IMG/VR virus record: IMGVR_UViG_3300002835_000125
Source of the DNA: an uncultured virus (IMG/VR IMGVR_UViG_3300002835_000125)
Lineage: Duplodnaviria; Heunggongvirae; Uroviricota; Caudoviricetes
Reading direction: 5' to 3' (one strand)
Length of the DNA stretch: 64,000 bases
The notes under the pieces: generated by a model
Told to the model about the DNA's origin: nothing
The model's database searches: none
The model's input: only the letters and a program-made list of their open reading frames with translations
In this document: positions 1 through 64,000 of the stretch, piece by piece
How positions within the stretch are numbered: position 1 is the stretch's first letter
Layout of the letters: every line of letters begins with the position of its first letter
Position numbers and translations under genes: made by a program

Positions 1-19
1 TAAGATATCAGCTTTTATT

Positions 20-319
20 TTATAACCAACGATAATATTGAGTGTTCCCATTCATTCCAAAGTACTGATTATCAGTAGTGTGTTCAGCTTTTACACCAAA
101 TGCAATCCAAGTTCTGTAATAGTCATCATCAGACATATTAAGAGACTTCTTTACACTGATATCAAATCCCATAAGCTTATTTATCATGGTTTGATAGTTA
201 AACTCTGAAACATATACTTCTTTTGGAAAATTAGGATGATGTTCAGTATTAACATCAATAGTCAATTTGATACATTCCTTTTTAGGTTCAAAATACTTGC
301 TTTCTGTTGTGTACAGCAT
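20..319 (-). CDS. hypothetical protein (99 aa)
   Basis: ORF track; co-oriented with 373..1068; A-rich start context. Confidence 0.6.
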   Translation of the reverse strand: MLYTTESKYFEPKKECIKLTIDVNTEHHPNFPKEVYVSEFNYQTMINKLMGFDISVKKSLNMSDDDYYRTWIAFGVKAEHTTDNQYFGMNGNTQYYRWL

Positions 320-372
320 AAAAGATAATTTGTGGGAGAGAGTTCATCACCCTCTCCCGATTAGAAAATGGG

Positions 373-1068
373 TTACTTAACAGCATAAGGATTAAAATCA
401 CCAAATACTTCCTTGTACTTTGCATCAGAAAGAATACCATGAGCTTTACGAGCTTCATTCTTGAGAGCATTCTCTGCAACACCAAGAATCTGTAAACTCC
501 TGCGTGAAATGGCTACAACCTTCACATGTTCAGCAAGCCAAACAGTACCATCCCAATTCTTCTTAGCCTGATAAGCATCAATCATACACTTATCAAGACT
601 CAGTTCAATTGCCTTTGTTTGTTCACCACCAGCAGTTTCACAATCCAAATCCAACTCTGTAGCACTAACCAAATCACTCTGAGCAATCTCAAGAGGAATC
701 TTGATAGTATCCACAGTGACAGAGAACTTCTCGGATATTTTCTTCCCCTGAACATTCATCCTTATCTGGTAAGTGCTATCAATGGTGATAGGTTCGAACA
801 GCTTGAAGATGATGTTCACCTTCTTTTCACCATCAGGCTTTGTGTTATGCAACTCTCCCACCTTAGCAAAATCACCAGCAAGCACAGCTTCTGCAAGCTC
901 CTTAGTGTGAGCAGCCTTGTCCTTACCAAGTTCATAGACTTCTTGGTCATAGAACCAACCCTTGTAGGAACGACCAAATGTTCCGTTATCATGGTCAATG
1001 CTAGACTTAGCACTTACATTTTCCAGAGCAGTCTGGAAGCTTTTCAAATTCAAAAGACTCGTTTTCAT
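373..1068 (-). CDS. hypothetical protein (231 aa)
   Basis: Long ORF with natural composition; followed by a GC hairpin at about 333-358. Confidence 0.8.
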   Translation of the reverse strand: MKTSLLNLKSFQTALENVSAKSSIDHDNGTFGRSYKGWFYDQEVYELGKDKAAHTKELAEAVLAGDFAKVGELHNTKPDGEKKVNIIFKLFEPITIDSTYQIRMNVQGKKISEKFSVTVDTIKIPLEIAQSDLVSATELDLDCETAGGEQTKAIELSLDKCMIDAYQAKKNWDGTVWLAEHVKVVAISRRSLQILGVAENALKNEARKAHGILSDAKYKEVFGDFNPYAVK

Positions 1069-1210
1069 AAAATTGATTGAAGAATGATTCCCTTATTCTT
1101 TATTCTCTACTTGGGATTGAAAGAGATAACAGCATTTCTTTAGTCCTTAGAATAGCTGTCCTAAAACTGTCACCTTTTGGCAGGTTGATGACTACCTCTA
1201 ATTAAGAAGA

Positions 1211-1435
1211 TTAATGTAATTTCAACTGTTTTGCAGAGAAATATACCCCTTCTTGTTTAACAACATCCCAATAAATGAGATGATTTAGACAATTAGTAGT
1301 CCAAATTTGGGTATTGAACTGACCGTAGTCAGATACTCCACCTCTTTCATGGAGTATTTTAGAATCATTACTAACTCTTGCAGATTTAACTGCATTACCT
1401 GTCAATGTTCCAAAGAACGTTGTTCTAATTGTCAT
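1211..1435 (-). CDS. hypothetical protein (74 aa)
   Basis: ORF track; first gene of the leftward unit. Confidence 0.55.
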   Translation of the reverse strand: MTIRTTFFGTLTGNAVKSARVSNDSKILHERGGVSDYGQFNTQIWTTNCLNHLIYWDVVKQEGVYFSAKQLKLH

Positions 1436-1702
1436 AATATGTCGTTGCCTGAATAGACAGGTTCAACTGACCCTTATTGTGATGGATATAAACATATTAT
1501 TTTGACTTTTCTTTGTAATACAATTTTTACATTATTAATAGAATGAACATAGGGGTAGACCCGGTTTCACTTTCTTAACAAGGCATCATTTATCTTACTG
1601 TTCTCCAGCTTCACACATAAAACTGATAGGGGGTGTACACACACTTCTTATGTATTCCTATATGTTAACACCTTCTTAAAAAAATTATAAAAAATAGAAA
1701 AA

Positions 1703-1734
1703 TTTGGAGTTATTAACTTTTTAAGTTATTTTTG
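1703..1734 (+). promoter_or_regulatory. Bacteroidota sigma-A type promoter
   Basis: TTTG (1703-1706), 20 nt spacer, TATTTTTG (1727-1734); ATG follows after 4 nt. Confidence 0.8.
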
Positions 1735-1738
1735 TCCC

Positions 1739-2356
1739 ATGTCTCAATTAAATGCCAACACTCCTTATATATATTGTTATATAAGGAAAGAAATTACGGG
1801 ATTAGAGAATGATATGGAGGGGTATATCTTTGGAGTGAAGTCTCAATTGAATTATCCTCTCCTTTTTCATTTTCAGTCTTCTATAGGAGCTATATTTTGG
1901 AATATTCCTATAAGTGGTTTTGTGCATAATTTGGAATATGAAGATTTGGATTTATCTATTCTCGAAACTTGGGATTGCCAAAGTAATGCTATATCTGTTT
2001 TATGTTTTAAGTTTCTTCAGCATAAGAGAGTGGATGTATTTTGTAGAGATGGTATATGGAGGAGTGGAATTTATCACTTCACTATAGATGATTACGAAAC
2101 GGATGTTAATGAAATAAATGTGGGTTATTCTCAAGATATGGATAGTAAGTGTTTTCACTTTATAGAACTTGATAATGGAAGATTTTGTGTGCATCCTAAT
2201 AATATATTACGTTGGCATAATGCTGATTTTATTCATCCCTACGATAAAGAAAACCCTCCAAAAATAAAGTTGAATAATCCCAGAGTTAGTTCTGAAGATG
2301 TAGATTTATCATTTGCTAAAAGTGCTTATTATTTAAAATATGAAAGAACCAAATAG
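1739..2356 (+). CDS. conserved phage hypothetical protein (205 aa)
   Basis: ORF directly after promoter; LNANxPxIYCYIRKE N-terminus recalls a widespread phage family of unknown function. Confidence 0.8.
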   Translation: MSQLNANTPYIYCYIRKEITGLENDMEGYIFGVKSQLNYPLLFHFQSSIGAIFWNIPISGFVHNLEYEDLDLSILETWDCQSNAISVLCFKFLQHKRVDVFCRDGIWRSGIYHFTIDDYETDVNEINVGYSQDMDSKCFHFIELDNGRFCVHPNNILRWHNADFIHPYDKENPPKIKLNNPRVSSEDVDLSFAKSAYYLKYERTK

Positions 2357-4088
2357 AGTACGTAAGAATCCTATACAATATAATATACAGTTAGATGAAG
2401 AGCAAAAGGCTGGTAAAGCTATAATTCTTCAATATCCTATTACATTAATTACTGGTCAGGCTGGATGTTTAGGATTAGACACAGAAGTATTAATGTATAA
2501 TGGAACTTTTAAAAAAGTTCAAGATATTGTTGTAGGTGACCAATTAATGGGACCAGATTCTAAGCCTAGAAATGTATTATCTTTATGTAGAGGCATAGAC
2601 CAAATGTATTGGATTAGACAAAATAGAGGAATTGATTATAGAGTTAATAGTAATCATATACTATCATTAATAAGAGTTCAAACTGCAAAATATCCAAGAA
2701 TTGCAGTTGATGGTGTAAGAAAACAAGATTTTTCAAGACCTCCTATTCATCCTAAAAAGGAAACAGTTACAAATATAGAAGTTAATAGATATTTTGATTT
2801 GGGTTCTAAAAAACAATATATGGGATATATTTCAAATTGTCTTTTCTTTGAAGAAAAGAATTTATCAATTGACCCATATTATTTAGGACTTTGGTTAGGA
2901 GATGGAAGTAAAAATTGTATAAGAGAAATTACAGCAGCAGATTCTGAAATAATAAATTATTTAATTGACAAAGGAGCAAGAGCTAAATTAAATAGTAAAT
3001 ATGCATGGTTATTACCAATAAATTTAGAAACAGTTGAGTCTTTTAAAGATTTATTTTCAATTACAAATTCTTCAAAATTACCTGAAAAATTTATACCTAA
3101 TGATTATTTGTTTAACTCAAAAGAAAATAGATTAAAATTGTTAGCTGGTTTATTAGATAGTGATGGACATTATATAAAAGATGGAAAATATTATGAAATA
3201 ATAGTAAAAAATAAAAGATTAGCAGATAATATAACATTTCTATGTAGAAGTCTTGGTTATAAAACTAATCAAAGAGACAAGAAAGCTAGTATGAAAAGAG
3301 ATGATGGTACTATATATAAATGTATTGTTCAAAGAATATCTATAATGACAGAAGATATTATACCTGTTATTATAGATAGAAAAAAGAATGAAATTGGTTC
3401 TGATTTTAAAAATAGAAAATACACAGGATTCAAAATAGAAAAAGATATTATTGATAATTACTATGGGTTTACACTTGATGAAGATAATCTTTTTTTATTA
3501 AAGGACTTAACCGTTACTCATAATTCAGGTAAAAGTTTAGTTGCTCTACAGACTGGATTGGATTTTGTTAATAGTAAGATGGGTAAGATGGTATTAACAC
3601 GTTCTTTAGTAGAGGTTGGAGATGAATCAATGGGTTATTTACCCGGAGATGCTAAAGAAAAGTTAAGTCCTTATTTAGAAGCAGCAATGGAGAATCTTGA
3701 GAAATGTATGTCAAGACAAGAGATTTTAAAGCTTGTTAATGATAATAGGATTGTTGCTGGTCCTGTAAACTTCATGAGAGGTAAGACTGTAGAGGATGTG
3801 CTTATTGTAGAAGAGGGACAAAATCTTACTATAGGACAGATGTTAGCAGTTTTAACAAGAACTGGTAAGGAGGGTAAGATTATTATTACTGGTGACTTGG
3901 CTCAAAAGGATAGAAGAAAGGAAAGAAGTTATGGAGCATTGGACTTAGCAATTGATTTAGCTAAGGACTTACCTGAATATATAGGATGGGTAAAACTTAA
4001 TGGTCAGCATAGACATGATGTGGTTAGTAAGATAAATGACTTAATTTATTCTGATAAATATAAAAATAGGGTATTCCCTGAAAACTAA
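2340..4088 (+). CDS. phoH: PhoH-like ATPase interrupted by an intein
   Basis: Walker A GQAG|SGKS split by intein; PhoH motifs MGYLPGDAKEK, FMRGKT, VEEGQN, VLTRTG, ITGDLAQKD, HRH. Confidence 0.93.
   Translation: MKEPNRVRKNPIQYNIQLDEEQKAGKAIILQYPITLITGQAGCLGLDTEVLMYNGTFKKVQDIVVGDQLMGPDSKPRNVLSLCRGIDQMYWIRQNRGIDYRVNSNHILSLIRVQTAKYPRIAVDGVRKQDFSRPPIHPKKETVTNIEVNRYFDLGSKKQYMGYISNCLFFEEKNLSIDPYYLGLWLGDGSKNCIREITAADSEIINYLIDKGARAKLNSKYAWLLPINLETVESFKDLFSITNSSKLPEKFIPNDYLFNSKENRLKLLAGLLDSDGHYIKDGKYYEIIVKNKRLADNITFLCRSLGYKTNQRDKKASMKRDDGTIYKCIVQRISIMTEDIIPVIIDRKKNEIGSDFKNRKYTGFKIEKDIIDNYYGFTLDEDNLFLLKDLTVTHNSGKSLVALQTGLDFVNSKMGKMVLTRSLVEVGDESMGYLPGDAKEKLSPYLEAAMENLEKCMSRQEILKLVNDNRIVAGPVNFMRGKTVEDVLIVEEGQNLTIGQMLAVLTRTGKEGKIIITGDLAQKDRRKERSYGALDLAIDLAKDLPEYIGWVKLNGQHRHDVVSKINDLIYSDKYKNRVFPEN
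2466..3524 (+). mobile_element. intein (353 aa) with LAGLIDADG homing endonuclease
   Basis: Starts CLGLDTEVLMYNG, ends VTHN followed by Ser; internal LGLWLGDG and LLAGLLDSDG motifs. Confidence 0.93.
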
Positions 4089-4309
4089 TGGAAAATAAAA
4101 GCTTAGTAGATAAAATGAAACCCTTACAGATATTATATAATCTGGATAAGGCTGGTGTAAATGTGGAGAACTTACATATCAGTACATTTACTAAACCTTT
4201 AGAAGAATCTGTAGAACAATGGTTGGGTAGAATATTTGATAATAATAAAGAAGTATTTGGAGAATACACAAAAGAAGATTTTATAAATAATGCATTATAT
4301 GGACGGTAG
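4088..4309 (+). CDS. hypothetical protein
   Basis: TAATG coupling to phoH. Confidence 0.7.
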   Translation: MENKSLVDKMKPLQILYNLDKAGVNVENLHISTFTKPLEESVEQWLGRIFDNNKEVFGEYTKEDFINNALYGR

Positions 4310-4613
4310 AACATTTATTGACAATTTAGAAGATATCCCTTTAAGGGATGATATTAAAAGTATGTCTTTAAAAAGTCAGAAAAATCTTGAAAATTGGATT
4401 GATACTTTAACAAATTCTATATTTCCAAAAGAATGTATAGATACCCCAATGTTAAAATTTAAAGATGTAAATGATGGAGATGGTTTCAAGATAGAATATA
4501 TTAATCCAAGAACTCAAGAAAAACAAGAAATTTTAGATAGAGAGAGAGGTATATTTTCTTATACAGAATATTTAACTGAAAATCAGAATAATAAACCTAT
4601 ATTTGCACAATAA
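4290..4613 (+). CDS. hypothetical protein (start may be ATG 4299)
   Basis: ORF in a tightly packed run. Confidence 0.65.
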   Translation: MHYMDGRTFIDNLEDIPLRDDIKSMSLKSQKNLENWIDTLTNSIFPKECIDTPMLKFKDVNDGDGFKIEYINPRTQEKQEILDRERGIFSYTEYLTENQNNKPIFAQ

Positions 4614-4668
4614 AGTTAATCGCTTTATCAAGCATAATCAGGTTTATTATGGAAAATAAAAGAAAAAT

Positions 4669-5208
4669 ATGGAAAAACTTATAGCAACGATATATTGTCT
4701 TGATAAAGAAGATACTATAACTTATGGAGAACTTATGAAAGATAAACTTGGAAAAGATATTGTTATTCCAAAAAGATTAGCAAGTTTAAAACTTCGTAAA
4801 AATAAATTAATTCAAGAAGATTATATGCATAAAGATTATATAGCTGGAATTGACCCATACTTAGATGATAATAGTGTTCATTTTTATCAAAGGGAAGGAG
4901 ATATGGATAATCTTCCTGAATCTACTATTACATATTCCAATACATCTCCAGAAGAATTAACAGAAATATTTATGAAACAACCTATTCAGTTACAACAATA
5001 TGTAACTATAGAAGAGGCTATAAAGAAGTTAACAGAAGAATTATCACAGGATGAAGAACATTATATAGCTTGGAAAGCTGCTATTGCTATGTCTTTTAAA
5101 GATGAAGTGTATAGATTAAGACCTGTTACTAATAGATGGAATAGTGACATTGTTCATAAAATTGCTAATAAAGCAGCAGATAACTTTTTAAAACAATTAA
5201 TAGGATGA
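4669..5208 (+). CDS. hypothetical protein
   Basis: ORF track; TATATTTG element at 4598-4605 upstream. Confidence 0.75.
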   Translation: MEKLIATIYCLDKEDTITYGELMKDKLGKDIVIPKRLASLKLRKNKLIQEDYMHKDYIAGIDPYLDDNSVHFYQREGDMDNLPESTITYSNTSPEELTEIFMKQPIQLQQYVTIEEAIKKLTEELSQDEEHYIAWKAAIAMSFKDEVYRLRPVTNRWNSDIVHKIANKAADNFLKQLIG

Positions 5209-5465
5209 ATACCAAAGATTTAATATTATATAATGATAATCTTCTACCTAGTCAAAAAATAGAATTTCTTATATCTGGTAAAATACCAAAAATGGCAGAT
5301 TATATGGAAGTAGCAGAAAGGGTTTATTATCATGTAAATCCTGAAACTAAAATGGATGTTCCTAATTCTGCTTATATTACTACAGAAAAATGGTATCATG
5401 AATGGTGTAGAGATACTGAAACTGATTTGGATTTATTTAAATGGATACTTAAAAATAAAAAATAA
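5205..5465 (+). CDS. hypothetical protein
   Basis: ATGA overlap with previous gene. Confidence 0.7.
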   Translation: MNTKDLILYNDNLLPSQKIEFLISGKIPKMADYMEVAERVYYHVNPETKMDVPNSAYITTEKWYHEWCRDTETDLDLFKWILKNKK

Positions 5466-5468
5466 ACA

Positions 5469-5996
5469 ATGAAAACAAAAATTTTTGAAGCTTTAGGACA
5501 AGCTTCTATGTGTTGGTCTGAAATTCCAAACGGAGTATTTGATTCTTCTAAAGTATTAGAAGTAGGTAATGAACTACTAAAAAGTGTTTATACTACAGAA
5601 GGAGTACAAGAAATAATAAATGATTTAGATGGTTCTGAAATAGAACTTATTAATGATAAGTGGCATAGTTTCAAAGAACTTTATGAATTCAGGAAGATGT
5701 ATAATGCTGCTTTGTTCAATGAATGGGCTAATCATACTTGGGTTAGAAAAATACAAGGGGATACTGTAACAGGTATAAAATTTAGTGTCCATAAGTCATG
5801 GAAGCATTATGATGGAGAACTTTGTTTTGGTGGAGGATGGTTTATAGTTAGTGCTATGTTACCTACAGGATTGATTTCCAATCATTATGAAGCTAAAGAT
5901 TGGGATATGTTTAAGATTCCTGAAGTTGAGAAAGCTCTTTTCGAGTATGATGGACATACAGGACAAGATGTATTGAATCGTTTAAAACAATTATAA
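5469..5996 (+). CDS. phage protein, WDGH-like domain
   Basis: HSFKELYEFR...HKSWKHYDG...GGGWFIV...ISNHY...YDGHT pattern recalled from this phage family. Confidence 0.7.
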   Translation: MKTKIFEALGQASMCWSEIPNGVFDSSKVLEVGNELLKSVYTTEGVQEIINDLDGSEIELINDKWHSFKELYEFRKMYNAALFNEWANHTWVRKIQGDTVTGIKFSVHKSWKHYDGELCFGGGWFIVSAMLPTGLISNHYEAKDWDMFKIPEVEKALFEYDGHTGQDVLNRLKQL

Positions 5997-6196
5997 TGAT
6001 AATAACAATAGATAGAAATAATGAAGAAAGGCAATGTCCTATCATAACAATTGATACTAGAAAGTGTTATTCCGAATATGCTGTTAGAAATTGTCTTGAA
6101 TTAGCATTAGAATTAGAGGGTTACTCTGAACAGGATATTGATAGAGTATTTAATTTACAAAGAGATTTAGTTTGTAAACAAGAAGACTTAACTTAA
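5996..6196 (+). CDS. hypothetical protein
   Basis: TAATG coupling. Confidence 0.65.
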   Translation: MIITIDRNNEERQCPIITIDTRKCYSEYAVRNCLELALELEGYSEQDIDRVFNLQRDLVCKQEDLT

Positions 6197-6206
6197 AATT
6201 ATAAAT

Positions 6207-6419
6207 ATGAAAAATAAAGAATTGTACGGATATATTTTTTCCTATAATTGTTTTACAGATAGATGGATGGCAACAAATAGAGATAATTATTTTAAGCTCT
6301 GGAATGAAGGTTTAAAAGAAGAGGTTCTTGAAAGTAGAAGTATAAATTCTCTTCAGGAGTTGATTATTAAGGGTAAAGGAGATTTAAGAACAATTTTAAA
6401 ATTAAAGGAGGCTATATGA
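6207..6419 (+). CDS. hypothetical protein
   Basis: ORF in operon. Confidence 0.7.
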   Translation: MKNKELYGYIFSYNCFTDRWMATNRDNYFKLWNEGLKEEVLESRSINSLQELIIKGKGDLRTILKLKEAI

Positions 6420-6811
6420 CATATTTTGAAAACTTCTTTAGATTTCCAAGTGTGGAAGCTGATATGGAAAACGAATGGGTAAAGAAAGCAAGTGCTGAAA
6501 GCATGAGTAAAGAACAAGAATTTAATGTAGATTATGTTATTTCCATGACTGAAATTAGTTCAGATAATGAAGTGATGTCTATATCAGAAGGATGGTATCC
6601 TAATGAATATAGCTTTAATGATGTAAAACAAACACATAAATTTCCATGTACAAGGGTGAACTTTTCAATTGAAGGAGACTTTCTTGTTAACTGGCCTTTA
6701 AAAGAATTTAAAGTTAAGTGGCAAAAATTTCAAGATAGTCTTCCACAATTAGAAGTGATAGAGTTAAATGAAGAAGAAGCAAAAGATTTAATTAACAAAT
6801 ACAAAAAATAA
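6416..6811 (+). CDS. hypothetical protein
   Basis: ATGA overlap. Confidence 0.75.
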   Translation: MTYFENFFRFPSVEADMENEWVKKASAESMSKEQEFNVDYVISMTEISSDNEVMSISEGWYPNEYSFNDVKQTHKFPCTRVNFSIEGDFLVNWPLKEFKVKWQKFQDSLPQLEVIELNEEEAKDLINKYKK

Positions 6812-7083
6812 TGAAAAATCAACTTAATGGAGCTACCATTCAAAAGCAACAACAAGAATATGCTACAAAGAAAGAGATGTTAGCAGAAGTGGAAAGATAT
6901 GAACTTGCTGCTAGAAAGTTTAAAGCAGAGTATGAAATGATGGAATATGCTATGAAAGCACATGAACTAAAGCCTACCTATAGAGAATTTGCACAAAAAA
7001 TTATGCAAGAAGCTCAGGAAGCAATGGCTAAAATGCAGGAGAATCCAGATATTACTGTTGAGGAGGAACAACAAGATGCTTAA
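6811..7083 (+). CDS. hypothetical coiled-coil protein
   Basis: TAATG coupling; E/Q/A/M-rich helical sequence. Confidence 0.75.
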   Translation: MKNQLNGATIQKQQQEYATKKEMLAEVERYELAARKFKAEYEMMEYAMKAHELKPTYREFAQKIMQEAQEAMAKMQENPDITVEEEQQDA

Positions 7084-7456
7084 AGGAAATGGAAAGATGT
7101 ATAATGATAAGTATAATGCTCCAGATACATATACAGATATGGATGGGCAAAGTAAAAACTTCACTCACATCAATTACAGTAAAAAATCAAAAATGTCTTT
7201 CCAAATGAAAGAAGAGCAAGATTTACAAGAGCTTTTAAAAGCAGACAAATTACGTATACAAGAAGAAATATTAAATCTTCCAGCAAGCATGTTTCCTATG
7301 GAATTTCAGGACTTTATTATAAGAGATATTCCAAATGAAAAGATTATATGGAATGAATCTATGATAAGAGATGAAGGTACACCTTTTACAACACTCCTTT
7401 CTTTAAAAACACTAACTTCTAATAGGTTAGAACACTATGGTCCAAAAGCATACTAA
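7076..7456 (+). CDS. hypothetical protein (start revised from 6989 to ATG 7076)
   Basis: Track start overlaps the previous gene by about 95 nt; ATG 7076 gives a short overlap. Confidence 0.65.
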   Translation: MLKGNGKMYNDKYNAPDTYTDMDGQSKNFTHINYSKKSKMSFQMKEEQDLQELLKADKLRIQEEILNLPASMFPMEFQDFIIRDIPNEKIIWNESMIRDEGTPFTTLLSLKTLTSNRLEHYGPKAY

Positions 7457-7463
7457 AAATAAT

Positions 7464-7495
7464 TTTGGAAATTTAAACTTTTTTCGTTATTTTAT
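7464..7495 (+). promoter_or_regulatory. putative variant (late?) promoter
   Basis: TTTG-N20-TATTTTAT before the packaging operon. Confidence 0.55.
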
Positions 7496-7503
7496 ATAAA
7501 ACC

Positions 7504-7890
7504 ATGTACTTAATAATTCAAGAGCAAAAACCACATGTACTCAAAGACAAATATTCTGTCTTAAAGGTTTATCTATATTTACAAATGCTGAAAAAAGGAC
7601 ATGCTCCTTTGGATAATGATATTGACATACTATGTGAATTATTCTTTGCTGGAGGTTATTGTGGTATAAAGGAAAAGAAATGGTTTTATAAAACAGTGAT
7701 AGACAAGAAGTTACGTAATTCTGAACAGAGTATAAGTAATAAACTAACCGAATTCTTTGAAAAGAAGGGATATATATTTAGGACTGATAGAAATTGTGTA
7801 GAGCTTAATTACGATTTCTTCCCAAAAGAAGGGATAGTAGGAGATGTAGAAGGAATTGGTTTATCTTTAAAGGTGGCACATGCAAGCTGA
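7504..7890 (+). CDS. hypothetical protein, possibly winged-helix DNA-binding
   Basis: First gene of the packaging operon; NSEQSISNKLTEFFEKKGYI segment. Confidence 0.7.
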   Translation: MYLIIQEQKPHVLKDKYSVLKVYLYLQMLKKGHAPLDNDIDILCELFFAGGYCGIKEKKWFYKTVIDKKLRNSEQSISNKLTEFFEKKGYIFRTDRNCVELNYDFFPKEGIVGDVEGIGLSLKVAHAS

Positions 7891-8284
7891 TATAAAAACA
7901 ATCTGTAAGAAATTATCAAAAGAAAAGAATATAGATTACAATCTATTAAAGGCTGTGGGTGATACAGTATTTAAAGAAACTAAAAAAGTTCTTAATAATC
8001 CTCCCAATCTTATTATTAACTTAAAAGGTTTAGGAAGGTGGTATTTAAGAAAGCAACAGATGGAAAGGAAAATAGAATACCTTGAAGATTACTATAAGTA
8101 TGAATCTGGTGTTCTACCTGAACCATTGGGTAAGTATTGGGAAAATAAAGAAGTAAAGGAAAAGCTTGAAGCCTTACTACCTGTTTATGAGAAATATTTA
8201 AATAGAAAACAAGAAGTAAGAGATTTAAGAGTGGAACTTGGATTTACAAAAATCATAGAATTAACAGATGATGAAGAGGATTAA
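7880..8284 (+). CDS. HU/IHF-like DNA-binding protein
   Basis: Two N-terminal helices then INLKGLGRWYLRK; IHF-like genes sit here in crAss-like phages. Confidence 0.65.
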   Translation: MQADIKTICKKLSKEKNIDYNLLKAVGDTVFKETKKVLNNPPNLIINLKGLGRWYLRKQQMERKIEYLEDYYKYESGVLPEPLGKYWENKEVKEKLEALLPVYEKYLNRKQEVRDLRVELGFTKIIELTDDEED

Positions 8285-8633
8285 ACACTATATAAAACTG
8301 CTTTGTTCAAGAAAGTATTGGACTTGGAGTAATTTTAAAGGAGTTGTACAAGCCTATTTTCGTAAGACTAAATATGAATATATGGGATATAAAGTTCCGA
8401 AGCATATTCATGAACAATATATGTGGAGAGAGATTAAAGCTAAGAAGTGTATAGATAATATAACATGCTTAAACTGTGATTGTTACATTAAAGAAAGAAT
8501 CCTTGAAGATAGAGGATGCTCTATAATGGAAGGTAAGGGAAACCTTGTAGGTAAACAAGAACCTTGTTATCCAGATTTAATGAAAAGAGAAGTATGGAAC
8601 AATTATAAAACTAATAATAAAATAAAAATATGA
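8268..8633 (+). CDS. hypothetical Cys-rich protein
   Basis: C-x5-CLNCDC...GC...PCYP cluster. Confidence 0.75.
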   Translation: MMKRIKHYIKLLCSRKYWTWSNFKGVVQAYFRKTKYEYMGYKVPKHIHEQYMWREIKAKKCIDNITCLNCDCYIKERILEDRGCSIMEGKGNLVGKQEPCYPDLMKREVWNNYKTNNKIKI

Positions 8634-8923
8634 TATTAAACTTACCAACCAAAATAGATTTTGGTCAAATGAAATTTGGTAGCTCTTATAGTAGAGATTA
8701 CATAATTAAAAACACTACAAATCAAGGGATTAATATTACTGATTTTTCTAAAAGCTGTAGTTGTGTACAAGCTTCTTTAAAAGTGAGTCACCTATCTCCA
8801 AATGAATCCACTACTATAAATGTCACTGTAACTCCGGGTTCTACAGGATTATTCAGTAGAAGTATGGCATTTAAAATAAATGGGCAATCATATACAGTAA
8901 CATTAACAGGACATGCAAGTTAA
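8630..8923 (+). CDS. DUF1573-like Ig-fold protein
   Basis: IDFG...IKNT...ITDFSKSCSC...LSPNESTTINV...LTG pattern typical of Bacteroidota DUF1573. Confidence 0.75.
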   Translation: MILNLPTKIDFGQMKFGSSYSRDYIIKNTTNQGINITDFSKSCSCVQASLKVSHLSPNESTTINVTVTPGSTGLFSRSMAFKINGQSYTVTLTGHAS

Positions 8924-9686
8924 ATTTATAGAGAGTACCCATCAATATTTAAGTGATAAAGGAGAGCTTACATCTGTTTCAAAATTCGTAAAAGGTTTTG
9001 AAGTTGAGAAAGATTGGAAAAAGATTGCTGAAAAGAATGTAAGGAACCTAAAGAAATATAAAGGTATAATAAAAACTGTAGACCAAGTTCTTAAAGAATG
9101 GGAAAATAAAAGAAATCTTGGAAGTGCTGCTGGTACAATATTACATGAAATAAAAGAGAAGCAAAGAATAGAATCATGCTCTAATATTAAACATTCTGGA
9201 TTTAAAGGAGAAGATGGTGGAAAGGTGAGCTTTGATTTATCTTTATTAGAAGATGGTTATATTTATCCTGAACTTATGTTATATGATTTTGATTATATGG
9301 TTTGTGGTCAAAGTGATGAAGTAGAAATTCTTGATAGAAAGATTAATATCATAGACTATAAATCAGATAAGAGTATAGATTTTAAAGCCTATCAAACAGA
9401 ATGGACAGAACCTGAATATCTATTACCACCTTTAAATCACTTACAAAATTGTAATGGTAACCTATATGCTCTAAAGATGTCCTTATATATGTATATGGCA
9501 TGGAAACAATGCAGAGGAAAGTTTAAACCCGGCAAGATAATACTCAAATGGTGTCCTATAGAACGTGATGAAGATGGTATACCTATATTATATGATGGAA
9601 TACCAAAAATAATAAAAGAACAGGATATAGAACTTCCATATATGAAACAGGAAGTGTTAAAAATGCTAGAATGCTACCAAAAATAA
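8913..9686 (+). CDS. PD-(D/E)XK nuclease
   Basis: GTILH, CGQSD, IIDYKS, YALKMSLY motifs. Confidence 0.85.
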   Translation: MQVKFIESTHQYLSDKGELTSVSKFVKGFEVEKDWKKIAEKNVRNLKKYKGIIKTVDQVLKEWENKRNLGSAAGTILHEIKEKQRIESCSNIKHSGFKGEDGGKVSFDLSLLEDGYIYPELMLYDFDYMVCGQSDEVEILDRKINIIDYKSDKSIDFKAYQTEWTEPEYLLPPLNHLQNCNGNLYALKMSLYMYMAWKQCRGKFKPGKIILKWCPIERDEDGIPILYDGIPKIIKEQDIELPYMKQEVLKMLECYQK

Positions 9687-10192
9687 TTGATTATGATACG
9701 GATACTAAGCAAATACAATTAACCGAAAATGCTTATGTCATTCCTGAATTAAGAAATCTTATAGATAAATATCCAGATAATTATGTACCATATGTTACAT
9801 ACGTATATTTAATGTGTGGATATAATAGCCCTTATATTAATTTACCAGATTCTGAAAGACAGGAGCAGGTAATATTTGATGTTCAAGAATTATTCACAGA
9901 CTTTGACCCCTTCGAACCATTATTAGAAAAGGCGGTGGAAAAACTGAGTGACTTATATAAAAGTCCAATTATGAAATTAGCTGAAGAGCTTGGTAATGAA
10001 GTGGATAGATTCAGAAAGATTCTAAAAACTGAAGCTATTGTAACTGGACCAGAAGGTAATTTCAGAGAAAGAATGGCTCTCTTAGAGAAAATTGATAAGA
10101 TATCAAGTTCTTATGCAAAGGTAAAAGAACAAGCAAAAAAAGAAATGGATGATGATGGTATACGTGGTGACCATGAAATAGGTATGTACTAA
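9671..10192 (+). CDS. putative terminase small subunit
   Basis: Helical protein coupled directly to TerL; positional inference. Confidence 0.5.
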   Translation: MLPKIIDYDTDTKQIQLTENAYVIPELRNLIDKYPDNYVPYVTYVYLMCGYNSPYINLPDSERQEQVIFDVQELFTDFDPFEPLLEKAVEKLSDLYKSPIMKLAEELGNEVDRFRKILKTEAIVTGPEGNFRERMALLEKIDKISSSYAKVKEQAKKEMDDDGIRGDHEIGMY

Positions 10193-12492
10193 TGTTTTTT
10201 AAATTCCCCTTAAAAATACCAAGATGGAAATCTTCTACTAATGAGTGGGATTACCAAATTTTTGATAATAAACAATCCTTTATAGATTATATGTGGAAGC
10301 AATTTAAACTTCCCGGAGAATATAATTTAAGAGAAGATATTAACTTAAAGATACAAGAAGAGGGTATTAAATATACCAAAACTGCTAATCCAGAAACATT
10401 TCAAGGTGGTCGTTACCACAATTATGTCAAGGGTAGCATACATTATAAGAATTGGCACACTGCTCAAAAAGAGAAGGTTTTATGTGGAGTGATATATGAT
10501 GACTTTTATATCCCCCCTTATTATCATTGGTATCTAAACTTTTGCCCATTCTTTGATGACATAAAAATGTTATATAGATTTGGAGATGTGTGGGATACAG
10601 ATTTATGGTATTTCCACTATCTCACTTTATGTCTATTACTAGGTAAGAATGTTTATGGTGTTAAGGGTAGACAGAAAGGATTTTCCTTGAAACATATGGC
10701 ATTTCTATATTGGGGATATTGTTGGTTTGGAGGTGGTGTATATACTGTAGGAGCATATGATGAGAGTCTTGTTGATAAATCTTGGATATTCTTAGAGAGA
10801 TATAGAAATCACATAAATAAATACACTCCTTGGAAAAGAGGACCAATTAAACCTAAATCCTTAGAATGGGAAGAACTTATTGAAACCAAGAAGGGTGGAA
10901 CAGTTGGAGGTGGAGCAAAACTCTCTGGAGTTACATTCAAACAAAGTCCTACAAAAGATGTAGGGGGTGTTCAAACAATATTCAATTATGAAGAACCCGG
11001 AGTTAGCCCTACAATAACCCAAACATACTCTTTTATAAAACCTGCTATGAAAAAGGGGTCTGTAAAGACTGGTATATTTGTAGCATGTGGTTCTGTAGGT
11101 AATCTTGAACAAGCAGAAGGATTAAGACAGATGGTATATAATCCTGCTTCTTATGATGGTCTTCCTGTTAAAAATATATGGGATGAAGATGCTGGACCAG
11201 ATGACACTTGTGCCATATTTATATCAGAAGCATATTCTATGCTTGGTGAAGATTATCACTTTGATGATTATGGTAAAGTGGTTGGTGGTTCTGGTAGACC
11301 ATTCATTGATAATGCTGGTAATTCAGATATTAAATTATCATTAGAATGGATTGCTGAAAATGATAAACTTCTTCAAGTCTCTAAAAAGAGTGAAGAAGAA
11401 AAGCAAATTGATAGGTCTCAGAAATGTACAAGCTTAAAGCAAGCATTTGCTGAAAGAAAAATATCCTACTTTCCTGTTGCCAAATTAAAAAGGAGACAAG
11501 AACAATTAAAAATATTAGAGAGTGAAGGAAAGTTAAAGCATCGTAAAGGGTTATTATATATTGATAATGACGGTGTTATAAAACTTGATGAAAAGGATAA
11601 AGGAGAAGAACATGGTTATCCTATTAATCCAGCTTGGGAAGATAAAAGAGGATGTGTTACAATAATTCATGATTGTGAACCAAATCCTGCTAAATATAGA
11701 TATTTTGTTGGAGTGGATACAGTGGAAGCAGATGAAACAACTACATCTGATTCTATACAAACAGTTGATGTATTTGAAGGACAAACCACTGTTAAGGATG
11801 AACATGGTAGAATATTAAGAATAGAAGGTGATAGACTTGTTGCTACTTATAGAGGTAGATTTAATCCTGTAGATGGTGGAAATGAACAAGCATGGCTCTT
11901 AATAAAAAAGTATAATGGTTACTGCTATCAAGAAAGGAGTAAGCCAAACTTTCAATCTTACATGAAGAGAAATGGTTGGGCTGAACAATATTTAGCTAAG
12001 GAATCAGAAGTGCAAATATTCAAAGATGTAAACTTCTATAAAGAAAAGCCTGATAGTGGATTATATGGATTTACTATCACTTTAAATAATCAAATATGGG
12101 AAACCTTTAAGAAGATAGGAAGTGAATATCTTCATTCTGAATATGATAGGCAAACTATAACAACTGAAGAAGGGGATGAGAAATCAATAAAAATATATAC
12201 AGGTATAGATAGAATTGAAGACTATTGGTTATTGGAAGAATTTATTCAATATGCAGAAGATAAATCTGGAAGACCTAAAAAGAATACAGATAGGTTAATT
12301 TCATTCTTTGCAGCTTTGATACTTTCGAAGGTGTTCCAAAATAGTCACAACTCTATAAGAATAGAACATAGTCAAAAAGATGTACCTAAAAAGGTATATT
12401 CTCCGAAACCTGTAAATATGCTTGGTGGTGTGAGTAAAAAAACGTATAATAATACTAAAGGGGTCAGAAAAAGACCTATATCAATGATATAA
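10192..12492 (+). CDS. terL: terminase large subunit
   Basis: Walker A KGRQKGFS, Walker B FNYEEPG, nuclease FVGVD and NTDR; upstream of portal. Confidence 0.93.
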   Translation: MFFKFPLKIPRWKSSTNEWDYQIFDNKQSFIDYMWKQFKLPGEYNLREDINLKIQEEGIKYTKTANPETFQGGRYHNYVKGSIHYKNWHTAQKEKVLCGVIYDDFYIPPYYHWYLNFCPFFDDIKMLYRFGDVWDTDLWYFHYLTLCLLLGKNVYGVKGRQKGFSLKHMAFLYWGYCWFGGGVYTVGAYDESLVDKSWIFLERYRNHINKYTPWKRGPIKPKSLEWEELIETKKGGTVGGGAKLSGVTFKQSPTKDVGGVQTIFNYEEPGVSPTITQTYSFIKPAMKKGSVKTGIFVACGSVGNLEQAEGLRQMVYNPASYDGLPVKNIWDEDAGPDDTCAIFISEAYSMLGEDYHFDDYGKVVGGSGRPFIDNAGNSDIKLSLEWIAENDKLLQVSKKSEEEKQIDRSQKCTSLKQAFAERKISYFPVAKLKRRQEQLKILESEGKLKHRKGLLYIDNDGVIKLDEKDKGEEHGYPINPAWEDKRGCVTIIHDCEPNPAKYRYFVGVDTVEADETTTSDSIQTVDVFEGQTTVKDEHGRILRIEGDRLVATYRGRFNPVDGGNEQAWLLIKKYNGYCYQERSKPNFQSYMKRNGWAEQYLAKESEVQIFKDVNFYKEKPDSGLYGFTITLNNQIWETFKKIGSEYLHSEYDRQTITTEEGDEKSIKIYTGIDRIEDYWLLEEFIQYAEDKSGRPKKNTDRLISFFAALILSKVFQNSHNSIRIEHSQKDVPKKVYSPKPVNMLGGVSKKTYNNTKGVRKRPISMI

Positions 12493-15269
12493 TGGCGCAA
12501 ACTAAAATGATATGGAGCAGTGATTTGTATAAAGGATTTAAAACAAATTCTGCCCAACAACTAAAAATAGACGACCTTCTTCCTTTTAATTTCTTAGTGG
12601 AAAAAGAAAAAGGACCGGATTGGATAAGAGCTGTAGCAGATTTCTATGAAACTGCTGGATGGGTTAATGTAGAAAAGAAAGCTTACGGTATTCAAAGAAA
12701 TTTTGATTTACGTTATTCAAAGCTGAATCCATCCGATTATATTGTTGGGCCATCTCACTATGATTATTACTTAGCTGCTGGACTTGATGTTGCTATTGGA
12801 GAAACTTCTCCTATACAACAATTCTATCCATTAGTAGATAATATTGTAGACTTACTAAGAGGAGAATATGTTAAGAGAGATAATAGTATGTTAATTGAAG
12901 TGATAGACCCATATTCTCAAAATGAACTATTTGAAAAGAAAGAGAAAGAATTTGAAGGAGTGATGATGAGTTATTTAGAAAAACAGATACAACTCAATCT
13001 TCAAAAATCAGGACTTGCTCCATCTCAAGACCAAAACTTAAATCAACAATACGAACAGAGTTATCAAGATGCTATGAGACAACTTACAGAAGTTGAAATG
13101 GCATCTAAAAAATATAGAACCACAGGACAAAAGTGGGCTGAAAAGGTTTTAAAGGTACATGACCAAAGATATAATTTACACGAATTAGAACCAGATGGTT
13201 TTGAAAGCTCTCTAATATCAGATAGATGTTTTTATCATATTGACTTATTAGAAGATGATTTTAAATTAGAACTTATAAATGTTAAGTGGTGTGATTATCA
13301 CAAGGGACCAAATGTTAAATATGTTTCAGAAGGAGACTACTTTCTTTGGTTTGAATTTATGAGCAGTGGCCAAATTATAGATAAGTTTGGTACAAGAATG
13401 GAAGAAAAGGATATAGATAAGCTAAAAGAAGTTTATTTAAAAACCTCAAATCTTGTTGTACCCGATGGTCAAAGAGCTATACAAGGTGCTTATTATGACC
13501 ATAGTAAACCTTGGAGTGAAGCTACAGATTTGAATCCTAATATGAACAATGCTTTATTAGGTAAAGAACTTGCTTACTCCTACATGCGTTCTCCAAACTT
13601 TGACCACAATGAAGATGTGGATATACTAAATCCTGTTTGGGGAAGAAGAGTGACAGGTAAGCCACAAATGTTTAGAGTGATGAGACTCTATTGGAAGAGT
13701 ATGAGAAAGATTGGTTGGCTTACTAAAATAGATAGGTCAGGAGTTATGTCATATAATGATTGGGTAGATGAACATTTTGTAGTGACAGAAGAACCTAAAT
13801 ATGACCACACTTTAATAAAAGAAAAGAAGAAGGATAATTTATTATATGGAGAACATATTGATTGGACATGGGTTCCTCAATGGAGACATGTGATTAAAAT
13901 TTCTCCAAATCAAAAGCATACATTCTGGATGAATTGGAATGAAACATTTGAAACCATATATATTGATGGAGCACCTGTTAAGTTTCAATTTAAAGGAGAT
14001 AAAAGTCCATATGGATGTTTACCACCTGTTGAAGGTGCTGAATTTAGCTGGATGAATACTGGACCAGTTTCTTTAGTAGATAGACTTAAACCAAAGCAAA
14101 TACTTTATAATATTTGCATGAATAAAGTACCTAAAAAGATATTGGAAGATTTTGGATTAAAACTCGGTGTACATAATTCTCTTGTTACAAATGGTTCTAC
14201 ATCTGTTCAATCTGAAGTTGACCCACTTATGGAATTTGAAGAAAGACTTAGAGAATCTCCAATATTTAATTATAGTACAGATATGGATACATTGAGAGCT
14301 ATAGGACAACCTCCTAGACCTGAATTGTATAACATGTCCACTGTACAAGATGCTCAAGCATATTTACAATTGGCAACATTTGTTAAAGAGAGTGCTGGTG
14401 AAGATGTTGGTATAACAAGACAACGTACAGCTAAGATGCAAGCTTCTGAAACTGCTACAGGAATACAACAAGCAATAAATTATTCTGAAACTCAAACAGA
14501 GAAATATTTTGAGAATTACAGTAATTTAATGACAAGAGTGAGACAGCGTATGTTAGATGCTGCTCAATTTTATAGCACATTTGTTCCTTCTTCAAGAGAT
14601 ATATATCTTAATGAATATGAAGAGAATGTATTTCTTGAAATGGATGGGATGCAAAATCTGCTTCCACAATATTTAATAAAGGTGACTTCCAGACCAAATG
14701 TTAAGGAAGCCTTGAAACAAATTAAACAATTCCTATTCGAAGAAAATACTCTTCCTATAAAACCTTCTGATAAGATACAAGCTTTCTTTAATAATAGTCA
14801 GGCAAGAATAATAGAACTTTTCAAAGAAGGTGAAGCAGAACAAGTTCTTAGAGAAGATAAACAAAGAGAATTTGAACAATCTATGCAACAAGAAAAACTT
14901 GCTCAACAAGAAAGATTAGAACAAGATAAGAGAGAAAGAGAAGATAATAATAAAGAACTTGATAGAGAGAGCAATGAATATATTGCTTCTATAAGAGCAT
15001 TGGGTGGAGTTCAAACTGATGCTAATGTAGACGGTACATTAGATGCTGCTCAAAATATGCAAATATTAATGAAGCAAAAAGAGATGCAAAATAAAGCAAT
15101 GCAACTTATAGATGAAAGACAATCCAAACGTCAAGAAGCTATAGAGACTAATCTACTTGAAAGAGAGAAGATTGCTGGTAAACTTGAAGAGACAAGAATG
15201 AAAACTGAAGCTCAGAAGTTTGTTGCAAAAGAAAACAAACAAAAGCATGAAGTAAAGAAAAGGAAATAG
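12492..15269 (+). CDS. portal protein
   Basis: 925 aa after TerL; SLVDRLKP..YNI..NK and GITRQR...ETATG motifs; coiled-coil C-terminus. Confidence 0.88.
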   Translation: MAQTKMIWSSDLYKGFKTNSAQQLKIDDLLPFNFLVEKEKGPDWIRAVADFYETAGWVNVEKKAYGIQRNFDLRYSKLNPSDYIVGPSHYDYYLAAGLDVAIGETSPIQQFYPLVDNIVDLLRGEYVKRDNSMLIEVIDPYSQNELFEKKEKEFEGVMMSYLEKQIQLNLQKSGLAPSQDQNLNQQYEQSYQDAMRQLTEVEMASKKYRTTGQKWAEKVLKVHDQRYNLHELEPDGFESSLISDRCFYHIDLLEDDFKLELINVKWCDYHKGPNVKYVSEGDYFLWFEFMSSGQIIDKFGTRMEEKDIDKLKEVYLKTSNLVVPDGQRAIQGAYYDHSKPWSEATDLNPNMNNALLGKELAYSYMRSPNFDHNEDVDILNPVWGRRVTGKPQMFRVMRLYWKSMRKIGWLTKIDRSGVMSYNDWVDEHFVVTEEPKYDHTLIKEKKKDNLLYGEHIDWTWVPQWRHVIKISPNQKHTFWMNWNETFETIYIDGAPVKFQFKGDKSPYGCLPPVEGAEFSWMNTGPVSLVDRLKPKQILYNICMNKVPKKILEDFGLKLGVHNSLVTNGSTSVQSEVDPLMEFEERLRESPIFNYSTDMDTLRAIGQPPRPELYNMSTVQDAQAYLQLATFVKESAGEDVGITRQRTAKMQASETATGIQQAINYSETQTEKYFENYSNLMTRVRQRMLDAAQFYSTFVPSSRDIYLNEYEENVFLEMDGMQNLLPQYLIKVTSRPNVKEALKQIKQFLFEENTLPIKPSDKIQAFFNNSQARIIELFKEGEAEQVLREDKQREFEQSMQQEKLAQQERLEQDKREREDNNKELDRESNEYIASIRALGGVQTDANVDGTLDAAQNMQILMKQKEMQNKAMQLIDERQSKRQEAIETNLLEREKIAGKLEETRMKTEAQKFVAKENKQKHEVKKRK

Positions 15270-15296
15270 TTATATTATCAAATTGAAATTTAACAA

Positions 15297-15328
15297 TTTG
15301 GAAAAATAATTTAAAAAGTGTATTATAT
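15297..15328 (+). promoter_or_regulatory. putative variant (late?) promoter
   Basis: TTTG-N20-TATTATAT before scaffold and capsid genes. Confidence 0.5.
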
Positions 15329-15350
15329 ATTATAAAACAAAACCAATATT

Positions 15351-16496
15351 ATGCAAACAGAAAAAGCTGCATATGATGATTTCTTCGGATTGAATGATAT
15401 TCCTACCGAAGATGTGATTATTCAGAAAGACAATAATTTTAGCACTACAGGAAATGGAGATTTTGATATTCTAAATCCATTAGAAAAAAAAGAAGAAGTT
15501 ATTGTAGAAAAGAAAGAACAGAATCAAGAAGAAGTTGATATTCTTGAAAGTGATAAAAAAGAAGAAAAAGAACAAGAAGATATTACAAATATTGTAAACT
15601 TCTTTCAAGAAAGGGTTAAGAAGGGAATATTTTCGAATCTTGTTGATGAAGAAGGAAATGATGTAACGCTATCTAAAGTTGAAGATATTGATAGTTTCTT
15701 AGAAGCAAACTTTAATTACAGAGTAGAAAAGGAAAAAGAAACTCTTGAAACAACTTGGTACGAAACAAAAAGTCCAGCATGGAAAGCAGTTGCTCAATAT
15801 GCTGATTACGTTCAAGACCCAACACAACTTATTCCATTCCTTCAAGGTGTTAATAACATAATGAACATTTCTGAAGTGGATGAAACCACAATAGAAGGAG
15901 CAGAAAGCATTGTAAGATTTAAAATGCAAGCTTCTGGAGATGATGAAGAAACTATAGAAGAACAGATTAAGATTCTTAAAGATTCAGATAAAATTGTTGA
16001 TATAGCAAAAAGATATAAACCTGCATTAGTTCAGAGTGAAACTCAAAGACTCTCACAAATGCAAGAAAAAGCTAAAAAGGACCAAGACCAATATATTGAA
16101 TCCGTTAGAGCCTATGAAAAGTTAGCTATAGAAAATATTGAAAAGCCTTTATTTGGAGAGAAATTAAATCAAGAAGAGAAAGCAATTATATATGATATGA
16201 TTGCTATCCCAAATCAAGAACTAGGTGGATACGCTATATTTTCAGCAATAGATGATTTGTATGAAAAGCAAGACATGGAAACCCTTAGAGAAATAGCTCT
16301 TCTAATAGCAAATAAACAAAAATTCTACACTTATGCTTCAAAAGCTGCAACAGTTAAAACAGCAGCAGATTTGCAAAGAAAGCTTAGAGTACAATTAGAA
16401 AGTGATAAAAAAAGTTCATCGAAAGATGACCCTGAAATAACAAATGTAAAAGCCCCTACATATAAACAACAAGGCAAGCCGAGATTCGGATTTTAA
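15351..16496 (+). CDS. putative scaffolding / capsid assembly protein
   Basis: Acidic, helical, directly upstream of MCP as in crAss-like phages. Confidence 0.65.
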   Translation: MQTEKAAYDDFFGLNDIPTEDVIIQKDNNFSTTGNGDFDILNPLEKKEEVIVEKKEQNQEEVDILESDKKEEKEQEDITNIVNFFQERVKKGIFSNLVDEEGNDVTLSKVEDIDSFLEANFNYRVEKEKETLETTWYETKSPAWKAVAQYADYVQDPTQLIPFLQGVNNIMNISEVDETTIEGAESIVRFKMQASGDDEETIEEQIKILKDSDKIVDIAKRYKPALVQSETQRLSQMQEKAKKDQDQYIESVRAYEKLAIENIEKPLFGEKLNQEEKAIIYDMIAIPNQELGGYAIFSAIDDLYEKQDMETLREIALLIANKQKFYTYASKAATVKTAADLQRKLRVQLESDKKSSSKDDPEITNVKAPTYKQQGKPRFGF

Positions 16497-16509
16497 AAAT
16501 TGAAATAAA

Positions 16510-18213
16510 ATGATAAACAACAAAGTAGGACTTGGGAGTTTAGGTCATCCCGGTATTTTTATCGGTCAGACACGAGTGAAGGGTTTGACAAATCACCTAG
16601 ATATCCCTTATGTAACAGCACTCGAAGGTGCTCAAACCGACAAATTAGACTTTGGTGTGCTTGATTTGTGGGCACTTAAACAAAGAACTGATTCCCCACT
16701 TCTATCTTTAGCAGTGGAAAACGCTCAGATTATCTATACTGATGCGGATTATTACACATTCGAACTTCCAAGTGCAGCAGAAGGAGTTACAAGACTTATT
16801 TCTGGTGGATTGGATAGAGACAAATTTGGTATGGATGGAGAAGAAATTCCATTCATTGTATCAAGGAGAGATTTATCTCCGGGTGCTATGTTCAAATTTG
16901 ACTTAACTTCTCCTGTAATGTTCAAAGTGGTAAATAGAATTCCTGAACAAGTAGGTGAACATTATAGAGTGTGGGCAAGTCTTGTTACAAATGCTCAAGT
17001 TCCATATGTAACTAAAGCGGAATTTATTCCTCAAAGGCAAATTATAAAACTTGCTGATACAAGAGGATTGGATTTCTCTGCTCATGAATCAACTTGGGGT
17101 GTATCAGGTGTTCCTTCATTAATGAAGTTTAAGAACTACTTGACAAATGTAAAACTTCAACAAGCTTATAGAGTTACTGAAGGTGCTGTAGAAATGTTAA
17201 ATCACGAAACAAGATTTGACTCTGCACAACTTAAAGGAATGGAGAACATGCTTTTGAAATTCTACTCTGTAAGAGGTATTGCTGATAACAAAGTGATTAA
17301 TATGAATACTGCTGCTCCTCAAGATAGAGAGCGTTATATGCAGCAAATTCAAGATTCAAGAGTTAAAGGATTGGGTCATAGTGCTATGGTTTCTTTCTTA
17401 GATAACGTAGCTATTAATCTTATGCTTCAACAAAATAACAATCTTGGTATATGGGGTCCAGCAGCTAATAGTTTAGTAGATGGATATGACAGTACAAGAT
17501 TGGCTCCGGGTGTATGGTTCCAATTAGACCAAGCTGGTTACAAAACTACTTATGACATTGGTACTTTTGACTTAAATGTTCTTGGAGATGCTATTAAGGA
17601 CTACGAATTTGGAAAGGTTGAAATGAGAGAATCTGTTTCTACTAATGTATATGTAATTAGAACTGGTAGAGGTGGACAAGAGATTATATTTGATGCTTTC
17701 TTAAAAGCTGGATTCGATATTCCTGCTCAAGTTCAAAATACTGACCACGGATTCCTAAGAGGTGATGCAAATAATCTTGTACATAGAGCAGCAAGAATAG
17801 TAGAGTTCCAATTGAAAACTATTGGTATACTAAGAGTAGAATGGGAACCCGGTTTTGACCCTGTAACAGCAGATGAAATTGTAAACCCAATCTTAGCAAG
17901 TGGTTACAGACTTTCTTCTTACACTATGTTGATTGAAGATTATAACACTTCAGGTGATAATATTGCAATCATTAGAAAGAAAAGCAATAGTAAAATCTCT
18001 ATGAGAGTTACTAATGGTACTGCTTGTCACCCTATATTCAGTGGTTCTACAAGTATAGCTGGACAAAATGTTATGTATCATAATGCTGATGATGATTTGA
18101 ATGGTTACAAAGTTAAGTTTAGTGGTACTGCTGACACTATGATAGTGAAAGACCCTACAAAACTTTTGAAGTTAGTTCCGAACAACCCTAAATTAGGTCG
18201 CGCAAATTTATGA
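16510..18213 (+). CDS. major capsid protein
   Basis: 567 aa; position after portal and scaffold; biased codon usage; G+W and IRTGRGG segments like crAss-type MCPs. Confidence 0.85.
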   Translation: MINNKVGLGSLGHPGIFIGQTRVKGLTNHLDIPYVTALEGAQTDKLDFGVLDLWALKQRTDSPLLSLAVENAQIIYTDADYYTFELPSAAEGVTRLISGGLDRDKFGMDGEEIPFIVSRRDLSPGAMFKFDLTSPVMFKVVNRIPEQVGEHYRVWASLVTNAQVPYVTKAEFIPQRQIIKLADTRGLDFSAHESTWGVSGVPSLMKFKNYLTNVKLQQAYRVTEGAVEMLNHETRFDSAQLKGMENMLLKFYSVRGIADNKVINMNTAAPQDRERYMQQIQDSRVKGLGHSAMVSFLDNVAINLMLQQNNNLGIWGPAANSLVDGYDSTRLAPGVWFQLDQAGYKTTYDIGTFDLNVLGDAIKDYEFGKVEMRESVSTNVYVIRTGRGGQEIIFDAFLKAGFDIPAQVQNTDHGFLRGDANNLVHRAARIVEFQLKTIGILRVEWEPGFDPVTADEIVNPILASGYRLSSYTMLIEDYNTSGDNIAIIRKKSNSKISMRVTNGTACHPIFSGSTSIAGQNVMYHNADDDLNGYKVKFSGTADTMIVKDPTKLLKLVPNNPKLGRANL

Positions 18214-18286
18214 TTTCTTTAATTCGGATTCTTTGGTACTTTAAAAGAATTCAATAAAATACAAAGGAGAGCCGTAACTCTCCAAT

Positions 18287-18339
18287 GGTCTCAAAGAAGA
18301 ACCTCCTCGTGGTGAGACTGGATAATCAACTAATTCTTC
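18287..18339 (+). ncRNA. minimal HDV-like (theta-type) self-cleaving ribozyme
   Basis: P1 GGTCTC/GAGACT with G1-U wobble; P2 GAAGA/TCTTC; P3 ACC/GGT; L3 TCCTCGT; P1.1 GG; candidate catalytic C18330 in CTAA. Confidence 0.85.
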
Positions 18340-18359
18340 AATAATATAAAACCAAATAT

Positions 18360-19352
18360 ATGAACGTAAGATTTCAAATCAAATCAACTTCTCCAAAAGC
18401 GGAGAAAGAAGGAAAGGAGATATTAAATTTCTCTGGTGAAGCTCAAAATTACAGAAGAAAAGCAACGAGAGTTTCGGAAGCTGTAGGTTATAAACCTGAT
18501 GGTTCACCAAAAATTAAATTCAAAACAGGACTTGACCCTGAAAGAGTTAAATTCTATTGGTGGTTTAAAGAAGAAGAAAGAGAAGAAGTTAAGAAGCAAT
18601 TGGAAGAATCTCTACCTGACATAGAAATGAGATTTCATGGAAAGGAAGTTATTCATGATGAAAATAAGTCGTTTTGGAAAGACCAAAAAGAATTTTATCA
18701 AATTGCTCTAACATTAGATACTGCAAATTTGTTCTTTGATACTAAAAATCCAGACCATGCAGTTTTATATTTTAGCATAATTGGTGGTGCATTTATTGAC
18801 ACTATTGCTCCTACAAAGGATTTAGCAATTGAAAAAAGGATTCCTCACTATATAGTTCTTGAAAAAGATGCAACTGATGAAGAATTCGTAGATGTTAATG
18901 AAAAACTAAAAGCTTCCGCTAACTTGTATAAGCTTATGGAAGAAGGAAGTGAAGATGCTTTATTTATATTGTGTTGGACTGCTCTTTATAATACGAAAGG
19001 ATTTGGTAGCATTTTAAAAAGTATGCCAAAGAGTGATAAAGCCACTTATCTGAACATGTTTATCGAAGGTGAACTTGTAGATAAGAAAAAGAAAACATGT
19101 GCTAAGATATTTAATCAATATGTTGATAGATGGTCAAGTCCTCAATTAAGAGAAAAGTTGTATGCAGAAGCTTATATTAAAGCTGGAGAACAATATGCTC
19201 TTGTTGTTACAAATGATAAAAAGTATGAAACTACATGGGGTACATCTTTAGGAAATACTATTGATGAAGCCGTAGAAAAAATAACACAGAAAAAGTTCGC
19301 AAAAGACTTAGACCAACTTATGACAGAAGTTGAGAAAAAATGGGTAGCATGA
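18360..19352 (+). CDS. conserved crAss-like protein downstream of MCP
   Basis: Position; KFKTGLD motif. Confidence 0.75.
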   Translation: MNVRFQIKSTSPKAEKEGKEILNFSGEAQNYRRKATRVSEAVGYKPDGSPKIKFKTGLDPERVKFYWWFKEEEREEVKKQLEESLPDIEMRFHGKEVIHDENKSFWKDQKEFYQIALTLDTANLFFDTKNPDHAVLYFSIIGGAFIDTIAPTKDLAIEKRIPHYIVLEKDATDEEFVDVNEKLKASANLYKLMEEGSEDALFILCWTALYNTKGFGSILKSMPKSDKATYLNMFIEGELVDKKKKTCAKIFNQYVDRWSSPQLREKLYAEAYIKAGEQYALVVTNDKKYETTWGTSLGNTIDEAVEKITQKKFAKDLDQLMTEVEKKWVA

Positions 19353-20002
19353 CAATAGCAGATTTCTCTTTAAAGATAGACCTAAGATTAAATAAAGGAG
19401 CTTCAAATGATTATGATGCTATATGGTCTGATGTAAAAGAAGAAGCTGCAAATAAAGGAGTGACGGATTTTGTAAGAAGACAAGTAAAAGGTAAGAATCA
19501 AACACAGGAAGGTGACGAAGAAACAACAGCTAAAGTGGATGATTTACAAGTGTTACTTAAACCCGAAGTTCTTAAAGTTACTAAAAAGAATGGATTCTTT
19601 GAAACAGAAAAACTCCCACAGGATTATTTATATTATAAACGTCTCACTCCAAATGTTAAAAAAGGGGAATGTGATTCCTTAGATATAAAATCATATTTTT
19701 CAGAAGAAGCAAATGTAGATGATTTAAGACATGTTCCATCTTTTGATTTTGAAGAAACATTTCACACTTTAGCAGGTAACAAATTTAAGATATATTTTGA
19801 TGACTTTGACGTTTTAAAAGCGTCTTTAATTTATTATAGAAAGCCTAAAAAGCTAAACTTCAAAAAACTTAATGACATATTAGAATTTAAAGATGATATA
19901 TGTGAAATGATAGTGGATGAAACAGTAAAGATAATAGCTTCCGATATTGAAAGCATAAATCAAAAGAATTTAGCTCAAGAACGAGTACAAATACAAGAAT
20001 AA
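19340..20002 (+). CDS. putative head-tail ring (connector) protein
   Basis: LNK..SN, DDLQVLL, LPQDY, YYRKP, CEMIVDETV pattern of crAss ring proteins. Confidence 0.65.
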   Translation: MGSMTIADFSLKIDLRLNKGASNDYDAIWSDVKEEAANKGVTDFVRRQVKGKNQTQEGDEETTAKVDDLQVLLKPEVLKVTKKNGFFETEKLPQDYLYYKRLTPNVKKGECDSLDIKSYFSEEANVDDLRHVPSFDFEETFHTLAGNKFKIYFDDFDVLKASLIYYRKPKKLNFKKLNDILEFKDDICEMIVDETVKIIASDIESINQKNLAQERVQIQE

Positions 20003-20030
20003 ATTAGTTAACAAGTAAACAAACAAACAA

Positions 20031-22226
20031 ATGGAAAATTTTTCATTCCACGTTCCCTTCTACGTTGTAAACGGAGGAATTGCTACAAGCGGTCATTCTG
20101 CTGATTTAACTCCCGGTAAAGTGGGACTATTTGATAGGCAAACATTTAGTGTTGCTACATCAAGTGGTAATGGTAAGGAGTTTTTTCTTGCTCAAGGTAG
20201 AATTGGTGGACTTGATTGGTATGGTAACAAAGTAAAAGAGAGTCACAAATCTCCATTCTTCATGGGTAAGGATGTAGTAGATATGTATAAAGTGACCCCT
20301 AAGAGAATCCAAAATGAAGAGTGGGTTCTTGGATATAATGGTGCTGCTTCTTCTAAAGGATTGGTTTATGAAAAAGATAAACCTGTAAGATTCAAGTTTG
20401 AATTTAATGGAGAACCTGCTTATAGATTCTTTGGAGGTCCTAAAACTTATGTAGTTTCACACACACCTGATAAAGATTGTTCGACTCTTTGTGATGGAGG
20501 TTGTGATGATTTAACATCTGACCCTAAAGCAGAAACTATGAAATTGATTGATAAAATCAATAATCATACAGAACTTAGTAAATTTGGAGTTACAGCAAAA
20601 CTTAAAGCAAGTGATTATATTGCTGCTACTGCTAACATGGAAAAGTTCAGATTGAACGTATGTGATGCTGGTGATAGTGTAGCTCTTCAACAAGTACAAT
20701 CTCAATATCCTGCACTTAATGTAGTAAGAGTTGCAAGAACAGGAAATACATCAACTTATGAAGTGTGTGTAGTTTCTACTGAAGGAGATGATACTCCTGC
20801 TGCATTCACTCAAAGTGCTTCTGTAAGCATGGCAGTATGTGGAAGTTGTAGTTCATTAACAGGTTCAGTTGATGCTCCTGCTCAAGATTGGTATCTTATT
20901 GAAAGACCATTAGCTGGTACTGAAAGTTTGATAGATGATAATGCTAAACTTGCATATGCTCAAACTGTAGCTGCTACTTATTTTGGTAAGAGTTTTAATT
21001 CAACTAATGATATTAATGCTACTACTGAAACTATTACTAAAACCGCACATGGGTTTTCTATAGGTCAAGCTGTTGTATTTTCAGGAACTGCTCCTACAGG
21101 ATTAACTAATGGTATTACATACTATATAATTACTGCTGGATTTACTGTTAATGCATTTAGAGTAGCTTTAACAAGAGAGGGGTCTGCTGTAAATTTAACT
21201 GCTGCTGTTGGTACAGGTGTTGTAACTCCTGCTCCTGTACAATTCTTAGCTAATACTGGTGCAACTGCTCTTATTAAAGTACCTGTTCCTTATGGTACAA
21301 CTGTTACTGCATTGCTTTCTGACGTAGTTACATTCTCTCATACTCAAGAAGCTATGTGTGAATTTACTGCTCCAAGTTCAATTGCTTGGGTTGCTGCTGG
21401 TACTGGTATAAGGTCTACAAGAACTATGAAAATTAGTGGTATAGTAAGACCCGATTGTAATGCAAATGGAGATAGAATTGCTGATATTACAGATATAGTT
21501 TCTGGTGTTAAAGGTGTATATGGCACTCCTATAAAAATTGCTGGTACAGCTTGTGCTGATGATTATACTGTTACTCAATATAGTGATGACTGCTTGGAAG
21601 AAGGATGCCTTACATCTAATGTAACATTCACTTATGCTGAACTTCCTGCTTTTGAAGGTAGAAGTTGGGAACTTGTTCCTGCAAGTAATGTTGCTGGAGA
21701 AGGAGCTAAATACGGTATAGTTGTTACTGCTGGATATTTGGATATTCAATTTGGTAACTGTAGCTTTGACCCAACTGATTACTATGAAGTAATGCCTGTT
21801 AAAATGGAAATTAGTTTGCTTACAGAAGATGGTACTGCTTGTGATTTTAGCACATTACCAACTATCACTCAAACTAGGTATGGTCAAATTTCAAGAGCTT
21901 CCGGTGAATATGTTATTAGAGAAGCAACTTCTAAACTTGATGCTTATCAAAAAGATACTGACCAATTCAGCCTTAATCCAAGGATGAGAGAAGCTTTCGA
22001 CATGAACATTTTACAACAAGTTGAAAGAAGTGCATTCTACAATCTGTATTATGTTACTTACTACGCTTCATATGGTAAAACAAATAGAAAGGGTGAACAA
22101 GAGAAATTTACAACAATCTTTGCTGTAAAAGAAACTGACCCAATTGCTGCTACTTTAGAATCTCAAATTTTGAGCGTTCTTACAGCTAAATCTGCTGATA
22201 AAGTAACATTAAGAGTAATTGATTAA
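20031..22226 (+). CDS. abundant structural protein (auxiliary capsid/decoration-like) with inserted beta domain
   Basis: 731 aa, biased codon usage, followed by strong terminator; TKTAHGFSIGQAV...GITYYII insert. Confidence 0.65.
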   Translation: MENFSFHVPFYVVNGGIATSGHSADLTPGKVGLFDRQTFSVATSSGNGKEFFLAQGRIGGLDWYGNKVKESHKSPFFMGKDVVDMYKVTPKRIQNEEWVLGYNGAASSKGLVYEKDKPVRFKFEFNGEPAYRFFGGPKTYVVSHTPDKDCSTLCDGGCDDLTSDPKAETMKLIDKINNHTELSKFGVTAKLKASDYIAATANMEKFRLNVCDAGDSVALQQVQSQYPALNVVRVARTGNTSTYEVCVVSTEGDDTPAAFTQSASVSMAVCGSCSSLTGSVDAPAQDWYLIERPLAGTESLIDDNAKLAYAQTVAATYFGKSFNSTNDINATTETITKTAHGFSIGQAVVFSGTAPTGLTNGITYYIITAGFTVNAFRVALTREGSAVNLTAAVGTGVVTPAPVQFLANTGATALIKVPVPYGTTVTALLSDVVTFSHTQEAMCEFTAPSSIAWVAAGTGIRSTRTMKISGIVRPDCNANGDRIADITDIVSGVKGVYGTPIKIAGTACADDYTVTQYSDDCLEEGCLTSNVTFTYAELPAFEGRSWELVPASNVAGEGAKYGIVVTAGYLDIQFGNCSFDPTDYYEVMPVKMEISLLTEDGTACDFSTLPTITQTRYGQISRASGEYVIREATSKLDAYQKDTDQFSLNPRMREAFDMNILQQVERSAFYNLYYVTYYASYGKTNRKGEQEKFTTIFAVKETDPIAATLESQILSVLTAKSADKVTLRVID

Positions 22227-22243
22227 TAACCCTTAATAATAAT

Positions 22244-22280
22244 AAAAGGTGGTAGGCAGTAAAAGTCTGCCACCTTTTTT
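22244..22280 (+). terminator. intrinsic terminator
   Basis: AAAAGGTGGTAGGC / GTCTGCCACCTTTT stem plus T tract. Confidence 0.9.
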
Positions 22281-22323
22281 CATAATAACTTTTTTAGTAT
22301 AAATAAATAGAATATATTATACT

Positions 22324-22848
22324 GTGAATCCAGAATATGTTATAGAAATTACAAAAGACTTTAATCCTAAGATTATAGAGATTAAGGATTTTTCTATTTA
22401 TCCAAGTGAACCTGAAAATCTTTTATTGGAAATTTTATCACCAACTAAGAACAAATGGGTAACTTATAATATAGTAAAGAATAAAGGTTTTATAGCAAAT
22501 TCTGTAAATCTTAAACTTAGTTCTACATTACAAAATCTTCCTGATGGTGTATATGAGATAAAGATTTCTCAAAAGCCAAATTTTGCTACTCATAATCTAT
22601 TTTATTACTTTCATACTAAAACTCTTGAAAGTACTTATTATAAGAATCTTAATGAATTATATTCAGAAAGGTGTGAAATAACAAAAAGAGAATTTGAAGA
22701 GAATAGATATAAACTCCTTATGATAGATATGGATATTGCAGCTATAAAATATATGACTGAAATAAATCATGATAAGGATAAGGCTAAAGAAATTTATGAA
22801 AAAGTAAAAGAAGATTTGAAAAGTTATGAAAAATCCTGTGGATGTTAA
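22324..22848 (+). CDS. putative structural (tail hub-like) protein
   Basis: GTG start; LPDGVYEI motif; C-terminal SCGC. Confidence 0.6.
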   Translation: MNPEYVIEITKDFNPKIIEIKDFSIYPSEPENLLLEILSPTKNKWVTYNIVKNKGFIANSVNLKLSSTLQNLPDGVYEIKISQKPNFATHNLFYYFHTKTLESTYYKNLNELYSERCEITKREFEENRYKLLMIDMDIAAIKYMTEINHDKDKAKEIYEKVKEDLKSYEKSCGC

Positions 22849-22996
22849 ATCAAAATATGCTGAATGGTTCTATCTAAATGCCTTAGAAAATTTATATTTT
22901 GTTAAGACAGGAATAGATAAGAAGGATTTAACAAAAAGAATTGATGATTTTTTAAAATTTAAGCTTAATAAATATAATGATTCCTGTACAACTTGA
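22838..22996 (+). CDS. small hypothetical protein (52 aa, GTG start; not in track)
   Basis: Open frame filling the gap, overlapping both neighbours. Confidence 0.45.
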   Translation: MDVKSKYAEWFYLNALENLYFVKTGIDKKDLTKRIDDFLKFKLNKYNDSCTT

Positions 22997-24236
22997 AGAT
23001 AATCCAAACTGCATACACACTCCTGCATCATGTGTAGAGTGGACATATGGTTCTATTCCTTACTTAGGAATATGCAATGGAGATATGTTACCTAAAATAA
23101 TTTGGGAGATTGTAAATAAATTACAAGAAATTGCTGGAGCAGATTTATCTTCATTCGATATAGATACACTTTTAGATATTTGTAACCAAAAAGCTCCATT
23201 AGAAAAGAATCTAACGTCTATATTAGAATTACTAAAAAATAATCAAGTTTGTTTAAAGAATTATATAGATACTTTAAATGAAACTCTTCAAGAATTATCG
23301 CAAGCTCAATCTATTAATGTAAATTTAAAATGTTTAGCTGATTTTGATAACTTTGGTAACCAATTAAGTGTAACAAGAGAAACTTTAGACCAATTAGTAA
23401 TTGATAAACTTTGTAATCATGAAACAAGGATTACAACAGTGGAAGGAAAGGTTACTTCTTTACAGAGTCAGATTAATGATATATCAGTTAATCCTATTGT
23501 TTCAGAACCTGAATTTGCTACATGTGTAGATGCTACTGTAAAACCTACATCTGGACAAGTTGTATCTATTGCTACAGAAGTTTGTGACATAAGAACAAAA
23601 CTTGGTCCAAATACAACAACTTCTAATCTAACTACTGGAAGTTTTGGAAATAAAGGAAGTTATTGGAATACTTCATTGTTAAATGCTGCATTTGGAGCAA
23701 CTTCTGGATGGATACCATCTCCTTTGAATGAAGTGGAGTATCAAAGAAACATGTATATAATTCTTGCTAACTTTCAAACAAGGATTAATGAAATAGAAAC
23801 AAATTGTTGTGCTCCTACATGTGATAAGATTATGATTGGATTTAGTGTAGTGGTAGAAGATGCTGAAACTGGAGATTATGTAGTTAGGTTTAGACCTTCT
23901 GATGGAACAAGTCTATTTGGTTTTGTAAGCACAGGTTCTCAAATAACATTTACAGGTACTCTTTTAATTGGTGGTATTACGGCTACGGCAGGACCATTCC
24001 CTATAGATATAAATGAAACAGATTGGGATGATAATGTTTATAATCTTTCTTCTTTCGATTTAAGTAAACCTATAACTGTTAATCTTACACCTATTATGAT
24101 TAAGAATGGTTTAACATGTCAAAAATGTATTTCTCAAGTAATTAGTTTAAATATGGGTTGTGCAGTATGTGAATTAACAGCAAGTGGTGATAAAGGTGAT
24201 GCTGGAACAATAACAATAACTTATCAATACGAATAA
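22977..24236 (+). CDS. Cys-rich structural / fibre-like protein
   Basis: CVEW..G.IPYLGICNGD N-terminus, coiled coils, beta-rich C-terminus. Confidence 0.65.
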   Translation: MIPVQLEDNPNCIHTPASCVEWTYGSIPYLGICNGDMLPKIIWEIVNKLQEIAGADLSSFDIDTLLDICNQKAPLEKNLTSILELLKNNQVCLKNYIDTLNETLQELSQAQSINVNLKCLADFDNFGNQLSVTRETLDQLVIDKLCNHETRITTVEGKVTSLQSQINDISVNPIVSEPEFATCVDATVKPTSGQVVSIATEVCDIRTKLGPNTTTSNLTTGSFGNKGSYWNTSLLNAAFGATSGWIPSPLNEVEYQRNMYIILANFQTRINEIETNCCAPTCDKIMIGFSVVVEDAETGDYVVRFRPSDGTSLFGFVSTGSQITFTGTLLIGGITATAGPFPIDINETDWDDNVYNLSSFDLSKPITVNLTPIMIKNGLTCQKCISQVISLNMGCAVCELTASGDKGDAGTITITYQYE

Positions 24237-24237
24237 T

Positions 24238-24738
24238 ATGCCAATAGCAACAATAACACTTAATGCAGGTGAAACATTTTGGGTTCCAAAAACAGCAACA
24301 TTACTTTCTGTAGATGCTACAGATGGACTTGTTTTACAAGGAAGTGATTGCATTAGCACTACTGTTCCTGCAAGGATATGTATGACTTTCACATGGATAA
24401 CTGATGAAGATGATAATACTGAACATCCTTGGGATAATGGTACTTTACTGAAAAGTATTAATAATGGAACTACTACATATCTATTTACTGCTGCAACATC
24501 TGCTAAGTCTGGAACATTAGGAAGTCTACAAACAGCATTCCCATATCAATCTTTAATAGAGTTTGTAGATTATGATGAACAAGCTCACGAAACTAAAAGA
24601 ATTGGACATGTATTAAAAGTGAGTGTTCCAGCATCTTTCATAGAATTGTATTTAGAATTTACAGTTCCTCATACAAGTAGTACAACAACATCATTATTTG
24701 CAAAAGGAGTTATAGTAGATTGTGAACCAATCGTTTAA
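24238..24738 (+). CDS. putative structural protein
   Basis: Thr-rich beta protein in the structural operon. Confidence 0.6.
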   Translation: MPIATITLNAGETFWVPKTATLLSVDATDGLVLQGSDCISTTVPARICMTFTWITDEDDNTEHPWDNGTLLKSINNGTTTYLFTAATSAKSGTLGSLQTAFPYQSLIEFVDYDEQAHETKRIGHVLKVSVPASFIELYLEFTVPHTSSTTTSLFAKGVIVDCEPIV

Positions 24739-24756
24739 AAATTAAAATAAAAAATT

Positions 24757-25902
24757 ATGGCTTGTAGTCCTTATAATCCTTGTCACACACCAACTTGTGA
24801 CACATGTAATACAGTAAATCCTTGTTATGACAATTGTGGTTGTTTAAATCCAACTACATTTGATTGTATAACAAATTTCAAAAAAGCATATAACAATATC
24901 CCTTTAGAAATAAATGCTACAGGGCAAGATATGCTTGATAATCTTGATGAAACAGTAGCTGAAATAGAAAGTAATCTATATAAAGTAAAGGTGGATGATA
25001 GTGATACTTGTCCTGATACACTCTTAGATAAGATTACAGCAGGTAGCAATATTACAGTATCTGTAGCAGGAAGTGGATGTAATAGAAAACTTACTATAAC
25101 AGCAGGGAATGGTATAACAACTGCTCCTGATATATATGCTAAAGTTTCATCTAATGACACTACATCTGATTATCTTGGTAATAAATTTGTAGATGGTACA
25201 TATGTTAAGAAATCTGTAAATAGTCCCGGTGGAAATGAAACAATTGATTTTGACATTACAATAGCTGATTTAATCTCTACTGATAGTGGAAACCAATTAG
25301 GACAAGGAGTAGATGGTAAATTAAAAACTTTGTTCTCTGCACCTGATGGTTCTGAAACTAAAATTAACCCTGTTGCAAATTCTGGAATTACCCTAACTGG
25401 TACAGGTACTAATGGTGACCCTTATCTTATAGGAACTAATGGAGCATTATTTGCTGTTCAACCATATACAGATGGTGTATGGAGAACATTAACCTTTAAC
25501 AATGGTAGCAATGCTAATGTGACACTTAATTCTCAATCTGTTAAATATCGTATGAGATACGATGGTTCTGTAGAGTTTAAAGGAAGCTTAAATTATAGTG
25601 TAACATTCAATGTAGCAAGTACTAATAAGATAGCTATAACAGCAGCTAACATCACTACAGGAGGCTCAACAAACCTTCCTTCAACAGCCTTTGATAGGGT
25701 TGCTAATCTAAGACATTATATGACGTTCAGTAGCCCTAATACAATAAGTGCTACACCAAAATTAACAGGTTATAATGTAAACATATTAGCTGCTGCTTTA
25801 AATAGTCCAGCACCAATTCAAATAGAATTTATGAATGACACTGCTGAAACTAAAAATATAGTAGTAACAATGGATGGAGCAATATATCATCCTAATATTT
25901 AA
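24757..25902 (+). CDS. putative tail fibre protein
   Basis: Cys-rich N-terminus; repeated KV...DT...L..K units; ISTDSGNQLGQGVDGKL; beta-rich head domain. Confidence 0.65.
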   Translation: MACSPYNPCHTPTCDTCNTVNPCYDNCGCLNPTTFDCITNFKKAYNNIPLEINATGQDMLDNLDETVAEIESNLYKVKVDDSDTCPDTLLDKITAGSNITVSVAGSGCNRKLTITAGNGITTAPDIYAKVSSNDTTSDYLGNKFVDGTYVKKSVNSPGGNETIDFDITIADLISTDSGNQLGQGVDGKLKTLFSAPDGSETKINPVANSGITLTGTGTNGDPYLIGTNGALFAVQPYTDGVWRTLTFNNGSNANVTLNSQSVKYRMRYDGSVEFKGSLNYSVTFNVASTNKIAITAANITTGGSTNLPSTAFDRVANLRHYMTFSSPNTISATPKLTGYNVNILAAALNSPAPIQIEFMNDTAETKNIVVTMDGAIYHPNI

Positions 25903-25953
25903 GAATTTAGAAAGAACGTAGCTTTTTTTGGTTTTTGCTGCATATGTTTTTCG

Positions 25954-25975
25954 GAGCCGTTCTCGGCTCTTTTTT
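25954..25975 (+). terminator. intrinsic terminator
   Basis: GAGCCG-TTCT-CGGCTC plus T6. Confidence 0.85.
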
Positions 25976-26010
25976 CTTTTTATTAACATTTTAAATTGTA
26001 ATTTTGTATT

Positions 26011-26265
26011 ATGATAATAACAGATAACATATTCTATTTAGATAATGGAGTAGAAAGACAAATAAATGTATTTAACGAAAGTGACCCACACTATAGATGT
26101 TTTGAATCAGATGGACAGAAACAAATAATCTTTGGAAGAAGTTCATTTGTAAAAACTGAAAATGGAGAAGTAGATTTCTTCTCTTTAAGCAAAGAAGAAA
26201 AAGATAAATTCTGTAATAACACTAATTTTATAAAAACTTATAAAAAATATGATATACATAGGTAA
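26011..26265 (+). CDS. hypothetical protein (probably leaderless)
   Basis: TAATTTTG at 25999-26006, then 4 nt, then ATG. Confidence 0.7.
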   Translation: MIITDNIFYLDNGVERQINVFNESDPHYRCFESDGQKQIIFGRSSFVKTENGEVDFFSLSKEEKDKFCNNTNFIKTYKKYDIHR

Positions 26266-26312
26266 AGAATTAAGATGTTGGAAACACGTTAACAATGAAT
26301 TAACACAACATA

Positions 26313-26344
26313 TTTGATTATATAAAATTATTACACTATATTAC
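26313..26344 (+). promoter_or_regulatory. promoter of tRNA operon 1
   Basis: TTTG-N20-TATATTAC. Confidence 0.65.
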
Positions 26345-26353
26345 AATATAATT

Positions 26354-26434
26354 ATGAAATACGTAGTAACACATACAACATGTCCACAGTGGTTTACACC
26401 GACAATATCGGGAGGGGCTTTGTATGTATACTAA
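26354..26434 (+). CDS. attenuator leader peptide 1 (MKYVVTHTTCPQWFTPTISGGALYVY)
   Basis: Between promoter and terminator; codons 6-17 encode only T,H,C,P,Q,W,F, the downstream tRNA set. Confidence 0.85.
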   Translation: MKYVVTHTTCPQWFTPTISGGALYVY

Positions 26435-26456
26435 GAAATAGCTGTGTAGTAACATC

Positions 26457-26484
26457 AACCCTCTGAGAAATCGGAGGGTTTTTT
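26457..26484 (+). terminator. attenuator terminator 1
   Basis: AACCCTCTGA-GAAA-TCGGAGGGTT-TTTT; 5' arm can pair alternatively with 26408-26426. Confidence 0.88.
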
Positions 26485-26488
26485 ATTT

Positions 26489-26582
26489 CTAGTTGTGGAC
26501 GAGAGGTTTATGTCATTAGTCTTGGAAACTAATATCTGCACACAGATGGTGTGGGTCAAGGGTTCGACTCCCTTCAACTAGA
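26489..26582 (+). tRNA. tRNA-Pro(TGG), long variable region
   Basis: CTAGTTG/CAACTAG acceptor; TTAGT-CTTGGAA-ACTAA; T arm AAGGG-TTCGACT-CCCTT. Confidence 0.85.
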
Positions 26583-26592
26583 CTTTTAATTT

Positions 26593-26665
26593 GCCTTACG
26601 AAGCTTTTATGGATGAAGTGTACTCTTGTAAAGTACGGAACTGGACTCGATTTCCAGCTAAGGCT
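26593..26665 (+). tRNA. tRNA-Thr(TGT)
   Basis: GCCTTA/TAAGGC; GTACT-CTTGTAA-AGTAC; T arm CTGGA/TCCAG. Confidence 0.85.
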
Positions 26666-26671
26666 CAAATT

Positions 26672-26744
26672 GGAGAAGAAGCTAACTTGGTAGAAGCGTT
26701 AGACTGAAAATCTAAAGGAGTTGGTCCGAAACCAACCTTCTCCG
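26672..26744 (+). tRNA. tRNA-Phe(GAA)
   Basis: GGAGAAG/CTTCTCC; TTAGA-CTGAAAA-TCTAA. Confidence 0.92.
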
Positions 26745-26746
26745 CT

Positions 26747-26821
26747 AAATACTTAATGAAACAATAAAGGAACAAAGGGGTCCGGGTAGAAATACGTTAG
26801 CGCCCATTGATTTAAGTATTT
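26747..26821 (+). ncRNA. unknown structured RNA in tRNA operon 1
   Basis: 10 bp closing stem AAATACTTAA/TTAAGTATTT; inner CAAT/ATTG, GGG/CCC, GTA-GAAA-TAC. Confidence 0.5.
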
Positions 26822-26826
26822 TTTAT

Positions 26827-26898
26827 TCCTATGTGGTGTAATGTAACATCCACGCCTTTGAAGCGTTGAGATTGGTGGTTCAAGTCCATCTATAGGAA
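26827..26898 (+). tRNA. tRNA-Gln(TTG)
   Basis: TCCTATG/TATAGGA; ACGC-CTTTGAA-GCGT; GGTGG-TTCAAGT-CCATC. Confidence 0.88.
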
Positions 26899-26900
26899 CT

Positions 26901-26975
26901 GTCTAAGTGTTCTGACTGGATTCAGATGAATGACTGTGAATTATTCAAAAAGGGTTCGAATCCCACTTAGACCCA
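26901..26975 (+). tRNA. tRNA-His(GTG)
   Basis: GTCTAAG/CTTAGAC; AATGA-CTGTGAA-TTATT; GGG-TTCGAAT-CCC. Confidence 0.85.
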
Positions 26976-26979
26976 ATAT

Positions 26980-27052
26980 ATAGGTACTCATGGCTGGCGT
27001 GATAAACAATCTCCAAAATTGTGATTTGTTGAATCGTTCTCAACTACCTATG
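26980..27052 (+). tRNA. tRNA-Trp(CCA)
   Basis: ATAGGTA/TACCTAT; ACAAT-CTCCAAA-ATTGT; divergent T loop ATCGTTC. Confidence 0.8.
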
Positions 27053-27108
27053 CTTTATAGGTCTATATACCTATATTTATAGATTATAGGTTTTAAAGGC
27101 TATAATTT

Positions 27109-27184
27109 GTCCAGATACCTAATATTGATTTTGGGATAGGTCTGCAACACCTATTAAATATCGGTTTGATTCCGATTCTGGACT
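27109..27184 (+). tRNA. tRNA-Cys(GCA)
   Basis: GTCCAGA/TCTGGAC, U73; TAGGT-CTGCAAC-ACCTA. Confidence 0.85.
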
Positions 27185-27222
27185 CTATTAAAAATAAATT
27201 TTTTTATTTGAAAAAGATTTCG

Positions 27223-27230
27223 TATATTTG
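27223..27230 (+). promoter_or_regulatory. -7 element of tRNA operon 2 promoter
   Basis: TATATTTG, canonical TAnnTTTG. Confidence 0.7.
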
Positions 27231-27255
27231 CTGTATAAATAATAAACATTCAACA

Positions 27256-27336
27256 ATGCAACTTATAAATATGATAGTGGATAACGGTATTGGAGCAAAC
27301 GAGAAGTTTGGCTTCAGGTATTCTATTGTCGTATAA
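27256..27336 (+). CDS. attenuator leader peptide 2 (MQLINMIVDNGIGANEKFGFRYSIVV)
   Basis: Codons 4-17 encode only I,N,M,V,D,G,A,E,K, the downstream tRNA set. Confidence 0.85.
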   Translation: MQLINMIVDNGIGANEKFGFRYSIVV

Positions 27337-27357
27337 TTACTTACTAACCCGATAAAG

Positions 27358-27388
27358 AATCCTGAGGCCCATCGCTTCGGGATTTTTT
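27358..27388 (+). terminator. attenuator terminator 2
   Basis: AATCCTGAGGC-CCATC-GCTTCGGGATT-TTTT; 27350-27369 can pair alternatively with 27310-27331. Confidence 0.88.
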
Positions 27389-27392
27389 GTTT

Positions 27393-27467
27393 AATCTCGT
27401 AGCAAAATGTGGCTTTGCTTCAGCCTTTTAAGCTGACTAAAAATGGGTTCGACTCCCATCGGGATTA
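27393..27467 (+). tRNA. tRNA-Lys(TTT)
   Basis: AATCTCG/CGGGATT; TCAGC-CTTTTAA-GCTGA. Confidence 0.9.
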
Positions 27468-27473
27468 CTAAAT

Positions 27474-27546
27474 GGCTCTTTAGCTCAGTGGTAGAGCTTC
27501 GTTTTTACATGACGAGAAAGCACTTGTCCGATTCAAGTAAGAGCTA
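27474..27546 (+). tRNA. tRNA-Val(TAC)
   Basis: GGCTCTT/AAGAGCT; TCGTT-TTTACAT-GACGA. Confidence 0.88.
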
Positions 27547-27547
27547 C

Positions 27548-27877
27548 ATGAAATATATATTAGGAATACTGTTCTTATTAATTATAGGAACAGCAACAAA
27601 AACAGGAATTGCAAGTTATTATCATAACAAGTTTCAAGGAAGGAAAACTGCTAGTGGTGAATTATATGATAAACATAAATTAACAGCAGCTTCTAATCAA
27701 TATAAACTTGGTGATAGTGTAAGAGTAACAAATACTAAGAATGGTAAAAGTGTAAATGTTACAGTAAATGACCGTATGGCTAATAATGGAAGACTAATTG
27801 ATTTAAGTAGAAGTGCTGCTGATAGTCTTGGTTTTATTAAGGATGGTTTAGTTGTAGTTAAAGTTAGTATATTATAA
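27548..27877 (+). CDS. rlpA: RlpA-family lytic transglycosylase (DPBB domain) with hydrophobic N-terminus
   Basis: GIASYY...GRKTASGE.YD...LTAA...VRVTN..NGKSV.V.VNDR...RLIDLSRSAA; start revised to 27548 because the track N-terminus overlaps two tRNAs. Confidence 0.92.
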   Translation: MKYILGILFLLIIGTATKTGIASYYHNKFQGRKTASGELYDKHKLTAASNQYKLGDSVRVTNTKNGKSVNVTVNDRMANNGRLIDLSRSAADSLGFIKDGLVVVKVSIL

Positions 27878-27882
27878 ATATC

Positions 27883-27956
27883 TGTTTTGTAGCTCAGTGG
27901 CCTAGAGCGTGAAGCTGTTAACTTCAGGGTCGTGGGTTCGAATCCCATCAGGACAG
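27883..27956 (+). tRNA. tRNA-Asn(GTT)
   Basis: TGTTTTG/CAGGACA; TGAAG-CTGTTAA-CTTCA. Confidence 0.93.
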
Positions 27957-27961
27957 CATAT

Positions 27962-28046
27962 TGTGGGATGGTGTAATTGGTAACACGCAAGGCTCATAAC
28001 CTTGAGACAGAAAATGCTAGCAAGGGTTCGAATCCCTTTCCCGCAA
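27962..28046 (+). tRNA. tRNA-Met(CAT), initiator-like acceptor, long variable loop
   Basis: TGTGGGA/TCCCGCA; CAAGG-CTCATAA-CCTTG; 17 nt variable region. Confidence 0.85.
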
Positions 28047-28051
28047 CACAA

Positions 28052-28124
28052 GCAGTATAGGCAGATTGGCTTATGCACCTCACTTCCAATGAGGACATGG
28101 TGGGTTCGATTCCTACATGCTGCA
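28052..28124 (+). tRNA. tRNA-Gly(TCC)
   Basis: GCAGTAT/ATGCTGC; CCTCA-CTTCCAA-TGAGG. Confidence 0.9.
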
Positions 28125-28171
28125 CAAAAATTATATTATGAAAAATTCTTTAAAAGAAGGTGAAGAGATAT

Positions 28172-28244
28172 ACTCTCATCTTCTAGTTGGTCAGGATAAC
28201 ACACTTTCAATGTGTTGACACGGGTTCAAGCCCCGTTGGGAGTG
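28172..28244 (+). tRNA. tRNA-Glu(TTC)
   Basis: ACTCTCA/TGGGAGT; ACACA-CTTTCAA-TGTGT. Confidence 0.9.
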
Positions 28245-28254
28245 CTTTAAAAAT

Positions 28255-28328
28255 GGTAGATGGGTCTGCTGGATGAAGATGTCGGTCTGTCGAACCGAAG
28301 ATGATGGGTTTGAATCCCATATCTACCG
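28255..28328 (+). tRNA. tRNA-Asp(GTC)
   Basis: GGTAGAT/ATCTACC, G73; TCGGT-CTGTCGA-ACCGA. Confidence 0.88.
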
Positions 28329-28333
28329 CATTA

Positions 28334-28408
28334 GGACTTGTAGCCAAGTTGGTAAAGGCCCTTGACTCATAATCAAGAGATGCAATGGTTCGAGACCATT
28401 CAAGTCCA
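28334..28408 (+). tRNA. tRNA with CAT anticodon, probably Ile2 (lysidine, reads AUA)
   Basis: GGACTTG/CAAGTCC; CTTGA-CTCATAA-TCAAG resembles bacterial Ile2; leader 2 has two ATA codons. Confidence 0.8.
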
Positions 28409-28413
28409 CATAT

Positions 28414-28485
28414 AGGAATATAGTAGAAGGGTTATCACAATTGACTGATACTCAATTAATATAGGTTCGAATCCTATTGTTCCTA
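28414..28485 (+). tRNA. tRNA-Ile(GAT)
   Basis: AGGAATA/TGTTCCT; ATTGA-CTGATAC-TCAAT. Confidence 0.9.
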
Positions 28486-28490
28486 CATTT

Positions 28491-28563
28491 GGGGATAAAG
28501 CTCTAGCGGATGAGCATCTGCCTTGCACGTAGAAGGTTACGATTTCGAGTGTCGTTATCTCCA
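28491..28563 (+). tRNA. tRNA-Ala(TGC)
   Basis: GGGGATA/TATCTCC with G3-U70; TCTGC-CTTGCAC-GTAGA. Confidence 0.9.
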
Positions 28564-28585
28564 CATAGGGGTTCGGAAAATAATT

Positions 28586-28623
28586 AGCTACATCTCTTTA
28601 TTAATAAGGGTTGTAGCTTTTTT
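28586..28623 (+). terminator. terminator ending tRNA operon 2
   Basis: AGCTACA...TGTAGCT stem plus T tract. Confidence 0.75.
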
Positions 28624-28664
28624 ATTGTCTCAAATATTGTAATAATTTGCGACATAATTTATTT

Positions 28665-28695
28665 TTTGTCAGGTTATAACCTTTCTTTATCTTTG
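28665..28695 (+). promoter_or_regulatory. Bacteroidota sigma-A type promoter
   Basis: TTTG-N19-TATCTTTG. Confidence 0.75.
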
Positions 28696-28699
28696 TTTT

Positions 28700-28867
28700 A
28701 TGAATTGGCATATACTACCTGTAAATGATATAGAATATCATGAAGAATCTACCACTTGTAAGTGTGAACCACAAGTAGAATTTATAGAAGGAGATATGCT
28801 AATTATACAAAACTCTTTTGATGGTAGAGAAGGAGTTGAATGGGTAAATGAAATTTTAAATAAATAA
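28700..28867 (+). CDS. small His/Cys-containing phage protein (55 aa; not in track)
   Basis: MNWHILPVNDIEYHEESTTCKCEPQVEFIEGDMLIIHNSFDGREGVEWVNEILNK; has its own promoter. Confidence 0.8.
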   Translation: MNWHILPVNDIEYHEESTTCKCEPQVEFIEGDMLIIQNSFDGREGVEWVNEILNK

Positions 28868-28899
28868 TTTGGAAAATTCAAAATAATTTCGTATATTTG
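28868..28899 (+). promoter_or_regulatory. promoter of tRNA operon 3
   Basis: TTTG-N20-TATATTTG, perfect consensus. Confidence 0.85.
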
Positions 28900-28903
28900 C
28901 TTT

Positions 28904-28972
28904 ATGAAAACATTATCACTATATAGTTCCTCAAGTTATCTCTTATTAAGAGACAGGGATTGTATTGTGTAA
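28904..28972 (+). CDS. attenuator leader peptide 3 (MKTLSLYSSSSYLLLRDRDCIV)
   Basis: Codons 4-15 encode only L,S,Y, the downstream tRNA set. Confidence 0.88.
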   Translation: MKTLSLYSSSSYLLLRDRDCIV

Positions 28973-29000
28973 ATAGCTATAAGCTTTTAGCTCCCCTAAC

Positions 29001-29032
29001 AATCCCTTGTCTTTCCAGATGAGGGATTTTTT
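29001..29032 (+). terminator. attenuator terminator 3
   Basis: AATCCCTTGTCT-TTCC-AGATGAGGGATT-TTTT; 28999-29012 can pair alternatively with 28951-28963. Confidence 0.88.
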
Positions 29033-29035
29033 ATT

Positions 29036-29108
29036 GGCTCTATGACGTAATCGGCAACCGTCTTGGCTTTAGACCCCAAGTTTTCCAGTTCGAATCTGGA
29101 TAGAGCTA
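29036..29108 (+). tRNA. tRNA-Leu(TAG) lacking a long variable arm
   Basis: GGCTCTA/TAGAGCT, A73; CTTGG-CTTTAGACC-CCAAG centred on TAG; TCCAG-TTCGAAT-CTGGA. Confidence 0.8.
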
Positions 29109-29163
29109 CAAATTAGCAGCCCTCTATGGATAATTCTATTGACGAATAGAATATGGGCAAAAT

Positions 29164-29246
29164 ATTCCTGTGGTGAAATGGTGAGACACGGCAGACTTAA
29201 AATCTGCTACGGAGAAACGTTGCTGGTTCGAATCCAGTCAGGAATA
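29164..29246 (+). tRNA. tRNA-Leu(TAA)
   Basis: ATTCCTG/CAGGAAT; GCAGA-CTTAAAA-TCTGC; variable arm present. Confidence 0.93.
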
Positions 29247-29249
29247 CTT

Positions 29250-29334
29250 AGCAGAATGTCAGAGTGGTTTATTGTGATAGTCTTGAAAACTATTGGGTGT
29301 AAAAGCTCCTTGGGTTCGAATCCCAATTTTGCTG
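29250..29334 (+). tRNA. tRNA-Ser(TGA)
   Basis: AGCAGAA/TTTTGCT, G73; ATAGT-CTTGAAA-ACTAT. Confidence 0.9.
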
Positions 29335-29338
29335 CAAT

Positions 29339-29427
29339 AGAAGATTGTGTGAGTGGCTTAAACAACCAGTTTGCTAAACTGGCGAGGGATTAAAACACCT
29401 CCATTGGTTCAAATCCAATATCTTCTG
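29339..29427 (+). tRNA. tRNA-Ser(GCT)
   Basis: AGAAGAT/ATCTTCT, G73; CCAGT-TTGCTAA-ACTGG. Confidence 0.92.
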
Positions 29428-29432
29428 CATAT

Positions 29433-29525
29433 TGTGTTGTAACGGCAGTAGACTGTAAATCTACTCTGCATAACAAATTGTCGTACTGGTCTCGCAGTAA
29501 GAAGGTTCGAATCCTTTCAACACAA
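29433..29525 (+). tRNA. tRNA-Tyr(GTA), non-canonical (no D-arm in normal position, 36 nt variable region)
   Basis: TGTGTTG/CAACACA, A73; GTAGA-CTGTAAA-TCTAC; GAAGG-TTCGAAT-CCTTT; only 8 nt between acceptor and anticodon arms. Confidence 0.75.
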
Positions 29526-29551
29526 CATTAACTTATTATTAACTATAGACA

Positions 29552-29583
29552 TTTGACTATATAAAGTAAATAGTCTATTTTTG
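29552..29583 (+). promoter_or_regulatory. promoter inside an imperfect palindrome
   Basis: TTTG-N20-TATTTTTG; inverted repeat ATAGAC...GTCTAT spans it. Confidence 0.75.
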
Positions 29584-29587
29584 TATT

Positions 29588-29725
29588 GTACAAATTCCCA
29601 ACCGTCATAGGAGATTTGTATTTAATTAACAATAACTATATATTCGATTGATGTAACTTTGTTCTTAGGAACGCAACTTGACGGTTGGGACCCCTTGTAC
29701 TTAATTGTATGAGGGGATTTTTTTT
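29588..29725 (+). ncRNA. putative small RNA or structured leader with terminator
   Basis: Perfect 12 bp stem 29596-29607/29679-29690; terminator CCCCTTGTAC/GTATGAGGGG plus T tract. Confidence 0.6.
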
Positions 29726-29827
29726 GCAGACATCCGAGGTTTTTCTTTCCTTCTTTTACGTCCTCCACAAAAATAAAAGAGTGTCATTAAGATAGTATAG
29801 TATATTACACTTGGTATATTATATGAT

Positions 29828-30056
29828 AGGATGTAGAAAAATCAGCAATGTCTAAGGTGACAACTGGACCTGAACGAAATTATCAGCAAAAACTACATTC
29901 CTCCGTGAAAAATAAAATCATCTTATAGCTGATAATTATTTGTAGATGATTGGCAGGACATGGGAATCTTAGGTTGACAATATGTTTATAGGAGTATGTG
30001 TTAACTATAAATACATTATCCCAACAGGGGAAGACCTTGTTCAGGATAGACCCCCT
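29828..30056 (+). ncRNA. putative multi-pseudoknot RNA
   Basis: Several hairpins plus three 8-10 bp crossing helices; no credible ORF. Confidence 0.55.
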
Positions 30057-30085
30057 TATGTAAATTAACAATAAAATGTAAAACT

Positions 30086-30391
30086 ATGAAAAACCACAAA
30101 ATGACATCATATCAATTCATGATGTTAATGCAAGAATTACCAAATCCAATGTATTATGCTAGAAATGGAGCTAATGTAGGATTTAGAGTAAAAGTAGGAT
30201 ATTTAAAGAAGTCCATTGATAATACTCCTACAATATTAATAAATCCTAATTCTCAACCTATGAAGATGGCAGAAGTTGAACAGGTAGAATTTGAATTAGT
30301 TCCGAACAATACTATTTGGTATTGGCAACCTGTAGAACCAATTACTATAATAACATTAGATAAGAAAGAGTACATTAAAAATTGGGAATAA
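30086..30391 (+). CDS. hypothetical protein
   Basis: ORF with A-rich start context. Confidence 0.7.
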   Translation: MKNHKMTSYQFMMLMQELPNPMYYARNGANVGFRVKVGYLKKSIDNTPTILINPNSQPMKMAEVEQVEFELVPNNTIWYWQPVEPITIITLDKKEYIKNWE

Positions 30392-30699
30392 TGAATATAA
30401 TAAAATGGTATAAAAGAGTATTTAGAATTCTTACTATAGAAGAATGTAAAGAATTAGGATTAGTACATTCTCATAATATATATGGTGATAGTATTAATCA
30501 TTTAAATTGTAGAAGTATTTGGAAAGATGAAAAGGATAGAACATATAGGTGTGAAAGTTTAATACCTACTATAGGAGTACTAGATTTATGGATTTTAAAA
30601 ATGAAAAATCAAGATAAAGTACAACCAATAACTCAAGAAGAATATAATAAAATAAGAGATGAAGAATTTGAAAGGCTCAAGACTTTATATTCGCCTTAA
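30391..30699 (+). CDS. hypothetical protein (ATG 30391, TAATG coupled)
   Basis: ORF track; NIYGDSINHLNCRSIW motif. Confidence 0.7.
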   Translation: MNIIKWYKRVFRILTIEECKELGLVHSHNIYGDSINHLNCRSIWKDEKDRTYRCESLIPTIGVLDLWILKMKNQDKVQPITQEEYNKIRDEEFERLKTLYSP

Positions 30700-30736
30700 C
30701 AAATAATAGTGTAATTTTGGCTTCTAAATAAAAATC

Positions 30737-31057
30737 ATGAAAGTATTAACAGAAGGACATTATTATGAACTAGAACATTTTGAAAAAGATGAATCGGGTA
30801 GTTCAGAAAGTTTACAATTTATCGAAAAGGTTCCAAAAGGTGAAGGGAAAGTACAAGATTTAGTAACAGTAAATAATGGAACTACAAATGAAGAAGTTCT
30901 TAAAGTTCTAATAAATAGAATGAACTATTTACAAGCAAAATTTCCATGTAGAGAAAATGCTATTGTAATTACAAAACTTGAAGAAAGTCTAATGTGGTTA
31001 GAAAAAAGAACTGTTGATAGAATAGCTAGAAATGTAGAAGGTAAACAATTAAAATAA
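30737..31057 (+). CDS. Tad1/Acb2-like immune signal sponge protein
   Basis: LQF...NGTTNEEVLKVLINRMNYLQAKFPCRENAIVITKLEESLMWLEKRTVDRIARNVEG matches the Tad1 helical hairpin as recalled. Confidence 0.78.
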   Translation: MKVLTEGHYYELEHFEKDESGSSESLQFIEKVPKGEGKVQDLVTVNNGTTNEEVLKVLINRMNYLQAKFPCRENAIVITKLEESLMWLEKRTVDRIARNVEGKQLK

Positions 31058-31065
31058 AATAAACT

Positions 31066-31281
31066 ATGAAAAAACAATTATTTACGTATGCTGTATTATT
31101 CCATCAGCATGAAGAGAAAGAGGGAAAATTGGAATACAAAGAAACACTTATTCTTGTAGAACCAAAAGTGATTTTAGCAAAGAATAGTAATGAAGTAGCA
31201 TTCAAAGCTACAAGAGACGTACCAGAACAATATGCAGGATTTTCAGAAAATGTAGAAATTATAGTACGCCCTTTTAAATAG
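31066..31281 (+). CDS. small conserved phage protein ending VRPFK
   Basis: LFTYAVLFH...VILAK...VEIIVRPF. Confidence 0.75.
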   Translation: MKKQLFTYAVLFHQHEEKEGKLEYKETLILVEPKVILAKNSNEVAFKATRDVPEQYAGFSENVEIIVRPFK

Positions 31282-31291
31282 CTCCCCCTTA

Positions 31292-31471
31292 ATGTGGGAT
31301 AGTGGGAGCAAAGGAGTATGGGAACAATTAGTAGACCCACCTAAATATAAAAGTACTTTCCAAAATTATATGGGTACAACTACAAATTTAGTAGGACAAG
31401 CAATAAACACTTTGACAACAGGAACATCAATATCATATAACATGGCAGATGCAATGTCATTCACAAATTAA
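31292..31471 (+). CDS. hypothetical protein (59 aa; not in track)
   Basis: Open frame filling the gap. Confidence 0.45.
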   Translation: MWDSGSKGVWEQLVDPPKYKSTFQNYMGTTTNLVGQAINTLTTGTSISYNMADAMSFTN

Positions 31472-31480
31472 AATCAAATT

Positions 31481-31645
31481 ATGAAAACACTAACAAATCT
31501 ATTTACAAGCAACCCATCTTACATGAAATGGGGTAATGAAAGAATTGCAAAAAGAACAGGGCTGAAACCAAAAACAGTAGAGAAATTCAAAAAGAATCCC
31601 TTGTATAAGATAATGAAAACCCAATATCTTAACGAGATTAATTAG
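31481..31645 (+). CDS. small HTH-like protein (54 aa; not in track)
   Basis: MKTLTNLFTSNPSYMKWGNERIAKRTGLKPKTVEKFKK...; good start context. Confidence 0.65.
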   Translation: MKTLTNLFTSNPSYMKWGNERIAKRTGLKPKTVEKFKKNPLYKIMKTQYLNEIN

Positions 31646-31695
31646 GAAATGTCGCAAAAAAGGCGTATATTGTTATGATATGCGCTTTTTTATTT

Positions 31696-31767
31696 GGCTC
31701 CTTAGTTAAATGGATATAACCGCAGAATTCTAATCTGCATTTGGGAGTTCGATTCTCTCAGGGGCTA
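31696..31767 (+). tRNA. tRNA-Arg(TCT)
   Basis: GGCTCCT/AGGGGCT; GCAGA-ATTCTAA-TCTGC; GGGAG-TTCGATT-CTCTC. Confidence 0.9.
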
Positions 31768-31787
31768 CGAAATCTTAAAAATAAATT

Positions 31788-33104
31788 ATGATTATAACAC
31801 AAACAATGCAAAAGTTTATTGACAATCCGAAGATGTTAGAGAGTGGATATTGCTCAAAAGCAAAATTAGCTCAAAGACTTGGAACAACAATAGACGATAT
31901 TACAGAATCAAGGTTTAAAGTGAAACAAATGATGTCTTCATTAGACCATGCTCAAGAGTTCTTTAAAGAATTAAAATCAGAAATTGTTAATGAACATACT
32001 ACAAGAGTAGATAATGAAAAGGGTACTATAACATCGGATGTAGAAACTACATTTGAACCCAAGAATGATATTGAATTAGCTGAATTACATAAGATTGATT
32101 TAACAAAATACAAAATAAGTACATATTGGTCTAAACTAAAGAGCAATGGTAAATTCACTTCATCTGTATTAGCTACATTAAGAAATATTGATAAGGATAT
32201 TCCTAAACAAAAAGAATCATTAATAGAAGAAATAGATGAATATTTTGGTAGTAAAAAAGCTATTGAAAATTATAGATTCTTCACAAGAGAAATTGATAAG
32301 GATAGAAAAACTGCTAAAAATACAGATGGTCAACTATTAGAAATATCCATTCCTGATTTACACATTGGTAAAATGTCTCATAGAGAAGAAACAGGGGAAG
32401 ATTATGATTTAAAAATTGCATCTGCAAGATATAAGAATGCTATAACTCAACTATTAAAAACAGCCAATTTAGATAATGTATCTGATATATTACTACCCAT
32501 TGGTAATGACTTGTTCAATGTAGATAATCAGTTCTCAACTACTACAGGTGGTACACCACAGGATTGTGATAGTAGGTTCCACAAGATGGTAGGAGCAGCA
32601 AAAGAACTCCTTATAAATACAATAACAGGGTTAAGTGCATTTGCAAGAGTACATGTTCTTATAGTACCAGGCAATCATGATGAAGTTACAACATTTATGT
32701 TAGGTGAAATATTAGAAGCATGGTTTCATAATGATAGTAACATAACTGTAAATAATACAGCAAAACTTAGAAAATACTTCCAATTTGGAAAGAATTCTTT
32801 CCTTTATACTCATGGAGACAAAGAAAAACATGGGGATTTAGGATTGATATTTGCTACAGAAGAACCTAGACTTTGGGCTGATACTAAATACAGATTTGTA
32901 AAACTTGGTCATCTTCACAAGCAAAAGAAAATAGAATATATAACAACAGACACACTTCAAGGGTTCCAAATAGAAATACTTCCATCACTAAGTTCTGCTG
33001 ATAAGTGGCATTATGGAAAAGGTTTCTTAGGAGCAAAGCAAGCAAAAGCCTATCTCTATGATAAAGAACTTGGGGAAATTGCACAGTATACACACACTGT
33101 TTAA
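31788..33104 (+). CDS. calcineurin-like metallophosphoesterase with N-terminal HTH-like region
   Basis: DLHIG, GND, PGNHD, HGD, GHLH motifs. Confidence 0.88.
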   Translation: MIITQTMQKFIDNPKMLESGYCSKAKLAQRLGTTIDDITESRFKVKQMMSSLDHAQEFFKELKSEIVNEHTTRVDNEKGTITSDVETTFEPKNDIELAELHKIDLTKYKISTYWSKLKSNGKFTSSVLATLRNIDKDIPKQKESLIEEIDEYFGSKKAIENYRFFTREIDKDRKTAKNTDGQLLEISIPDLHIGKMSHREETGEDYDLKIASARYKNAITQLLKTANLDNVSDILLPIGNDLFNVDNQFSTTTGGTPQDCDSRFHKMVGAAKELLINTITGLSAFARVHVLIVPGNHDEVTTFMLGEILEAWFHNDSNITVNNTAKLRKYFQFGKNSFLYTHGDKEKHGDLGLIFATEEPRLWADTKYRFVKLGHLHKQKKIEYITTDTLQGFQIEILPSLSSADKWHYGKGFLGAKQAKAYLYDKELGEIAQYTHTV

Positions 33105-33105
33105 T

Positions 33106-33130
33106 AAAGAGTCCCGTAAAGGGACTTTTT
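33106..33130 (+). terminator. intrinsic terminator
   Basis: AGTCCC-GTAAA-GGGACT plus T tract. Confidence 0.85.
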
Positions 33131-33144
33131 AATTTAAAAGATTA

Positions 33145-33176
33145 TTTGTAACTTATAAAATTTTTTAGTATATTAT
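33145..33176 (+). promoter_or_regulatory. putative variant (late?) promoter
   Basis: TTTG-N20-TATATTAT before the tail operon. Confidence 0.55.
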
Positions 33177-33711
33177 GGTGAGAACTGGTATAATATCAAG
33201 TCCAAAAGGACCACGTTTTGTTAAGACAGAATACATGTATCAAATATTCTCTGATGACCTTTATAACACATTTATAAAAGATTATCCAGAATATAAGAAC
33301 ATTAGTAAAGATGAATTTAAGAGAATATGGATAAATATATTAGCTCCAGAAATAAGAAAGGAATCTATAAAAAATCCATTGGGTTTAAAGCTTCCATTTT
33401 ATAATGGAGAATTAAAACTTCAATGGCTTCCATATAGAATGAAAGCTCCTGAGAGAAAGCATAAAAAGGAAACAGGTGAAGATATTCCTATAATATACTT
33501 AAATACTCAAAACAAGATAGGAAAGGTAAAATGGGAAAGAAGAAATGCTGTAAGATATAATAGGTGGTTACAATTCTACGCATTTGAACCACATAGAGAA
33601 ATGGAAAAAATGGCTAAAAAAAGAATAGATGAATCAAATGACATAAGAGTTTCCAGAGTGACATTAGGAGGAGCAAAATATGGTCTTGCACCTTTAAATA
33701 AGAAAATATGA
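33175..33711 (+). CDS. IHF-like protein of the crAss tail module
   Basis: GLKLPFYNGELKL motif; position before ring proteins; start uncertain. Confidence 0.6.
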   Translation: MVRTGIISSPKGPRFVKTEYMYQIFSDDLYNTFIKDYPEYKNISKDEFKRIWINILAPEIRKESIKNPLGLKLPFYNGELKLQWLPYRMKAPERKHKKETGEDIPIIYLNTQNKIGKVKWERRNAVRYNRWLQFYAFEPHREMEKMAKKRIDESNDIRVSRVTLGGAKYGLAPLNKKI

Positions 33712-34382
33712 TTACTAAAAGACAAGCTATATTACAACTTCGAAAGAAGATACAAGAACAACATGCAGATACAGGGTACACTAATCAGTTCCTGTATCTT
33801 TCTATTTTAGAACAAGCCAAATGGATTGTAAAGAGAGAGATACGTTCTGGAAGAGTATATAAAAATATGGACTTATTTAAACCTTTAAAATGTAAGAGAG
33901 TTGTAGAAAGTTCTATTATAGAGAATAGTTGCCCAATAAAAATACCATGTAACATTTGGAGAACAGATAAAAAACTTCCCGATACTTGGCAAGATGATTA
34001 TGGACCAGTTATTAAATATGCAATGTCTGTAGATGACAGCACAAGATGGCATCTTATATCTAAGGAAGAATGGATTAATAAACAGTCTTCTCCATATTTC
34101 AAACTTGACAAGACTAAGTACATGATATATTCTGATGGATACCTTTGGTTTCCAAGAGAAAATCCAAAAAGGATAAATATATATGGATATTGGATAGATG
34201 ACCCCTTATTATATTCAGAATGTGGAGATAAACCACAATGTATTAAATATCTGGACACTCCCTTATATATACCAGATTGGACGGAGGCAGAGATAATAAA
34301 TAAAGCATTTGAGATACTTATAAAGGGTACAAAACAAATTCCTTTAGATGAAGACATAAATAAATCAGAAAATCGTAAATAA
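33708..34382 (+). CDS. putative tail ring protein
   Basis: Position; WRTDKKLP, DGYLW, IYGYW.DP motifs. Confidence 0.65.
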   Translation: MITKRQAILQLRKKIQEQHADTGYTNQFLYLSILEQAKWIVKREIRSGRVYKNMDLFKPLKCKRVVESSIIENSCPIKIPCNIWRTDKKLPDTWQDDYGPVIKYAMSVDDSTRWHLISKEEWINKQSSPYFKLDKTKYMIYSDGYLWFPRENPKRINIYGYWIDDPLLYSECGDKPQCIKYLDTPLYIPDWTEAEIINKAFEILIKGTKQIPLDEDINKSENRK

Positions 34383-35230
34383 TGAACAATAAAATTATAG
34401 ATTATATACCATATTCTGAATTGATGTCTCTTGTAAAACAAGAGATTAAATCATATGATAGTCAAGGATATATAAATGATGGAGACCTTATTCCAACGGT
34501 GATGTATTGCAATGAAAAGCTTGGAATACATATACATGAAGTTAAACAGGCTATAATTGAAATAAAGAACAATAAAGGAGATTTACCTAAAGATTTCCAT
34601 AAAGTGTTTTACATGGCTGCTTTATCTATGACTAATACTACAGTAACAAATTGGACAAATCCTTGGGACAATAGTAAAGACAGAACAGTAACCTATGATG
34701 CAGATTTTAAAAGAGGATGTATAGGATGTGAAGATAATGTTACAGTGATATATAAGAAATCAGGAGTTGACATAACACAATCTTATTATAATTGGCAAGA
34801 TTTAAAATTAAGCAATGGTCAATATGCTTATATAGGATGTCCAAATATTAATAGTAAGTCGAAGAATCAAGTGGATATTGATATAGAGAATGGAGAGATT
34901 ACAACAGGATTTAGAACTGGAGAAATATATATGATGTATGTAGCAAATATGCTAAGTGAAGAAGGTGAGATACTTATCCCTTTCCATCCACTTATAACTC
35001 CTTGGTATGTATGGAGTTGTGTAGACCAAGTTATTAAATCCATGATATTTGATACAGATGAAGATTTGAATAAGTTAAAAATGCAAAGAGAATTAGCACA
35101 GGATGAAAAGGATAAATCATGGATAACATCTTATAATTTTGCAAATACAAAAGAGTTTATGGCTTGGCAACAAGACCAAAAGAAGCAACAACTTTCTTGG
35201 TGGAAGAGATGGTTTAGAATTATTCAATAA
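34382..35230 (+). CDS. putative tail ring / tubular protein
   Basis: GDLPKDF, ITTGFRTGEIYMMY...EGEILIP; directly upstream of muzzle gene. Confidence 0.7.
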   Translation: MNNKIIDYIPYSELMSLVKQEIKSYDSQGYINDGDLIPTVMYCNEKLGIHIHEVKQAIIEIKNNKGDLPKDFHKVFYMAALSMTNTTVTNWTNPWDNSKDRTVTYDADFKRGCIGCEDNVTVIYKKSGVDITQSYYNWQDLKLSNGQYAYIGCPNINSKSKNQVDIDIENGEITTGFRTGEIYMMYVANMLSEEGEILIPFHPLITPWYVWSCVDQVIKSMIFDTDEDLNKLKMQRELAQDEKDKSWITSYNFANTKEFMAWQQDQKKQQLSWWKRWFRIIQ

Positions 35231-38200
35231 TGGAGTTACAAAATTTACGAAATCAAGATGTAAAGGTTACATCAAGTGCTAAGATGATAAAAGACTTGAA
35301 CGAAAGTTATTTCGGACAAGATGTTTATTATCAAGCAAGAAATATGTGTACCATATCTCATGATGGTAATAGAGGAACTATTCAAACTGAACCTGCAAAC
35401 AAGTTCTTATTTGAAGCTCCATATAAAATTATAAATATAACACCCTTACCAGAAGAGAATCAATATCTTGTATTTAGTACTGATAATACAAATTCAGAGA
35501 TAGGGATATATAATGGTGTTTATTCAAAGATTACAGATAATAAATGTCTTAATTTTAACTATAATTTTCCTATAAAAGCTGTTGTAAAAAAGGATTTTAA
35601 TAAGGATGTTGTTATTACCTTTACAGATAAATATAATCCTGTAAGAAGAGCTACATTAAAAGAGTTAAAAACATTAACAAGTTGTGATGATATTCTTCTT
35701 TGGAAGAAAATTACAATTCCAAGTATAAATATAGATAAGGGTAATTTCGGAAACCTTCCAAATGGAGCTTATTCTGTACTATTAAATTATACTATAGATA
35801 AAAAAAAATATAGTGATTATTATCTTTGTAAGGATAAAATTCATTTATTTAATAAAGTTGATAATAGTAGTTCTTTAGAAATTGAAATAGGTAACCTTGA
35901 TAAAGAATTTATAGAATATGAACTTATATTAATATCAAATCCAAATGGTGTAAAAACTGCTTATAGACAAGGATATTACAGTACAAATCAAAATAAAATT
36001 ATAATATCTGATTTAGGTGTAGAACAAATACAACTTTCTGATTTAGTTATAAAGAATAGAACTTGGCAAAAAGCAGGTATAATAAGTTCGAATAGTAACT
36101 ATCTTATATTAGCAGATTTAGTGCAAAGGAAGGAATTGAATTATCAATTAAAAGCTATGAATATCAAAGCTGAATATGTTGTAACTCAAGTTCCATACGA
36201 TTATTATAAAAATGAAGGAAAGGATTTTGGATATTATAGAGATGAAAGGTATTCATTTGATATAGAAGGATTATATAATACTGGAGAAACAACAGCTTCA
36301 TATCATATAGCTGGCCCAAAACCCAAACCTTGGGACATATCTCAAGCATCTGGTTCTGATGTATTTGAATATGAAGATTCATTTAAAGAATGTGATAAAC
36401 CTGATGTAGTATATAACTATCAAGTGTATAATACAGCAGGTGATATGATACCTGTTCAAGAAGAGTTTAAGTGTAATAGAAGAGTTATAGGATATGGAGA
36501 TATGGGTTTTTGGCAATCTACAGAACGTCTTAATGAAAATAAAGAACTTTTCGGAGAAGATGCTGGTAAAAATCAAAGACATTTTATGTTTCCAAATGAA
36601 GAGAAGGTTCCAAGATTCTCAATTATAAATGGTAGAACATATATTAATATATTGGGTATTAGATTTAAAAATATCCCTTCTTTTGAAGACTCTGATATAA
36701 TAGGATATAGAATATTAAGAAGAGATAGAGAAGGAAACAGAAGCGTTATAGCAAGAGGAATGCTTCATAACACAAGAAGTTATTTTGATAATCAAAATCA
36801 ACAAGAAGTTTATTATTCTAACTACCCTTTCAATGACCTATCTCCTGACACATATCATTCAGAGACTCAAACAGTATTCAAGAATAAAAGAGAGTCTAAA
36901 TTTAAAGCACCTACTAAATATTATAAAGACAAGTTCAACTTCTACACTCCACACGCTTATTTCTTTGAGAAATATCGTATGGGACCAGAATTTAGAATTG
37001 AGAGTGAAGAATATGGACAAGTTAATGGTAAGTTTGAAAAAGTATATAATCATCCGAGAGCAATATTATTAAATCAAACAGCATTCTGGATAGCTTCCGC
37101 TGTAGGATTTATAGAGAGTACATTAGTATTATTAGGAAGTAGTAATTTAGAGACAAGTAATAATGCAAACTTAGGAATAGGTGGTGGAATACAAGCAGAT
37201 GCTAAGACAATATATAATATAAAAACATTTGATGACTTATTAAGAGTAGACCCTATAGCATTAGGTATTGAAATTGCTTCACAAATAACAAACCCTATAG
37301 GGCAAGCTAAGTTAATTCCTATAATTAGAAATATACTAACCTTATTAGCAAGTGCTGCTATAAAGCTTCCATATTCATTATTAAAAGGGATTGAAACTGC
37401 TGATATATTAATAGAGAGTATAGAAAAGTTTAGTAGACCAATAGATTATGCATATCAATATAATAGTTCTGTTTTATATAATCAACAAGCAAAGATACAA
37501 GATGGTAATAAAAGAAGATATGCTATAGATACACCGTTCTATTTATCTTCTGCTCTTCATACTGTAAATGACAAGATATATAATAATGCATTCAGAGAGA
37601 ATAGTGTATTCATAGAATTTAATAAAGAACTTAAAGACCCATCTAAAAAAGATGATAGTAGAAATACAATAAGTGGTTTTAATCTTTGTGATAAGGATAT
37701 TAAATCATTTCAAGCTCAAAGTTCTTCATATTATACAACTTCTAGGATATTTAATCCAAATCAATATGGACAAATTGGTTCAGCATTACCCATCTTAATT
37801 TCTGAAGTTATTTCTAATTATGAAGAAACTCCTGTATTATTTGGTGGAGATTGTGTTATAGCTCGTTTTCAAATCCAGAAGAGACATAAGTTCTTTTCTC
37901 AAGATTTAGCAGCTAATACCTTTCCAGATAAAACAGAGTATGATTATAGACTTTATAGGAATATAGCATATCCAAGATTTTGGATAGACACTACTAAATT
38001 TAGCTTTGCTGGTATATTAACAAGAAATATTGTAAATGAATCTACATTTACAAGAACTACTACATCAAAGTATAATCTTGATTGTAGAGACACAGGAGGA
38101 AATCCATATGTTGTAGATAATGCTTATTTCTACACTTCTGCAAATGGAGTAATGGATTTCTTTTGTGAAGTGGATTATAACATATCATTCAGAGAAGATA

Positions 38201-39753
38201 CTCAATATCCTCATTATTCAGAAGATAATACAAATATATCATTAATATTCAGAGCAGATAACTTAAAATATCCAGAAGAATTTAAACTCAATAGAGCCTT
38301 TAAAGATTTATATAGTAAAGAATATTTCAATCAACAATTAAGACTTGATTTTTCAGAAGATGCCTCTTTCCCTGTAAATCAAGAAAATAGTGTAATATAT
38401 TCACTCCCTTCTTTTAACTTGCAAAGTATAGATAATTGGAGATACTTTCTTCCAAATAACTTCTTTTCATTCAGAGAAAGTGATTTTGGTATATTAACAG
38501 GAATACATAAACTTGACCAAGATAGGCTCATATTCTTAATGTCCAGAAGTTCTCCATATATTTCTATGGGAAGAGACTTCTTAGAATTAGAACAGAGTGG
38601 TAGAAAGATTACAATAGGAGATGGTGGACTTTTTGCTCAAGACCCAAGAGAAATTATGCCCACTGATAATAACTATGGTTCTACAAAATCTCCATATGCA
38701 TTCTCAAATACCCATATGGGTAGATATTATGTATCAGCAGACCAAGGAAGAATATTCTCATTCACAGAAGGTATAGATGATATAACAAGACAAGGACTTG
38801 ACCAATGGACTAATTTTTACATGCCATTCCAATTAAAGGTGTGGTTTCCAAATTATACACTTGGAGAAAATCCTTTAATATCATATGGATATTACACAAT
38901 ATTTGATAGTTCTTTAGGAATTGTATATGTTACAAAAAGAGATTTTGTTCCAAAACATGAATATAAAGATAAAATAACATGCGTAGATAACAAGTTTTAT
39001 TTTGATGGATTGGAAATAGATTTACACTCAATATATTTTAAAGACATATCATGGACTCTATCATACTCACCCGAAGAAAAAGGATTTGTTTCCTATCATG
39101 ATTGGCATCCTGATTATGTAGTGCAAACTGATAATCACTTCTTAACAGTGAAAGATAATACAGTGTGGGAACATAATAATAGAACTGATTTATTTTGTAA
39201 CTATTACGATAAAGATTATCCATATGAAATAGAACCTATATTCAAATCTAATGAAACAGAGATTATTAATTCAATAGAATATAAAGGAGAACATTATAAA
39301 TATAAACCTAATCAGATTGATAAATTTCATGTTCTAAATGAAAACTTTGATACACTTATTGTAAGCAATTCTGAACAGATATCCCCGATGTTATATTTGA
39401 AACTACAGAACTCATTGAAGGATAGAGTATTATATCAAGACGGTGTAAGAAAAGGAGAAGGTTATGAAATTCTATTTACTAAAGAACAGCAGGAATATAG
39501 AATAAATCAATTTTGGGACTCTGTAAAAGACAGAGGAGAATTTACAAATGCAGAATATCACTTGTGGCATAATGATGAAAGTGGGTATAAAAAGGTGATA
39601 AATCCTGTAGCTGTGGATTTGAATAAACCCATTATACAAAGAAAGAAATTCAGACATGATTGGGTGAAATTCTTCTTTGCAAAATCTGTTGTAGGGGCTG
39701 TAAAGCATATAACAAAACTGTTCAAAATTAAAAAAACAATTTCCATACGATGA
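35230..39753 (+). CDS. tail muzzle / stabilisation protein (P22 gp10-like)
   Basis: 1507 aa; FTDKYNPVR, GYYRDERYSF, FGGD, WTLSYS...FVSYHDW motifs of crAss muzzle proteins. Confidence 0.8.
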   Translation: MELQNLRNQDVKVTSSAKMIKDLNESYFGQDVYYQARNMCTISHDGNRGTIQTEPANKFLFEAPYKIINITPLPEENQYLVFSTDNTNSEIGIYNGVYSKITDNKCLNFNYNFPIKAVVKKDFNKDVVITFTDKYNPVRRATLKELKTLTSCDDILLWKKITIPSINIDKGNFGNLPNGAYSVLLNYTIDKKKYSDYYLCKDKIHLFNKVDNSSSLEIEIGNLDKEFIEYELILISNPNGVKTAYRQGYYSTNQNKIIISDLGVEQIQLSDLVIKNRTWQKAGIISSNSNYLILADLVQRKELNYQLKAMNIKAEYVVTQVPYDYYKNEGKDFGYYRDERYSFDIEGLYNTGETTASYHIAGPKPKPWDISQASGSDVFEYEDSFKECDKPDVVYNYQVYNTAGDMIPVQEEFKCNRRVIGYGDMGFWQSTERLNENKELFGEDAGKNQRHFMFPNEEKVPRFSIINGRTYINILGIRFKNIPSFEDSDIIGYRILRRDREGNRSVIARGMLHNTRSYFDNQNQQEVYYSNYPFNDLSPDTYHSETQTVFKNKRESKFKAPTKYYKDKFNFYTPHAYFFEKYRMGPEFRIESEEYGQVNGKFEKVYNHPRAILLNQTAFWIASAVGFIESTLVLLGSSNLETSNNANLGIGGGIQADAKTIYNIKTFDDLLRVDPIALGIEIASQITNPIGQAKLIPIIRNILTLLASAAIKLPYSLLKGIETADILIESIEKFSRPIDYAYQYNSSVLYNQQAKIQDGNKRRYAIDTPFYLSSALHTVNDKIYNNAFRENSVFIEFNKELKDPSKKDDSRNTISGFNLCDKDIKSFQAQSSSYYTTSRIFNPNQYGQIGSALPILISEVISNYEETPVLFGGDCVIARFQIQKRHKFFSQDLAANTFPDKTEYDYRLYRNIAYPRFWIDTTKFSFAGILTRNIVNESTFTRTTTSKYNLDCRDTGGNPYVVDNAYFYTSANGVMDFFCEVDYNISFREDTQYPHYSEDNTNISLIFRADNLKYPEEFKLNRAFKDLYSKEYFNQQLRLDFSEDASFPVNQENSVIYSLPSFNLQSIDNWRYFLPNNFFSFRESDFGILTGIHKLDQDRLIFLMSRSSPYISMGRDFLELEQSGRKITIGDGGLFAQDPREIMPTDNNYGSTKSPYAFSNTHMGRYYVSADQGRIFSFTEGIDDITRQGLDQWTNFYMPFQLKVWFPNYTLGENPLISYGYYTIFDSSLGIVYVTKRDFVPKHEYKDKITCVDNKFYFDGLEIDLHSIYFKDISWTLSYSPEEKGFVSYHDWHPDYVVQTDNHFLTVKDNTVWEHNNRTDLFCNYYDKDYPYEIEPIFKSNETEIINSIEYKGEHYKYKPNQIDKFHVLNENFDTLIVSNSEQISPMLYLKLQNSLKDRVLYQDGVRKGEGYEILFTKEQQEYRINQFWDSVKDRGEFTNAEYHLWHNDESGYKKVINPVAVDLNKPIIQRKKFRHDWVKFFFAKSVVGAVKHITKLFKIKKTISIR

Positions 39754-40925
39754 AATACGGACAATCTAAATGGTGCTACAAATGTGGCGGTGCTAAAATG
39801 AATATCGGAGGAGAATCTAAAGACCAGCCTATAAATAATACTTCTACAACTCCTGATAAATTTTTATCAGCAATACGAAATAGAGAAGGTATATATGGTA
39901 CAAAAGAAGGAGGTTCTTTTCTTAGAACATGGATGGATACAGATGATGGTAAACAGATATTTAAACAAATGGGTGTAACTCCTGTATATGGTCCTGCTAA
40001 TAGTATATTAGGTTGGGGAAAAGGTGATTTCTTTTTAACAAATCCAGATGATAACTCAAGAGCAAATGTAAATAAAGCGGATTTGGATATGATAAATAAT
40101 CCAAAAGAGTTAAAAAAATATCTTTTAATGAGAGGTTTTAAACCTGTTAATTCAGAAGGAGAACTTTCTATATTTAAAAAAGGAGGAGGATTTGGTTCTG
40201 TAAAACAATATAGAAATCTTGACCAACTTCCATTCTTTCAAGGGGGAGGACAATTACCTATAATGCAAAAGGCTGGGTATAGTCCATATTACACAGGACA
40301 ACAATATAATGATATACCTTTACCACAAGAGGAAGTAGATAAACAAAGAAGAGCTTTAGAAATGAAATCAGATTGGGAAACATTCAATCCTAATATGGTT
40401 TATGAAAATAGAAATGGTTTAGGAAATGTACAAAGTCCTCAAGCAGACTCTGATTATCAAGTTCAACAATCTTTTGATAAATCCACTCAAAATTTATTAG
40501 GCAAGGGCAGAAGATTTGATGATAATGCAAATTTAAAAAATCGTAGATTTAATGCTATGGGAATTGGAAACATGATTAATTATGGAATAGCAGGTTTTGC
40601 TGGAATGGCAGATAGAAATATGCAACAACAATATGTTAGCAGAATGCAAAATAATCCTTTAAGTGGAATACTTCCTTTCAATGACATGCGTTCTGATAAT
40701 GTAGAATATGGGTATAACACAATGCAAAAAGGTGGAATTGCAAATGCTGTTTATATAGGAGAAAATCCATTTTTAGATTTATTTAAAAACGGAGGAATGA
40801 TAAAAAGGAAAGATGGAAGCTATTCTAAAAGAGGTCTTTGGGATAATATTCGTGCTAACAAAGGAAGTGGTAAAAAACCTACTAAAGAAATGATAGAACA
40901 AGAAAGAAAAATTAAAAACAAATAA
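39750..40925 (+). CDS. putative virion cargo protein with xQxGG motifs
   Basis: After muzzle gene; repeated FKKGG/FQGGG/MQKGG/FKNGG. Confidence 0.7.
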   Translation: MKYGQSKWCYKCGGAKMNIGGESKDQPINNTSTTPDKFLSAIRNREGIYGTKEGGSFLRTWMDTDDGKQIFKQMGVTPVYGPANSILGWGKGDFFLTNPDDNSRANVNKADLDMINNPKELKKYLLMRGFKPVNSEGELSIFKKGGGFGSVKQYRNLDQLPFFQGGGQLPIMQKAGYSPYYTGQQYNDIPLPQEEVDKQRRALEMKSDWETFNPNMVYENRNGLGNVQSPQADSDYQVQQSFDKSTQNLLGKGRRFDDNANLKNRRFNAMGIGNMINYGIAGFAGMADRNMQQQYVSRMQNNPLSGILPFNDMRSDNVEYGYNTMQKGGIANAVYIGENPFLDLFKNGGMIKRKDGSYSKRGLWDNIRANKGSGKKPTKEMIEQERKIKNK

Positions 40926-40926
40926 T

Positions 40927-41187
40927 ATGTATTTTTATCAACAAGGTGGAATGGTTCCCGAAGAAGCCATGATGGAACAAGAAGAACAAGGTAATCCAGA
41001 AGAACAGATTGCAATGCAAATAATGGAAGCTTTCCAACAATTAAGTCCAGAAATGCAAATGCAACTTATGGAAGCAATGGCTCAAATGGTACAACAAGGG
41101 CAACAACAAGAAGCCCCAATGCAACAAGAAAGTATTCCTATGCAAAAATATGGTGGAAAGAAAAAAGGTGGTAATCCCTATAAGTAA
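40927..41187 (+). CDS. Q/M/E-rich small cargo-like protein
   Basis: YQQGG start, MQKYGG and GGNPYK end. Confidence 0.75.
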   Translation: MYFYQQGGMVPEEAMMEQEEQGNPEEQIAMQIMEAFQQLSPEMQMQLMEAMAQMVQQGQQQEAPMQQESIPMQKYGGKKKGGNPYK

Positions 41188-41192
41188 TTAAT

Positions 41193-44100
41193 ATGGCAAG
41201 AAGAAACTCTGGAACAAGATTTATATTTGGTATAGATACTAAACCTATGAAGTTTAAAGGATTCAAATCATCTGGAAATCCTTTCAGAGGAGCTATACTT
41301 ATGCAAGAAGGTGGTATTAAATCTGATACTATATCTTGTTCTAATTGTGGATGGAGTTGGAAAAAGTCCGAAGGTGGTAATGATGCTACTACATGTCATA
41401 AATGTGGTAATGTTAATTCTATGCAAGATGGTGGAAGTAAAAAACCTTCTTTAGAAGAAGTTTGGAAACTTTCTCAAAATGCTACACCTATTATTCCTAA
41501 ACCTGCCCCTGCTAAACCTTTCAAACAAGTTAAAATAGGTCCAACTACTCAGGATAAAACAGATGCTTTAAGATTGCAAATGGAAGAAGAAGAAAAACAA
41601 AGAAGTATCCAAGCTGCTATAGAATCTGCAAGAAATAATAAAATTGGTACTGCTCCTATTAGAACTTCTTACGAACAAGCTCAAATTGATAAACAAGTAA
41701 AAGCTGCACAAGAAAAAGCACTTGATGGTAATTTTAATTATAAAAAAGGAGATGATGGATTTTATGTACCAAATTACGGAAGTACAGGTGCTAAATTTGC
41801 AGCAGTTTCTGAAAAAGCTTCAGACAGATTATTAGAACCTGCTTTTTATGCTGGTAATATTGCAGGAGCACCTTCTTTATTAAGACACACTCCACAATTT
41901 CTTAATTTAATGGGACGAGAATTAGGAAGAGTAGGAAATAAAATTGGTAGAGTTATTGATAATGTTAATTTACCTTCTATAAATACCTTACAAGTAGATG
42001 TAGGTAGAACTTTATTAAATAATAAGTCTTGGAAAGATAAAATGTTAAAAGGTATAGATGAAGGAAATCAATGGTCAAAAGAATGGTTTTCACATCCTAT
42101 AACTAAAGAAAGATATAATAATTTTTTATATAGAGGAAATCCTTATTTAACAGAAAAAGCAGCTTTAGAAAATTCTAACATTGGAGACGTATTTGGTAAT
42201 ATAGATGTTTCTAAACATGATTATATAAAAGGTATTAATTTAGATAAATCTTTTGCTGCTAAAAATCATGCTACTGTAGCAAGAAATAATTATGATAAAT
42301 TATTAGAAGAAGGTAAATTAACAAAAGGTGTAACAGAATTACTTGACCCAAGTAGAAATACTTTGGGTAGATATAGTTATTCACCAAATGATGCTAAACT
42401 TGATATACTTCATCCAAGTTTTTTAACTAAAGGTTTTAAACCTAAAGAGACAACAATACATGAAAATATACATATGTTAACAAGAGGTGATAAGGCTATG
42501 TTACCAGAATCTAAAAAATTATTAAAATCTCCTTTTAAACACGTTGATGATAAATACGATAAATATTTAACGGAACCTACAGAAATACATGCAAGAATAG
42601 GAGAAATAAGAAGTAATTTTAATTTAACTCCAGATGCAGTAATTTATGACGAATTAGTAGATGATATAATAAAACAAGGATTAAAAGGTAAAACTTCTGT
42701 AGATAAACAATTTTTTAAGCTTATAAAAGATAAAGAAGCATTTAAAAATGTTTTACAAAATGTTCCTGTAACAACTGGGGTAATATTAGGAGCAGGAGCA
42801 TTACAACAAAAACAAAAAGGTGGACCTATAGTAGACCCAATGGGACAATATAATCATCCCGGAAAGGAAACTATTATTCCAACACAAGATGGTAGAATAA
42901 CAATGAAAAATATTCCATATCCTATAATAGGAATTGATGAAACTGGACAAACTCAATTTATGCGCCCGAATGGAGAATATCAATTCAGAGGAAAGAGAGT
43001 TCATGAAATTCCTTTAATGCAACAAGGTGGGTCAATAGTTGACTTCCTAGTATCTCAAGGAAAAGACCACAGAATGTCAGCAAGAAAAAAGATTGCTGAA
43101 GATATAGGAATTCAAAACTATTCTGGTACTGCTGAACAAAACTTAAAAATGCTTTTAGCACTTAGAGGAAATCAAAATACACAATCCACAAATAAAAATA
43201 CAAAAGTAGTAAATCTGAATATTCCTGAATATTTTGGAGGAGCACCTAAGACAACAGTAATTAATCCTAAAGGTAAAGGAGTACTATTAAATGTTCCACA
43301 AAATCTTATTTATAATGAACCTAAAAAAGAAACAGTAAAAGAGAAAAAAATAGTACAATTTCCAAAACAAAGATTTATACAATCACCGTCTTCAAATATT
43401 ATTGCTGATTCTCCTGAATCAAGGAAAATGAATATTATGAAACAGGATAGTAAAGATTTAGGAATAAATGATTTTGCAAAAAAGTATAAACAATTAATTA
43501 AAGCATCAGAACCAGGATTACTTAATTTAGGAGTAAATTATATAGCAAGGCAGTATCAAAAAATGTTTGGTGATGATGAAAAAGCTATTTCGAGAATAGA
43601 ACAACCTAAAAATAATATAAAAATAGATACTACTAATAATCAAAATAACATTAAAAATGTAATTCCTTTTATTCCACCAATTATTACAGGAGACACTCTT
43701 TGGGATTCAAAAGAAAGAGGTACTTATCATATTCCAGAAGTAATTGATTTAAATAGAGTAAAGTTAGGAGCAAGAAATAGAGGAGAAAATACTCCTGTAG
43801 AATCAGATGGATTTATATTTGGTGCTTTTGGAAGACCGGGTTCGGATGAATCTAAAGGATATACTAAAGTAAGAAATTTAGATAATGATGTATTTGATGA
43901 TAAAGTATACATAGGGATAGATGATAATGGTGACTTTAAATTAGATTATGGTAAAAATATTAGAGGTAAAAAACTTAAAGGATATCAAGTAAACCTAGAT
44001 ACGGTTAAGTCTTTTGCATGGGAAGGAAATAATGTTAAACAACAAAGAGACAATGGTAATGCAGGTTCTAATGTACCTATATATACTAGACCTGATGGAA

Positions 44101-45260
44101 CAGAAGGAACAGTTAATTTATTAATGCCTAGGAATAATAAAAATAGAGAAGATGTTTTTAGTACTATTTCTGGAGGTAGAGTTGTTGTTAGTACACCAGA
44201 TTTGAAAAGACAATTTATGTTATCAGGTTCTGTTAGAACTATTAGTGAACAATTAGAAAAGTTTAAAAAAGATAACAATGTAGACCATGTACTTTTAACA
44301 CATGTTGATAATGGTTCTTATTCAAGAGGGTATAGAAATAGTAGCGGACTTATAAGTAACTATGGATGGAGTGAACATGATGCTCGTAATAATACAGGTG
44401 GAGCAGGATTTTATTTAAAAGGAAAGGGATATCAAAAAGGAGGATTAATTAATCCTTATAAAATGAAACAAGGTGGACTTTCTATGCAAGATGCTTATAA
44501 GTTCTTATTTGATGATGAAGAAGAAACTACAGATGTAGAAAATATAACAGCACCTTCAGATAAAGAACTTGAAGAGCAATACGCATTAGGGGAAAAAAAT
44601 GCGGCAAAGAAATATGGAAGACAATTAAGAGCCATGAAGAATAATCAAGCTGCTATGCAATTGATTAATGATAATGGAGAACTTAGTTTTGATAATTATA
44701 TTTCTCCAAAACAAGGTTCAAATCCATATAAATCACAATCTTCATCTACAAGCAATTTAAAAGGAACAACATTAGAAAGAGCAAAACAAGCTGTAGATTA
44801 TTTACAAACACAACATGGATTACCAAAACACGTAGCAGCAGGTATAGCTGGAAATGCTGTTCAAGAATCAAGCTTTAGCGACTCTGTAATATCAGGAAAT
44901 AGAAAAGGTGATAATGGACAATCATTCGGATTATTTCAGTGGTATAAAGATAGAAATAAAGGATTCTTTAATTGGGCTAAACAAAACAATAAAAATCCTT
45001 ATGATTATAAAACTCAATTAGACTATGGTGTAATTGAAGCAAAGCAAAGAGGTGATTTACAACATGTTTTAAATACAACAAATGCTGCTCAAGCTGCAAA
45101 TGTTTGGAGAGATAGATTTGAAAAACCTGCTGTAAAGGATGGAAACAGAGCTTACTTTGCAAATGAATTAATGAAGTATAAAGTTGGTGGTGAATATGAT
45201 GTAGACACACAGACACTATTAGAATTGAGAAGACAAGGATATAAATATAAAATCATTTAA
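41193..45260 (+). CDS. multidomain cargo protein: Zn ribbon, zincin-like, DUF3597-like, phage tail lysozyme
   Basis: CSNC..CHKC; HENIH...EIHAR; SIVDFL...RKKIA...YSGTAEQN; AAGIAGNAVQES...GLFQW...QLDY...FEKP. Confidence 0.8.
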   Translation: MARRNSGTRFIFGIDTKPMKFKGFKSSGNPFRGAILMQEGGIKSDTISCSNCGWSWKKSEGGNDATTCHKCGNVNSMQDGGSKKPSLEEVWKLSQNATPIIPKPAPAKPFKQVKIGPTTQDKTDALRLQMEEEEKQRSIQAAIESARNNKIGTAPIRTSYEQAQIDKQVKAAQEKALDGNFNYKKGDDGFYVPNYGSTGAKFAAVSEKASDRLLEPAFYAGNIAGAPSLLRHTPQFLNLMGRELGRVGNKIGRVIDNVNLPSINTLQVDVGRTLLNNKSWKDKMLKGIDEGNQWSKEWFSHPITKERYNNFLYRGNPYLTEKAALENSNIGDVFGNIDVSKHDYIKGINLDKSFAAKNHATVARNNYDKLLEEGKLTKGVTELLDPSRNTLGRYSYSPNDAKLDILHPSFLTKGFKPKETTIHENIHMLTRGDKAMLPESKKLLKSPFKHVDDKYDKYLTEPTEIHARIGEIRSNFNLTPDAVIYDELVDDIIKQGLKGKTSVDKQFFKLIKDKEAFKNVLQNVPVTTGVILGAGALQQKQKGGPIVDPMGQYNHPGKETIIPTQDGRITMKNIPYPIIGIDETGQTQFMRPNGEYQFRGKRVHEIPLMQQGGSIVDFLVSQGKDHRMSARKKIAEDIGIQNYSGTAEQNLKMLLALRGNQNTQSTNKNTKVVNLNIPEYFGGAPKTTVINPKGKGVLLNVPQNLIYNEPKKETVKEKKIVQFPKQRFIQSPSSNIIADSPESRKMNIMKQDSKDLGINDFAKKYKQLIKASEPGLLNLGVNYIARQYQKMFGDDEKAISRIEQPKNNIKIDTTNNQNNIKNVIPFIPPIITGDTLWDSKERGTYHIPEVIDLNRVKLGARNRGENTPVESDGFIFGAFGRPGSDESKGYTKVRNLDNDVFDDKVYIGIDDNGDFKLDYGKNIRGKKLKGYQVNLDTVKSFAWEGNNVKQQRDNGNAGSNVPIYTRPDGTEGTVNLLMPRNNKNREDVFSTISGGRVVVSTPDLKRQFMLSGSVRTISEQLEKFKKDNNVDHVLLTHVDNGSYSRGYRNSSGLISNYGWSEHDARNNTGGAGFYLKGKGYQKGGLINPYKMKQGGLSMQDAYKFLFDDEEETTDVENITAPSDKELEEQYALGEKNAAKKYGRQLRAMKNNQAAMQLINDNGELSFDNYISPKQGSNPYKSQSSSTSNLKGTTLERAKQAVDYLQTQHGLPKHVAAGIAGNAVQESSFSDSVISGNRKGDNGQSFGLFQWYKDRNKGFFNWAKQNNKNPYDYKTQLDYGVIEAKQRGDLQHVLNTTNAAQAANVWRDRFEKPAVKDGNRAYFANELMKYKVGGEYDVDTQTLLELRRQGYKYKII

Positions 45261-45261
45261 A

Positions 45262-47049
45262 ATGACAAGAATACAAATAGAAGGAATGAACTCTGTATAT
45301 GAAGAACCAAAGATTTCTTCTACTATAAAAGAAAATCCCTACGCTGCAAATACGGAATTAGAAGGAAAGGGTAAAGGAAGAAAAGGTGAAGTTGTACTTC
45401 GTCCTGATGGTGTTGCTTTACATGATGTTGTAGGTAAGAGACACTATGCAGGTGGAGTAGAAACATGGCTTCCTGAAGGTTCTTTCGTATTCTCTGATTT
45501 TAAAGATTTGGCTTTCACTCAAAGAGACCATAAACTCTTCGAACTTAAAGAAGGTGGAACATATAGAAAAGGTGATAATACACCTGCTGAAGTGTTACGT
45601 AGAAATATAGATGTAAAACACTATAACAAAATGTCTAACACCTTAGAAGAAAAACATAAAGATGGTATATCAAAAAATACAGCAGCATTAATGCTTGAAA
45701 AGTATCAAGAAAAACTTGGGCAAATAGCTTTACTTCAAGAGAGTAAGAAAGGATTTCCAGAAGGAGAACCTGCATTCTCACAAGGTACAGCACCTGTATA
45801 TGAAGGAGATTTAAAAGAAGATATTATGGAACAGAAACAATATATGAGAAGTGGTGGACAAGTTCTTCCTAAATATCAAGGTGGAGCAACTGTTCCTACA
45901 TGGGGATATCAAAAACCAACTTCAAATGAAAAAAGATTAGAAGGTATTAATGGAAATTATATACAAGGATTTCATGGAGAGAAAGTATGGGTTCCTTTTA
46001 ATAAAACATCTGTTCCACAACAAACTCAAACAAGTTCAAATCAAACTACAGTTAATACTCAAAGACCATTAAGTGGAGCAGCTCAAGATGAAGTAACAGG
46101 ATTTGGAAGTAATCCACAATCTCCTACTAACCCTTATAAAGTTGAAACTCCTTCTTGGTGGCCGAAAGAGTCTTCTTCAAATTGTCCACCTAATCATTAT
46201 TGGAATAGTGTAACAGGAAAATGCACACCAAATTCTGTAAAAAAAGAAGAACAAATAATTCCTTCAAAAGTGGAAGAAGGAATAAGTTCCCCTATAGAAA
46301 TGCCTTGGCAATTCACACCTTGGCAGAAATATTCTATGGGACTTGGATTTAAGAACTATGCAGGAATAAATAGACTTATGCCTATGCGTAGTCAAATAAA
46401 TTCTCCCTTAGTAGAACTTGAACGTATGGTAGAACCAAGTTATCTTGGAGAACTTGCAGCAGGATTTAGAGGAAATCAAGTAATGAATCCATATTTAGCA
46501 GGAGTTAATAATGCTCAAATGTATGGACAAATGTTAAATGCTGATAGACAATCAAATGCTCAAAATATAAATCAAAATGTTCAAATAGGTAATCAACAAA
46601 ACCTTATAAATAATCAAATTCAAAGACAAGATTTACAAACAAATATAGGAGCAGACCAACAATATTATAATCAAGTACAACAATCTAAAGGAAACTTTGA
46701 TAACATGCGTTCAACTGTAAGAGAACAAAATAGAGCAGAACTTATGGGTAATGTTCAAGGAAATGAACAATTAGCTATGGCTATGGCAAGACTCGGTAAA
46801 GATAGACCATTCGATTACAATTTCAAAACAGGTCAAATATACCATACTGGAAGAGGAGATATAATGAGCGCAAATACCCAAACTGGACAAGATACAGTTG
46901 AAGTGATAGCAGAATCATTAATTAAAAAAGGAATGGCTATAGATAAAGCATATCAAACTGCAATAGGAATTGCTAAAATAAAAAGCTTTAATTCTATTAT
47001 TCCTCAATTTAAGCAAAAAACGGGTGGCTATAATCCCTATAGAAAATAA
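45262..47049 (+). CDS. putative cargo / ejection protein
   Basis: ELEG..GEVV, GKRHYAGGV, FVFSD motifs; Q/N-rich C-terminus. Confidence 0.7.
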   Translation: MTRIQIEGMNSVYEEPKISSTIKENPYAANTELEGKGKGRKGEVVLRPDGVALHDVVGKRHYAGGVETWLPEGSFVFSDFKDLAFTQRDHKLFELKEGGTYRKGDNTPAEVLRRNIDVKHYNKMSNTLEEKHKDGISKNTAALMLEKYQEKLGQIALLQESKKGFPEGEPAFSQGTAPVYEGDLKEDIMEQKQYMRSGGQVLPKYQGGATVPTWGYQKPTSNEKRLEGINGNYIQGFHGEKVWVPFNKTSVPQQTQTSSNQTTVNTQRPLSGAAQDEVTGFGSNPQSPTNPYKVETPSWWPKESSSNCPPNHYWNSVTGKCTPNSVKKEEQIIPSKVEEGISSPIEMPWQFTPWQKYSMGLGFKNYAGINRLMPMRSQINSPLVELERMVEPSYLGELAAGFRGNQVMNPYLAGVNNAQMYGQMLNADRQSNAQNINQNVQIGNQQNLINNQIQRQDLQTNIGADQQYYNQVQQSKGNFDNMRSTVREQNRAELMGNVQGNEQLAMAMARLGKDRPFDYNFKTGQIYHTGRGDIMSANTQTGQDTVEVIAESLIKKGMAIDKAYQTAIGIAKIKSFNSIIPQFKQKTGGYNPYRK

Positions 47050-47098
47050 TTTTAAAAATTATTACAAAAACAATTAACATTAAATTAAATTTGCAAGA

Positions 47099-49888
47099 AT
47101 GACTGCATCATATTTACAGAATAACGACTATACAGCAATACAAATGAGGAGACCATATGTTCTCCAAAATAATGATGTTGCTCAAACTGTAGCAACAATG
47201 AAGGGTGCTTGGGATGATGGTGCAAGAAGAGTAAAAGCTCAATATGAAAATGTTGCAGGATTACAATTAATAACAGATGAAAATAAAAAGGTGACATCTG
47301 AATTTTTAAAGTCTTCAAGAGAGCAATTAAAAAAATTATCAACTCAAGATTTAGGAGATAGAAGTGTTCAAAATAATGGTATATCTATGATAAATCAATT
47401 TTTTGACCCTAATAATGGAAACTATCAAAATGTATTACAAGAATCAAATGTAGTAGGAATTTTAAATTCAGAAGATAGTAAAGCGGAGTCTTTTAGAACA
47501 AAGGATAATGGAATTGGATATAATATAAAATCTCATGAAAATATAAAATATCAAAAGTCAATATTATCAAAATTAAATAATAGTACAGCTTGGAAATCCG
47601 TAGCAAATGAGCTACAGTCTTATGTCCCTTATACGGATATTTCAAAAGAAATGATTCAAATAAAAAAAGCTGTAACAGAAAGAATAAAACAAGAATCATC
47701 TTTAGAAGGAGGAGATTGGTATATAAAAACTATAACAAGAGAAGGTATACCAGAACATGTCTTAAAAAATGCAATAGAAGAAATGGGTTCTCCAGCTTTA
47801 AAAGCTCAATTAAGAGAAGAAGGAAGAAATACATTCTATAAAAAATTACTTTCTGACCATAATTCAGTTGATAATTATTATAGTCAATTAGGTAACTCTT
47901 TTTTTGACCAACAAGTTTCTGATATATCTGTTCAAAAAGCATTAGCTGAAAGAGAATTAGCACTACTAGATAAAACAGACCCCAATTATAAAAATGCTTC
48001 CGATTACTACAATCAAACAATAAGTACAATAGACCAAACTAAAACAAATGTAGAACTGCAAAGAGAAAAATATTTATCTACTCTTTCTGGACTTGGAAAT
48101 ATACAGAATGTATCATTATCCTTACAAAAATTGGACTTATTAAATGAACAAATGGGTATAAATTCATTAGCTAAAAACTTAGCATATGAAAATATAACAC
48201 AGAATGAATTAAGTTCCAATCCTGCTAAGATAGCATTTGAAAACATGCAACAAGCAAGAATGAGACTTCAATTTGATATGACAAAGTTTGATGAAGAAAA
48301 AGAACAATTTAGAATGAAGTATGAGCAAGAAGAAAGAAAAATAGCTGCTGAAAATGAAACAGGTACTTCTGAAATGGGTTCTATATTTGGAGGAGGTGTT
48401 TATAACCAACCTGTTGCTTCTACTATGACTCCTAATGACTTGGAAAAAATAGGAAAGGAAGCAATAGATGGAGCATTCTCAAATCTTAATAATGATGCAG
48501 AATTAACAGCATCTTTCTTAACTTCTGTATTAGGAGATAATGGTTCATTCTATTCAATACTTCAAAATAATGTAAAGAATCAAGTTCCAATAAAAGAGTT
48601 ATCTGGAGTTGAAGCAATGGGAATAACAGATAAACTGTCTGAATTTGTAAAACATTATGTAGCAGACCAAGATTTAAAATTTGGAGTTTTAAATATTCCA
48701 AAAGGAACTGATAAAGAAAGAATAAAGGTGTTATTATCAAACTTTACACCTTCTCAAATAAATCAATTTCTACCACAAGTATTAGGAGCAAATAGAAATT
48801 ATGTAACAAAGGCTGTAAAATCTTTTGCTGGAGAAGCAGCATCTGTAGAATTTCGTTCTATATTAGATGATGCTGATATGAAAAGAGAAAACTTTAATAC
48901 TACACTTCTTCCAGAATTAAAAAGAAATCTTGGAGCATATGGAAAATATATAGATGGATATTCAGAAAAGGATATAAGAAATGCTTGGGAAAAAATGCCT
49001 GAAAGTGAAAAGGTTGTATATGAAAAATCAGAAGTTTCTTCTAGCGGTACTGGTAATTTTTGGAATAGAGAAGAATCAAATGTTAAAAGTATTCAAATAA
49101 CAAAAGAAGAATATGAAAAAAATAAAGATAATGTTAAATTTGGAATAGGTTCAACTATACTATATTCAGCAAGAGTTATAAATTTTAATAATTTTAAAGA
49201 TGTTGTATCACCTATAATAAATAGAACCATTGGAGAAAAGGTAGTAAATAATTATGGAAAGCAACAAACAATAACATATACTGGAAAGCAAATAACCAAT
49301 AATCAACATACTAGAGACTTTGAAGAGTTAAAAACTCAATTGAAAATAGCAGGAGATGAAAATGGAGATATAAGAGAAATATTAGAAAAAGTTGGTTCAA
49401 TGGATATGTATAGAGGTTTTAATATTAAGAGTACAAATGTAAATAGTAAAACTGCTACAATAGATATAATTATTGAAGATAAACAAGAAAATTTAAAACC
49501 AAATGAAAAAGCTAAATTAAAAAATATACCAATAGCATCAGCTTCACTATCCCCTAAATGGAATACATCAGGAAGTAGTTTAGATACTAAAAAGACATAC
49601 GGTTCAATATTAGCAGGTTCTACATCAATTTCTAAAACTATAAATAATAAAGACTTTGCTTATATTAAAGTGATGAATAATGCTACAACAGCAGATATAC
49701 AACCTTTAATTACTACTAATATACCTTTCATAAAAATAGCTGACCAAGTAGTGCAGGTAAAGGATTTATTAGAAAATGTAGCTACTAAGTATGGATTTTC
49801 ATCATTTTCAGATATGTTAATAAAAGACCCTACTAAAGCACAAAGAGAAATAAGTGTAATAATGAATTACTACGAAAACAAAAATTAA
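47099..49888 (+). CDS. large virion cargo protein
   Basis: 929 aa; TAAATTTG at 47086-47093 upstream; first of three large genes ending in the vRNAP. Confidence 0.7.
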   Translation: MTASYLQNNDYTAIQMRRPYVLQNNDVAQTVATMKGAWDDGARRVKAQYENVAGLQLITDENKKVTSEFLKSSREQLKKLSTQDLGDRSVQNNGISMINQFFDPNNGNYQNVLQESNVVGILNSEDSKAESFRTKDNGIGYNIKSHENIKYQKSILSKLNNSTAWKSVANELQSYVPYTDISKEMIQIKKAVTERIKQESSLEGGDWYIKTITREGIPEHVLKNAIEEMGSPALKAQLREEGRNTFYKKLLSDHNSVDNYYSQLGNSFFDQQVSDISVQKALAERELALLDKTDPNYKNASDYYNQTISTIDQTKTNVELQREKYLSTLSGLGNIQNVSLSLQKLDLLNEQMGINSLAKNLAYENITQNELSSNPAKIAFENMQQARMRLQFDMTKFDEEKEQFRMKYEQEERKIAAENETGTSEMGSIFGGGVYNQPVASTMTPNDLEKIGKEAIDGAFSNLNNDAELTASFLTSVLGDNGSFYSILQNNVKNQVPIKELSGVEAMGITDKLSEFVKHYVADQDLKFGVLNIPKGTDKERIKVLLSNFTPSQINQFLPQVLGANRNYVTKAVKSFAGEAASVEFRSILDDADMKRENFNTTLLPELKRNLGAYGKYIDGYSEKDIRNAWEKMPESEKVVYEKSEVSSSGTGNFWNREESNVKSIQITKEEYEKNKDNVKFGIGSTILYSARVINFNNFKDVVSPIINRTIGEKVVNNYGKQQTITYTGKQITNNQHTRDFEELKTQLKIAGDENGDIREILEKVGSMDMYRGFNIKSTNVNSKTATIDIIIEDKQENLKPNEKAKLKNIPIASASLSPKWNTSGSSLDTKKTYGSILAGSTSISKTINNKDFAYIKVMNNATTADIQPLITTNIPFIKIADQVVQVKDLLENVATKYGFSSFSDMLIKDPTKAQREISVIMNYYENKN

Positions 49889-52800
49889 TGCCAGATTTAA
49901 TTAATCCTATATTTATACAGAATGAATTACCAAATCTTTCTTCAGGAGAACTTCCTTCTCTTGGAGAACTTTTTGTTCCTGAATTTAAATCAAATCAAAC
50001 ACCAGATAATTCAGCTTTTATAAAATCATTAAAGGATGATTTTTTATTTGACCCAAATTATAAAAAACCAGATAGTCTTGTTTTTGATTCTTTCTATGAG
50101 AAAGATGCATTAAGATATAAACAAAATGAAAGACTTTGGAAAGAAGTGGGATGGAATAAATACTTCCCTCAAGAAATTAATGATGCTATATATGATAATT
50201 TAGAAACAAAATGGGAATCTGTTTCTAATGTATTCCCTAAACTTTGGTATAATAGTAAATTTGCTTTTAAGAACTATTTTCAAAGCTATGCCGATGAAGT
50301 AGAAGCTTTAGCAACACTAAATAGTAATGCTTTAGCAGACCCTGAAAGATTTAAAGAAAATTTTGAAAAGAATAAATACTTAGAAGAACTATACCCAAAC
50401 TATCAGAGCGATGTACCAACTAATGCATTTAATATTTTTAGAGGGGAATGGTGGGAAGAGATGACTCCTTCTGTTGGTTTTACATTAGGTACTATGGCAG
50501 CAGCAATAGGAGAGAGTGCTGCATTAGCTGCTATTACTGCTGAAGTAGGAGGAATAGGTGCTATTGCAAAAGCTCCGCATACATTAAGAAAAACATATAA
50601 GGCAATATCTAATTACTTCTCTTATAAAAAAGCTTGGAATGCTTTAAAAGCTATAAAAGGAGCAGATGCTGTTGGTAAAGCTAAGAATATAGGAAGTGCT
50701 GCTATCCATACATGGAGGCTTGCAAATACAGGGTTATCAGAAGCTATGATGGAAGGTGGTAACAATAAATACGACTTTTTAGAAACTTACGTTAATGATT
50801 TTGTTACAAAGAATGGGTATATGCCATCAGATGAACAAATGAAAGAAGCGACTAAAACTGCTAACTCAATTGCAAAATCTACAATTGCTTTTCAAGCTCC
50901 ATTCTTAATATTATCAAATGCTGTTATGCTTAAAAACATATTAGGTCCAGCAACATTTGAAAAATTATTCGAAAAAAATATGATTAATCAAGGAATTCGT
51001 GCTGCTCAAAAAGCAATGGGATTTCCTGTAAGAGAATTAACATTAGGTGTAGAAAAAGGATTAGCAAAGGTATTCGAACCAGCAAAGGAAAATCTTTTTA
51101 AAAGAATGATAAGAAGAGCTAGCGGCTCACTTTTAGAAGGATTTGAAGAATCATATCAAGGGCTTGTAAATACTGCTACAACAGATTATTATACAAATAA
51201 GTTCTTAAACTCTGGAGAAGAATCTATTCTATCATCAGTTGGACAAGGTATTGATTATGCATTCTCAAATGAAGGTTTAAAAGAATTCATGGCAGGATTT
51301 GTAACAGGTGGAATATTTCAACATATTAAAACACCATTAGGATATGTTGTCCCAAAACCTAAACCAACAGAAAAAGAAGTTGAAAAAATTAAGATAAAAG
51401 AAGATGGAACCGAAGAAAAAATAAAAGAGAAAGTTTCTGATTATGATTTTAAATGGTATCATAAATATCTTGGTTTTCACATGGATAAAATCAGTGATGA
51501 AAAGAAAAAGGAACAGCTACAAAAAATAGCTAAATCACTAAATTTAGTAGGACTTGATAAAATATTTAACCAAGAAGGAATTTTAAACTATTTAAAATCA
51601 AAAGATACATCTTTCGGCATAGCGGCCTTTCTTGAAAAAGGTGACATATTTAATGCTGAAAACTTACAAAATCTTGAATTAAATAGATATTTGTTTAGCG
51701 GATTAGCTACAGGAAAACTTGATTTACAAGTTGACAAAATAAAACAATTATCAGAAGGAGATTTTGAAGGAGTAAAACAAATACTTGAACTTAATGATGC
51801 TGATTTTACTACAGAAGAAGATAAGTCAAATTTCATGGCTAACTTAAAAACATTTGGTAATCTTATAGAATCCAAATCTAAAGAGATGGAAGCTATATAT
51901 GAAGAACAAATGTCTTTCTATAATAAAGAAATGTATGATGCTCAAACATTATACAAAAAAGCTGTAAATGATTATAATATAGGAATTACAGCTTTAAAAG
52001 CAAAGTATGGAGAAAATTTAGATGCTGGACTAAAAGAAGTGGAAACTAATATAATGCTTGAACTTCAAGACTTATATGAACAAGCTAAAGAGATTGATGA
52101 ACAAATTAAAAATCTAAGATTTGATAGAGGGTTTGATGAATTATCAGATAAAGAAAAAATACAAGATAGTAAATTAAGATATGAACTATCACAAGTTTCT
52201 AATAAAACAAAAGAAGTATTAGATAGAAAAGAAGGGATTGATAAAGAAATAACAAATATTAATAACTTATCAAGTGAAGTTTTAAGTAGAAAAATCAATT
52301 ACTTAGCGTATAATGATGTATTTCAACAGAGTGTACTTGCTCAGATTGGAATGGGAGATGCTGCTAAGAAAGCAAGAAGAATAATTTCTAAATTGAATAG
52401 TATTGATAATTCAATAAACTATTTAATATTAGAAGAGTTGTTCACAATACCAACAAGAGAAGGTATTATAAAAGCAATTGATAAAAAGATAAAGGAAGTA
52501 GAAAAGAGAATAGAATTAAATGAAAGAATTACTAATGATGAAGAGCCTTTATTTATTTCTTTAGAAGAACAAATAGTATGGTTAAAGTCTCAAAAAGAAA
52601 CTCTTGAAAAATTAAAAGAAGAATTAGAAAAACAATTTTCTAAAGAAGTAGTAAAAGATATTGATAAAACGGTAGACTTAATAGCTGATTATTTATTTGC
52701 TGCATCTGACCCTAGAAAATTATATAGAGGAAAGGGTAATAGAATAAATAAAGAAGTGTTAAAAGAATATGTAAAAGCGCAACTTCAAAATCAAGAAAAT

Positions 52801-55389
52801 TTAAATTTGTTAAATACATTAGCAAATTATAATAATTTTGAAACAAGAGTGGATTATTTAAGTCAAAGTCTTGCTGATTTTCTTGGCGATATTGCTGATA
52901 AAGTGGAAATGGAAATGGATAAAAAGAGTGTAGATGCAAGTGAAGTTCAAACACCTGTAGTTCTTCCACCAGAAGACAAAAAAGACCCACCAGAAAAGAA
53001 ACCACCTATAAAAACAGAAGAAGATAAAGATAAAAAGATTGAAGAATTAAGAAAAGAGTTAGCTCAGGTTCTTTCTGATATTAAACAAAACGAAATAGTA
53101 AATCAAATAAATGAAATAGTAAATAGTATAGAAAGTGATGAATCTTTATCAGAAGAAGAAAAGGATGATAATATAAGTGATTTAGAATCAAAACTTCAGG
53201 AAGCATTAAAACAAATAGATGATTCAGTACAAAATTTAGATATAACACAACTTACTAATTTATATACAGAATATAATGATTTATTTTCTGGAACAGAACA
53301 ATATAAAGAAGAGCTTGAAAAAGCTGCTGCTATATTAAAACAAATAGAAGAGTTAACAAAAGCTCCTGTAGGAGATACATTAGGATTTGATTCACTTGGA
53401 AGTATAGGTAATCAAGGTTTTCTAATAATGGAAAAAGAATTACTAACAAATGGTAAATTCACTATAAATAATGTTTCAAAAGCTACACCTGAACAAAGAA
53501 CAAAAATATCCGAAAATATAAAATTATTCCAAGATAAATATCCAGATAAACCTTTGCAGATAACAGAAGATACTGAAACTATATCTATTCAAGTAAAGAA
53601 GATAGAACCAGAAATTACAGATGAAATAGAGAAACTTGTAATTACAGATGAAAATTATAATAATTGGAGCAATGTAAGAGATAAATCTGATTATGATGCT
53701 TTTGTAGACCAAGTTCGTTCTACATTAAAAATGTTTGAGCAAATTCCTGACCCATCTTTAATAACAGAACAATCTGTAAGAGAAATGTTATCAGGGATTA
53801 AAGCTTTTAATAACATTGAAATATTAGATAAAGTAGTACCATTAATTGTAAAAAAATATTATAAAGAACCAGAAAAAGAAATTTCTCCAGAAATACAAGC
53901 TGCTGTAAAAGAAGCTTTTGATATAGCTAAAGTTGCCCAAGAAGAAGGAATAACATATGAAGAAGAATTAAAGAAAAGAGAAATATTTCAGAATGATAAT
54001 AAGATTGATGAGATAGTAGATGACGCTAAAATGACAGGAAGAGTAGCTTTACCATCTGCAAAACCAAAAGAAATAAAGAACTCTAAAAGGTTAGATACAG
54101 ATAAACCTTATCAGAGAGCAATGTTTTATTTTAAACAAAAACTTTCTGATGGAGAATATGGTAGAGATTACTTTAAACTTGTTTTATATACAGAAAAGGG
54201 ACAATTAAAAGGAAAGGTTGTTAATAAAAAGGGTGATATATTAACCTTTAATGAAAATGGAGAAATTGATGGTTCTGGTGTAGAGTTGATATTTATGTTT
54301 GATACTATTTCATATAATGAAAAGAGTTTAAACTTACCAAGAGCAGTTGCAGCAGGAGCCAAAATAGACCCATTAAAATTAGCAGGACAAGGGTTTACGT
54401 TACATCCTTCTTATACAGGATTATCAAATGTAGACCAAAGACTTATTTCATTTGTTGAAAACTCTACCACTCCAGTTTTAGCAAGTATAGAAATGATAAC
54501 TCAAGGACAACTTCCAAGACCGGGAGTTGATAATGACCCTATGAGCACTACTGCTAAAGATGGAAAAAGGGTTACATTATTAGAATTAGAAAAAGATGGT
54601 TTATTTGAAGGTGTTATTGAAATTCCAAAACAAAATACGTCTATAAGAAATACATTTATTAAATCTGGTAGACCAAATGTAAGATTAAAAAGAGATAAGA
54701 ACTCTGATAAAGGAACTGAAAGAGTAGAAGTGAAAGCTACTAAATTAAAGGATTTAAATGGTTTTGAACAAGTTAAAGATGCTAAAAAGATAATAAAGGA
54801 TATTCTATCCAAAGCTTTAAAGGGTACTCTTCCATTAGAATATAAAGAGTTTCTTTTAATGATAATTAATAGAAGAAAGTACACTATAATTCCTTTAGCC
54901 AATACATTATTATTAGTAGATGGTAAAAAGTTTTCAGAATATTATAAAGATGTGGCAACTGCTCAGGATATTCTAACTGCTGAAGAAATAGAAGAAGCTC
55001 TTTATAACTTAACTTCTATAGATGAACTATTAGAATCAGATTTAAATATTGATAGCTTAATAGAAGATGAAACATTTGATTGGGAAAATCATGCATCAAA
55101 CTTTCCTAAAGAAGTGGCTTCACTCATAGAAAATTATCCTATCTTTGTAAAGAGTAATTTAACAACTTCTGTAACATCTGTTAAAATAGGAGATAAAATA
55201 GAAGGTGTGAATAGAGTGAATAAAAGAATAATAATAACTATGGACAAATCTTTTTCAGAATTAAATAATGAATTTATAAAACAAGAACCTGTATCTAAAC
55301 CAGATATATCAGGTTCAGAATGGAATGATATAAATCTGACAAGTGAAGAAGAAAATAATATAATAGACAACTTAAATATTGAATGTTAA
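49888..55389 (+). CDS. giant virion cargo protein (1833 aa)
   Basis: G/A-rich hydrophobic segments, EGFEESYQ motif, long coiled coils; TAATG coupled at both ends. Confidence 0.75.
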   Translation: MPDLINPIFIQNELPNLSSGELPSLGELFVPEFKSNQTPDNSAFIKSLKDDFLFDPNYKKPDSLVFDSFYEKDALRYKQNERLWKEVGWNKYFPQEINDAIYDNLETKWESVSNVFPKLWYNSKFAFKNYFQSYADEVEALATLNSNALADPERFKENFEKNKYLEELYPNYQSDVPTNAFNIFRGEWWEEMTPSVGFTLGTMAAAIGESAALAAITAEVGGIGAIAKAPHTLRKTYKAISNYFSYKKAWNALKAIKGADAVGKAKNIGSAAIHTWRLANTGLSEAMMEGGNNKYDFLETYVNDFVTKNGYMPSDEQMKEATKTANSIAKSTIAFQAPFLILSNAVMLKNILGPATFEKLFEKNMINQGIRAAQKAMGFPVRELTLGVEKGLAKVFEPAKENLFKRMIRRASGSLLEGFEESYQGLVNTATTDYYTNKFLNSGEESILSSVGQGIDYAFSNEGLKEFMAGFVTGGIFQHIKTPLGYVVPKPKPTEKEVEKIKIKEDGTEEKIKEKVSDYDFKWYHKYLGFHMDKISDEKKKEQLQKIAKSLNLVGLDKIFNQEGILNYLKSKDTSFGIAAFLEKGDIFNAENLQNLELNRYLFSGLATGKLDLQVDKIKQLSEGDFEGVKQILELNDADFTTEEDKSNFMANLKTFGNLIESKSKEMEAIYEEQMSFYNKEMYDAQTLYKKAVNDYNIGITALKAKYGENLDAGLKEVETNIMLELQDLYEQAKEIDEQIKNLRFDRGFDELSDKEKIQDSKLRYELSQVSNKTKEVLDRKEGIDKEITNINNLSSEVLSRKINYLAYNDVFQQSVLAQIGMGDAAKKARRIISKLNSIDNSINYLILEELFTIPTREGIIKAIDKKIKEVEKRIELNERITNDEEPLFISLEEQIVWLKSQKETLEKLKEELEKQFSKEVVKDIDKTVDLIADYLFAASDPRKLYRGKGNRINKEVLKEYVKAQLQNQENLNLLNTLANYNNFETRVDYLSQSLADFLGDIADKVEMEMDKKSVDASEVQTPVVLPPEDKKDPPEKKPPIKTEEDKDKKIEELRKELAQVLSDIKQNEIVNQINEIVNSIESDESLSEEEKDDNISDLESKLQEALKQIDDSVQNLDITQLTNLYTEYNDLFSGTEQYKEELEKAAAILKQIEELTKAPVGDTLGFDSLGSIGNQGFLIMEKELLTNGKFTINNVSKATPEQRTKISENIKLFQDKYPDKPLQITEDTETISIQVKKIEPEITDEIEKLVITDENYNNWSNVRDKSDYDAFVDQVRSTLKMFEQIPDPSLITEQSVREMLSGIKAFNNIEILDKVVPLIVKKYYKEPEKEISPEIQAAVKEAFDIAKVAQEEGITYEEELKKREIFQNDNKIDEIVDDAKMTGRVALPSAKPKEIKNSKRLDTDKPYQRAMFYFKQKLSDGEYGRDYFKLVLYTEKGQLKGKVVNKKGDILTFNENGEIDGSGVELIFMFDTISYNEKSLNLPRAVAAGAKIDPLKLAGQGFTLHPSYTGLSNVDQRLISFVENSTTPVLASIEMITQGQLPRPGVDNDPMSTTAKDGKRVTLLELEKDGLFEGVIEIPKQNTSIRNTFIKSGRPNVRLKRDKNSDKGTERVEVKATKLKDLNGFEQVKDAKKIIKDILSKALKGTLPLEYKEFLLMIINRRKYTIIPLANTLLLVDGKKFSEYYKDVATAQDILTAEEIEEALYNLTSIDELLESDLNIDSLIEDETFDWENHASNFPKEVASLIENYPIFVKSNLTTSVTSVKIGDKIEGVNRVNKRIIITMDKSFSELNNEFIKQEPVSKPDISGSEWNDINLTSEEENNIIDNLNIEC

Positions 55390-58300
55390 TGATTTGTTTA
55401 AATGAACAACATATAAAAGCAGCTATAGGTGCTACAAAGAATATAATAAAAGAGAATACAGGGATATCATTCCCTGAATTAGCTAAGAAATTATATAATA
55501 GATTCTACCAACCTCTTATTGAAAAAAATGATAGGGAAAAGGTAGAAAACTTTTCTATTGAAATAGTAAAATACATAGCTAAAGAAATGCATTCTAGAAT
55601 TGATGAATTTGAACAAGAGAATCAATTAATAGATGCATATTCTAAAGTTCAAGATGCTTTGAATGAAGAACAAAAACAAGTTCTTAAAGAGCAAGTTGTT
55701 AATAAAATAAAACTTAATCCACAAGATATGCTTAATCTACAACGAGATGAAGCTATTAGAGAACTTGTTGGATTAAATAGAAGAAAAGAAATTAAAAGAC
55801 CTATTATAAAAGACACAAGTGTAAAAATTCAGAATGCACTATTAAAAATAAAGAATCTATTTCCTCAATCTGTAAACCTTTATACATTCTATGCAAAAGC
55901 AATAGAATCTACAATCAAAGGTATTCCTGATAAAGAAACGGGTACACTAATAAAACTATCAGGCCAACAGTCTGTAGATAGAGGAGAATATTTTGATATT
56001 GAGCCTTTATTTAGAGCTTCACAAATTGCAACAGGTCATCAACCAAAAGATTATACAGAGCCATATAATTTAACAGAATCAACCGAATATGGTAATATTG
56101 TTGATAACACCATAAGATTCTTTATTAAAAATAAAGATAAATCATATGCACAATTAAAAAAACAATTACAGAATGACCCGGATTTTAGGCTTTCATTCTC
56201 TCAATATATGACTTTACAAAGGTCAAATAGTCCAGAAGTTAGAGAAAGAAAAATATTTGAAGACTATCTTGATTCTTTTTTAGATGACATGATATATGTA
56301 ATAAATCAAATTGAAGAAACATATAAAGATTATTACTTAACCGATTTAACTGAGCTTGGCAGTGATTCAAAAAACTTTAGAATATATGATATTTCTTTAA
56401 ATGCAATTGGTGCTCTTGACTTAGTAGCAATAAAAGAAGATGGGTCATATAGAGTTATAGATATAAAAACTGCCTATGATAAAATTTCCTTAAAAAAGAA
56501 GGAAGATTATAATACACAGATTTCTATATATAATTTAATATTATCAAATATTGAAGGACTCACTCCTGAGAATAAATCCGATATCTTCTATATCCAAAAA
56601 GATATATATGTAACCGATAGGTCAGATACAGATAAATTTGGCAAATTTGTCAAGAGCGTATTAAAATCTACAGAAGTTGTTTCTTTAGATAGTAAAACAA
56701 AAGAAGAAGTATTAGAAAAGATAGTTAAGTATAAAGAAGAATTTTATAAATCTTATAACCCAAAGACTGACTTAAAATTTATTGAAGAAGATAATTTGGA
56801 TGAAAAGAAAGCAAAATCAAAAAAGTCAAATCTTTCTGTTACAAGTAGAATAAGATATAAAAACAATTTCCGTAAATTTGAAGAAGAAAAGAATAAAAAA
56901 CCACTCCTATCTAAAATAGTTAAAAATGAAAAAATGTCAACTACAACGTCCTTAAAAGAAGGAGTTAAGTGGTTGAAAAATACTTTTCCAGAAATATCAG
57001 AACAAGGAGTACATGTTGTAAAAACTTTACTATCTGATACAGGAGGTCAATTCTTTTTAGATGCTATATATTTAGCAGAAAAATCAAATGAAGGAGTAGC
57101 TTATCATGAAGGATGGCATAGATTTACACAATTATATTTAAAAAAGGATGAAAAAGTAACACTTTATAATAAGACAAAAGAACGAGCTATTGATTTTATT
57201 AGTAGAGAAGGAGTAAAATTGAATACTTCCACTGCTACATTTATGGAAATAGAAGAATTCTTAGCAGATGAATTTACAAAATATGCTAACAATCCTTCCG
57301 AATATAAATTTGATAAGTTAGGAGAAGAACCTAAATCAATATTCCAAAAAATATGGGAGTTTGTACTTTCTCTTTTTAACTTTAAAAAGAATAATGGGGA
57401 AAACAGTTATCAAAAATTATTTAATAACCTTTATTTTGGAACTTTCTATAGAGGAAATTTTAGTATGAATAATGCTATGTTCTCTTCATTAAGAAGTGTG
57501 TTAAAAGATAATACAGGAAATACATTAATAGATAATACAACATTTATAAGATTTAGAAATTACTTAGATAATGCTATTCAGAATCATGCTATGGATAATA
57601 GCTATTTAATTAATGATAGATTGATTAAAAGTGTAACATCATTTAAAGATATTATAAGTCTTATACAAGAGAGCTTAGTTAATTTAAAAGATTCTTATTT
57701 ACAAATGGAAGAAGATGGTGTAATAACACCATTCCAAAAAACGCAACTTGAAAATTTACAAAAGATATTAGAACCTAAAAATATAAATAAATTTGTTGCA
57801 AGCTATTTAAAATTTACAGGATTTAAATCTATAAAAAACTTTTATGAAAAAAATATAAATCTTGTAAATAAAGAAAAAGAAGAGAGTGAAAATTCAAATA
57901 TTGAAAAAGAAGAGAGTGAAGGGACAGATATACCTAATTCAAGATTAGAAGAAGGTCCAGAAATAGAATTTGATAGAAGTGGGGAAACAGATGCATTTGC
58001 TTTAGCAAGAGCAGAATTAAAAGATTGGTTTAATTCTGTATCAAAATTAAATGTGGATAAACAAGGAGTTTATATTATACCTGAAATAGATGGTGTAAAG
58101 AAAGCATATGATGAATTTTACGAAGTTGATGATTTTGGATTTGTTAAAACCTTAGAAGGAAAGAAAGCGTTTTATAAAACCTTAGAGATTTTATCAGGTT
58201 CTCCTTCTATATCAATATTAAAACAAAAACTAACAAATCCTGATAATTATTATCTGTTTCCAGAACTTCAAATAATAAAAGATAGACTTTTAGGTGCTAA

Positions 58301-61300
58301 ATATGATGTAGATGGAACTATTTATGAAGTGGAAGGACTTATCCCTAAGATGGAACGTCTTTCTGAAGCAATGAATGCTGGTACTATTTCTGATGAAGAA
58401 GCTGCTGAACATTCTAGCCTTTTAAGTTTTATGATGCATTTCTTGCAAATAATGGGAATGTCAAAAGTAGAACTTCTCACATTAAAGGTGGATTTCTCAA
58501 AAGCTAATGAAGGAGAATGGGATGAGCAAGGAGGAAAGAAAACATTTAATCCATCTTCTTTAATTGAAAATACAGACATTTCTATATCAAATCTAATAAA
58601 TCAATTAGCTTCTGAATTTCAAACAAATGCAAAAATTGATGATGATAAAACTATATCTATATATGAAGCCTTACAAAAACTTAAATCTGATGGTAACTTA
58701 CAATCTGTAAATTTAACCACTGCTGCTAAATCTTTATCTTCATATAAATTCTTTAAGAATGAATTGGGTGATTATTTCTTTAATCCTTTTTATAAACTGG
58801 AAAATTTTGAATATTTCTATACTAAAGAAAGCTTTTCATTAAGTCAAAAAGCAAAACTTCAAGATTTTTATTCTTCATTCGGAGTTTCATTAGAAAATGC
58901 TTTATTGAACAATCCTGCTTATAGATATAAAATTTTACAAAATTATAAATCTTTAATAGGTATAAGAAATGAATTAGCAAATACTTCTTTAAATGTATTT
59001 AAGTCTAATTTATATTGGAAAGAAAAAGAATTAACTAATCCAAGTGATAATAAAGAAGCTTTACAAACAATAATCAATAAGATGTTTTCTAAAAATCCTA
59101 TTGATAGACTAATGTATTTAGGACAAGAGTATAAAGAAAAGAAAGGAGATAGGTCAAAAATATTTGCTAAGAATTTACCAACTCTTATTGAGTTAGCATC
59201 TCTGAAAAGAGAAATGAAAGATAATTATAGTTCTGGTTCTGTTTTAACAAAATCAGGTTCTCAATTTAGTTATTATCAACCAAATCAACAATTAATAATT
59301 GCAGATTTTATAAATAGTGATGAAATACAATCCTTTAAAGATTTTGATAAATATGAAGCATTGTATCATTTGAATCCAATTAGAAATAGGCAACTATTGT
59401 ATGAACCTTGGATAAGAATGATTTTTGACGATAAGGGTAATAAAATACCCAGTATGAAGCTCAAAATATCTGTTCTTACTCAACAAACAATAAATAGTGA
59501 GATAGGAGAAAAGATAGAAAAAACTACAGGTGAGTTAAGTATAGGTAGTAAGATTTTATTTGACTTTATGGTTGTTTCTGATACAGGATATTCAGAAATT
59601 AAAAGAATGGAAACATCCGATAGTTCTTGGAGACAATCTGTATTTAATGAAAATACAGGAAAAGATGTACCTATTTTAAAAAATATAGAAAGTTTTAAAG
59701 ATGGTCAATTCTTAACAATTATACATCACTATATTACTAGTGCAGCATTCATGTATAGATTTCATAAATCAAAAGAAGGTACAGGATATTTAGAAAAACC
59801 TATAAATAATCTTGGTGTATTTGAAGAAATGCTCGGAAAAGATATTACAGATGAAATAAAATCATTTGTAAATTCAAAACCTTTAGATTATGATTTGAAT
59901 AATATGCTTGGTGAATTATTAATGTTAAATGAAGAATTTATTGAAGAAATAGAAAAGAAAGTAGTATCATATTTTGAAGACATAACATTTGGTAACCAAT
60001 TTGGAATTGATAGCTTAGGTGAAGATAGTTTTTCAAAATTCTTTAAAGATAATATATCAGAAGAAGATTTTTCTAAAGTGAGTAAATTAATAAAATATAG
60101 TCAAGTATATAATGGTAAATTTCCATTTAAAACTTTAAAAACTCCGGGAAATATATCTGAATTATTTTCTGATAAGAAGTTTAAAGAAAAGATTACACAA
60201 TTTGTAGCAACAGATTTTCTAAATTCTATGGCTGATTCTGCTATGTTTTTTGGAGATTATACTTATTGGAAAGATGCTATAAAGAGAAGAAAAGTGATAG
60301 GTAATAATGGTTCTATTCATACTGTAACAGGAGAATTGTTAAATGCTGTAAATGCTCAATTAAACTTTAAAAGTATAAAGAAAACATATAGAGATTTCTA
60401 TAAAATGGAACCATCTACTAAACCAAATTCAGTAGTTAGAAAAACAGTTTTAATAGATGAAGTAGTTTCTTTAGATTATGAAAATAAAGTTATAAAACCA
60501 CTTGAAGAATTATATAAGCAGTTAGGAATAAAAAGTGACCCAAGAGTTGATAAAGTAGCAACTATAAAAGCATGGGGTAAAGCTGAATTAGGGGATGCAG
60601 CAGCATATATTTCTCTTGATTTATATAGATTTATGAGACAAAGAGAAAGACTTTGGAGTGAACAAGATGAAGCTGAATATAACAGACAAAATTTAATTCT
60701 TGACTGGCATCTTTTTAAAAATCCTACTGCTCAATACGATGAAGATGGAAACTTTATAGAAGAAGATTTTACAGAAGATGAATTCCGTGAAATATTTGGA
60801 AAACCATATTCTTCATTTAATGTTGCAAAATTTGCAATGACTGGTCCTATCTTATCACAAGATATAGATAGTCATCTTATGCCTGTTTTTGATAAAATGG
60901 GATTAAAGGTTTTAATTCCAGAAACAGATTATGAACAAAGAAAGACTTTATTTGATTATATGTATACAAATGATGCAGATTATTTAGTATATGAAAGTGG
61001 TTCAAAAGGATTTATTGCTGCAAAATCAGAAGCATGGGGAGAAAATGGATTAGATATTAATGCTAAATATGTAGACCACGCAGGTTCATTCTTTAAGAAT
61101 CAACAAAACACAACTTCTATAAAGAAAGAATCAGTATTAGCAAACCAATTAAGGGGAATATTTTATTCTCCTATGCTTCTTCATGCAAATTTAAGACCTG
61201 TTTTAGAACAACAATATAAAAGATTTATAAATTCTCTTACAGAAATAATAGATATAAAATCTGGTAAGACTTTAGCATCAATAGGATTAAATAGAGATGG

Positions 61301-64000
61301 AAATTTTATAGAAATAAATGGTAAAGTTGCAGGTAAAAAAATATTTGTAGAAAAAATAAGAGAAAAGGTCATTGATTTATATCCTAGTCAAGTAGAAATA
61401 TTAGATACATTAGATGTAGATAAAGATGGTAATTTTATAAACTTCTTAGAATCCTTACATAATTATAAAGATATATACAATATTATATCTGGTTTAATGG
61501 ATGATTCATTTAGAAAAATAAAACTAAATGGTTCTAAATTCTATCAAACTATAGAATTGGGAACAAGTTTACAATTTAATAATTCAAAGCGTAATACAGA
61601 TAAATCCTTAAAATTAAATTGGCATAAATTAGATTATACACCAAGCGGTAAAAAAATAGTAGGTACTTTAGAATGTGAATGTAAAATATCTTTCAGTAAA
61701 GCTTTCGAACCATTATTAAATCTTCCAGATAGAGATGGTATTCCAATAAAAGTAGCAAGACGTACATTTAAAGAGCAGTTGGATTTATTAAATGCTCTTA
61801 GAAGTGATGAAATATGGTATGAACAATATAAAGAATCTTTTGTAATGGTTGGTGTACGTATCCCTCTTCAAGATTTAAATTTTGTTTCACACTTAACTGT
61901 AAGAGAATTCTTATCACCCGTAGAAGGAGATGTGATAATATTACCTACTGAATTTTATAAACAAGTGGGTGCTGATAATGATATTGATACTGTAACAGCA
62001 ACTTATAAGTTTTTAGATGAAGCTACTGGATTACCTATAGCTAAGGTGAATGAATCTTACAAAGACATACAAGATAAACTTTTAAAAATTGAAGATGACA
62101 TATCATCTATAGCTCCAACAAAAACAGTAGAAGTGACATCTAAAATAGATATGGAATATCTACTTAGAAACTATCTTGAGATTTATGAAAATAACGGTAA
62201 GACAGAAGAAGATTTTATAAAAGATTTAACACTGCATGAAGCAGGTGGTGTAAATGGGCAATATGATAAAAAATCATTCTTTTATAAAATAAAACGAATG
62301 AATCTTGGCAGTATTGGAAAACAAACTTATGAGCAACATGTATACGAAGACTTTTTAGAAGATGTTGATAATTTAGTTCAACAAACAGAATTTACAGAAA
62401 CTTATGAAGAAGATGTAGATGAATCAAGTGAATATAAAAGACTTAAAAAAGAAAGGAGAGATTTAAAAAAGAAGCAGAGAAATTACATAAAAGGATTAAC
62501 AAATGAAGTTGTTGACTCTATCATTACTGTACTTAGAACACCAGAAGCATTCTTATATTTTACTGAAACTGATGACATGAGTAAAGTGGAAAATATGTCT
62601 AAAAAAATTATAGAGTTAAAAACAGAAAAAAACATAAAAGATATAGATGCTACATTTAATGCACCAATGTCTGCTTTAAAAAGCATAGGAGCAAAAAATA
62701 ATTATGTTAATCACAATAATAATTTTGGTGTAAGAACTCAATTAGGTTCATGGGTTAAATTTGCAAGACTTTTAGTAACTTTAAAAACAATAAATGCTGG
62801 AGTAAATAAAAAATACAAATCCGCATCTGATGCAAAAACCTTACTTGGTGATAAGTTTTTATATGATAGAACTATTAGAAATCCATTATCAAAAGAAAAT
62901 GATAAATCATTCTACTCTTTTGAAATGTATGATGAAAAAGGAGAAAGAATAAATAAGAATGTATCTATTATAGTATCAACATTATTAGATTTATTTAAAA
63001 ATCCAGATACATATCCATCTTTGAATGTAACTTGGAATAATATAAAACAAGCAATATTCCTTTCTTCTTTAAGAATTCCTATGGAAGATATAATGTTATA
63101 TCTGAATAATCCTATTACAGAAGAGTTAGAAATTACAAAGAATAAGCTTGGAGAATCATTCCAAATGAGACATTCTATTGTAGAAACAGGTAAAAATCTT
63201 TTTGATAGTGAAATTTTCGATAAAAATGAAAGTTCTTTCTTTACCTACGCTGACAATGTAAAAGGAGCAGGTATGAATAGGTTCACTACTGGACAATTTC
63301 AAAGAGCTGAAGAAAAACTAACACAATTAGAAATAACAGAAGGTTCACTCAAGTTTACAATTGATGAAATTAATGAATTTACAAGAATATATAATAGATA
63401 TAAAAGAGAAGAATCTAAAAAGGGTAATCCTATTGATTTAAAATCCTTCTTAAAAAATAATCCTTCATATAAAAAATTAGCTAAAAACATATTTTTATAT
63501 CACATTACTCTTATAGAAGATGGTAATAACTTTTATAAAAGTGTTGTAAAATATTTAGATAGAGATTCTGTAAAATATAATAATGAAGGTAAAATATATG
63601 ATATTAAAGCAAGAGAAAAAATAATAACAAAACAAGGAATGCTAAATGATAGTTTCTTAGAAGATATTAGAAACGACTCAGTTTTTTCTTTCTTATATCA
63701 TGATGAAACTGTATTAAATGGATTAAGTGTTTTAAAACAAGAAATTCTTCAAAATCCAACTATAAAGCAAAAGTATAATGAACTTTTAGCAAAATTAATA
63801 TCAGAAGTTAATTTGGACTCTGAAGGAATGAAAAAGTTTTCTCAAGTATATTATACTGATTTTCTTGAAATGATTTATAAGAATTTCTTTGTACTTGAAC
63901 TAAATCAAAAAGATATTAATGGAGTTGAAAAGTTAAATAAAAACTTCTTATTTGATTTCTTTAAATCAGATATATTTGTAGATTTTCCAAAATTAAAAAA
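55389..64000 (+). CDS. virion RNA polymerase (partial, over 2870 aa) with N-terminal PD-(D/E)XK and zincin-like domains
   Basis: ATG 55389 overlaps previous stop; in-frame GALDL...VIDIKT (about 56409-56471), HEGWH (57105), GVRIPLQD (61851), GADNDID (61968-61988); absent from track because no stop occurs in the window. Confidence 0.88.
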   Translation, partial: MICLNEQHIKAAIGATKNIIKENTGISFPELAKKLYNRFYQPLIEKNDREKVENFSIEIVKYIAKEMHSRIDEFEQENQLIDAYSKVQDALNEEQKQVLKEQVVNKIKLNPQDMLNLQRDEAIRELVGLNRRKEIKRPIIKDTSVKIQNALLKIKNLFPQSVNLYTFYAKAIESTIKGIPDKETGTLIKLSGQQSVDRGEYFDIEPLFRASQIATGHQPKDYTEPYNLTESTEYGNIVDNTIRFFIKNKDKSYAQLKKQLQNDPDFRLSFSQYMTLQRSNSPEVRERKIFEDYLDSFLDDMIYVINQIEETYKDYYLTDLTELGSDSKNFRIYDISLNAIGALDLVAIKEDGSYRVIDIKTAYDKISLKKKEDYNTQISIYNLILSNIEGLTPENKSDIFYIQKDIYVTDRSDTDKFGKFVKSVLKSTEVVSLDSKTKEEVLEKIVKYKEEFYKSYNPKTDLKFIEEDNLDEKKAKSKKSNLSVTSRIRYKNNFRKFEEEKNKKPLLSKIVKNEKMSTTTSLKEGVKWLKNTFPEISEQGVHVVKTLLSDTGGQFFLDAIYLAEKSNEGVAYHEGWHRFTQLYLKKDEKVTLYNKTKERAIDFISREGVKLNTSTATFMEIEEFLADEFTKYANNPSEYKFDKLGEEPKSIFQKIWEFVLSLFNFKKNNGENSYQKLFNNLYFGTFYRGNFSMNNAMFSSLRSVLKDNTGNTLIDNTTFIRFRNYLDNAIQNHAMDNSYLINDRLIKSVTSFKDIISLIQESLVNLKDSYLQMEEDGVITPFQKTQLENLQKILEPKNINKFVASYLKFTGFKSIKNFYEKNINLVNKEKEESENSNIEKEESEGTDIPNSRLEEGPEIEFDRSGETDAFALARAELKDWFNSVSKLNVDKQGVYIIPEIDGVKKAYDEFYEVDDFGFVKTLEGKKAFYKTLEILSGSPSISILKQKLTNPDNYYLFPELQIIKDRLLGAKYDVDGTIYEVEGLIPKMERLSEAMNAGTISDEEAAEHSSLLSFMMHFLQIMGMSKVELLTLKVDFSKANEGEWDEQGGKKTFNPSSLIENTDISISNLINQLASEFQTNAKIDDDKTISIYEALQKLKSDGNLQSVNLTTAAKSLSSYKFFKNELGDYFFNPFYKLENFEYFYTKESFSLSQKAKLQDFYSSFGVSLENALLNNPAYRYKILQNYKSLIGIRNELANTSLNVFKSNLYWKEKELTNPSDNKEALQTIINKMFSKNPIDRLMYLGQEYKEKKGDRSKIFAKNLPTLIELASLKREMKDNYSSGSVLTKSGSQFSYYQPNQQLIIADFINSDEIQSFKDFDKYEALYHLNPIRNRQLLYEPWIRMIFDDKGNKIPSMKLKISVLTQQTINSEIGEKIEKTTGELSIGSKILFDFMVVSDTGYSEIKRMETSDSSWRQSVFNENTGKDVPILKNIESFKDGQFLTIIHHYITSAAFMYRFHKSKEGTGYLEKPINNLGVFEEMLGKDITDEIKSFVNSKPLDYDLNNMLGELLMLNEEFIEEIEKKVVSYFEDITFGNQFGIDSLGEDSFSKFFKDNISEEDFSKVSKLIKYSQVYNGKFPFKTLKTPGNISELFSDKKFKEKITQFVATDFLNSMADSAMFFGDYTYWKDAIKRRKVIGNNGSIHTVTGELLNAVNAQLNFKSIKKTYRDFYKMEPSTKPNSVVRKTVLIDEVVSLDYENKVIKPLEELYKQLGIKSDPRVDKVATIKAWGKAELGDAAAYISLDLYRFMRQRERLWSEQDEAEYNRQNLILDWHLFKNPTAQYDEDGNFIEEDFTEDEFREIFGKPYSSFNVAKFAMTGPILSQDIDSHLMPVFDKMGLKVLIPETDYEQRKTLFDYMYTNDADYLVYESGSKGFIAAKSEAWGENGLDINAKYVDHAGSFFKNQQNTTSIKKESVLANQLRGIFYSPMLLHANLRPVLEQQYKRFINSLTEIIDIKSGKTLASIGLNRDGNFIEINGKVAGKKIFVEKIREKVIDLYPSQVEILDTLDVDKDGNFINFLESLHNYKDIYNIISGLMDDSFRKIKLNGSKFYQTIELGTSLQFNNSKRNTDKSLKLNWHKLDYTPSGKKIVGTLECECKISFSKAFEPLLNLPDRDGIPIKVARRTFKEQLDLLNALRSDEIWYEQYKESFVMVGVRIPLQDLNFVSHLTVREFLSPVEGDVIILPTEFYKQVGADNDIDTVTATYKFLDEATGLPIAKVNESYKDIQDKLLKIEDDISSIAPTKTVEVTSKIDMEYLLRNYLEIYENNGKTEEDFIKDLTLHEAGGVNGQYDKKSFFYKIKRMNLGSIGKQTYEQHVYEDFLEDVDNLVQQTEFTETYEEDVDESSEYKRLKKERRDLKKKQRNYIKGLTNEVVDSIITVLRTPEAFLYFTETDDMSKVENMSKKIIELKTEKNIKDIDATFNAPMSALKSIGAKNNYVNHNNNFGVRTQLGSWVKFARLLVTLKTINAGVNKKYKSASDAKTLLGDKFLYDRTIRNPLSKENDKSFYSFEMYDEKGERINKNVSIIVSTLLDLFKNPDTYPSLNVTWNNIKQAIFLSSLRIPMEDIMLYLNNPITEELEITKNKLGESFQMRHSIVETGKNLFDSEIFDKNESSFFTYADNVKGAGMNRFTTGQFQRAEEKLTQLEITEGSLKFTIDEINEFTRIYNRYKREESKKGNPIDLKSFLKNNPSYKKLAKNIFLYHITLIEDGNNFYKSVVKYLDRDSVKYNNEGKIYDIKAREKIITKQGMLNDSFLEDIRNDSVFSFLYHDETVLNGLSVLKQEILQNPTIKQKYNELLAKLISEVNLDSEGMKKFSQVYYTDFLEMIYKNFFVLELNQKDINGVEKLNKNFLFDFFKSDIFVDFPKLK

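Follow-up and report, generated by a model that had tools for sequence, protein, structure and literature searches.

Why would a phage place a short open reading frame (ORF) and an intrinsic terminator directly in front of a tRNA array, and do so three times? The window analysed here, a stretch of 64,000 nucleotides of phage DNA, contains three short ORFs, each 5′ of an intrinsic terminator and a tRNA array, and each carrying an uninterrupted run of 12-14 codons that all specify amino acids served by its own array (all features below are on the plus strand). We consider it likely that these leader-plus-terminator units are ribosome-mediated attenuators that put each array, as its own transcription unit, under demand-driven synthesis, such that the phage probably makes a given tRNA set only when ribosomes decode the matching codons slowly. 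The first-pass annotation had described one architecture repeated three times and read it as codon-sensing attenuation; the repetition is confirmed, and the reading is supported by five additional phage lineages, which share the architecture but distribute their tRNAs among arrays in other ways. That annotation also knew of no multiplexed attenuators over tRNA genes, and our search of the literature for codon-matched attenuators gating tRNA arrays likewise turned up no description.

Leader 1 (26354-26434, 26 aa, MKYVVTHTTCPQWFTPTISGGALYVY) has its run THTTCPQWFTPT at codons 6-17 (26369-26404), in which 12/12 codons are strict cognates of the downstream tRNAs and all 7/7 tRNAs have a codon. Leader 2 (27256-27336, 26 aa, MQLINMIVDNGIGANEKFGFRYSIVV) has its run INMIVDNGIGANEK at codons 4-17 (27265-27306), with 13/14 strict cognates and a codon for 10/10 tRNAs. 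Leader 3 (28904-28972, 22 aa, MKTLSLYSSSSYLLLRDRDCIV) has its run LSLYSSSSYLLL at codons 4-15 (28913-28948), where 10/12 codons are strict cognates, or 12/12 if U34 superwobble is allowed, and all 5/5 tRNAs are represented, both Leu and both Ser isoacceptors included. Over the window, 35/38 run codons are strict cognates and 22/22 tRNAs have a cognate codon, which bears out the earlier claim that every leader contains an unbroken run of exactly its own array's amino acids. Codons of four-box families in these runs end in A or G (NNA/NNG) in 13/16 cases, whereas codon usage in the phage itself would predict 7.6 (P ~0.005). The leader 2 ORF is listed within a longer TTG-initiated frame (27166-27336).

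The array contents agree with those first reported: 7 + 10 + 5 genes in three non-overlapping sets that together cover 19 amino acids, relaxed calls included. Array 1 (26489-27185) consists of Pro(TGG), Thr(TGT), Phe(GAA), Gln(TTG), His(GTG), Trp(CCA) and Cys(GCA), as identified with ARAGORN and Rfam. Array 2 (27393-28564) begins with Lys and Val, which are separated by a DPBB_1 gene (27548-27877; Pfam DPBB_1, 1.9e-17) from Asn, Met, Gly, Glu, Asp, Met/Ile2, Ile and Ala; two tRNAs with a CAT anticodon are indeed present, but the earlier Ile2 label for one of them is an assumption. Array 3 (29036-29525) contains Leu(TAG), Leu(TAA), Ser(TGA), Ser(GCT) and a Tyr(GTA)-like gene, again from ARAGORN and Rfam. 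The twentieth amino acid, Arg, is served by a tRNA at 31696, outside the three arrays. With default settings, ARAGORN finds 18 tRNAs over the three arrays plus Arg, while Thr, His and Trp of array 1 are called only under relaxed thresholds. The His tRNA scores 27.5 bits in Rfam, under the cut-off of 29, and the Tyr gene (29433-29525) is non-canonical, lacking a D arm, and reaches 34.6 bits only if searched alone. Some of the window tRNAs, several of which are non-canonical, may be without function.

A promoter had been proposed before every leader. For leaders 2 and 3 this holds at the level of the Bacteroidota-type TAnnTTTG motif: the −7 box TATATTTG occurs at 27223-27230, within a 14-mer (TTTCGTATATTTGC) that is found twice genome-wide, each time 5′ of a leader, and again at 28892-28899, 4 nt short of the leader 3 ATG. 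Leader 1 has just a one-mismatch box, CATATTTG (26311-26318), and a sigma-70-like match (TTAACA-17-TAAAAT, 26300-26328) in a candidate promoter region at 26300-26345; no exact TAnnTTTG box lies in the 60 nt ahead of it. Because its −7 box stops 4 nt from the ATG, the leader 3 mRNA is probably leaderless, a status that presumes the promoter geometry of Bacteroidota. Across the 16 leaders of the six lineages, 13 have an exact TAnnTTTG box beginning 12-40 nt 5′ of the start codon, and several probably begin at, or a few nt from, the 5′ end of their transcript.

The five other lineages comprise the Cellulophaga phages phi17:2/phi4:1, phi38:1/Calle and phi10:1, the "Leptolyngbya" phage Lbo-JY46 and one IMG/VR contig. 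Over all 16 leaders, strict cognates account for 169/197 run codons (191/197 with U34 superwobble), and a codon is present for 116/121 tRNAs and 102/107 amino acids. When tRNAs are rearranged among these phages, the leader codons track them, as a comparative check suggested with the first-pass annotation had anticipated, and among the compared lineages we found no homologous leader with codons unrelated to its array. In Lbo-JY46 and L048, the Pro-Thr-Phe-Gln-His-Trp array has Arg(ACG) in place of Cys, and its leaders contain R (CGT) and lack C; the Lys array of the same phages holds Cys and Arg(TCT), and its leaders carry C and AGA. The Cellulophaga phages have yet another tRNA grouping, which the leader codons follow. 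For Arg, the correspondence extends to isoacceptors: AGA occurs in 4/4 leaders with tRNA-Arg(TCT) and CGT or CGA in 4/4 with tRNA-Arg(ACG), while the run has no Arg codon in 8/8 leaders whose arrays lack an Arg tRNA. The match is imperfect for Thr codons of p17_B3 and for Asn of p38_A, and the lbo_X1 run is interrupted by Ser and Val; lbo_X2 has Tyr codons, and a Tyr tRNA was not found for it. The tRNA assignments rest in part on relaxed ARAGORN settings, reading by eye (Ala of phi38:1) and homology (Val for the "Cys(aca)" of Lbo-JY46).

On the attenuation reading, transcription would start at a host-type promoter, recognised here by motif, and the first feature of the transcript would be an ORF of 22-26 codons, of which codons ~4-17 sample those decoded by the tRNAs encoded downstream. 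The next 4-8 codons would double as an RNA strand able to base-pair with the 5′ arm of the intrinsic terminator, which abuts the first tRNA. With quick decoding throughout, the ribosome would cover this strand as RNA polymerase makes the terminator, the hairpin would form and no tRNAs would be produced. If any sampled codon were decoded slowly, owing to scarce charged tRNA, the ribosome would stall upstream of the strand, which would then be free to pair with the terminator 5′ arm and let transcription proceed into the array. The newly made tRNAs would lift the stall, and each block would therefore be a negative-feedback supply circuit for its own tRNA set.

What such a circuit would naturally respond to is a separate matter. 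Phage tRNAs can offset tRNA-cleaving host defences, and the first-pass annotation framed the same attenuators as a response to anticodon nucleases and other tRNA-cleaving systems, whose depletion of a tRNA would be countered by the matching array; this departs from the explanation that we favour only in what is sensed. A circuit of this design would react whenever any one of the sampled tRNAs was lost, and nearly all tRNAs of the six lineages are sampled, as counted above. However, the arrays were linked to no defence or counter-defence gene in our analyses, and supply and demand in a phage whose DNA is AT-rich (GC 28.9%) or decay of host tRNAs during infection would explain the circuit equally well. 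We thus regard host defence as an unlikely, though plausible, natural trigger.

The attenuation reading calls for a terminator that can be switched. Intrinsic terminators 1 (26457-26488; stem 26457-26480, −16.2 kcal/mol) and 3 (29001-29035; stem 29001-29028) were identified by both pattern scan and folding, while terminator 2 (27357-27392; stem 27357-27385, −16.2 kcal/mol) is absent from the pattern-scan list and was recovered by folding; each T tract runs to the end of the interval given. An earlier statement had every array starting within 5 nt of its terminator; the T tracts do reach the tRNAs, but the first tRNA lies 7-8 nt past each stem. In all 16/16 leaders from the six lineages, a strong hairpin with a T tract is found 3-18 nt 5′ of the first tRNA. 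Further terminators close array 2 (28586-28624, with a T run after it; −17.4 kcal/mol, z −3.9) and lie 3′ of array 3 (29691-29716, by pattern scan).

Complementarity between the 3′ part of the ORF and the terminator 5′ arm, claimed for all three leaders, finds clear support in leaders 2 and 3, whereas support in leader 1 is weak. The antiterminator strands of leader 2 (GGCTTCAGGTATTCT, 27310-27324, duplex −16.1 kcal/mol) and leader 3 (GAGACAGGGATTG, 28950-28962, −14.1 kcal/mol) are each equalled by 0/500 shuffles, rank their own arm first of 16 and give an equilibrium switch in folds with a positioned ribosome. The putative strand of leader 1 (GGGAGGGG, 26410-26417, −11.0 kcal/mol) is equalled by 49/500 shuffles and ranks its own arm 7/16. 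Over all leaders, pairing with the own arm beats at least 96.6% of shuffles in 12/16, and the own arm ranks first in 7/16 and in the top four in 13/16, a result matched by 0/20000 random re-pairings. Complementarity is weak in win_L1, lbo_X2 and p38_A (45-68/500 shuffles equally good), and p17_B2 has none by this test (395/500).

In folds of truncated transcripts, the 5′ arm is more paired with a ribosome on the sensing codons than with one on the following codons in 10/10 leaders tested. At equilibrium, the stretch in which terminator probability drops to ~0 coincides exactly with the sensing run in win_L2, win_L3 and p38_A, whereas the terminator persists at every ribosome position in 6/10 leaders, win_L1 included; the switch, if real, must therefore be kinetic. 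Antiterminator pairing is also predicted for truncated transcripts without a ribosome (P 0.47-0.99 in 9/10 leaders), and thus a trp-like 1:2 translation-free "off" state is not clearly supported. The strand lies 4-8 codons ahead of the stop, and a ribosome at the stop codon covers it only in part. Masking of the antiterminator by the ribosome, as first proposed, is therefore retained, but it would be most effective during passage of the ribosome through the final third of the ORF, and not specifically at the stop. For phi38:1, RNA-library contigs (4 runs, 2 studies) cover the leaders, which counts in favour of the reading; those that span terminators A and B represent read-through forms or DNA carry-over and cannot show attenuation.

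The hairpins are stable regardless of translation, and translation of the leaders is something that we infer, so the elements might instead act as translation-independent RNA, either by T-box-like direct binding of tRNAs or a protein to the codon-like triplets or the leader RNA, or as no more than a processed 5′ leader and the terminator of the preceding unit. We find this very unlikely: in 16/16 leaders the triplets share a single reading frame that has both a start and a stop codon, and the run ends just short of the terminator-pairing strand, as a ribosome footprint would require. Rfam searches near the leaders returned no T-box, no leader family and no other cis-regulatory family at E ≤ 1. 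We also looked for a terminator belonging to array 1 ahead of leader 2 and found none, and thus the terminators are not simply the ends of upstream units.

The small ORFs could also encode functional peptides, or load ribosomes as protection against Rho or RNases, with a composition unrelated to sensing. Annotated hypothetical-protein frames do enclose two of the leaders, and another annotated frame covers a tRNA-Ser in array B3 (the annotated frames are gp077, with leader B2, and gp078 in phi17:2, and gp066 and gp070 in phi38:1). Between lineages, however, only short ends are conserved (MKT, MQL, ISGG), while composition tracks precisely which tRNAs lie downstream, even at the level of the Arg isoacceptor. 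Such ORFs are also missing from control loci: 33 tRNA blocks in five other phages have best runs of 0-6 with no terminator-plus-leader arrangement, and chromosomal tRNA blocks from five Bacteroidota genomes (24 blocks) have best runs of 0-2. We therefore judge this alternative to be very improbable indeed.

Each leader matches its own array only: in a leader-versus-array matrix of three phages with three arrays each, the diagonal entries (longest runs) range from 10 to 16 and the off-diagonal ones from 1 to 5. Against the 931 small ATG ORFs (15-45 aa) of the 155,874-bp genome, every window leader ranks 1/931 for its longest own-set run, with 12 versus 7 codons for leader 1, 14 versus 10 for leader 2 and 12 versus 7 for leader 3; taking the set frequency to the power of the run length yields 9e-9, 3e-4 and 3e-9, respectively. 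Small ORFs are thus abundant in such AT-rich DNA and low-complexity ones can produce long runs, but chance co-occurrence with terminators and tRNAs is scarcely credible given three first ranks, each at the right place, a joint run length and coverage reached by 0/3966 background ORFs for 12/16 leaders, and co-varying recurrence across six lineages.

Among known systems, the T-box needs no ribosome: it binds uncharged tRNA directly, by means of a single specifier codon. As proposed for the phage units, it senses the state of a specific tRNA and switches between terminator and antiterminator before translation-related genes, whereas the phage units contain a many-codon in-frame ORF and gave no T-box match at the threshold above. 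The E. coli pheST operon (phenylalanyl-tRNA synthetase) has an attenuator with the pheM leader, and it too tunes a translation-apparatus gene by cognate amino-acid codons, but it is chromosomal and senses a single amino acid to control a protein-coding target, while the phage units would sense many and control tRNAs. A similar leader was not found in the 105 nt upstream of the E. coli tRNA-Phe gene pheV. The trp, his, leu, thr and pheA operons are controlled by leader-peptide transcription attenuators (see also PMC1183508), of which the ilvGMEDA and thr leaders are multivalent. These sense two or three amino acids, compared to 3 to 11 for a phage leader. Amino-acid operon attenuators share with the phage units a short leader ORF, a run of regulatory codons and a terminator just before the genes. 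In the operons, and as proposed in the phage units, an alternative pairing uses the terminator 5′ arm, and slow decoding leads to read-through. Operon leaders, however, repeat one codon and regulate enzymes, whereas phage leaders sample amino acids and isoacceptors once or a few times each and would regulate tRNAs, so that the product would be the sensed molecule. The phage units further differ in that 19 amino acids are divided among three of them, the antiterminator strand is located within the ORF ahead of the stop, and no Rfam leader family matches. Mycobacteria have leaderless polycysteine short-ORF attenuators, whose mechanism is not stated as intrinsic-terminator switching, unlike that proposed here, in the part of the source available (bioRxiv 10.1101/834739). 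These resemble the phage leaders in being short ORFs, on leaderless transcripts as several phage leaders probably are, whose codon content sets the downstream response, with one amino acid and protein-coding operons there and, as proposed, several amino acids and tRNAs here.

Each of the three tRNA arrays in the window is preceded by what appears to be a ribosome-mediated attenuator, a reading that is well supported by comparison across phage lineages. The window (GC content of 28.9%) spans positions 79232-143231 of an IMG/VR virus record of 155,874 bp, rated complete by CheckV, and its tRNA genes all lie on the + strand between 26489 and 31768. The three short leader ORFs described in the first-pass annotation are present as located there, all on the + strand: L1 (26 aa, 26354-26434, MKYVVTHTTCPQWFTPTISGGALYVY), L2 (26 aa, 27256-27336, MQLINMIVDNGIGANEKFGFRYSIVV) and L3 (22 aa, 28904-28972, MKTLSLYSSSSYLLLRDRDCIV). 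Array 1 consists of Pro, Thr, Phe, Gln, His, Trp and Cys tRNAs, array 2 of Lys, Val, Asn, Met, Gly, Glu, Asp, Met/Ile2, Ile and Ala, and array 3 of Leu, Leu, Ser, Ser and Tyr, with a single tRNA-Arg(TCT) at 31696 standing apart from them. ARAGORN finds 18 tRNAs in the three arrays at default settings, and the Thr, His and Trp tRNAs of array 1 (within 26593-27053) are called at relaxed thresholds only; the Rfam score of the tRNA-His, 27.5 bits, falls short of the cut-off of 29. The Tyr-like gene (29433-29525) is non-canonical, without a D arm, and reaches 34.6 bits only if its 131 bases are searched alone. When default and relaxed ARAGORN calls are taken together with Rfam, and one CAT tRNA is counted as Ile2 by assumption, the earlier description of three non-overlapping sets covering 19 amino acids is recovered. 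Two further genes, tRNA-Pro (26489-26583, 95 nt) and tRNA-Met (27962-28047, 86 nt), are non-canonical in having long extra arms.

Downstream of each window leader, we observe a G+C-rich hairpin followed by a T tract that reaches the first tRNA. The hairpins have folding energies of -14.3 to -16.2 kcal/mol and lie 7-8 nt upstream of the first tRNA; those of L1 and L3 (26457-26480 and 29001-29028) were located by a pattern scan, while that of L2 (27357-27385, -16.2 kcal/mol) was missed by the scan and located by folding. Terminators are also found at the end of array 2 (28586-28624) and downstream of array 3 (29691-29716). From the end of array 1 to the promoter and leader of array 2 (27186-27256), no terminator was found (fold z of 0.44), and thus, read-through from array 1 would meet attenuator 2. 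A gene for a DPBB_1 (RlpA-like) lipoprotein is located inside array 2, behind attenuator 2 (27548-27877), and would therefore share the control of that array.

The match between leader codons and tRNA content exceeds chance by a wide margin. When all 931 ATG-initiated ORFs of 15-45 aa in the six frames of the whole genome are ranked by their longest run of amino acids from a given array, each leader comes first for its own set, with runs of 12, 14 and 12 codons for L1, L2 and L3 versus 7, 10 and 7 in the next-best ORF. The composition of the phage's own proteome gives frequencies of 0.214, 0.557 and 0.194 for the sets of arrays 1, 2 and 3, and therefore run probabilities of 9e-9, 3e-4 and 3e-9 per position. 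Every amino acid of a set is present in the corresponding run (7/7, 9/9 and 3/3), and a cross-matrix of leaders versus arrays has run lengths of 12-14 on the diagonal and 1-3 off it. At the level of codons, 35 of the 38 in these runs are strict wobble cognates of array tRNAs, rising to 38/38 if U34 reads the whole box, and all 22 window tRNAs have a cognate codon in their own leader. Isoacceptors are represented separately, with TTA and CTA for Leu, TCA and AGT for Ser, and ATT and ATA for Ile (the last depending on the assumed Ile2). Among four-box codons, NNA or NNG is used in 13/16 cases, where the codon usage of the phage itself would predict 7.6 (P about 0.005).

Among the matches listed, the same leader-terminator-array architecture occurs in five other lineages. 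A DNA bait, CCGAYWATATCGGGAGG, retrieved eight loci, one of them a real array in a phi4:1-like contig; a bait from the MKT leader retrieved three loci, every one an already known phage; and a third bait, GGCTCTATGACGTAAT, retrieved three loci with one new member, the IMG/VR contig L048. In Cellulophaga phage phi17:2 (and phi4:1), the leader run QRLHLQELEQP precedes Pro, Glu, Gln, His, Leu, Leu and Arg(ACG) tRNAs, TKTGITVIDKTKGARA precedes Ala, Lys, Ile, Gly, Met, Asp, Thr, Val, Arg(TCT) and Met, and YNNSNWSFSY precedes Tyr, Ser, Ser, Asn, Trp, Phe and Cys. In Cellulophaga phage phi38:1 (and Calle), the corresponding runs are IATDIRTKGVK before a Lys-Ile-Gly-Asp-Thr-Val-Arg(TCT) block, YNNFSWYSNCSFSSYN before Tyr, Ser, Ser, Asn, Trp, Phe and Cys, and LLHQEPLEQLRLP before Pro, Glu, Gln, His, Leu and Arg(ACG), and the run of Cellulophaga phage phi10:1, WSYSCFSYSF, contains exactly the amino acids of its array (Tyr, Trp, Phe, Ser and Cys). 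The leaders of Calle and phi38:1, like those of phi4:1 and phi17:2, are nearly identical and thus offer almost no co-variation within each pair.

In "Leptolyngbya" phage Lbo-JY46 and in L048, the gene order of the arrays is homologous to that of the window, with differences. Their Pro-Thr-Phe-Gln-His-Trp array has Arg(ACG) in place of Cys, and its leaders, TRQHTQFWFPT and TRTHTQQFWFPTR, contain R and lack C; their Lys array holds Cys and Arg(TCT), and its leaders contain C and AGA. The test is sharpest for the two Arg isoacceptors: across the full collection, a tRNA-Arg(TCT) in the array is accompanied by AGA in the leader in 4/4 cases and a tRNA-Arg(ACG) by CGT or CGA in 4/4 (one leader also has AGG), and none of the eight leaders of arrays without an Arg tRNA has an Arg codon in its run. 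A test set in advance, namely that leader codons should track tRNA content where arrays have been rearranged, is thus borne out by the Arg isoacceptors and by the Cys/Arg swap in Lbo-JY46 and L048.

For all 16 leaders, strict cognates account for 169/197 run codons (191/197 with superwobble), 116/121 tRNAs are matched by a codon of the leader that precedes their array, and 102/107 set amino acids are represented; these counts rest on tRNA lists that include relaxed ARAGORN calls, a phi38:1 Ala read by eye and a Lbo-JY46 "Cys(aca)" reassigned to Val by homology. Run length and coverage are jointly matched by none of 3966 background small ORFs for 12/16 leaders, by one for three leaders, and by four for lbo_X2, a leader of Lbo-JY46. 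The fit is imperfect in places: Thr codons occur in the third phi17:2 leader (p17_B3) and Asn in the first phi38:1 leader (p38_A), lbo_X2 has Tyr codons where no Tyr tRNA was found, and the run of lbo_X1 is broken by Ser and Val.

In 16/16 cases from six lineages, the 5' leader contains a short ORF bounded by start and stop codons, and a strong hairpin with a T tract lies 3-18 nt before the first tRNA. Immediately after the sensing run, the stretch of codons that contains the amino acids of the array, codons 15-26 include a strand that is complementary to the leader's own terminator, at its 5' arm. The duplex between ORF and arm is better than at least 96.6% of dinucleotide shuffles in 12/16 leaders (17 or fewer of 500 as good), marginal in three, including L1 (49/500 as good), and no better than shuffles in p17_B2 of phi17:2 (395/500 as good). 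When each ORF is compared with the arms of all leaders, 7 ORFs pair best with their own arm and 13 have it among their four best; in the other three, it is at rank 7 (L1), 7 (the phi10:1 leader) and 11 (lbo_X1). Random re-pairing of ORFs and arms matches the observed mean in 0/20000 permutations. Within the window, the antiterminator pairing is clear for L2 and L3, which have no shuffle as good out of 500, rank their own arm 1 of 16 and have an equilibrium switch over the sensing run; it is weak for L1, for which the own arm is 7th of 16 and there is no equilibrium switch.

For 10 leaders, folding was repeated with a modelled ribosome footprint that reaches from 15 nt upstream to 12 nt downstream of the A-site codon. 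In truncated transcripts, the 5' arm is more paired with the ribosome on sensing codons than on the codons that follow in 10/10 cases. At full-leader equilibrium, L2, L3 and p38_A lose the terminator (probability of about 0) precisely when the ribosome is on the sensing run, and p17_B3 does so in part; in the other six, L1 among them, the probability stays high. Without a ribosome, the sensing codons of the full leader pair with the 3' end of the ORF and the terminator forms (P of 0.73-0.97, 10/10), and in truncated transcripts, the antiterminator is often preferred. Taken together, the equilibrium and truncated folds imply that the switch, if real, is kinetic, in which it would resemble classical attenuators. 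One detail of the first-pass annotation does not hold, as it had the antiterminator strand masked by a ribosome at the stop codon: in the footprint folds, masking is most complete as the ribosome moves through the final third of the ORF.

Control arrays lack this arrangement. In 33 tRNA blocks from five other phages (the crAss-like cr131_1, PhiCrAssBcn22 and cr116_1, Vibrio phage Achelous and Mycobacterium phage Myrna), the best run for the downstream set is 0-6, with no leader-terminator pair, and inspection of Flavobacterium phage immuto by eye revealed neither a matching leader nor a terminator. In 24 chromosomal tRNA blocks from five Bacteroidota genomes, the best runs are 0-2. The element is therefore not something that tRNA arrays carry in general, nor, as far as these few genomes go, is it typical of the hosts. 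In the region 25500-32500, the T-box covariance model and the Rfam His, Leu, Thr and Trp leader models have no match at E <= 1.

Leader-peptide attenuation is known for trp, his, leu, thr, ilv, pheA and pheST. The logic proposed here is the same; the regulated genes, however, would be tRNAs, and the sensing would be multiplexed over up to eleven amino acids, so that attenuation of tRNA genes would be a known control logic in a new application. In the literature open to full-text search, which does not extend to subscription-only work, we found no leader-peptide or attenuator control of phage or bacterial tRNA genes. A possible attenuator at the E. coli tRNA-Phe genes is not supported at pheV, the one gene considered, as its upstream region is without a Phe-rich leader; the phage tRNA-Phe had no match when compared with E. 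coli.

What purpose tRNA genes serve in phages, and how they are used, has long been a question, and the expression of these genes is usually treated as unregulated. We lean toward the view that portable tRNA supply modules are spread over many unrelated phages, and that in each module, a tRNA block travels with a translated sampler of exactly its codons. Such a sampler would gauge, ribosome by ribosome, whether the infected cell still decodes the codons served by that block; the block would be transcribed if decoding is slow and otherwise not, and the sampler would be rewritten as tRNAs shift between blocks. Such a circuit could also serve as an inbuilt alarm for host tRNA decay or, speculatively, for host tRNA-cleaving defences. 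If true, viral tRNA genes would gain their first described regulatory logic, by which phages would meter tRNA synthesis against real-time decoding speed, and the tRNA product would itself close the loop. Leader-peptide attenuation would then reach beyond amino-acid metabolism into the decoding machinery, the number of sensed amino acids per leader would rise from one to three up to eleven, and, with distinct isoacceptors also represented, this would be the most highly multiplexed attenuator known. Because the element occurs in cultured pairs (Cellulophaga baltica with phi38:1, phi17:2 and phi10:1), the proposal is directly testable at the bench.

Upstream of the leaders, TTTCGTATATTTGC has two copies in the genome, each just upstream of a leader (L2 and L3). 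In 13/16 leaders, an exact TAnnTTTG box, which we take to be the Bacteroidota -7 element, begins 12-40 nt upstream of the start codon. In L3, p17_B1 of phi17:2 and img_Y3 of the IMG/VR contig, the distance from the end of the box to the ATG is 4 nt, and the mRNAs of these three are thus probably leaderless. In phi38:1, 78-88% of the words of the leader-array region are present in RNA libraries (four runs, two studies), with contigs that cover each of the three leaders and run across terminators A and B. In all four runs, the contigs break at about 6322-6385 of the phi38:1 locus L041, across terminator C, and a short high-depth contig covers leader C in two runs from the two studies. Such contigs give neither transcript ends nor levels, and promoter-box repeats break assemblies, so these data count as presence in RNA libraries, and the break and depth at terminator C as no more than a weak hint.

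The phage of the window seems to be an isolated lineage. Its terminase (10192-12492) is about 24-26% identical to Flavobacterium FpV4-like and crAss-like terminases, and no leader-bearing phage is among the terminase matches listed (60 of 64). IMG/VR searches with the 381-aa protein, the DPBB_1 protein and TerL yielded no confirmed relative; an exonuclease search yielded 21 loci at 32-37% identity, in which ARAGORN finds one tRNA in total and, in the five largest records, Rfam finds 0-2 each. Near the window end (within 49888-63998) lie a very large ORF of 1833 aa, without a Pfam match, and a second of more than 2872 aa. The DPBB_1 gene occupies the same array position in Lbo-JY46 (locus L044, 2341-2667) and L048 (about 1660-1794). 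A strong hairpin (31657-31690, z of -3.6) lies just ahead of the lone tRNA-Arg(TCT) (region 31649-31768); a fourth attenuator at this gene was rejected, as the 9-codon ORF MSQKRRILL (AGG CGT) overlaps the hairpin and the geometry is not sensor-like.

Among frames annotated as "hypothetical proteins", gp077 in phi17:2 and both gp066 and gp070 in phi38:1 overlap leader ORFs, with two leaders inside such frames, and gp078 of phi17:2 covers an unannotated tRNA-Ser; these frames (5762-5881 and 7703-7804 of the phi17:2 locus L024; 4853-4960 and 7494-7676 of the phi38:1 locus L037) are probably misannotations. Among tRNAs absent from the records or marked pseudo are Lys and Ser(TGA) of phi17:2, its Cys (pseudo), and several in phi38:1 and phi10:1. 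Finally, Lbo-JY46 (PP438436.1), labelled as infecting a cyanobacterium (Leptolyngbya), has 33% GC in the leader region and Bacteroidota-type boxes (TTTGGTAG ... TAnCTTTG) before all three leaders (L044 1780-1840, 5350-5392 and 6080-6120), and its host label may deserve a check.

Follow-up and report, generated by a model that had tools for sequence, protein, structure and literature searches.

A 26-codon leader ORF and an intrinsic terminator lie directly ahead of a block of seven tRNA genes in a crAss-like lake phage, and twelve consecutive codons of the leader call for the amino acids of these seven tRNAs. We consider it likely that this arrangement is a ribosome-mediated leader-peptide transcription attenuator that heads the tRNA block. 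Two more units of the same design follow in the window (the whole stretch of DNA that was analysed, 64,000 nt), and the design is also seen in six further phage sequences, including the cultured Cellulophaga phage phi17:2 and Leptolyngbya phage Lbo-JY46. The strongest support for the attenuator is comparative: 13 of 16 units carry matched runs, and homologous leaders change with their blocks. The window belongs to an IMG/VR virus record of 155,874 bp that is rated complete. Public sequencing runs containing the stretch were found among lake and freshwater DNA metagenomes, and none among RNA runs. The window encodes a muzzle protein of the crAss type (Pfam crAss_MUZ, 9.5e-18) and gives a weak match to a ring protein, and the phage is therefore regarded as crAss-like.

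Leader and tRNA genes of the first unit

The leader ORF (26354-26434, plus strand) begins with an ATG at 26354, ends with a TAA stop codon at 26432-26434 and encodes the 26-codon peptide MKYVVTHTTCPQWFTPTISGGALYVY. It is thus a short, ATG-started ORF directly 5' of tRNA genes. Its regulatory codons are codons 6-17 (26369-26404, plus strand; peptide THTTCPQWFTPT), which read ACA CAT ACA ACA TGT CCA CAG TGG TTT ACA CCG ACA. When the sequence was re-read, the ORF, these codons and their positions matched the preliminary description to the base. No Shine-Dalgarno sequence was found before the leader ATG at 26354, and no variants of the leader were found in the contigs of four lake and freshwater DNA runs.

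The block behind the leader lies on the same strand. It starts with tRNA-Pro(tgg) (26489-26583, 95 nt; Rfam 52.9 bits), which is followed by a divergent tRNA-Thr(tgt) (26593-26666), tRNA-Phe(gaa) (26672-26745; also found by Rfam), tRNA-Gln(ttg) (26827-26899; also found by Rfam), a divergent tRNA-His(gtg) (26901-26974; Rfam 27.5 bits, below the 29-bit cut-off), a divergent tRNA-Trp(cca) (26976-27053) and, as the last gene, tRNA-Cys(gca) (27109-27185). At default settings aragorn calls four of the seven, namely Pro, Phe, Gln and Cys; Thr and His are called at -ps90 and Trp at -ps80. These three tRNAs, seen at relaxed thresholds only, could be defective. The 80-nt gap between tRNA-Phe and tRNA-Gln (26746-26826) gave no tRNA call even at -ps70. 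Across the window, aragorn at default settings reports 19 tRNAs, and a tRNA gene cluster occupies 26.3-29.6 kb. The variable region of the tRNA-Pro is about 25 nt long, which is unusual for a Pro tRNA; the homologues in Lbo-JY46 and in the IMG/VR contig L160 measure 73-75 nt.

The codon run corresponds closely to this block. All of its 12 residues belong to the set {C,F,H,P,Q,T,W}, and all seven kinds occur in it; the earlier claim that the run presents every downstream specificity therefore holds, with the proviso that three of the tRNAs need relaxed calling. In the six frames of the whole 155,874-bp genome, the run is the longest within this set (the runner-up has 9 codons) and the only one of at least 10 codons. 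Under strict wobble rules the seven anticodons of the block read 12 of the 12 codons, and each of the seven tRNAs has a codon in the run. The Thr and Pro codons of the run are ACA, CCA and CCG only, whereas in the phage at large ACT and CCT are roughly as common as ACA and CCA. Given the codon usage of the phage (ACA+ACG 0.57, CCA+CCG 0.45), the chance that all 12 codons would be readable with the peptide as it stands is about 0.57^5 x 0.45^2 = 0.012. Exact Watson-Crick cognate codons are not in excess in the run (7 of 12 observed against 6.0 expected).

An 84-codon ORF without a Pfam family (26011-26265, plus strand) lies upstream of the leader. A motif, TAATTTTG (25999-26006), was recognized 4 nt before its ATG by eye, in comparison with the promoters of Lbo-JY46. 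No terminator was found between this ORF and the leader, and the two are possibly co-transcribed. The canonical promoter TTTG-N20-TAnnTTTG, whose TTTG...TAnnTTTG motif we take to be of the Bacteroidota type, is absent directly before the ATG at 26354, unlike in the third unit. The promoter of the first unit is uncertain, the nearest good motif being the TAATTTTG before the ORF at 26011.

Terminator and predicted competing helices

The intrinsic terminator hairpin (26457-26480, plus strand) has the form AACCCTCTGA-GAAA-TCGGAGGGTT, with 10 pairs, a loop of 4 nt and a T-tract, and a folding energy of -15.2 kcal/mol. It stands between the leader and the tRNA genes. The hairpin ends 8 nt before tRNA-Pro, and its T-tract (26481-26488) adjoins this gene. 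Because no space is left there for a promoter, the tRNAs need readthrough of the terminator.

Two further structures are predicted in the leader RNA. Region 2, the antiterminator strand (26408-26427, plus strand), has the form TCGGGAGGG...TTGTATGT, in which TCGGGAGGG begins at 26408 and TTGTATGT occupies 26420-26427; it mimics the terminator 3' arm. The corresponding downstream elements are ACATCAA (26452-26458), CCCTCTGA (26459-26466) and TCGGAGGG (26471-26478). The preliminary description had proposed that region 2 pairs with the terminator 5' arm and that the helix is extended with ACATCAA. Both helices were recovered, and between 26408-26427 and 26451-26466 they jointly reach -9.9 kcal/mol. 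The best partner of the terminator 5' arm is GGGAGGGG at 26410-26417 (-11.0 kcal/mol), which was equalled in 10 of 300 shuffles. The second structure is a predicted 1:2 helix, or anti-antiterminator (26363-26433, plus strand), in which 26363-26384 pairs with 26414-26433 at -13.5 kcal/mol. It overlaps the regulatory codons and folds alongside the terminator in the full leader.

A translating ribosome was modelled by masking a 31-nt footprint codon by codon, and the nascent RNA was taken as the transcript without the terminator 3' arm. With the A site at codons 2-15, the terminator 5' arm of the nascent RNA is held upstream with a P of 0.59-0.77; with the A site at codons 16-26, the value is 0.10-0.18. 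If no ribosome is present, the 5' arm is sequestered at 0.29 or 0.68, according to the 5' end assumed. A ribosome at the stop codon gives an upstream pairing of P 0.65 and leaves the core GGGAGGG free. In the finished transcript of the first unit, the terminator wins at every ribosome position (P 0.95-0.96).

Two earlier expectations thus stand in part. The nascent RNA shifts as foreseen between codons 2-15 and codons 16-26, but the pairing is kept under the stop-codon footprint. Terminator and antiterminator had been called mutually exclusive. A competing helix does exist in the nascent RNA, but on the full transcript of the first unit the antiterminator, which is the weaker structure (-9.9 to -11.0 against -15.2 kcal/mol), never wins. 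Because the terminator always prevails in the finished transcript, the first-unit switch can work only kinetically. Since the stop-codon footprint leaves the core pairing free, termination during fast reading would rely on timing or steric exclusion.

Units elsewhere in the window and in other phages

The second unit (27218-27385, plus strand) consists of a motif TTTCGTATATTTG at 27218-27230, a leader at 27256-27336 (MQLINMIVDNGIGANEKFGFRYSIVV) and a terminator at 27357-27385. Its block (27393-28564) contains tRNAs for Lys and Val, an ORF with a DPBB domain, and then tRNAs for Asn, Met, Gly, Glu, Asp, Met, Ile and Ala. The leader run INMIVDNGIGANEK comprises residues 4-17, all 14 of which are in the set of the block, and covers nine of nine amino acids. 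The third unit (28868-29028, plus strand) has a promoter-like TTTG-N20-TATATTTG at 28868-28899, a leader at 28904-28972 (MKTLSLYSSSSYLLLRDRDCIV) and a terminator at 29001-29028. The promoter-like match includes an exact copy of the second-unit motif and ends 4 nt before the leader. Its block consists of Leu(tag), Leu(taa), Ser(tga) and Ser(gct) (29036-29428), followed by a Tyr(gta)-like gene (29433-29525), and the run LSLYSSSSYLLL of 12 codons covers three of three residues. If the Tyr-like gene is left out, the longest run falls from 12 to 4. In this gene the acceptor stem, anticodon arm and T arm are perfect, but the D arm is almost absent and 33 nt are inserted; a small Rfam search gives it 34.6 bits, and aragorn makes no call. 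At the matching position L160 has a canonical tRNA-Tyr, in a unit whose leader carries YYSLSLLSSL. When the three leaders and the three blocks of the window are paired in all ways, the own pairing sums to 38 and the five wrong pairings to at most 17.

Some other features were observed in this part of the window. The DPBB_1 ORF of the second block (27548-27877; RlpA-like lytic transglycosylase, 1.9e-17) directly follows tRNA-Val, and an ORF is kept at this position in Lbo-JY46 and apparently also in L160. The tRNA-Met(cat) at 27962-28047 is 86 nt long and has a long variable arm; its counterpart in Lbo-JY46 measures 84 nt. The segment 29552-29725 contains a promoter-like TTTG-N20-TATTTTTG; in the roughly 100 nt that follow, 29597-29607 can pair with 29679-29689 in a long-range stem of 11 bp, and a strong terminator occupies 29691-29716. 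The segment has no ATG-started ORF, tRNA or Rfam match and may encode a small phage RNA. At 31659-31768, a lone tRNA-Arg(tct) at 31696 directly follows a hairpin and T-tract. The 54-codon ORF upstream of it contains two AGA codons and is no obvious leader.

In total, 16 units were collected from seven sequences: three each from the window, Lbo-JY46, L160 and phi17:2, two from L115, and one each from L086 and L103. A run of at least 9 codons matching the unit's own block is found in the front or middle of the leader in 13 of the 16 units; the other three are B3 (8 codons), B2 (7) and F1 (3). In each of the four phages tested, all with at least two units, the true pairing of leaders and blocks is the best of all pairings. 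A partner for the terminator 5' arm was also found in a constant place. Its best partner lies 1-5 codons past the run in all 13 units first scanned, and in 11 of these no more than 13 of 300 shuffles match its pairing; the arm pairing is weak in units C2 (127 of 300) and D2 (33 of 300). In all three L160 units, at most 2 of 300 shuffles do so. This G-rich partner explains the recurring 'SGG/GGT' residues past the runs.

The nearest GenBank relative of the window phage is Lbo-JY46 (L039, PP438436), with 40.8% identity over a 438-aa protein. Its homologous unit has MKITRQHTQFWFPTGTGLGML before Pro, Thr, Phe, Gln, His, Arg(acg) and Trp, and two further units occur in this phage. L160, which was found via a 16-mer of tRNA-Leu, has MNVTRTHTQQFWFPTRAGLGMCDNRG before a block identical to that of Lbo-JY46, and likewise two further units. 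In the first unit of the window, the block includes Cys but lacks Arg, and the leader likewise includes C but lacks R. The blocks of Lbo-JY46 and L160 contain Arg(acg) and no Cys, and their leaders, TRQHTQFWFPT and TRTHTQQFWFPTR, have R in place of C. The leader is therefore conserved in two homologues, and the exchange of R for C tracks the block. The terminator sequence of the window is unrelated to that of its two homologues, and the region 2 partner has changed along with it; a MAFFT alignment of the three homologous leaders did not bring the terminators into register. For Lbo-JY46 a cyanobacterial host is on record, and repeated TTTGGTAG-N20-TAnnTTTG motifs stand 3-9 nt before ATGs in this phage.

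The cultured phage phi17:2 belongs to a different genus (Lightbulbvirus). Its unit 1 has MKIQRLHLQELEQPIISGGTGV before Pro, Glu, Gln, His, Leu, Leu and Arg(acg). Unit 2 has a leader ending in QLTKTGITVIDKTKGARAYLGDTVIG, which is the annotated gp077, before Ala, Lys, Ile, Gly, Met, Asp, Thr, Val, Arg(tct) and Met. Unit 3 has MKTNYCTYNNSNWSFSY... before Tyr, Ser, Ser, Asn, Trp and Phe. In the gp077 and gp078 regions of this phage (L023; 5230-5331 and 3289-3408), gp078 overlaps a tRNA-Ser(tga) found at a relaxed threshold, and this annotated CDS is probably spurious. An unannotated tRNA-Lys(ttt) was also seen at 3625-3697.

L115, L086 and L103 (the last only partial) were found via the promoter pattern. 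The two tRNA blocks of L115 share out the twenty amino acids between them, and its two leaders follow this partition exactly: the runs have 13 codons covering six of six and 23 codons covering 14 of 14. In leader 2 of L115, the two Arg isoacceptors have codons of their own, CGC for Arg(acg) and AGA for Arg(tct), and so do the two Ile isoacceptors, with ATA for Ile(tat) and ATC for Ile(gat). A leader of the first-unit type (MKNLVSRFWHQQTTQPCFTY...) with a terminator was also noticed in L073 (2537-2720). No tRNA gene was detected behind it, and it may be an orphan unit.

The distribution of the design was investigated by further searches. The promoter pattern occurs in at least 117 stretches; 80 loci with 82 matches were examined, eight matches have a tRNA on the same strand within 400 nt, and three of these eight are leader-like. 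The pattern GGCTCTATGACGTAAT gave three loci, two of them without tRNAs. The pattern CCGANNATATCGGGAGG was discarded, since 14 of its 15 loci were chance matches and one was a near-copy of phi17:2. A Val tRNA in Lbo-JY46 and a Cys tRNA in phi17:2 that had been read by eye were dropped for want of aragorn support; without this Val, the third unit of Lbo-JY46 keeps a front run of 8 in place of a run of 17. No close relatives of the window phage were found in the collections searched. The 438-aa protein has 21 IMG/VR loci at 32-37% identity, one of which has a tRNA call (a single Met) and none a cluster. Five whole records were searched, and two of them contained three tRNA matches in total. No relatives were found of the 381-aa and DPBB proteins. 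T5, in which 12 small CDSs were inspected, and the Flavobacterium phage immuto have tRNA genes without the design.

Proposed mechanism, known systems and meaning

The proposed attenuator would act as follows. Transcription from upstream would yield the 26-codon leader. If the run is decoded fast, the leading ribosome would move onto codons 16-26 and cover region 2, TCGGGAGGG...TTGTATGT; the hairpin at 26457-26480 would then form, and RNA polymerase would stop 8 nt short of tRNA-Pro. A shortage of even one of the seven charged tRNAs would instead make the ribosome stall within the run, where it would also disrupt the 1:2 helix. The free region 2 could then capture the terminator 5' arm before the 3' arm exists, and the polymerase would read through into the tRNA genes. 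The tRNA product would relieve the stall, which amounts to negative feedback on tRNA supply. The second and third units of the window would act likewise on the other two tRNA blocks.

The leader had earlier been described as a sensor of Thr, His, Cys, Pro, Gln, Trp and Phe. The attenuator anatomy and the matched run support a sensor with these specificities, but since it is tRNA genes that would be controlled, the supply of charged tRNA (decoding capacity) describes the signal better than amino acids do. The same attenuator might instead report host amino-acid starvation through uncharged tRNA and not tRNA abundance, a reading that we hold to be unlikely. The mechanism could not distinguish low tRNA from low charging, as both slow decoding; classical attenuators report amino-acid supply, and the leader holds the rare and costly Trp, Cys and His. 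However, extra tRNA cannot cure a lack of amino acids, so such feedback would be futile. In addition, isoacceptors are matched and not merely amino acids, as is seen for both Arg and both Ile tRNAs in L115 and for both Leu and both Ser tRNAs in the third unit, and the leaders jointly span nearly all amino acids instead of a metabolic family.

For termination as the output of the switch, the other units of the window are informative. With the ribosome on the run, the second and third units give a P(terminator) of 0.00-0.15 even at equilibrium, so that the antiterminator wins outright. This argues against a small ORF that senses ribosome speed for another output, such as nuclease protection or processing of the precursor, in which the hairpin would be either a terminator of constant leakiness or a signal for processing. 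Such an arrangement would suit the first-unit terminator, which wins thermodynamically in all states, and the position of the hairpin next to the tRNA 5' end, where RNase P cuts. It is nonetheless very improbable, since the 5' arm has a positioned complementary partner just past the run in 16 of 16 units, and this partner changes together with the terminator sequence, which is the signature of an antiterminator.

The proposed attenuator depends on translation of the leader by a ribosome. In 16 of 16 units the run shares the frame of a start codon, which is ATG except for a GTG in one unit, and this frame continues without interruption to a stop codon; promoter motifs stand 3-9 nt upstream of the ATG in those units that the promoter pattern detected. 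The triplets of the run are also complementary to the anticodons of the block, so an untranslated run might bind the tRNAs directly, in the manner of a T-box RNA with many specifiers. In view of these open frames and promoter motifs we give this hardly any credence; twelve adjacent specifiers have no known precedent, and between 25500 and 32500 no T-box (with its stem I specifier loop and T-box sequence) or other non-tRNA regulatory family was found in Rfam at E <= 1. The combination of codon run and small ORF is more than chance; many small ORFs exist in AT-rich phage DNA and the promoter scan of the window barely exceeds shuffles (48 against 39.2), but an ordinary terminator of the upstream gene next to a meaningless small ORF can practically be dismissed, as the run is unique in the genome and the match recurs in three units of the window and, with co-variation, in six other phage sequences.

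The attenuator can be compared with several known systems. In Escherichia coli, trpL, hisL, pheL and the multivalent thrL and ilvL are leader-peptide transcription attenuators of amino-acid operons. In these, helices 1:2, 2:3 and 3:4 alternate, 3:4 being the intrinsic terminator, and stalling on the run leads to readthrough; the terminator is more stable than the antiterminator, so that control is kinetic, as in the trp leader. The phage units resemble them in the short leader with relevant codons, the predicted alternating helices and, for the first unit, the kinetic control proposed here. They differ in residing in phages, in having tRNA genes as targets instead of enzymes, and in their runs: leaders of amino-acid operons repeat one to three amino acids, whereas the phage runs list up to 14, with at least one codon per downstream tRNA. 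Several phage leaders also seem to begin at or within a few bases of the transcript 5' end, unlike those of amino-acid operons. The Rfam leader families for His, Thr, Trp, Leu and Phe gave no match in 25500-32500, where only tRNAs and three weak unrelated matches were reported.

Other systems share single aspects of the design. The pheM leader attenuator of E. coli controls pheST, which encodes phenylalanyl-tRNA synthetase, by charged tRNA; as is proposed for the phage units, a leader peptide controls a gene of the decoding apparatus, but pheM involves one amino acid and a protein-coding target, is cellular, and does not have tRNA as its product. T-boxes act without a ribosome and make direct contact with a single uncharged tRNA, using a specifier codon and a conserved T-box sequence. 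Like the proposed phage attenuator, they connect the state of tRNA with a terminator/antiterminator switch upstream of genes involved in translation. Attenuators with an upstream ORF of the ermC, cat and whiB7 type sense translation stress and respond to drugs or to a stalling peptide. There, as is proposed for the phage leader, a ribosome stalled on a small ORF remodels the downstream RNA, but only in the phage leader does the codon list match the regulated genes. Among themselves, the units of phi17:2, Lbo-JY46, L160, L115, L086 and L103 have a common build with that of the window, each with its own matched run; their tRNA blocks are cut differently, so the compositions of the leaders differ, and their terminator sequences are unrelated. 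In the literature outside subscription journals, no description of such control for tRNA genes was found. What is new is the phage tRNA gene as the target, and the 'barcode' leader that lists every tRNA of its block.

In sum, we lean towards the view that phages of several unrelated lineages carry codon-barcoded sensors that measure decoding capacity species by species and switch on only the block that is needed, forming an autoregulated circuit of tRNA homeostasis. Such a circuit could also serve as an alarm and counter-measure where tRNAs are destroyed by the host or by the phage itself, for instance by anticodon nucleases or in host shut-off. Why and when phages use their tRNA genes is a long-standing question. 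If the proposed attenuator operates, tRNA supply would be actively measured and corrected during infection, and the units would provide a direct and testable read-out of the limiting tRNAs. The logic of trp-type attenuation would be extended to stable-RNA genes through a leader that serves as a barcode of many amino acids, and a natural compact design for decoding-capacity sensors would be at hand. As a cultured system with this design exists in Cellulophaga baltica and phi17:2, the idea is testable at the bench.

Follow-up and report, generated by a model that had tools for sequence, protein, structure and literature searches.

Organization of the tRNA array

The window, the 64,000-nt stretch of DNA analysed here, belongs to a 155,874-bp single contig of 28.9% G+C and encodes phage portal, terminase and tail genes. 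The large terminase is distantly similar (~24% identity) to those of Flavobacterium phage FpV4 and crAss-like phages, which points to a phage of Bacteroidota. A one-strand tRNA array extends from 26489 to 29428 on the plus strand (ARAGORN). Relaxed ARAGORN settings add tRNAs for Thr, His and Trp to the array, and Rfam places 18 array tRNAs above threshold and the His tRNA just under it. Three units, each containing a short leader ORF and a terminator, precede three tRNA blocks among which 19 amino acids are divided.

Unit 1 (26354–26490, plus strand) is composed of the leader MKYVVTHTTCPQWFTPTISGGALYVY (26354–26434) and a terminator (26457–26480), followed by tRNAs for Pro, Thr, Phe, Gln, His, Trp and Cys (26489–27185). 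Unit 2, with which we are chiefly concerned, lies between tRNA-Cys (27109–27185) and tRNA-Lys (27393–27468). The block behind it (27393–28564, plus strand; ARAGORN, Rfam and PHROG) contains ten tRNA genes and one protein-coding ORF, in the order Lys(ttt), Val(tac), RlpA-like ORF, Asn(gtt), Met(cat), Gly(tcc), Glu(ttc), Asp(gtc), Met(cat), Ile(gat), Ala(tgc). Unit 3 (28887–29035, plus strand) consists of a promoter 15-mer, the ORF MKTLSLYSSSSYLLLRDRDCIV (28904–28972) and a terminator (29001–29028), and its block holds tRNAs for Leu, Leu, Ser and Ser together with a Tyr-like element (29036–29520).

The RlpA-like lipoprotein gene (109 aa, 27548–27877, plus strand; PHROG 7930, E = 1.7e-24) is positioned directly after tRNA-Val. 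We saw no promoter or terminator of its own at 27548–27877, and attenuator 2 would thus govern its expression together with that of the tRNAs. The gene is also present in a Leptolyngbya phage, where it lies next to tRNA-Asn, with 70% identity at the DNA level.

Leader ORF 2 matches its tRNA block

Leader ORF 2 (MQLINMIVDNGIGANEKFGFRYSIVV, 26 aa) spans 27256–27336 on the plus strand and ends with a stop codon at 27334–27336. The sequence and its translation begin with ATG CAA CTT, ahead of the putative sensing window; the resulting MQL start is common to leader 2 and the homologous unit of Cellulophaga phage phi17:2, and the Gln and Leu at codons 2–3 are amino acids of other tRNA blocks. The putative sensing window itself (codons 4–17, 27265–27306, plus strand) encodes I N M I V D N G I G A N E K. 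Its codons are those listed in the first-pass annotation of this DNA, ATA AAT ATG ATA GTG GAT AAC GGT ATT GGA GCA AAC GAG AAG, with both ATA and ATT present. That annotation also proposed that the leader senses Ile, Asn, Met, Val, Asp, Gly, Ala, Glu and Lys, and these are the same nine amino acids that the ten downstream tRNA genes carry: all 14 residues fall within the downstream set, and nine of nine amino acids are covered. Under strict wobble rules, the GGT codon is not readable by tRNA-Gly(UCC).

The match is exceptional within the 155,874-bp genome. When all 1366 ATG ORFs of 15–45 aa are ranked by their longest run of in-set residues, leader 2 is first, with a run of 14 residues compared with 10 in the next independent ORF. 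The same ranking puts each of the three leaders at the top of the 1366 for its own tRNA set, with matched runs of 12, 14 and 12 codons in units 1, 2 and 3 and of 7, 10 and 7 in the next independent ORFs. Leader 2 has two features expected of a leader-peptide attenuator: it is a short ORF with start and stop codons between a predicted promoter and the regulated genes, and it is rich in codons that relate to the function of the genes behind it.

Promoter and transcription start

A promoter-like element, TTTCGTATATTTGCT, is located at 27218–27232 on the plus strand and contains a Bacteroidota sigma-A −7 box, TATATTTG, at 27223–27230. The exact 15-mer occurs twice in the window, before leaders 2 and 3 only. 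In Flavobacteriaceae, TAnnTTTG is described as the −7 box of the primary sigma factor, at −12 to −5 (PMC9723704). By this rule, transcription of unit 2 is predicted to start at ~27235 and to produce a 21-nt A-rich 5′ UTR, and unit 3 is predicted to be leaderless. The same source describes Flavobacteriaceae as being without Shine-Dalgarno sites and notes signs of leader-peptide attenuation in their amino-acid operons (PMC9723704).

Three mutually exclusive hairpins

The transcript of unit 2 is predicted to fold into three alternative hairpins formed from four regions of the plus strand. In the minimum free energy (MFE) structure, region 1 (27269–27300) is the 5′ strand of an anti-antiterminator hairpin. 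Region 2 (27306–27334, codons 17–26) can pair with region 1 or, via 27310–27331, with region 3 (27350–27369), which includes the terminator 5′ arm (27351–27368). Region 4 (27374–27392) contains the terminator 3′ arm and the T-run, TTTTTTGTTT, ending at 27392. The 1:2 hairpin (27269–27300 with 27306–27334) has a folding energy of −23.7 kcal/mol in a piecewise fold. The antiterminator, 2:3, joins 27310–27331 (GGCTTCAGGTATTCTATTGTCG) to 27350–27369 (CGATAAAGAATCCTGAGGCC) through 20 pairs with two one-base bulges (−24.3 kcal/mol), and the terminator, 3:4, joins 27351–27368 to 27374–27391 through 18 pairs (−22.6 kcal/mol). In these predicted folds the three hairpins are mutually exclusive and of similar strength, so that the antiterminator pairing excludes the terminator. 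From the start codon to the T-run, the MFE is −46.3 kcal/mol (z = −5.8), and none of 200 shuffled sequences is as stable.

The pairing of about 20 bp between 27310–27331 and 27350–27369 had been put forward earlier, and co-folding reproduces it, beginning in codon 19. The 1:2 hairpin, an element of classical attenuators, is a third hairpin beyond those described then. The likeness previously drawn between leaders 1 and 2 holds for their length, 26 aa in both, but not for the start of the antiterminator strand, which lies at codon 20 in leader 1 (GGGAGG, at 26411) and at codon 19 in leader 2.

The intrinsic terminator of unit 2 is positioned between the leader and the tRNA block. Its T-run ends at 27392 and tRNA-Lys begins at 27393, which leaves no space for an intervening promoter. 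This terminator was found with RNAfold and a script; it is absent from a consensus terminator scan that did list its counterparts in units 1 and 3. The three-hairpin layout is predicted for all three units of the window, with energies for 1:2, 2:3 and 3:4 of −18.0, −15.3 and −16.5 kcal/mol in unit 1 and of −16.3, −21.8 and −18.8 kcal/mol in unit 3.

Ribosome position and the predicted switch

A positional scan of stall codons, proposed with the first-pass annotation as a check, was carried out in silico. We folded the transcript cut before the terminator 3′ arm with a ribosome placed at each codon and its leading edge at +12 or +8 nt. With the ribosome at codons 1–15 of unit 2, region 2 sequesters the terminator 5′ arm with a value of 0.99; at codons 23–27 the value is 0.07–0.10. 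In this model a ribosome at the leader end blocks the antiterminator and one at the regulatory codons does not, and the predicted sensing window covers codons 4 to about 17. Glu16 and Lys17 are close to region 2, and it had been cautioned that stalls there might still cover the start of the antiterminator. Sequestration at E16/K17 does fall, to 0.82/0.65 with the +12-nt edge and 0.99/0.86 with the +8-nt edge; since it is reduced rather than lost, these two residues are predicted to be sensed still, though less strongly. The switch points lie at about codons 17–18 in unit 1 and 13–15 in unit 3, and in each of the three units the in silico boundary coincides with the end of the matched-codon run.

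At full equilibrium with the terminator present, the unit 2 antiterminator wins only for stalls at codons 9–12, and partly at 13–14, and that of unit 1 never wins. For the switch to work, folding must then be co-transcriptional (kinetic). The decision is likewise kinetic in classical attenuators.

Occurrence in other phages

No close relative of the window was found among isolate phages by megablast and blastn of the array or by tblastn of a neighbouring ORF, in which only single tRNAs matched. In IMG/VR, the relatives of the neighbouring exonuclease (21 loci, 32–37% identity) have no tRNA array, with a single tRNA at one locus, and no relatives of the RlpA-like gene were found. Pattern scans with CGANNATATCGGGAGG and GTATNTTTGCNNNATGAAA recovered only L081, a phi17:2-like contig. 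A sample of IMG/VR arrays, defined by three consecutive GGTTCGANTCC motifs, gave 127 loci. Over these and three reference loci, 32 terminators lie directly before a tRNA. A strict detector found the design in just one contig, L300, indicating that the design is not general to phage tRNA arrays or that the detector misses other forms. No unit was found in Flavobacterium phage immuto (L023). A search of bacterial genomes for the promoter followed by MKT returned at least 120 loci, and no leader–terminator–tRNA unit was present among the matches listed, which are a small sample.

Homologous units are present in Cellulophaga phages phi17:2 and phi38:1 and in IMG/VR contigs L300, L367, L369, L392, L394, L404, L417 and L425. 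The tRNA set is split among blocks differently in these relatives than in the window, and the leaders differ with it. In phi17:2, MKIQRLHLQELEQPIISGGTGV precedes Pro, Glu, Gln, His, Leu, Leu and Arg(acg); a GTG-started leader beginning QLTKTGITVIDKTKGARA precedes Ala, Lys, Ile, Gly, Met, Asp, Thr, Val, Arg(tct) and Met; and a leader beginning MKTNYCTYNNSNWSFSY precedes Tyr, Ser, Ser, Asn, Trp, Phe and a tRNA with a GCA anticodon. CGT is used in the leader before Arg(acg) and AGA in that before Arg(tct). Phage phi38:1, from a different phage family, contains three units in the order B-C-A. One IMG/VR contig has a 14-aa leader, MKTINFNFDFDNRT, before Asp, Asn, Phe and Arg. In another, the Trp and Cys tRNAs have been relocated to a B-like block, and W and C have been added to the leader of that block.

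Several genes annotated as hypothetical proteins lie in the arrays of the two cultured phages: 3762–3881 of L022 (phi17:2 gp077) and 3307–3414, 5948–6130 and 6217–6348 of L358 (phi38:1 gp066, gp070 and gp071). Three of the hypothetical-protein genes in these arrays overlap leader ORFs and begin at upstream alternative start codons, and gp071 overlaps tRNA genes called by ARAGORN at relaxed settings. The gene annotations of these arrays probably need revision. In L300, a protein-coding ORF (3405–3890, plus strand) is found between tRNA-Leu and unit B.

Co-variation of leaders and tRNA blocks

For quantitative comparison we used a curated set of 24 non-identical units from 11 sources, with block borders set by hand and with the start or ORF picked after peptide inspection in three cases (GTG in the B units of phi17:2 and L300, and one of two overlapping ORFs in L417). 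Exact duplicates (L081, L359, L361, L429 and L368), an ORF before the lone tRNA-Arg of the window and an unrelated Ala(cgc) match in L427 were left out. Leader residues 2–17 belong to the tRNA set of their own block in 259 of 381 cases, compared with a mean of 111 (sd 18, maximum 191) when leader–block pairings are shuffled; none of 20000 shuffles reaches 259. With shuffles confined to each unit type, the corresponding p values are 0.006, 0.008 and 0.013. The tRNA identities of a block are nearly all represented by a codon in its own leader (130/135; Fisher p = 2e-48). For 138 of 149 non-Met tRNA genes, the leader contains a codon that the tRNA can read directly. Under strict rules, only 219/381 leader codons can be read directly by one of the tRNAs downstream. 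Among type-A units, a Glu tRNA and a Glu codon are both present in five and both lacking in four, with no discordant unit.

The match is confined to the leader frame. The in-set fraction across the 24 units is 0.68 in frame but 0.20 and 0.22 in the other frames, which contain 32 and 36 stop codons. It is highest at codons 7–14, where 19–24 of the 24 units match, and low at codons 1–3 and beyond codon 18.

Alternative pairing was examined in the relatives by folding the transcript cut before the terminator 3′ arm and requiring at least 60% of the 5′ arm to pair with the 3′ part of the leader. Such pairing, involving approximately codons 16–25, is predicted in 17 of 24 units with differing sequences; seven units fall under the 60% mark, and automatic arm detection failed in three of the 24. 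The structures of 16 units have z < −2 relative to shuffled upstream sequence. When six type-B units are aligned, region 2 and the terminator arms change together, as in GGAAGGATC with GATCCTTC (L300), GGGGAGG with CCCTCCCC (phi38:1) and GGCTTCAGG with CCTGAGGCC (window).

RNA from phi38:1 infections

RNA-seq runs from two studies represent 79–87% of the phi38:1 array. In each of three RNA-derived contigs from phi38:1 infections (X1-6, X2-13 and X3-18), leader C, its terminator and seven tRNAs are present together, so this region is represented in RNA libraries as one stretch; the evidence consists of contigs, which carry neither levels nor ends and may include carried-over DNA. The contigs break at the repeated promoter, an assembly effect that makes depth differences between leader and downstream sequence unusable. 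The passages of the phi38:1 transcriptome paper that mention tRNAs concern host tRNA genes (PMC5335546).

Proposed mechanism and alternative explanations

We propose that unit 2 is a ribosome-mediated attenuator of the trp/his type that serves as a feedback sensor of tRNA supply, and place the probability of this reading at roughly 80%. A leader-peptide attenuator had already been suggested in the first-pass annotation, and it gains computational support here from the structure, from the codon match within the genome and from co-variation over 24 units from 11 sources. From the computed structures, geometry, codon match and co-variation we infer translation, stalling, termination and a physiological trigger in the following scheme. 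Transcription would begin at ~27235 from the Bacteroidota-type promoter, and a ribosome would initiate at AUG 27256 without a Shine-Dalgarno site. When aminoacyl-tRNAs for all nine amino acids are plentiful, the ribosome would reach codons 19–26 and the stop codon and cover region 2, so region 3 would pair with region 4 and transcription would stop in the U-run, one base before tRNA-Lys. When any of the nine tRNAs is scarce, the ribosome would stall within codons 4–17 and occupy region 1; region 2 would then pair with region 3, no terminator would form, and readthrough would extend into the ten tRNA genes and the RlpA-like gene. The new tRNAs would speed translation of the leader and close the loop. 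With three units, the phage tRNA set would be organized as three separately sensed blocks. Host tRNAs read the same codons, so the signal would be the total pool rather than phage tRNAs alone.

A related arrangement would also contain a true translation-coupled attenuator, but one that reads general translation status or amino-acid supply, for instance as a timing device during infection, with the codon match serving only to make the leader a fair codon sample. Stalling does depend on charged tRNA, and amino-acid starvation would give an identical signal. Each leader, however, draws only on the amino acids that its own block carries and tracks tRNA genes that have moved between blocks, which would be needless in a general sensor, and extra tRNA would bring no relief from amino-acid starvation. 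We regard this explanation as rather improbable. Much the same choice between terminator and antiterminator is set by tRNA in T-box elements, and the codon-like triplets might accordingly be imagined to pair with tRNA anticodons at the RNA level, in the fashion of a T-box specifier and without translation. This is very unlikely: cmscan of 25800–32000 at E values up to 1 revealed neither a T-box nor any other cis-regulatory family; in every unit, an open frame begins with a start codon at a constant spacing from the promoter and terminates shortly past region 2; and the codon match is found in the leader frame only, with 32 and 36 stops in the others. Short ORFs are plentiful in AT-rich phage DNA, as the 1366 of 15–45 aa in this genome attest, but a chance ORF beside an ordinary terminator or processing hairpin of the array, with no regulation, is scarcely credible given that leader 2 is first of those 1366, that the match co-varies across lineages and is accompanied by alternative pairing in the relatives, and that, with the terminator immediately next to the first tRNA and no promoter in between, ten tRNA genes would be shut off if termination were constitutive.

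Within the attenuator reading, a broader role can be put forward only tentatively: the unit may be a modular, evolvable sensor of decoding capacity with an on-demand function in counter-defence, in which each block carries a test peptide that is rewritten when tRNA genes move. Loss of host tRNAs, whether to tRNA-cleaving immune nucleases or through decay after host shut-off, would then turn on only the block that replaces them.

Comparison with known attenuators

The leaders trpL, hisL, pheL and leuL are transcription attenuators of amino-acid operons. The phage unit shares with them a short leader ORF, regulatory codons, 1:2, 2:3 and 3:4 hairpins and an intrinsic terminator, and in both cases a stalled ribosome causes readthrough, as established for trpL-type attenuators and proposed here for the phage. 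It differs from the trpL type in controlling tRNA genes rather than enzymes, and in reading nine amino acids through one to three codons each rather than a run of one; across phages, the number read per unit is up to nine or ten and is set by block content. It is also phage-borne and without a Shine-Dalgarno site, with unit 3 predicted to be leaderless, and its product is proposed to feed back directly on decoding of the leader.

Multivalent attenuators include the thr leader (Thr and Ile) and the ilvGMEDA leader (Ile, Leu and Val). The phage unit would resemble these in that one leader senses several amino acids, but theirs are two or three amino acids of one pathway, whereas the nine of the phage unit follow tRNA content and are rewritten with it. 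T-box RNAs bind uncharged tRNA directly through one specifier codon and need no ribosome. As in a T-box, tRNA status would decide whether a terminator or an antiterminator forms ahead of genes related to translation; the T-box model of Stem I, specifier and T-box sequence is not matched, and cmscan of 25800–32000 (E up to 1) returned only tRNA, Plastid-ycf2 and sX4, the latter two being chance matches. The E. coli pheST operon, which encodes an aminoacyl-tRNA synthetase, is controlled by attenuation at the pheM leader, where a single amino acid is sensed. There too the gene under leader-peptide control belongs to the translation machinery, but the phage unit acts on tRNA genes instead of a synthetase and reads nine amino acids instead of one. 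We found no description of leader-peptide control of tRNA genes in the full-text literature, a search whose scope lay outside subscription journals and older papers on the phage T5 tRNA region.

If the proposed mechanism is correct, the regulated product is the molecule consumed by the sensor, which would create a direct feedback loop on decoding. This would explain how phages with large tRNA sets avoid unneeded tRNA synthesis, why their arrays are divided into blocks, and the small 'hypothetical' ORFs found in phage tRNA arrays, such as phi17:2 gp077, which overlaps a leader. The leaders would also reveal which shortages a phage listens for, making it testable whether phage tRNAs answer a codon-usage mismatch, host tRNA decay or tRNA-targeting defence, and the units would be compact, programmable supply sensors for chosen tRNAs. 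Because the system is present in two cultured Cellulophaga phages, phi17:2 and phi38:1, such experiments are feasible.

Additional features of the array

The Tyr-like element that ends the third block (29433–29520, plus strand) has the anticodon loop CUGUAAA and a normal T arm and acceptor stem, with a long insert and without an ordinary D arm; neither ARAGORN nor Rfam calls it. Leader 3 contains two Tyr codons. Two other tRNAs have an extra hairpin in the variable region that is unusual for their type: tRNA-Pro (26489–26583, 95 nt) and one of the CAT-anticodon tRNAs (27962–28047, 86 nt). Block A also includes structured spacers at 26746–26826 and 27054–27108 (plus strand), of which one is a 10-pair stem with a large loop followed by a T-run and the other consists of two AT-rich hairpins.

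Farther downstream, a strong terminator hairpin (31649–31690, plus strand) lies directly 5′ of a lone tRNA-Arg(tct). A 9-codon ORF, MSQKRRILL, has its AGG and CGT codons within the hairpin 5′ arm. We considered this ORF and terminator as a possible fourth, simpler switch; they have no promoter motif and no convincing geometry and were therefore not counted. Beyond the array itself is a long structured stretch (29586–29716, plus strand), and the strong terminator within it (29691–29716, 10 pairs and T8) probably marks the end of the array transcription unit.

Follow-up and report, generated by a model that had tools for sequence, protein, structure and literature searches.

Leader-peptide attenuation is a textbook mechanism for the control of amino-acid synthesis. 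Among the multivalent attenuators of enterobacteria, the thr leader contains Thr and Ile codons, while Ile, Leu and Val codons are found in the ilv leaders. In E. coli the operon of the phenylalanyl-tRNA synthetase is preceded by the pheST attenuator with its leader pheM. The T-box leaders of Gram-positive bacteria bind uncharged tRNA directly and do so without a ribosome.

Two further groups of attenuators are of importance for the locus described here. In mycobacteria leaderless polycysteine short ORFs are described as Cys-responsive attenuators (bioRxiv 10.1101/834739). For Flavobacterium, leader-peptide attenuation of amino-acid operons is reported in PMC9723704. A literature search, which covered main texts outside of subscription journals, revealed no leader-peptide control of tRNA genes. 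The E. coli gene pheV was considered as an attenuator precedent and rejected: upstream of it, strain MG1655 has nothing but a promoter, which lies a few bases ahead of the tRNA, and a leader length of 3-4 nt is given for pheV in PMC7049720.

The window, i.e. the whole stretch of DNA analysed in this paper, comprises 64,000 nucleotides of a phage from a lake, the uncultured virus record IMGVR_UViG_3300002835_000125 (IMG/VR). The source genome has 155,874 bp and is rated complete by CheckV. All long ORFs of the window lie on the + strand, and PHROG family matches were obtained for terminase and portal. The terminase shares about 24% identity with Flavobacterium phage FpV4 and crAss-like phages; in total 73 records were matched, each with less than 60%. 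A Bacteroidota host is likely, judged from the promoter type and this distant protein kinship; the same promoter type is also present in a phage recorded on a cyanobacterium. A cluster of tRNA genes occupies the + strand between 26.3 and 29.6 kb. At the default threshold ARAGORN finds 19 tRNAs in the window, 18 of them in the cluster plus a tRNA-Arg(TCT) outside of it, and the Rfam tRNA model confirms 18 of the 19 calls above the gathering score. The tRNAs for Thr, His and Trp listed in Table 1 were only found under relaxed settings. In the phage tRNA set every four-codon box includes a U34 tRNA.

Three leader-containing units precede blocks of tRNA genes in this cluster. The third one, unit 3, would probably work as a ribosome-mediated (trp-type) transcription attenuator which gates a block of Leu, Leu, Ser, Ser and (Tyr-like) tRNAs. 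An earlier note on this DNA had proposed a leader-peptide attenuator sensing Leu, Ser and Tyr, and this proposal is supported computationally by the composition of the leader, the switch folds, the sister units and five other phages. In unit 3 each testable defining feature of a leader-peptide attenuator is present.

The thr and ilv leaders and unit 3 have in common a short leader ORF whose regulatory codons stand for two or more amino acids, the hairpins 1:2, 2:3 and 3:4, an intrinsic terminator ahead of the structural genes and a stall that favours the antiterminator. While the enterobacterial leaders control biosynthetic enzymes, the phage units precede tRNAs, which would be both what is sensed and what is produced. 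Other differences are the phage setting, the probably leaderless mRNA and the range of the leaders, in which as many as nine amino acids are represented by one to a few codons each. The pheST/pheM system is likewise a leader-peptide attenuation of a translation-apparatus gene that responds to charged tRNA, but it controls a synthetase, uses a single amino acid and is cellular, not viral. T-box leaders also tie the state of a specific tRNA to read-through via the choice between terminator and antiterminator; however, the phage leader has no T-box match (Rfam, positions 28868-29035, E up to 1). The mycobacterial polycysteine ORFs are similar in being described as leaderless short ORFs whose codon content senses an amino acid and controls downstream genes, but differ by their single amino acid, the cellular operons and the different phylum. 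With the attenuators of Flavobacterium psychrophilum (PMC9723704) the unit shares the likely host phylum, the promoter type and the kind of control; those attenuators belong to amino-acid pathways and not to tRNA genes. New are the tRNA genes as target, by which the product would be what is sensed, the listing of a whole block by one leader, and the phage setting.

Table 1. Positions in the window of the elements of unit 3, the two sister units and individual tRNA genes.
Feature	Position	Strand	Basis or remark
-33 element TTTG, Bacteroidota-type promoter	28868..28871	+	pattern match
-7 box TAnnTTTG	28892..28899	+	pattern match
Unit 3 leader ORF, 22 codons + stop, probably leaderless	28904..28972	+	ORF listing
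Regulatory run, codons 4-15 (5 Leu, 5 Ser, 2 Tyr)	28913..28948	+	run-length count
Segment 1 (inside regulatory run)	28917..28931	+	pairs with segment 2
Segment 2	28950..28969	+	28955-28969 pairs with segment 1, 28950-28963 with segment 3
Segment 3, antiterminator 3' arm, overlaps terminator 5' arm 29001-29012	28999..29013	+	folding
Segment 4 (29017-29028) and T-run, intrinsic terminator	29017..29035	+	folding, terminator scan
Helix 1:2	28917-28931 with 28955-28969		-16.1 kcal/mol, z -3.13, 2/200 shuffles as good
Helix 2:3 (antiterminator)	28950-28963 with 28999-29013		-21.6 kcal/mol, z -4.07, 1/200 shuffles as good
Helix 3:4 (terminator), followed by T-run	29001-29012 with 29017-29028		-14.6 kcal/mol, z -4.47, 0/200 shuffles as good
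tRNA-Leu(TAG)	29036..29109	+	ARAGORN; Rfam 44.8 bits
tRNA-Leu(TAA)	29164..29247	+	ARAGORN, Rfam
tRNA-Ser(TGA)	29250..29335	+	ARAGORN, Rfam
tRNA-Ser(GCT)	29339..29428	+	ARAGORN, Rfam
Tyr(GTA)-like tRNA candidate, non-canonical	~29433..29527	+	by eye
Sister unit 1	26354..26488	+	leader 26354-26434 (26 codons), terminator 26457-26480
Sister unit 2	27207..27392	+	promoter copy, leader 27256-27336 (26 codons), terminator ~27351-27391
tRNA-Thr(TGT)	26593-26666		relaxed ARAGORN only
tRNA-His(GTG)	26901-26974		relaxed ARAGORN only
tRNA-Trp(CCA), weak	26976-27053		relaxed ARAGORN only
tRNA-Arg(TCT)	31696-31768		ARAGORN default; outside cluster

Direct reading and the ORF listing give for codons 4-15 of the unit 3 leader TTA TCA CTA TAT AGT TCC TCA AGT TAT CTC TTA TTA, exactly as stated in the earlier note, and each of the three amino acids is represented by only two to five codons. 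Leu, Ser and Tyr together account for 19.4% of the residues in the 82 long ORFs of the genome. Taking both strands together, the 155,874-bp genome has 931 ORFs that start with ATG and comprise 15-45 codons; a Leu/Ser/Tyr run of 12 is found only in the unit 3 leader, and the runner-up has a run of 7. At the amino-acid level the regulatory codons are cognate to the downstream tRNA supply. Of the five tRNAs that had been named, ARAGORN and Rfam both find Leu(TAG), Leu(TAA), Ser(TGA) and Ser(GCT), whereas neither finds the fifth, Tyr(GTA) (ARAGORN default or relaxed, Rfam; ~29433-29527). In the candidate seen by eye at this place the acceptor stem (7 bp), a canonical anticodon loop and the T arm can be recognised, but the D arm is absent, the variable region comprises about 35 nt, and the z-score of its fold is -1.75.

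The further claim of a match down to the isoacceptor level did not withstand the comparison with codon usage: by standard wobble 10 of the 12 codons fit, versus 8.7 expected from the codon usage of the phage (P=0.32). Codon choice in unit 3 thus fits the five anticodons no better than would be expected from codon usage. For unit 1 (12/12 codons) and unit 2 (13/14 codons) the P values are 0.011 and 0.36, respectively. The decoding of TCC and CTC in the unit 3 run requires that U34 reads C; we assume that the U34 tRNAs of the phage set may do so.

The promoter of unit 3, with TTTG, a 20-nt gap and TAnnTTTG, agrees perfectly with the Bacteroidota consensus as quoted in PMC7366714. The description as a perfect promoter is thus correct for this consensus but not for that of sigma-70, where the score is 9/12. 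In the Flavobacterium psychrophilum transcriptome the -7 box is located at -12 to -5 and 5.5% of the mRNAs are leaderless (PMC9723704). Because the box at 28892-28899 would occupy exactly -12 to -5, position +1 is expected at 28904, the A of the ATG, and a start of the unit 3 transcript at the leader ATG is a reasonable prediction. That the leader is leaderless, as had been suggested, we infer from the 4-nt spacing between box and ATG, which recurs among the units and at three other ORF starts of the window. Altogether an ATG is found exactly 4 nt past a -7-like box in 8 of 15 units from this and other phages, four of these boxes being perfect and four having one mismatch. In the window the combination of box, 4 nt and ATG occurs six times compared to 1.65 expected, a number reached by one of 100 shuffles, and four of the six sites are located on ORF starts (1739, 26011, 28700, 28904). 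When viral contigs were scanned for a -7 box followed after 4 nt by the nine bases with which the leader begins, at least 122 stretches matched; none of the 80 loci examined has a + strand tRNA within 400 nt, and this pattern is too unspecific.

Three mutually exclusive hairpins (1:2, 2:3 and 3:4) are predicted for the RNA of positions 28868-29035 (Table 1), and the whole leader fold has a z-score of -4.16 which none of 200 shuffles attained. The stop codon of the leader follows directly after segment 2. A simple terminator scan also recovers the 3:4 helix, and only 1-3 nt separate the end of the T-run from the start of tRNA-Leu(TAG) at 29036. The pairing of 28951-28963 with 28999-29012 with one bulged base, which had been noticed before, is confirmed by folding as helix 2:3. 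Only this helix had been named; the terminator 3:4 and the hairpin 1:2 are additional.

In order to model a ribosome on the leader, a mask of 29 nt, which began 15 nt upstream of the first A-site base and extended to 13 nt downstream of it, was forced to be unpaired and moved codon by codon. In the minimum free energy (MFE) structure of full-length unit 3 the antiterminator is present with A-site codons 3-12, and the terminator with A-site codon 2, with codons 13-23 and in the free RNA. If the transcript is cut before segment 4 (the co-transcriptional model), 2:3 is paired with A-site codons 2-12, partially paired with 13-14 and lost from codon 15 on. The geometry of an attenuator is therefore found in silico: segment 2 becomes available when the ribosome is halted on the regulatory codons and is masked once the ribosome has come close to the stop. 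By MFE, 2:3 (the antiterminator) is also favoured in the ribosome-free transcript that stops short of segment 4, so that termination in the untranslated state depends on 1:2 being formed first (kinetic trapping).

The same analysis was applied to 12 units, ten of which could be evaluated; phi17:2 B and Calle 2 were left out as an earlier T-run was picked. In the co-transcriptional model all ten evaluable units exchange the antiterminator for the terminator around the end of the regulatory run, and units 1 and 2 show the same switching as unit 3. The full-length thermodynamic model gives the terminator at every ribosome position in five of the ten, including unit 1, which does not switch in this model, while unit 2 does.

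Sister unit 1 precedes the tRNAs for Pro, Thr, Phe, Gln, His, Trp and Cys, and its run of 12 codons consists of exactly the seven amino acids of this block (next best run in the genome: 7). The block of sister unit 2 includes Lys, Val, Asn, Met, Gly, Glu, Asp, Met/Ile, Ile and Ala tRNAs. Here a run of 14 codons comprises exactly the nine amino acids of the block, the next best in the genome being 10. None of the three leader runs omits an amino acid of its block, and the three sets do not overlap. The unit 2 promoter is a 76% copy of that of unit 3. The terminator of unit 2 extends over 27351-27391 in the longer fold; with the T-run left out, its arms have 11 nt.

The same design was found in five further named phages (phi17:2, phi10:1, Calle_1, Gundel_1 and Lbo-JY46). 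Cellulophaga phage phi17:2 has three units; 11 codons of its first leader are exactly the six amino acids of a Pro, Glu, Gln, His, Leu, Leu, Arg block, and the leaders A and C of Cellulophaga phage phi4:1 are identical to those of phi17:2. The single unit of Cellulophaga phage phi10:1 has a run of ten codons with the five amino acids Tyr, Trp, Phe, Ser and Cys. Calle_1 from Cellulophaga (three units) and Gundel_1 from Tenacibaculum (two units) have leaders matched to their own blocks, and the three units of Leptolyngbya phage Lbo-JY46 include a Leu/Ser unit and a Pro-block unit. These sister units share the promoter, the short ORF, the switch, the T-run and the tRNA block with a leader listing its amino acids; they differ in how the tRNAs are grouped into blocks, and their leaders differ accordingly.

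All 15 units of the six phages were subjected to a log-odds test, for which the ORFs were taken by coordinate, the blocks from ARAGORN and the background from the genome studied here. With relaxed ARAGORN the own block receives the top score for 14 of 14 leaders (five phages with at least two units). With default settings this holds for 13 of 14, the miss being the Leu unit of Lbo-JY46, whose block is then reduced to 'Leu, Leu'. In the leader frame the scores against the own block range from 6.4 to 29.2 bits, versus 2.1 to 11.7 bits for the best of the other five frames.

Lbo-JY46 allows a direct comparison, as its tRNA region is 72.9% identical to that of our phage (aligned tRNA pieces) and has promoter letters in common. 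Its homologue of unit 3 has a leader rich in Tyr, Ser and Leu before Leu(TAG), Leu(TAA) and Ser(TGA); in this Leu/Ser block no Tyr tRNA was detected next to the Tyr codons of the leader. The free RNA of this unit folds into 1:2 and 3:4 (z -5.52), and the RNA past a stalled ribosome, cut before segment 4, folds into 2:3 (z -4.12). The letters of segments 2, 3 and 4 differ from those in unit 3 of our phage. Because the pairings 1:2, 2:3 and 3:4 are kept despite these different letters, compensatory changes must have occurred between the two. In the Pro-block unit the amino acids listed by the leader are Thr, Arg, Gln, His, Phe, Trp and Pro, and the block behind it has the tRNAs for exactly these seven. 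Lbo-JY46 has an Arg codon and tRNA-Arg(ACG) where our phage has Cys and tRNA-Cys, i.e. codon and tRNA covary.

These data have to be considered when asking what is sensed by the leader. A genuine ribosome-dependent attenuator could also report general translation capacity (ribosomes, elongation factors) or the timing of infection, with a codon content which simply follows phage usage. The matching in unit 3 is not significant at the codon level, and in the folding model any slowdown of elongation yields read-through, as such a sensor would predict. However, it would require neither block matching nor the Cys/Arg covariation, whereas the amino-acid content follows the block in all 14 leaders, differs among the three leaders of one genome, and the swap of Cys and Arg between homologous units tracks the tRNA content. 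We therefore regard this explanation as unlikely.

The hairpins might instead be a terminator of the upstream gene together with processing signals of the tRNA precursor, the ORF being untranslated and its composition a by-product of the nucleotide bias of the hairpins. Part of the signal is indeed nucleotide composition, as other frames of the unit 3 DNA reach up to 10.5 bits. In frame, however, the leader scores 20.1 bits against its own block even with Tyr left out (2.2 and 1.4 bits against the other two blocks), the ATG is located 4 nt past the -7 box and the stop directly after segment 2, and this arrangement is repeated in 15 units with unrelated hairpin letters. Moreover, a plain terminator has no need for an antiterminator, and this possibility is very improbable to us. 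Even less credence is given to a T-box-like direct sensing, in which the codon string would pair with anticodons without a ribosome. It would account for leader codons being cognate to the downstream tRNAs, but neither T-box nor any other Rfam family was detected in 28868-29035 at E up to 1, and 12 in-frame codons between a start and a stop suit translation and not one specifier loop. That unit 3 is an unremarkable short ORF which lies beside a terminator by chance has a negligible probability and is refuted statistically (one of 931 ORFs, three times in one genome, 15 units in six phages).

What was observed is the anatomy of the sequence, its statistics, the alternative folds and a design that is conserved. 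From these we infer for unit 3 the following course of transcription start, leader translation, stalling and termination in the cell. Transcription would start at or next to the A of the leader AUG, and a ribosome would load at the 5' end and translate the leader while RNA polymerase runs ahead. With ample supply of Leu, Ser and Tyr aminoacyl-tRNAs the ribosome should reach the stop and cover segment 2, whereupon the 3:4 terminator could form and transcription would end directly ahead of the tRNA genes. A shortage of any one of the Leu, Ser and Tyr tRNAs would stall the ribosome at codons 3-12, where it would hold segment 1; the free segment 2 could then pair with segment 3, no terminator would be formed and the polymerase would read through into the tRNA genes. 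Without translation, 1:2 is expected to form first and the terminator next, so that the default state would be off. In logical terms the leader would be an OR gate that has all the amino acids of its tRNA block as inputs. As each leader would sense the very tRNAs that its block produces, the blocks are proposed to be self-limiting supply loops.

A wider interpretation is put forward more tentatively. The tRNA clusters of this lineage could be self-regulating cassettes, in which each leader lists all amino acids of its block and the block is switched on only upon failure of the host tRNA pool, be it by host shut-off, codon mismatch or host anticodon nucleases acting as anti-phage defence. The cassettes would then be an inducible counter-defence as well as a direct tRNA homeostat, and they might move between unrelated phages. 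Lbo-JY46, which has the nearest copy of the tRNA module, is absent among the 73 terminase matches, which suggests that the module may have moved between unrelated phages. Searches for related loci with the 381-aa protein, the terminase, the 55-aa protein and the RlpA-like protein gave no locus. With the exonuclease 21 loci (32-37% identity) were obtained, none of which has a tRNA cluster; one (L006) has a single tRNA-Met.

If the units are attenuators as proposed, phages with large tRNA sets would measure the speed of decoding codon by codon and top up only what is lacking. This would explain the grouping of the tRNAs into blocks and would connect phage tRNAs with host defences that target tRNAs, a subject of current interest. 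Furthermore, a leader would predict the content of its block, including tRNAs missed by standard finders such as the Trp and the Tyr-like tRNAs here. The cultured Cellulophaga phage-host pairs with the same design allow direct testing.

RNA runs with this stretch were looked for, and none was found. In two further runs from lakes or freshwater (X5, X8), contigs match unit 3 letter for letter and thus provide no natural variation within the unit; this identity shows that unit 3 is not an assembly artefact, and no more than that. In the records of the sister phages the leaders are either unannotated or annotated as hypothetical proteins.

The leaders of the attenuator units point to tRNA genes that automated annotation passes over. 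The leader of unit 1 predicts all three of tRNA-Thr(TGT), tRNA-His(GTG) and the weak tRNA-Trp(CCA). In the third block a Tyr(GTA)-like candidate lacks a D arm, its variable region measures about 35 nt, and it received no call from either ARAGORN or Rfam; because the leader of unit 3 contains two Tyr codons, we predict this candidate to be a genuine tRNA gene.

Predicted sister attenuator units, possible leaderless starts and additional tRNA genes in the window
Feature	Position	Remark
Attenuator unit 1 (predicted)	26354-26488	codon run of the leader covers exactly the 7 amino acids of its own block
Attenuator unit 2 (predicted)	27207-27392	codon run of the leader covers exactly the 9 amino acids of its own block
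tRNA-Thr(TGT)	26593-26666	not called at default thresholds
tRNA-His(GTG)	26901-26974	not called at default thresholds
tRNA-Trp(CCA), weak	26976-27053	not called at default thresholds
Tyr(GTA)-like tRNA candidate	29433-29527	acceptor stem, anticodon arm and T arm present
TAnnTTTG box, exactly 4 nt, ATG	1727-1741	protein-coding ORF start 1739
TAnnTTTG box, exactly 4 nt, ATG	25999-26013	protein-coding ORF start 26011
TAnnTTTG box, exactly 4 nt, ATG	28688-28702	protein-coding ORF start 28700

All 20 amino acids are represented in the tRNA set of the phage (26489-29527 and 31696-31768). It is a near-minimal decoding set, with roughly one tRNA for each codon box and the four-codon boxes all served by U34. 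Its second block also harbours an ORF of 109 aa (27548-27877) for an RlpA-like lipoprotein (phrog_7930, E 1.7e-24), flanked by tRNA-Val and tRNA-Asn.

The only tRNA-Arg seen in this set is Arg(TCT) at 31696, and the terminator adjoining it has its 5′ arm overlapped by a mini-ORF of nine codons, two of them neighbouring Arg codons. Mini-ORF and terminator (31650-31695) may represent a fourth, simpler attenuator unit, although the evidence is weak, since a ribosome at the stop codon of the mini-ORF would mask the hairpin too.

As listed in the table, the spacing of promoter box and ATG recurs at three protein-coding ORFs, and transcripts of this phage may often be leaderless. Downstream of block 3, a Bacteroidota-type promoter match (29552-29583) is followed by a long hairpin (approximately 29598-29689) and a strong terminator (29691-29716) with a T-run. 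The stretch 29552-29725 contains no ORF and has no Rfam match; it is possibly a small RNA gene of about 135 nt.

The nearest relative of the tRNA module is found in Leptolyngbya phage Lbo-JY46 (locus L153, 1800-6800), which has promoter letters in common with it. The recorded host of Lbo-JY46 is a cyanobacterium, and it is not among the terminase matches of the phage studied here. Either the tRNA module is mobile or this promoter type is not host-specific. In Cellulophaga phage phi17:2 (locus L025) the hypothetical protein gp078 (7703-7804) overlaps a tRNA-Ser(TGA) called by ARAGORN at 7698, and gp077 (5762-5881) is the leader of unit B with an upstream extension that takes in the promoter of this unit; both look like mis-annotations.

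Further downstream, the + strand of the window (35230-63998) carries a run of very large ORFs (1507, 1355, 929, 1833 and >2872 aa), similar to that of crAss-like phages.
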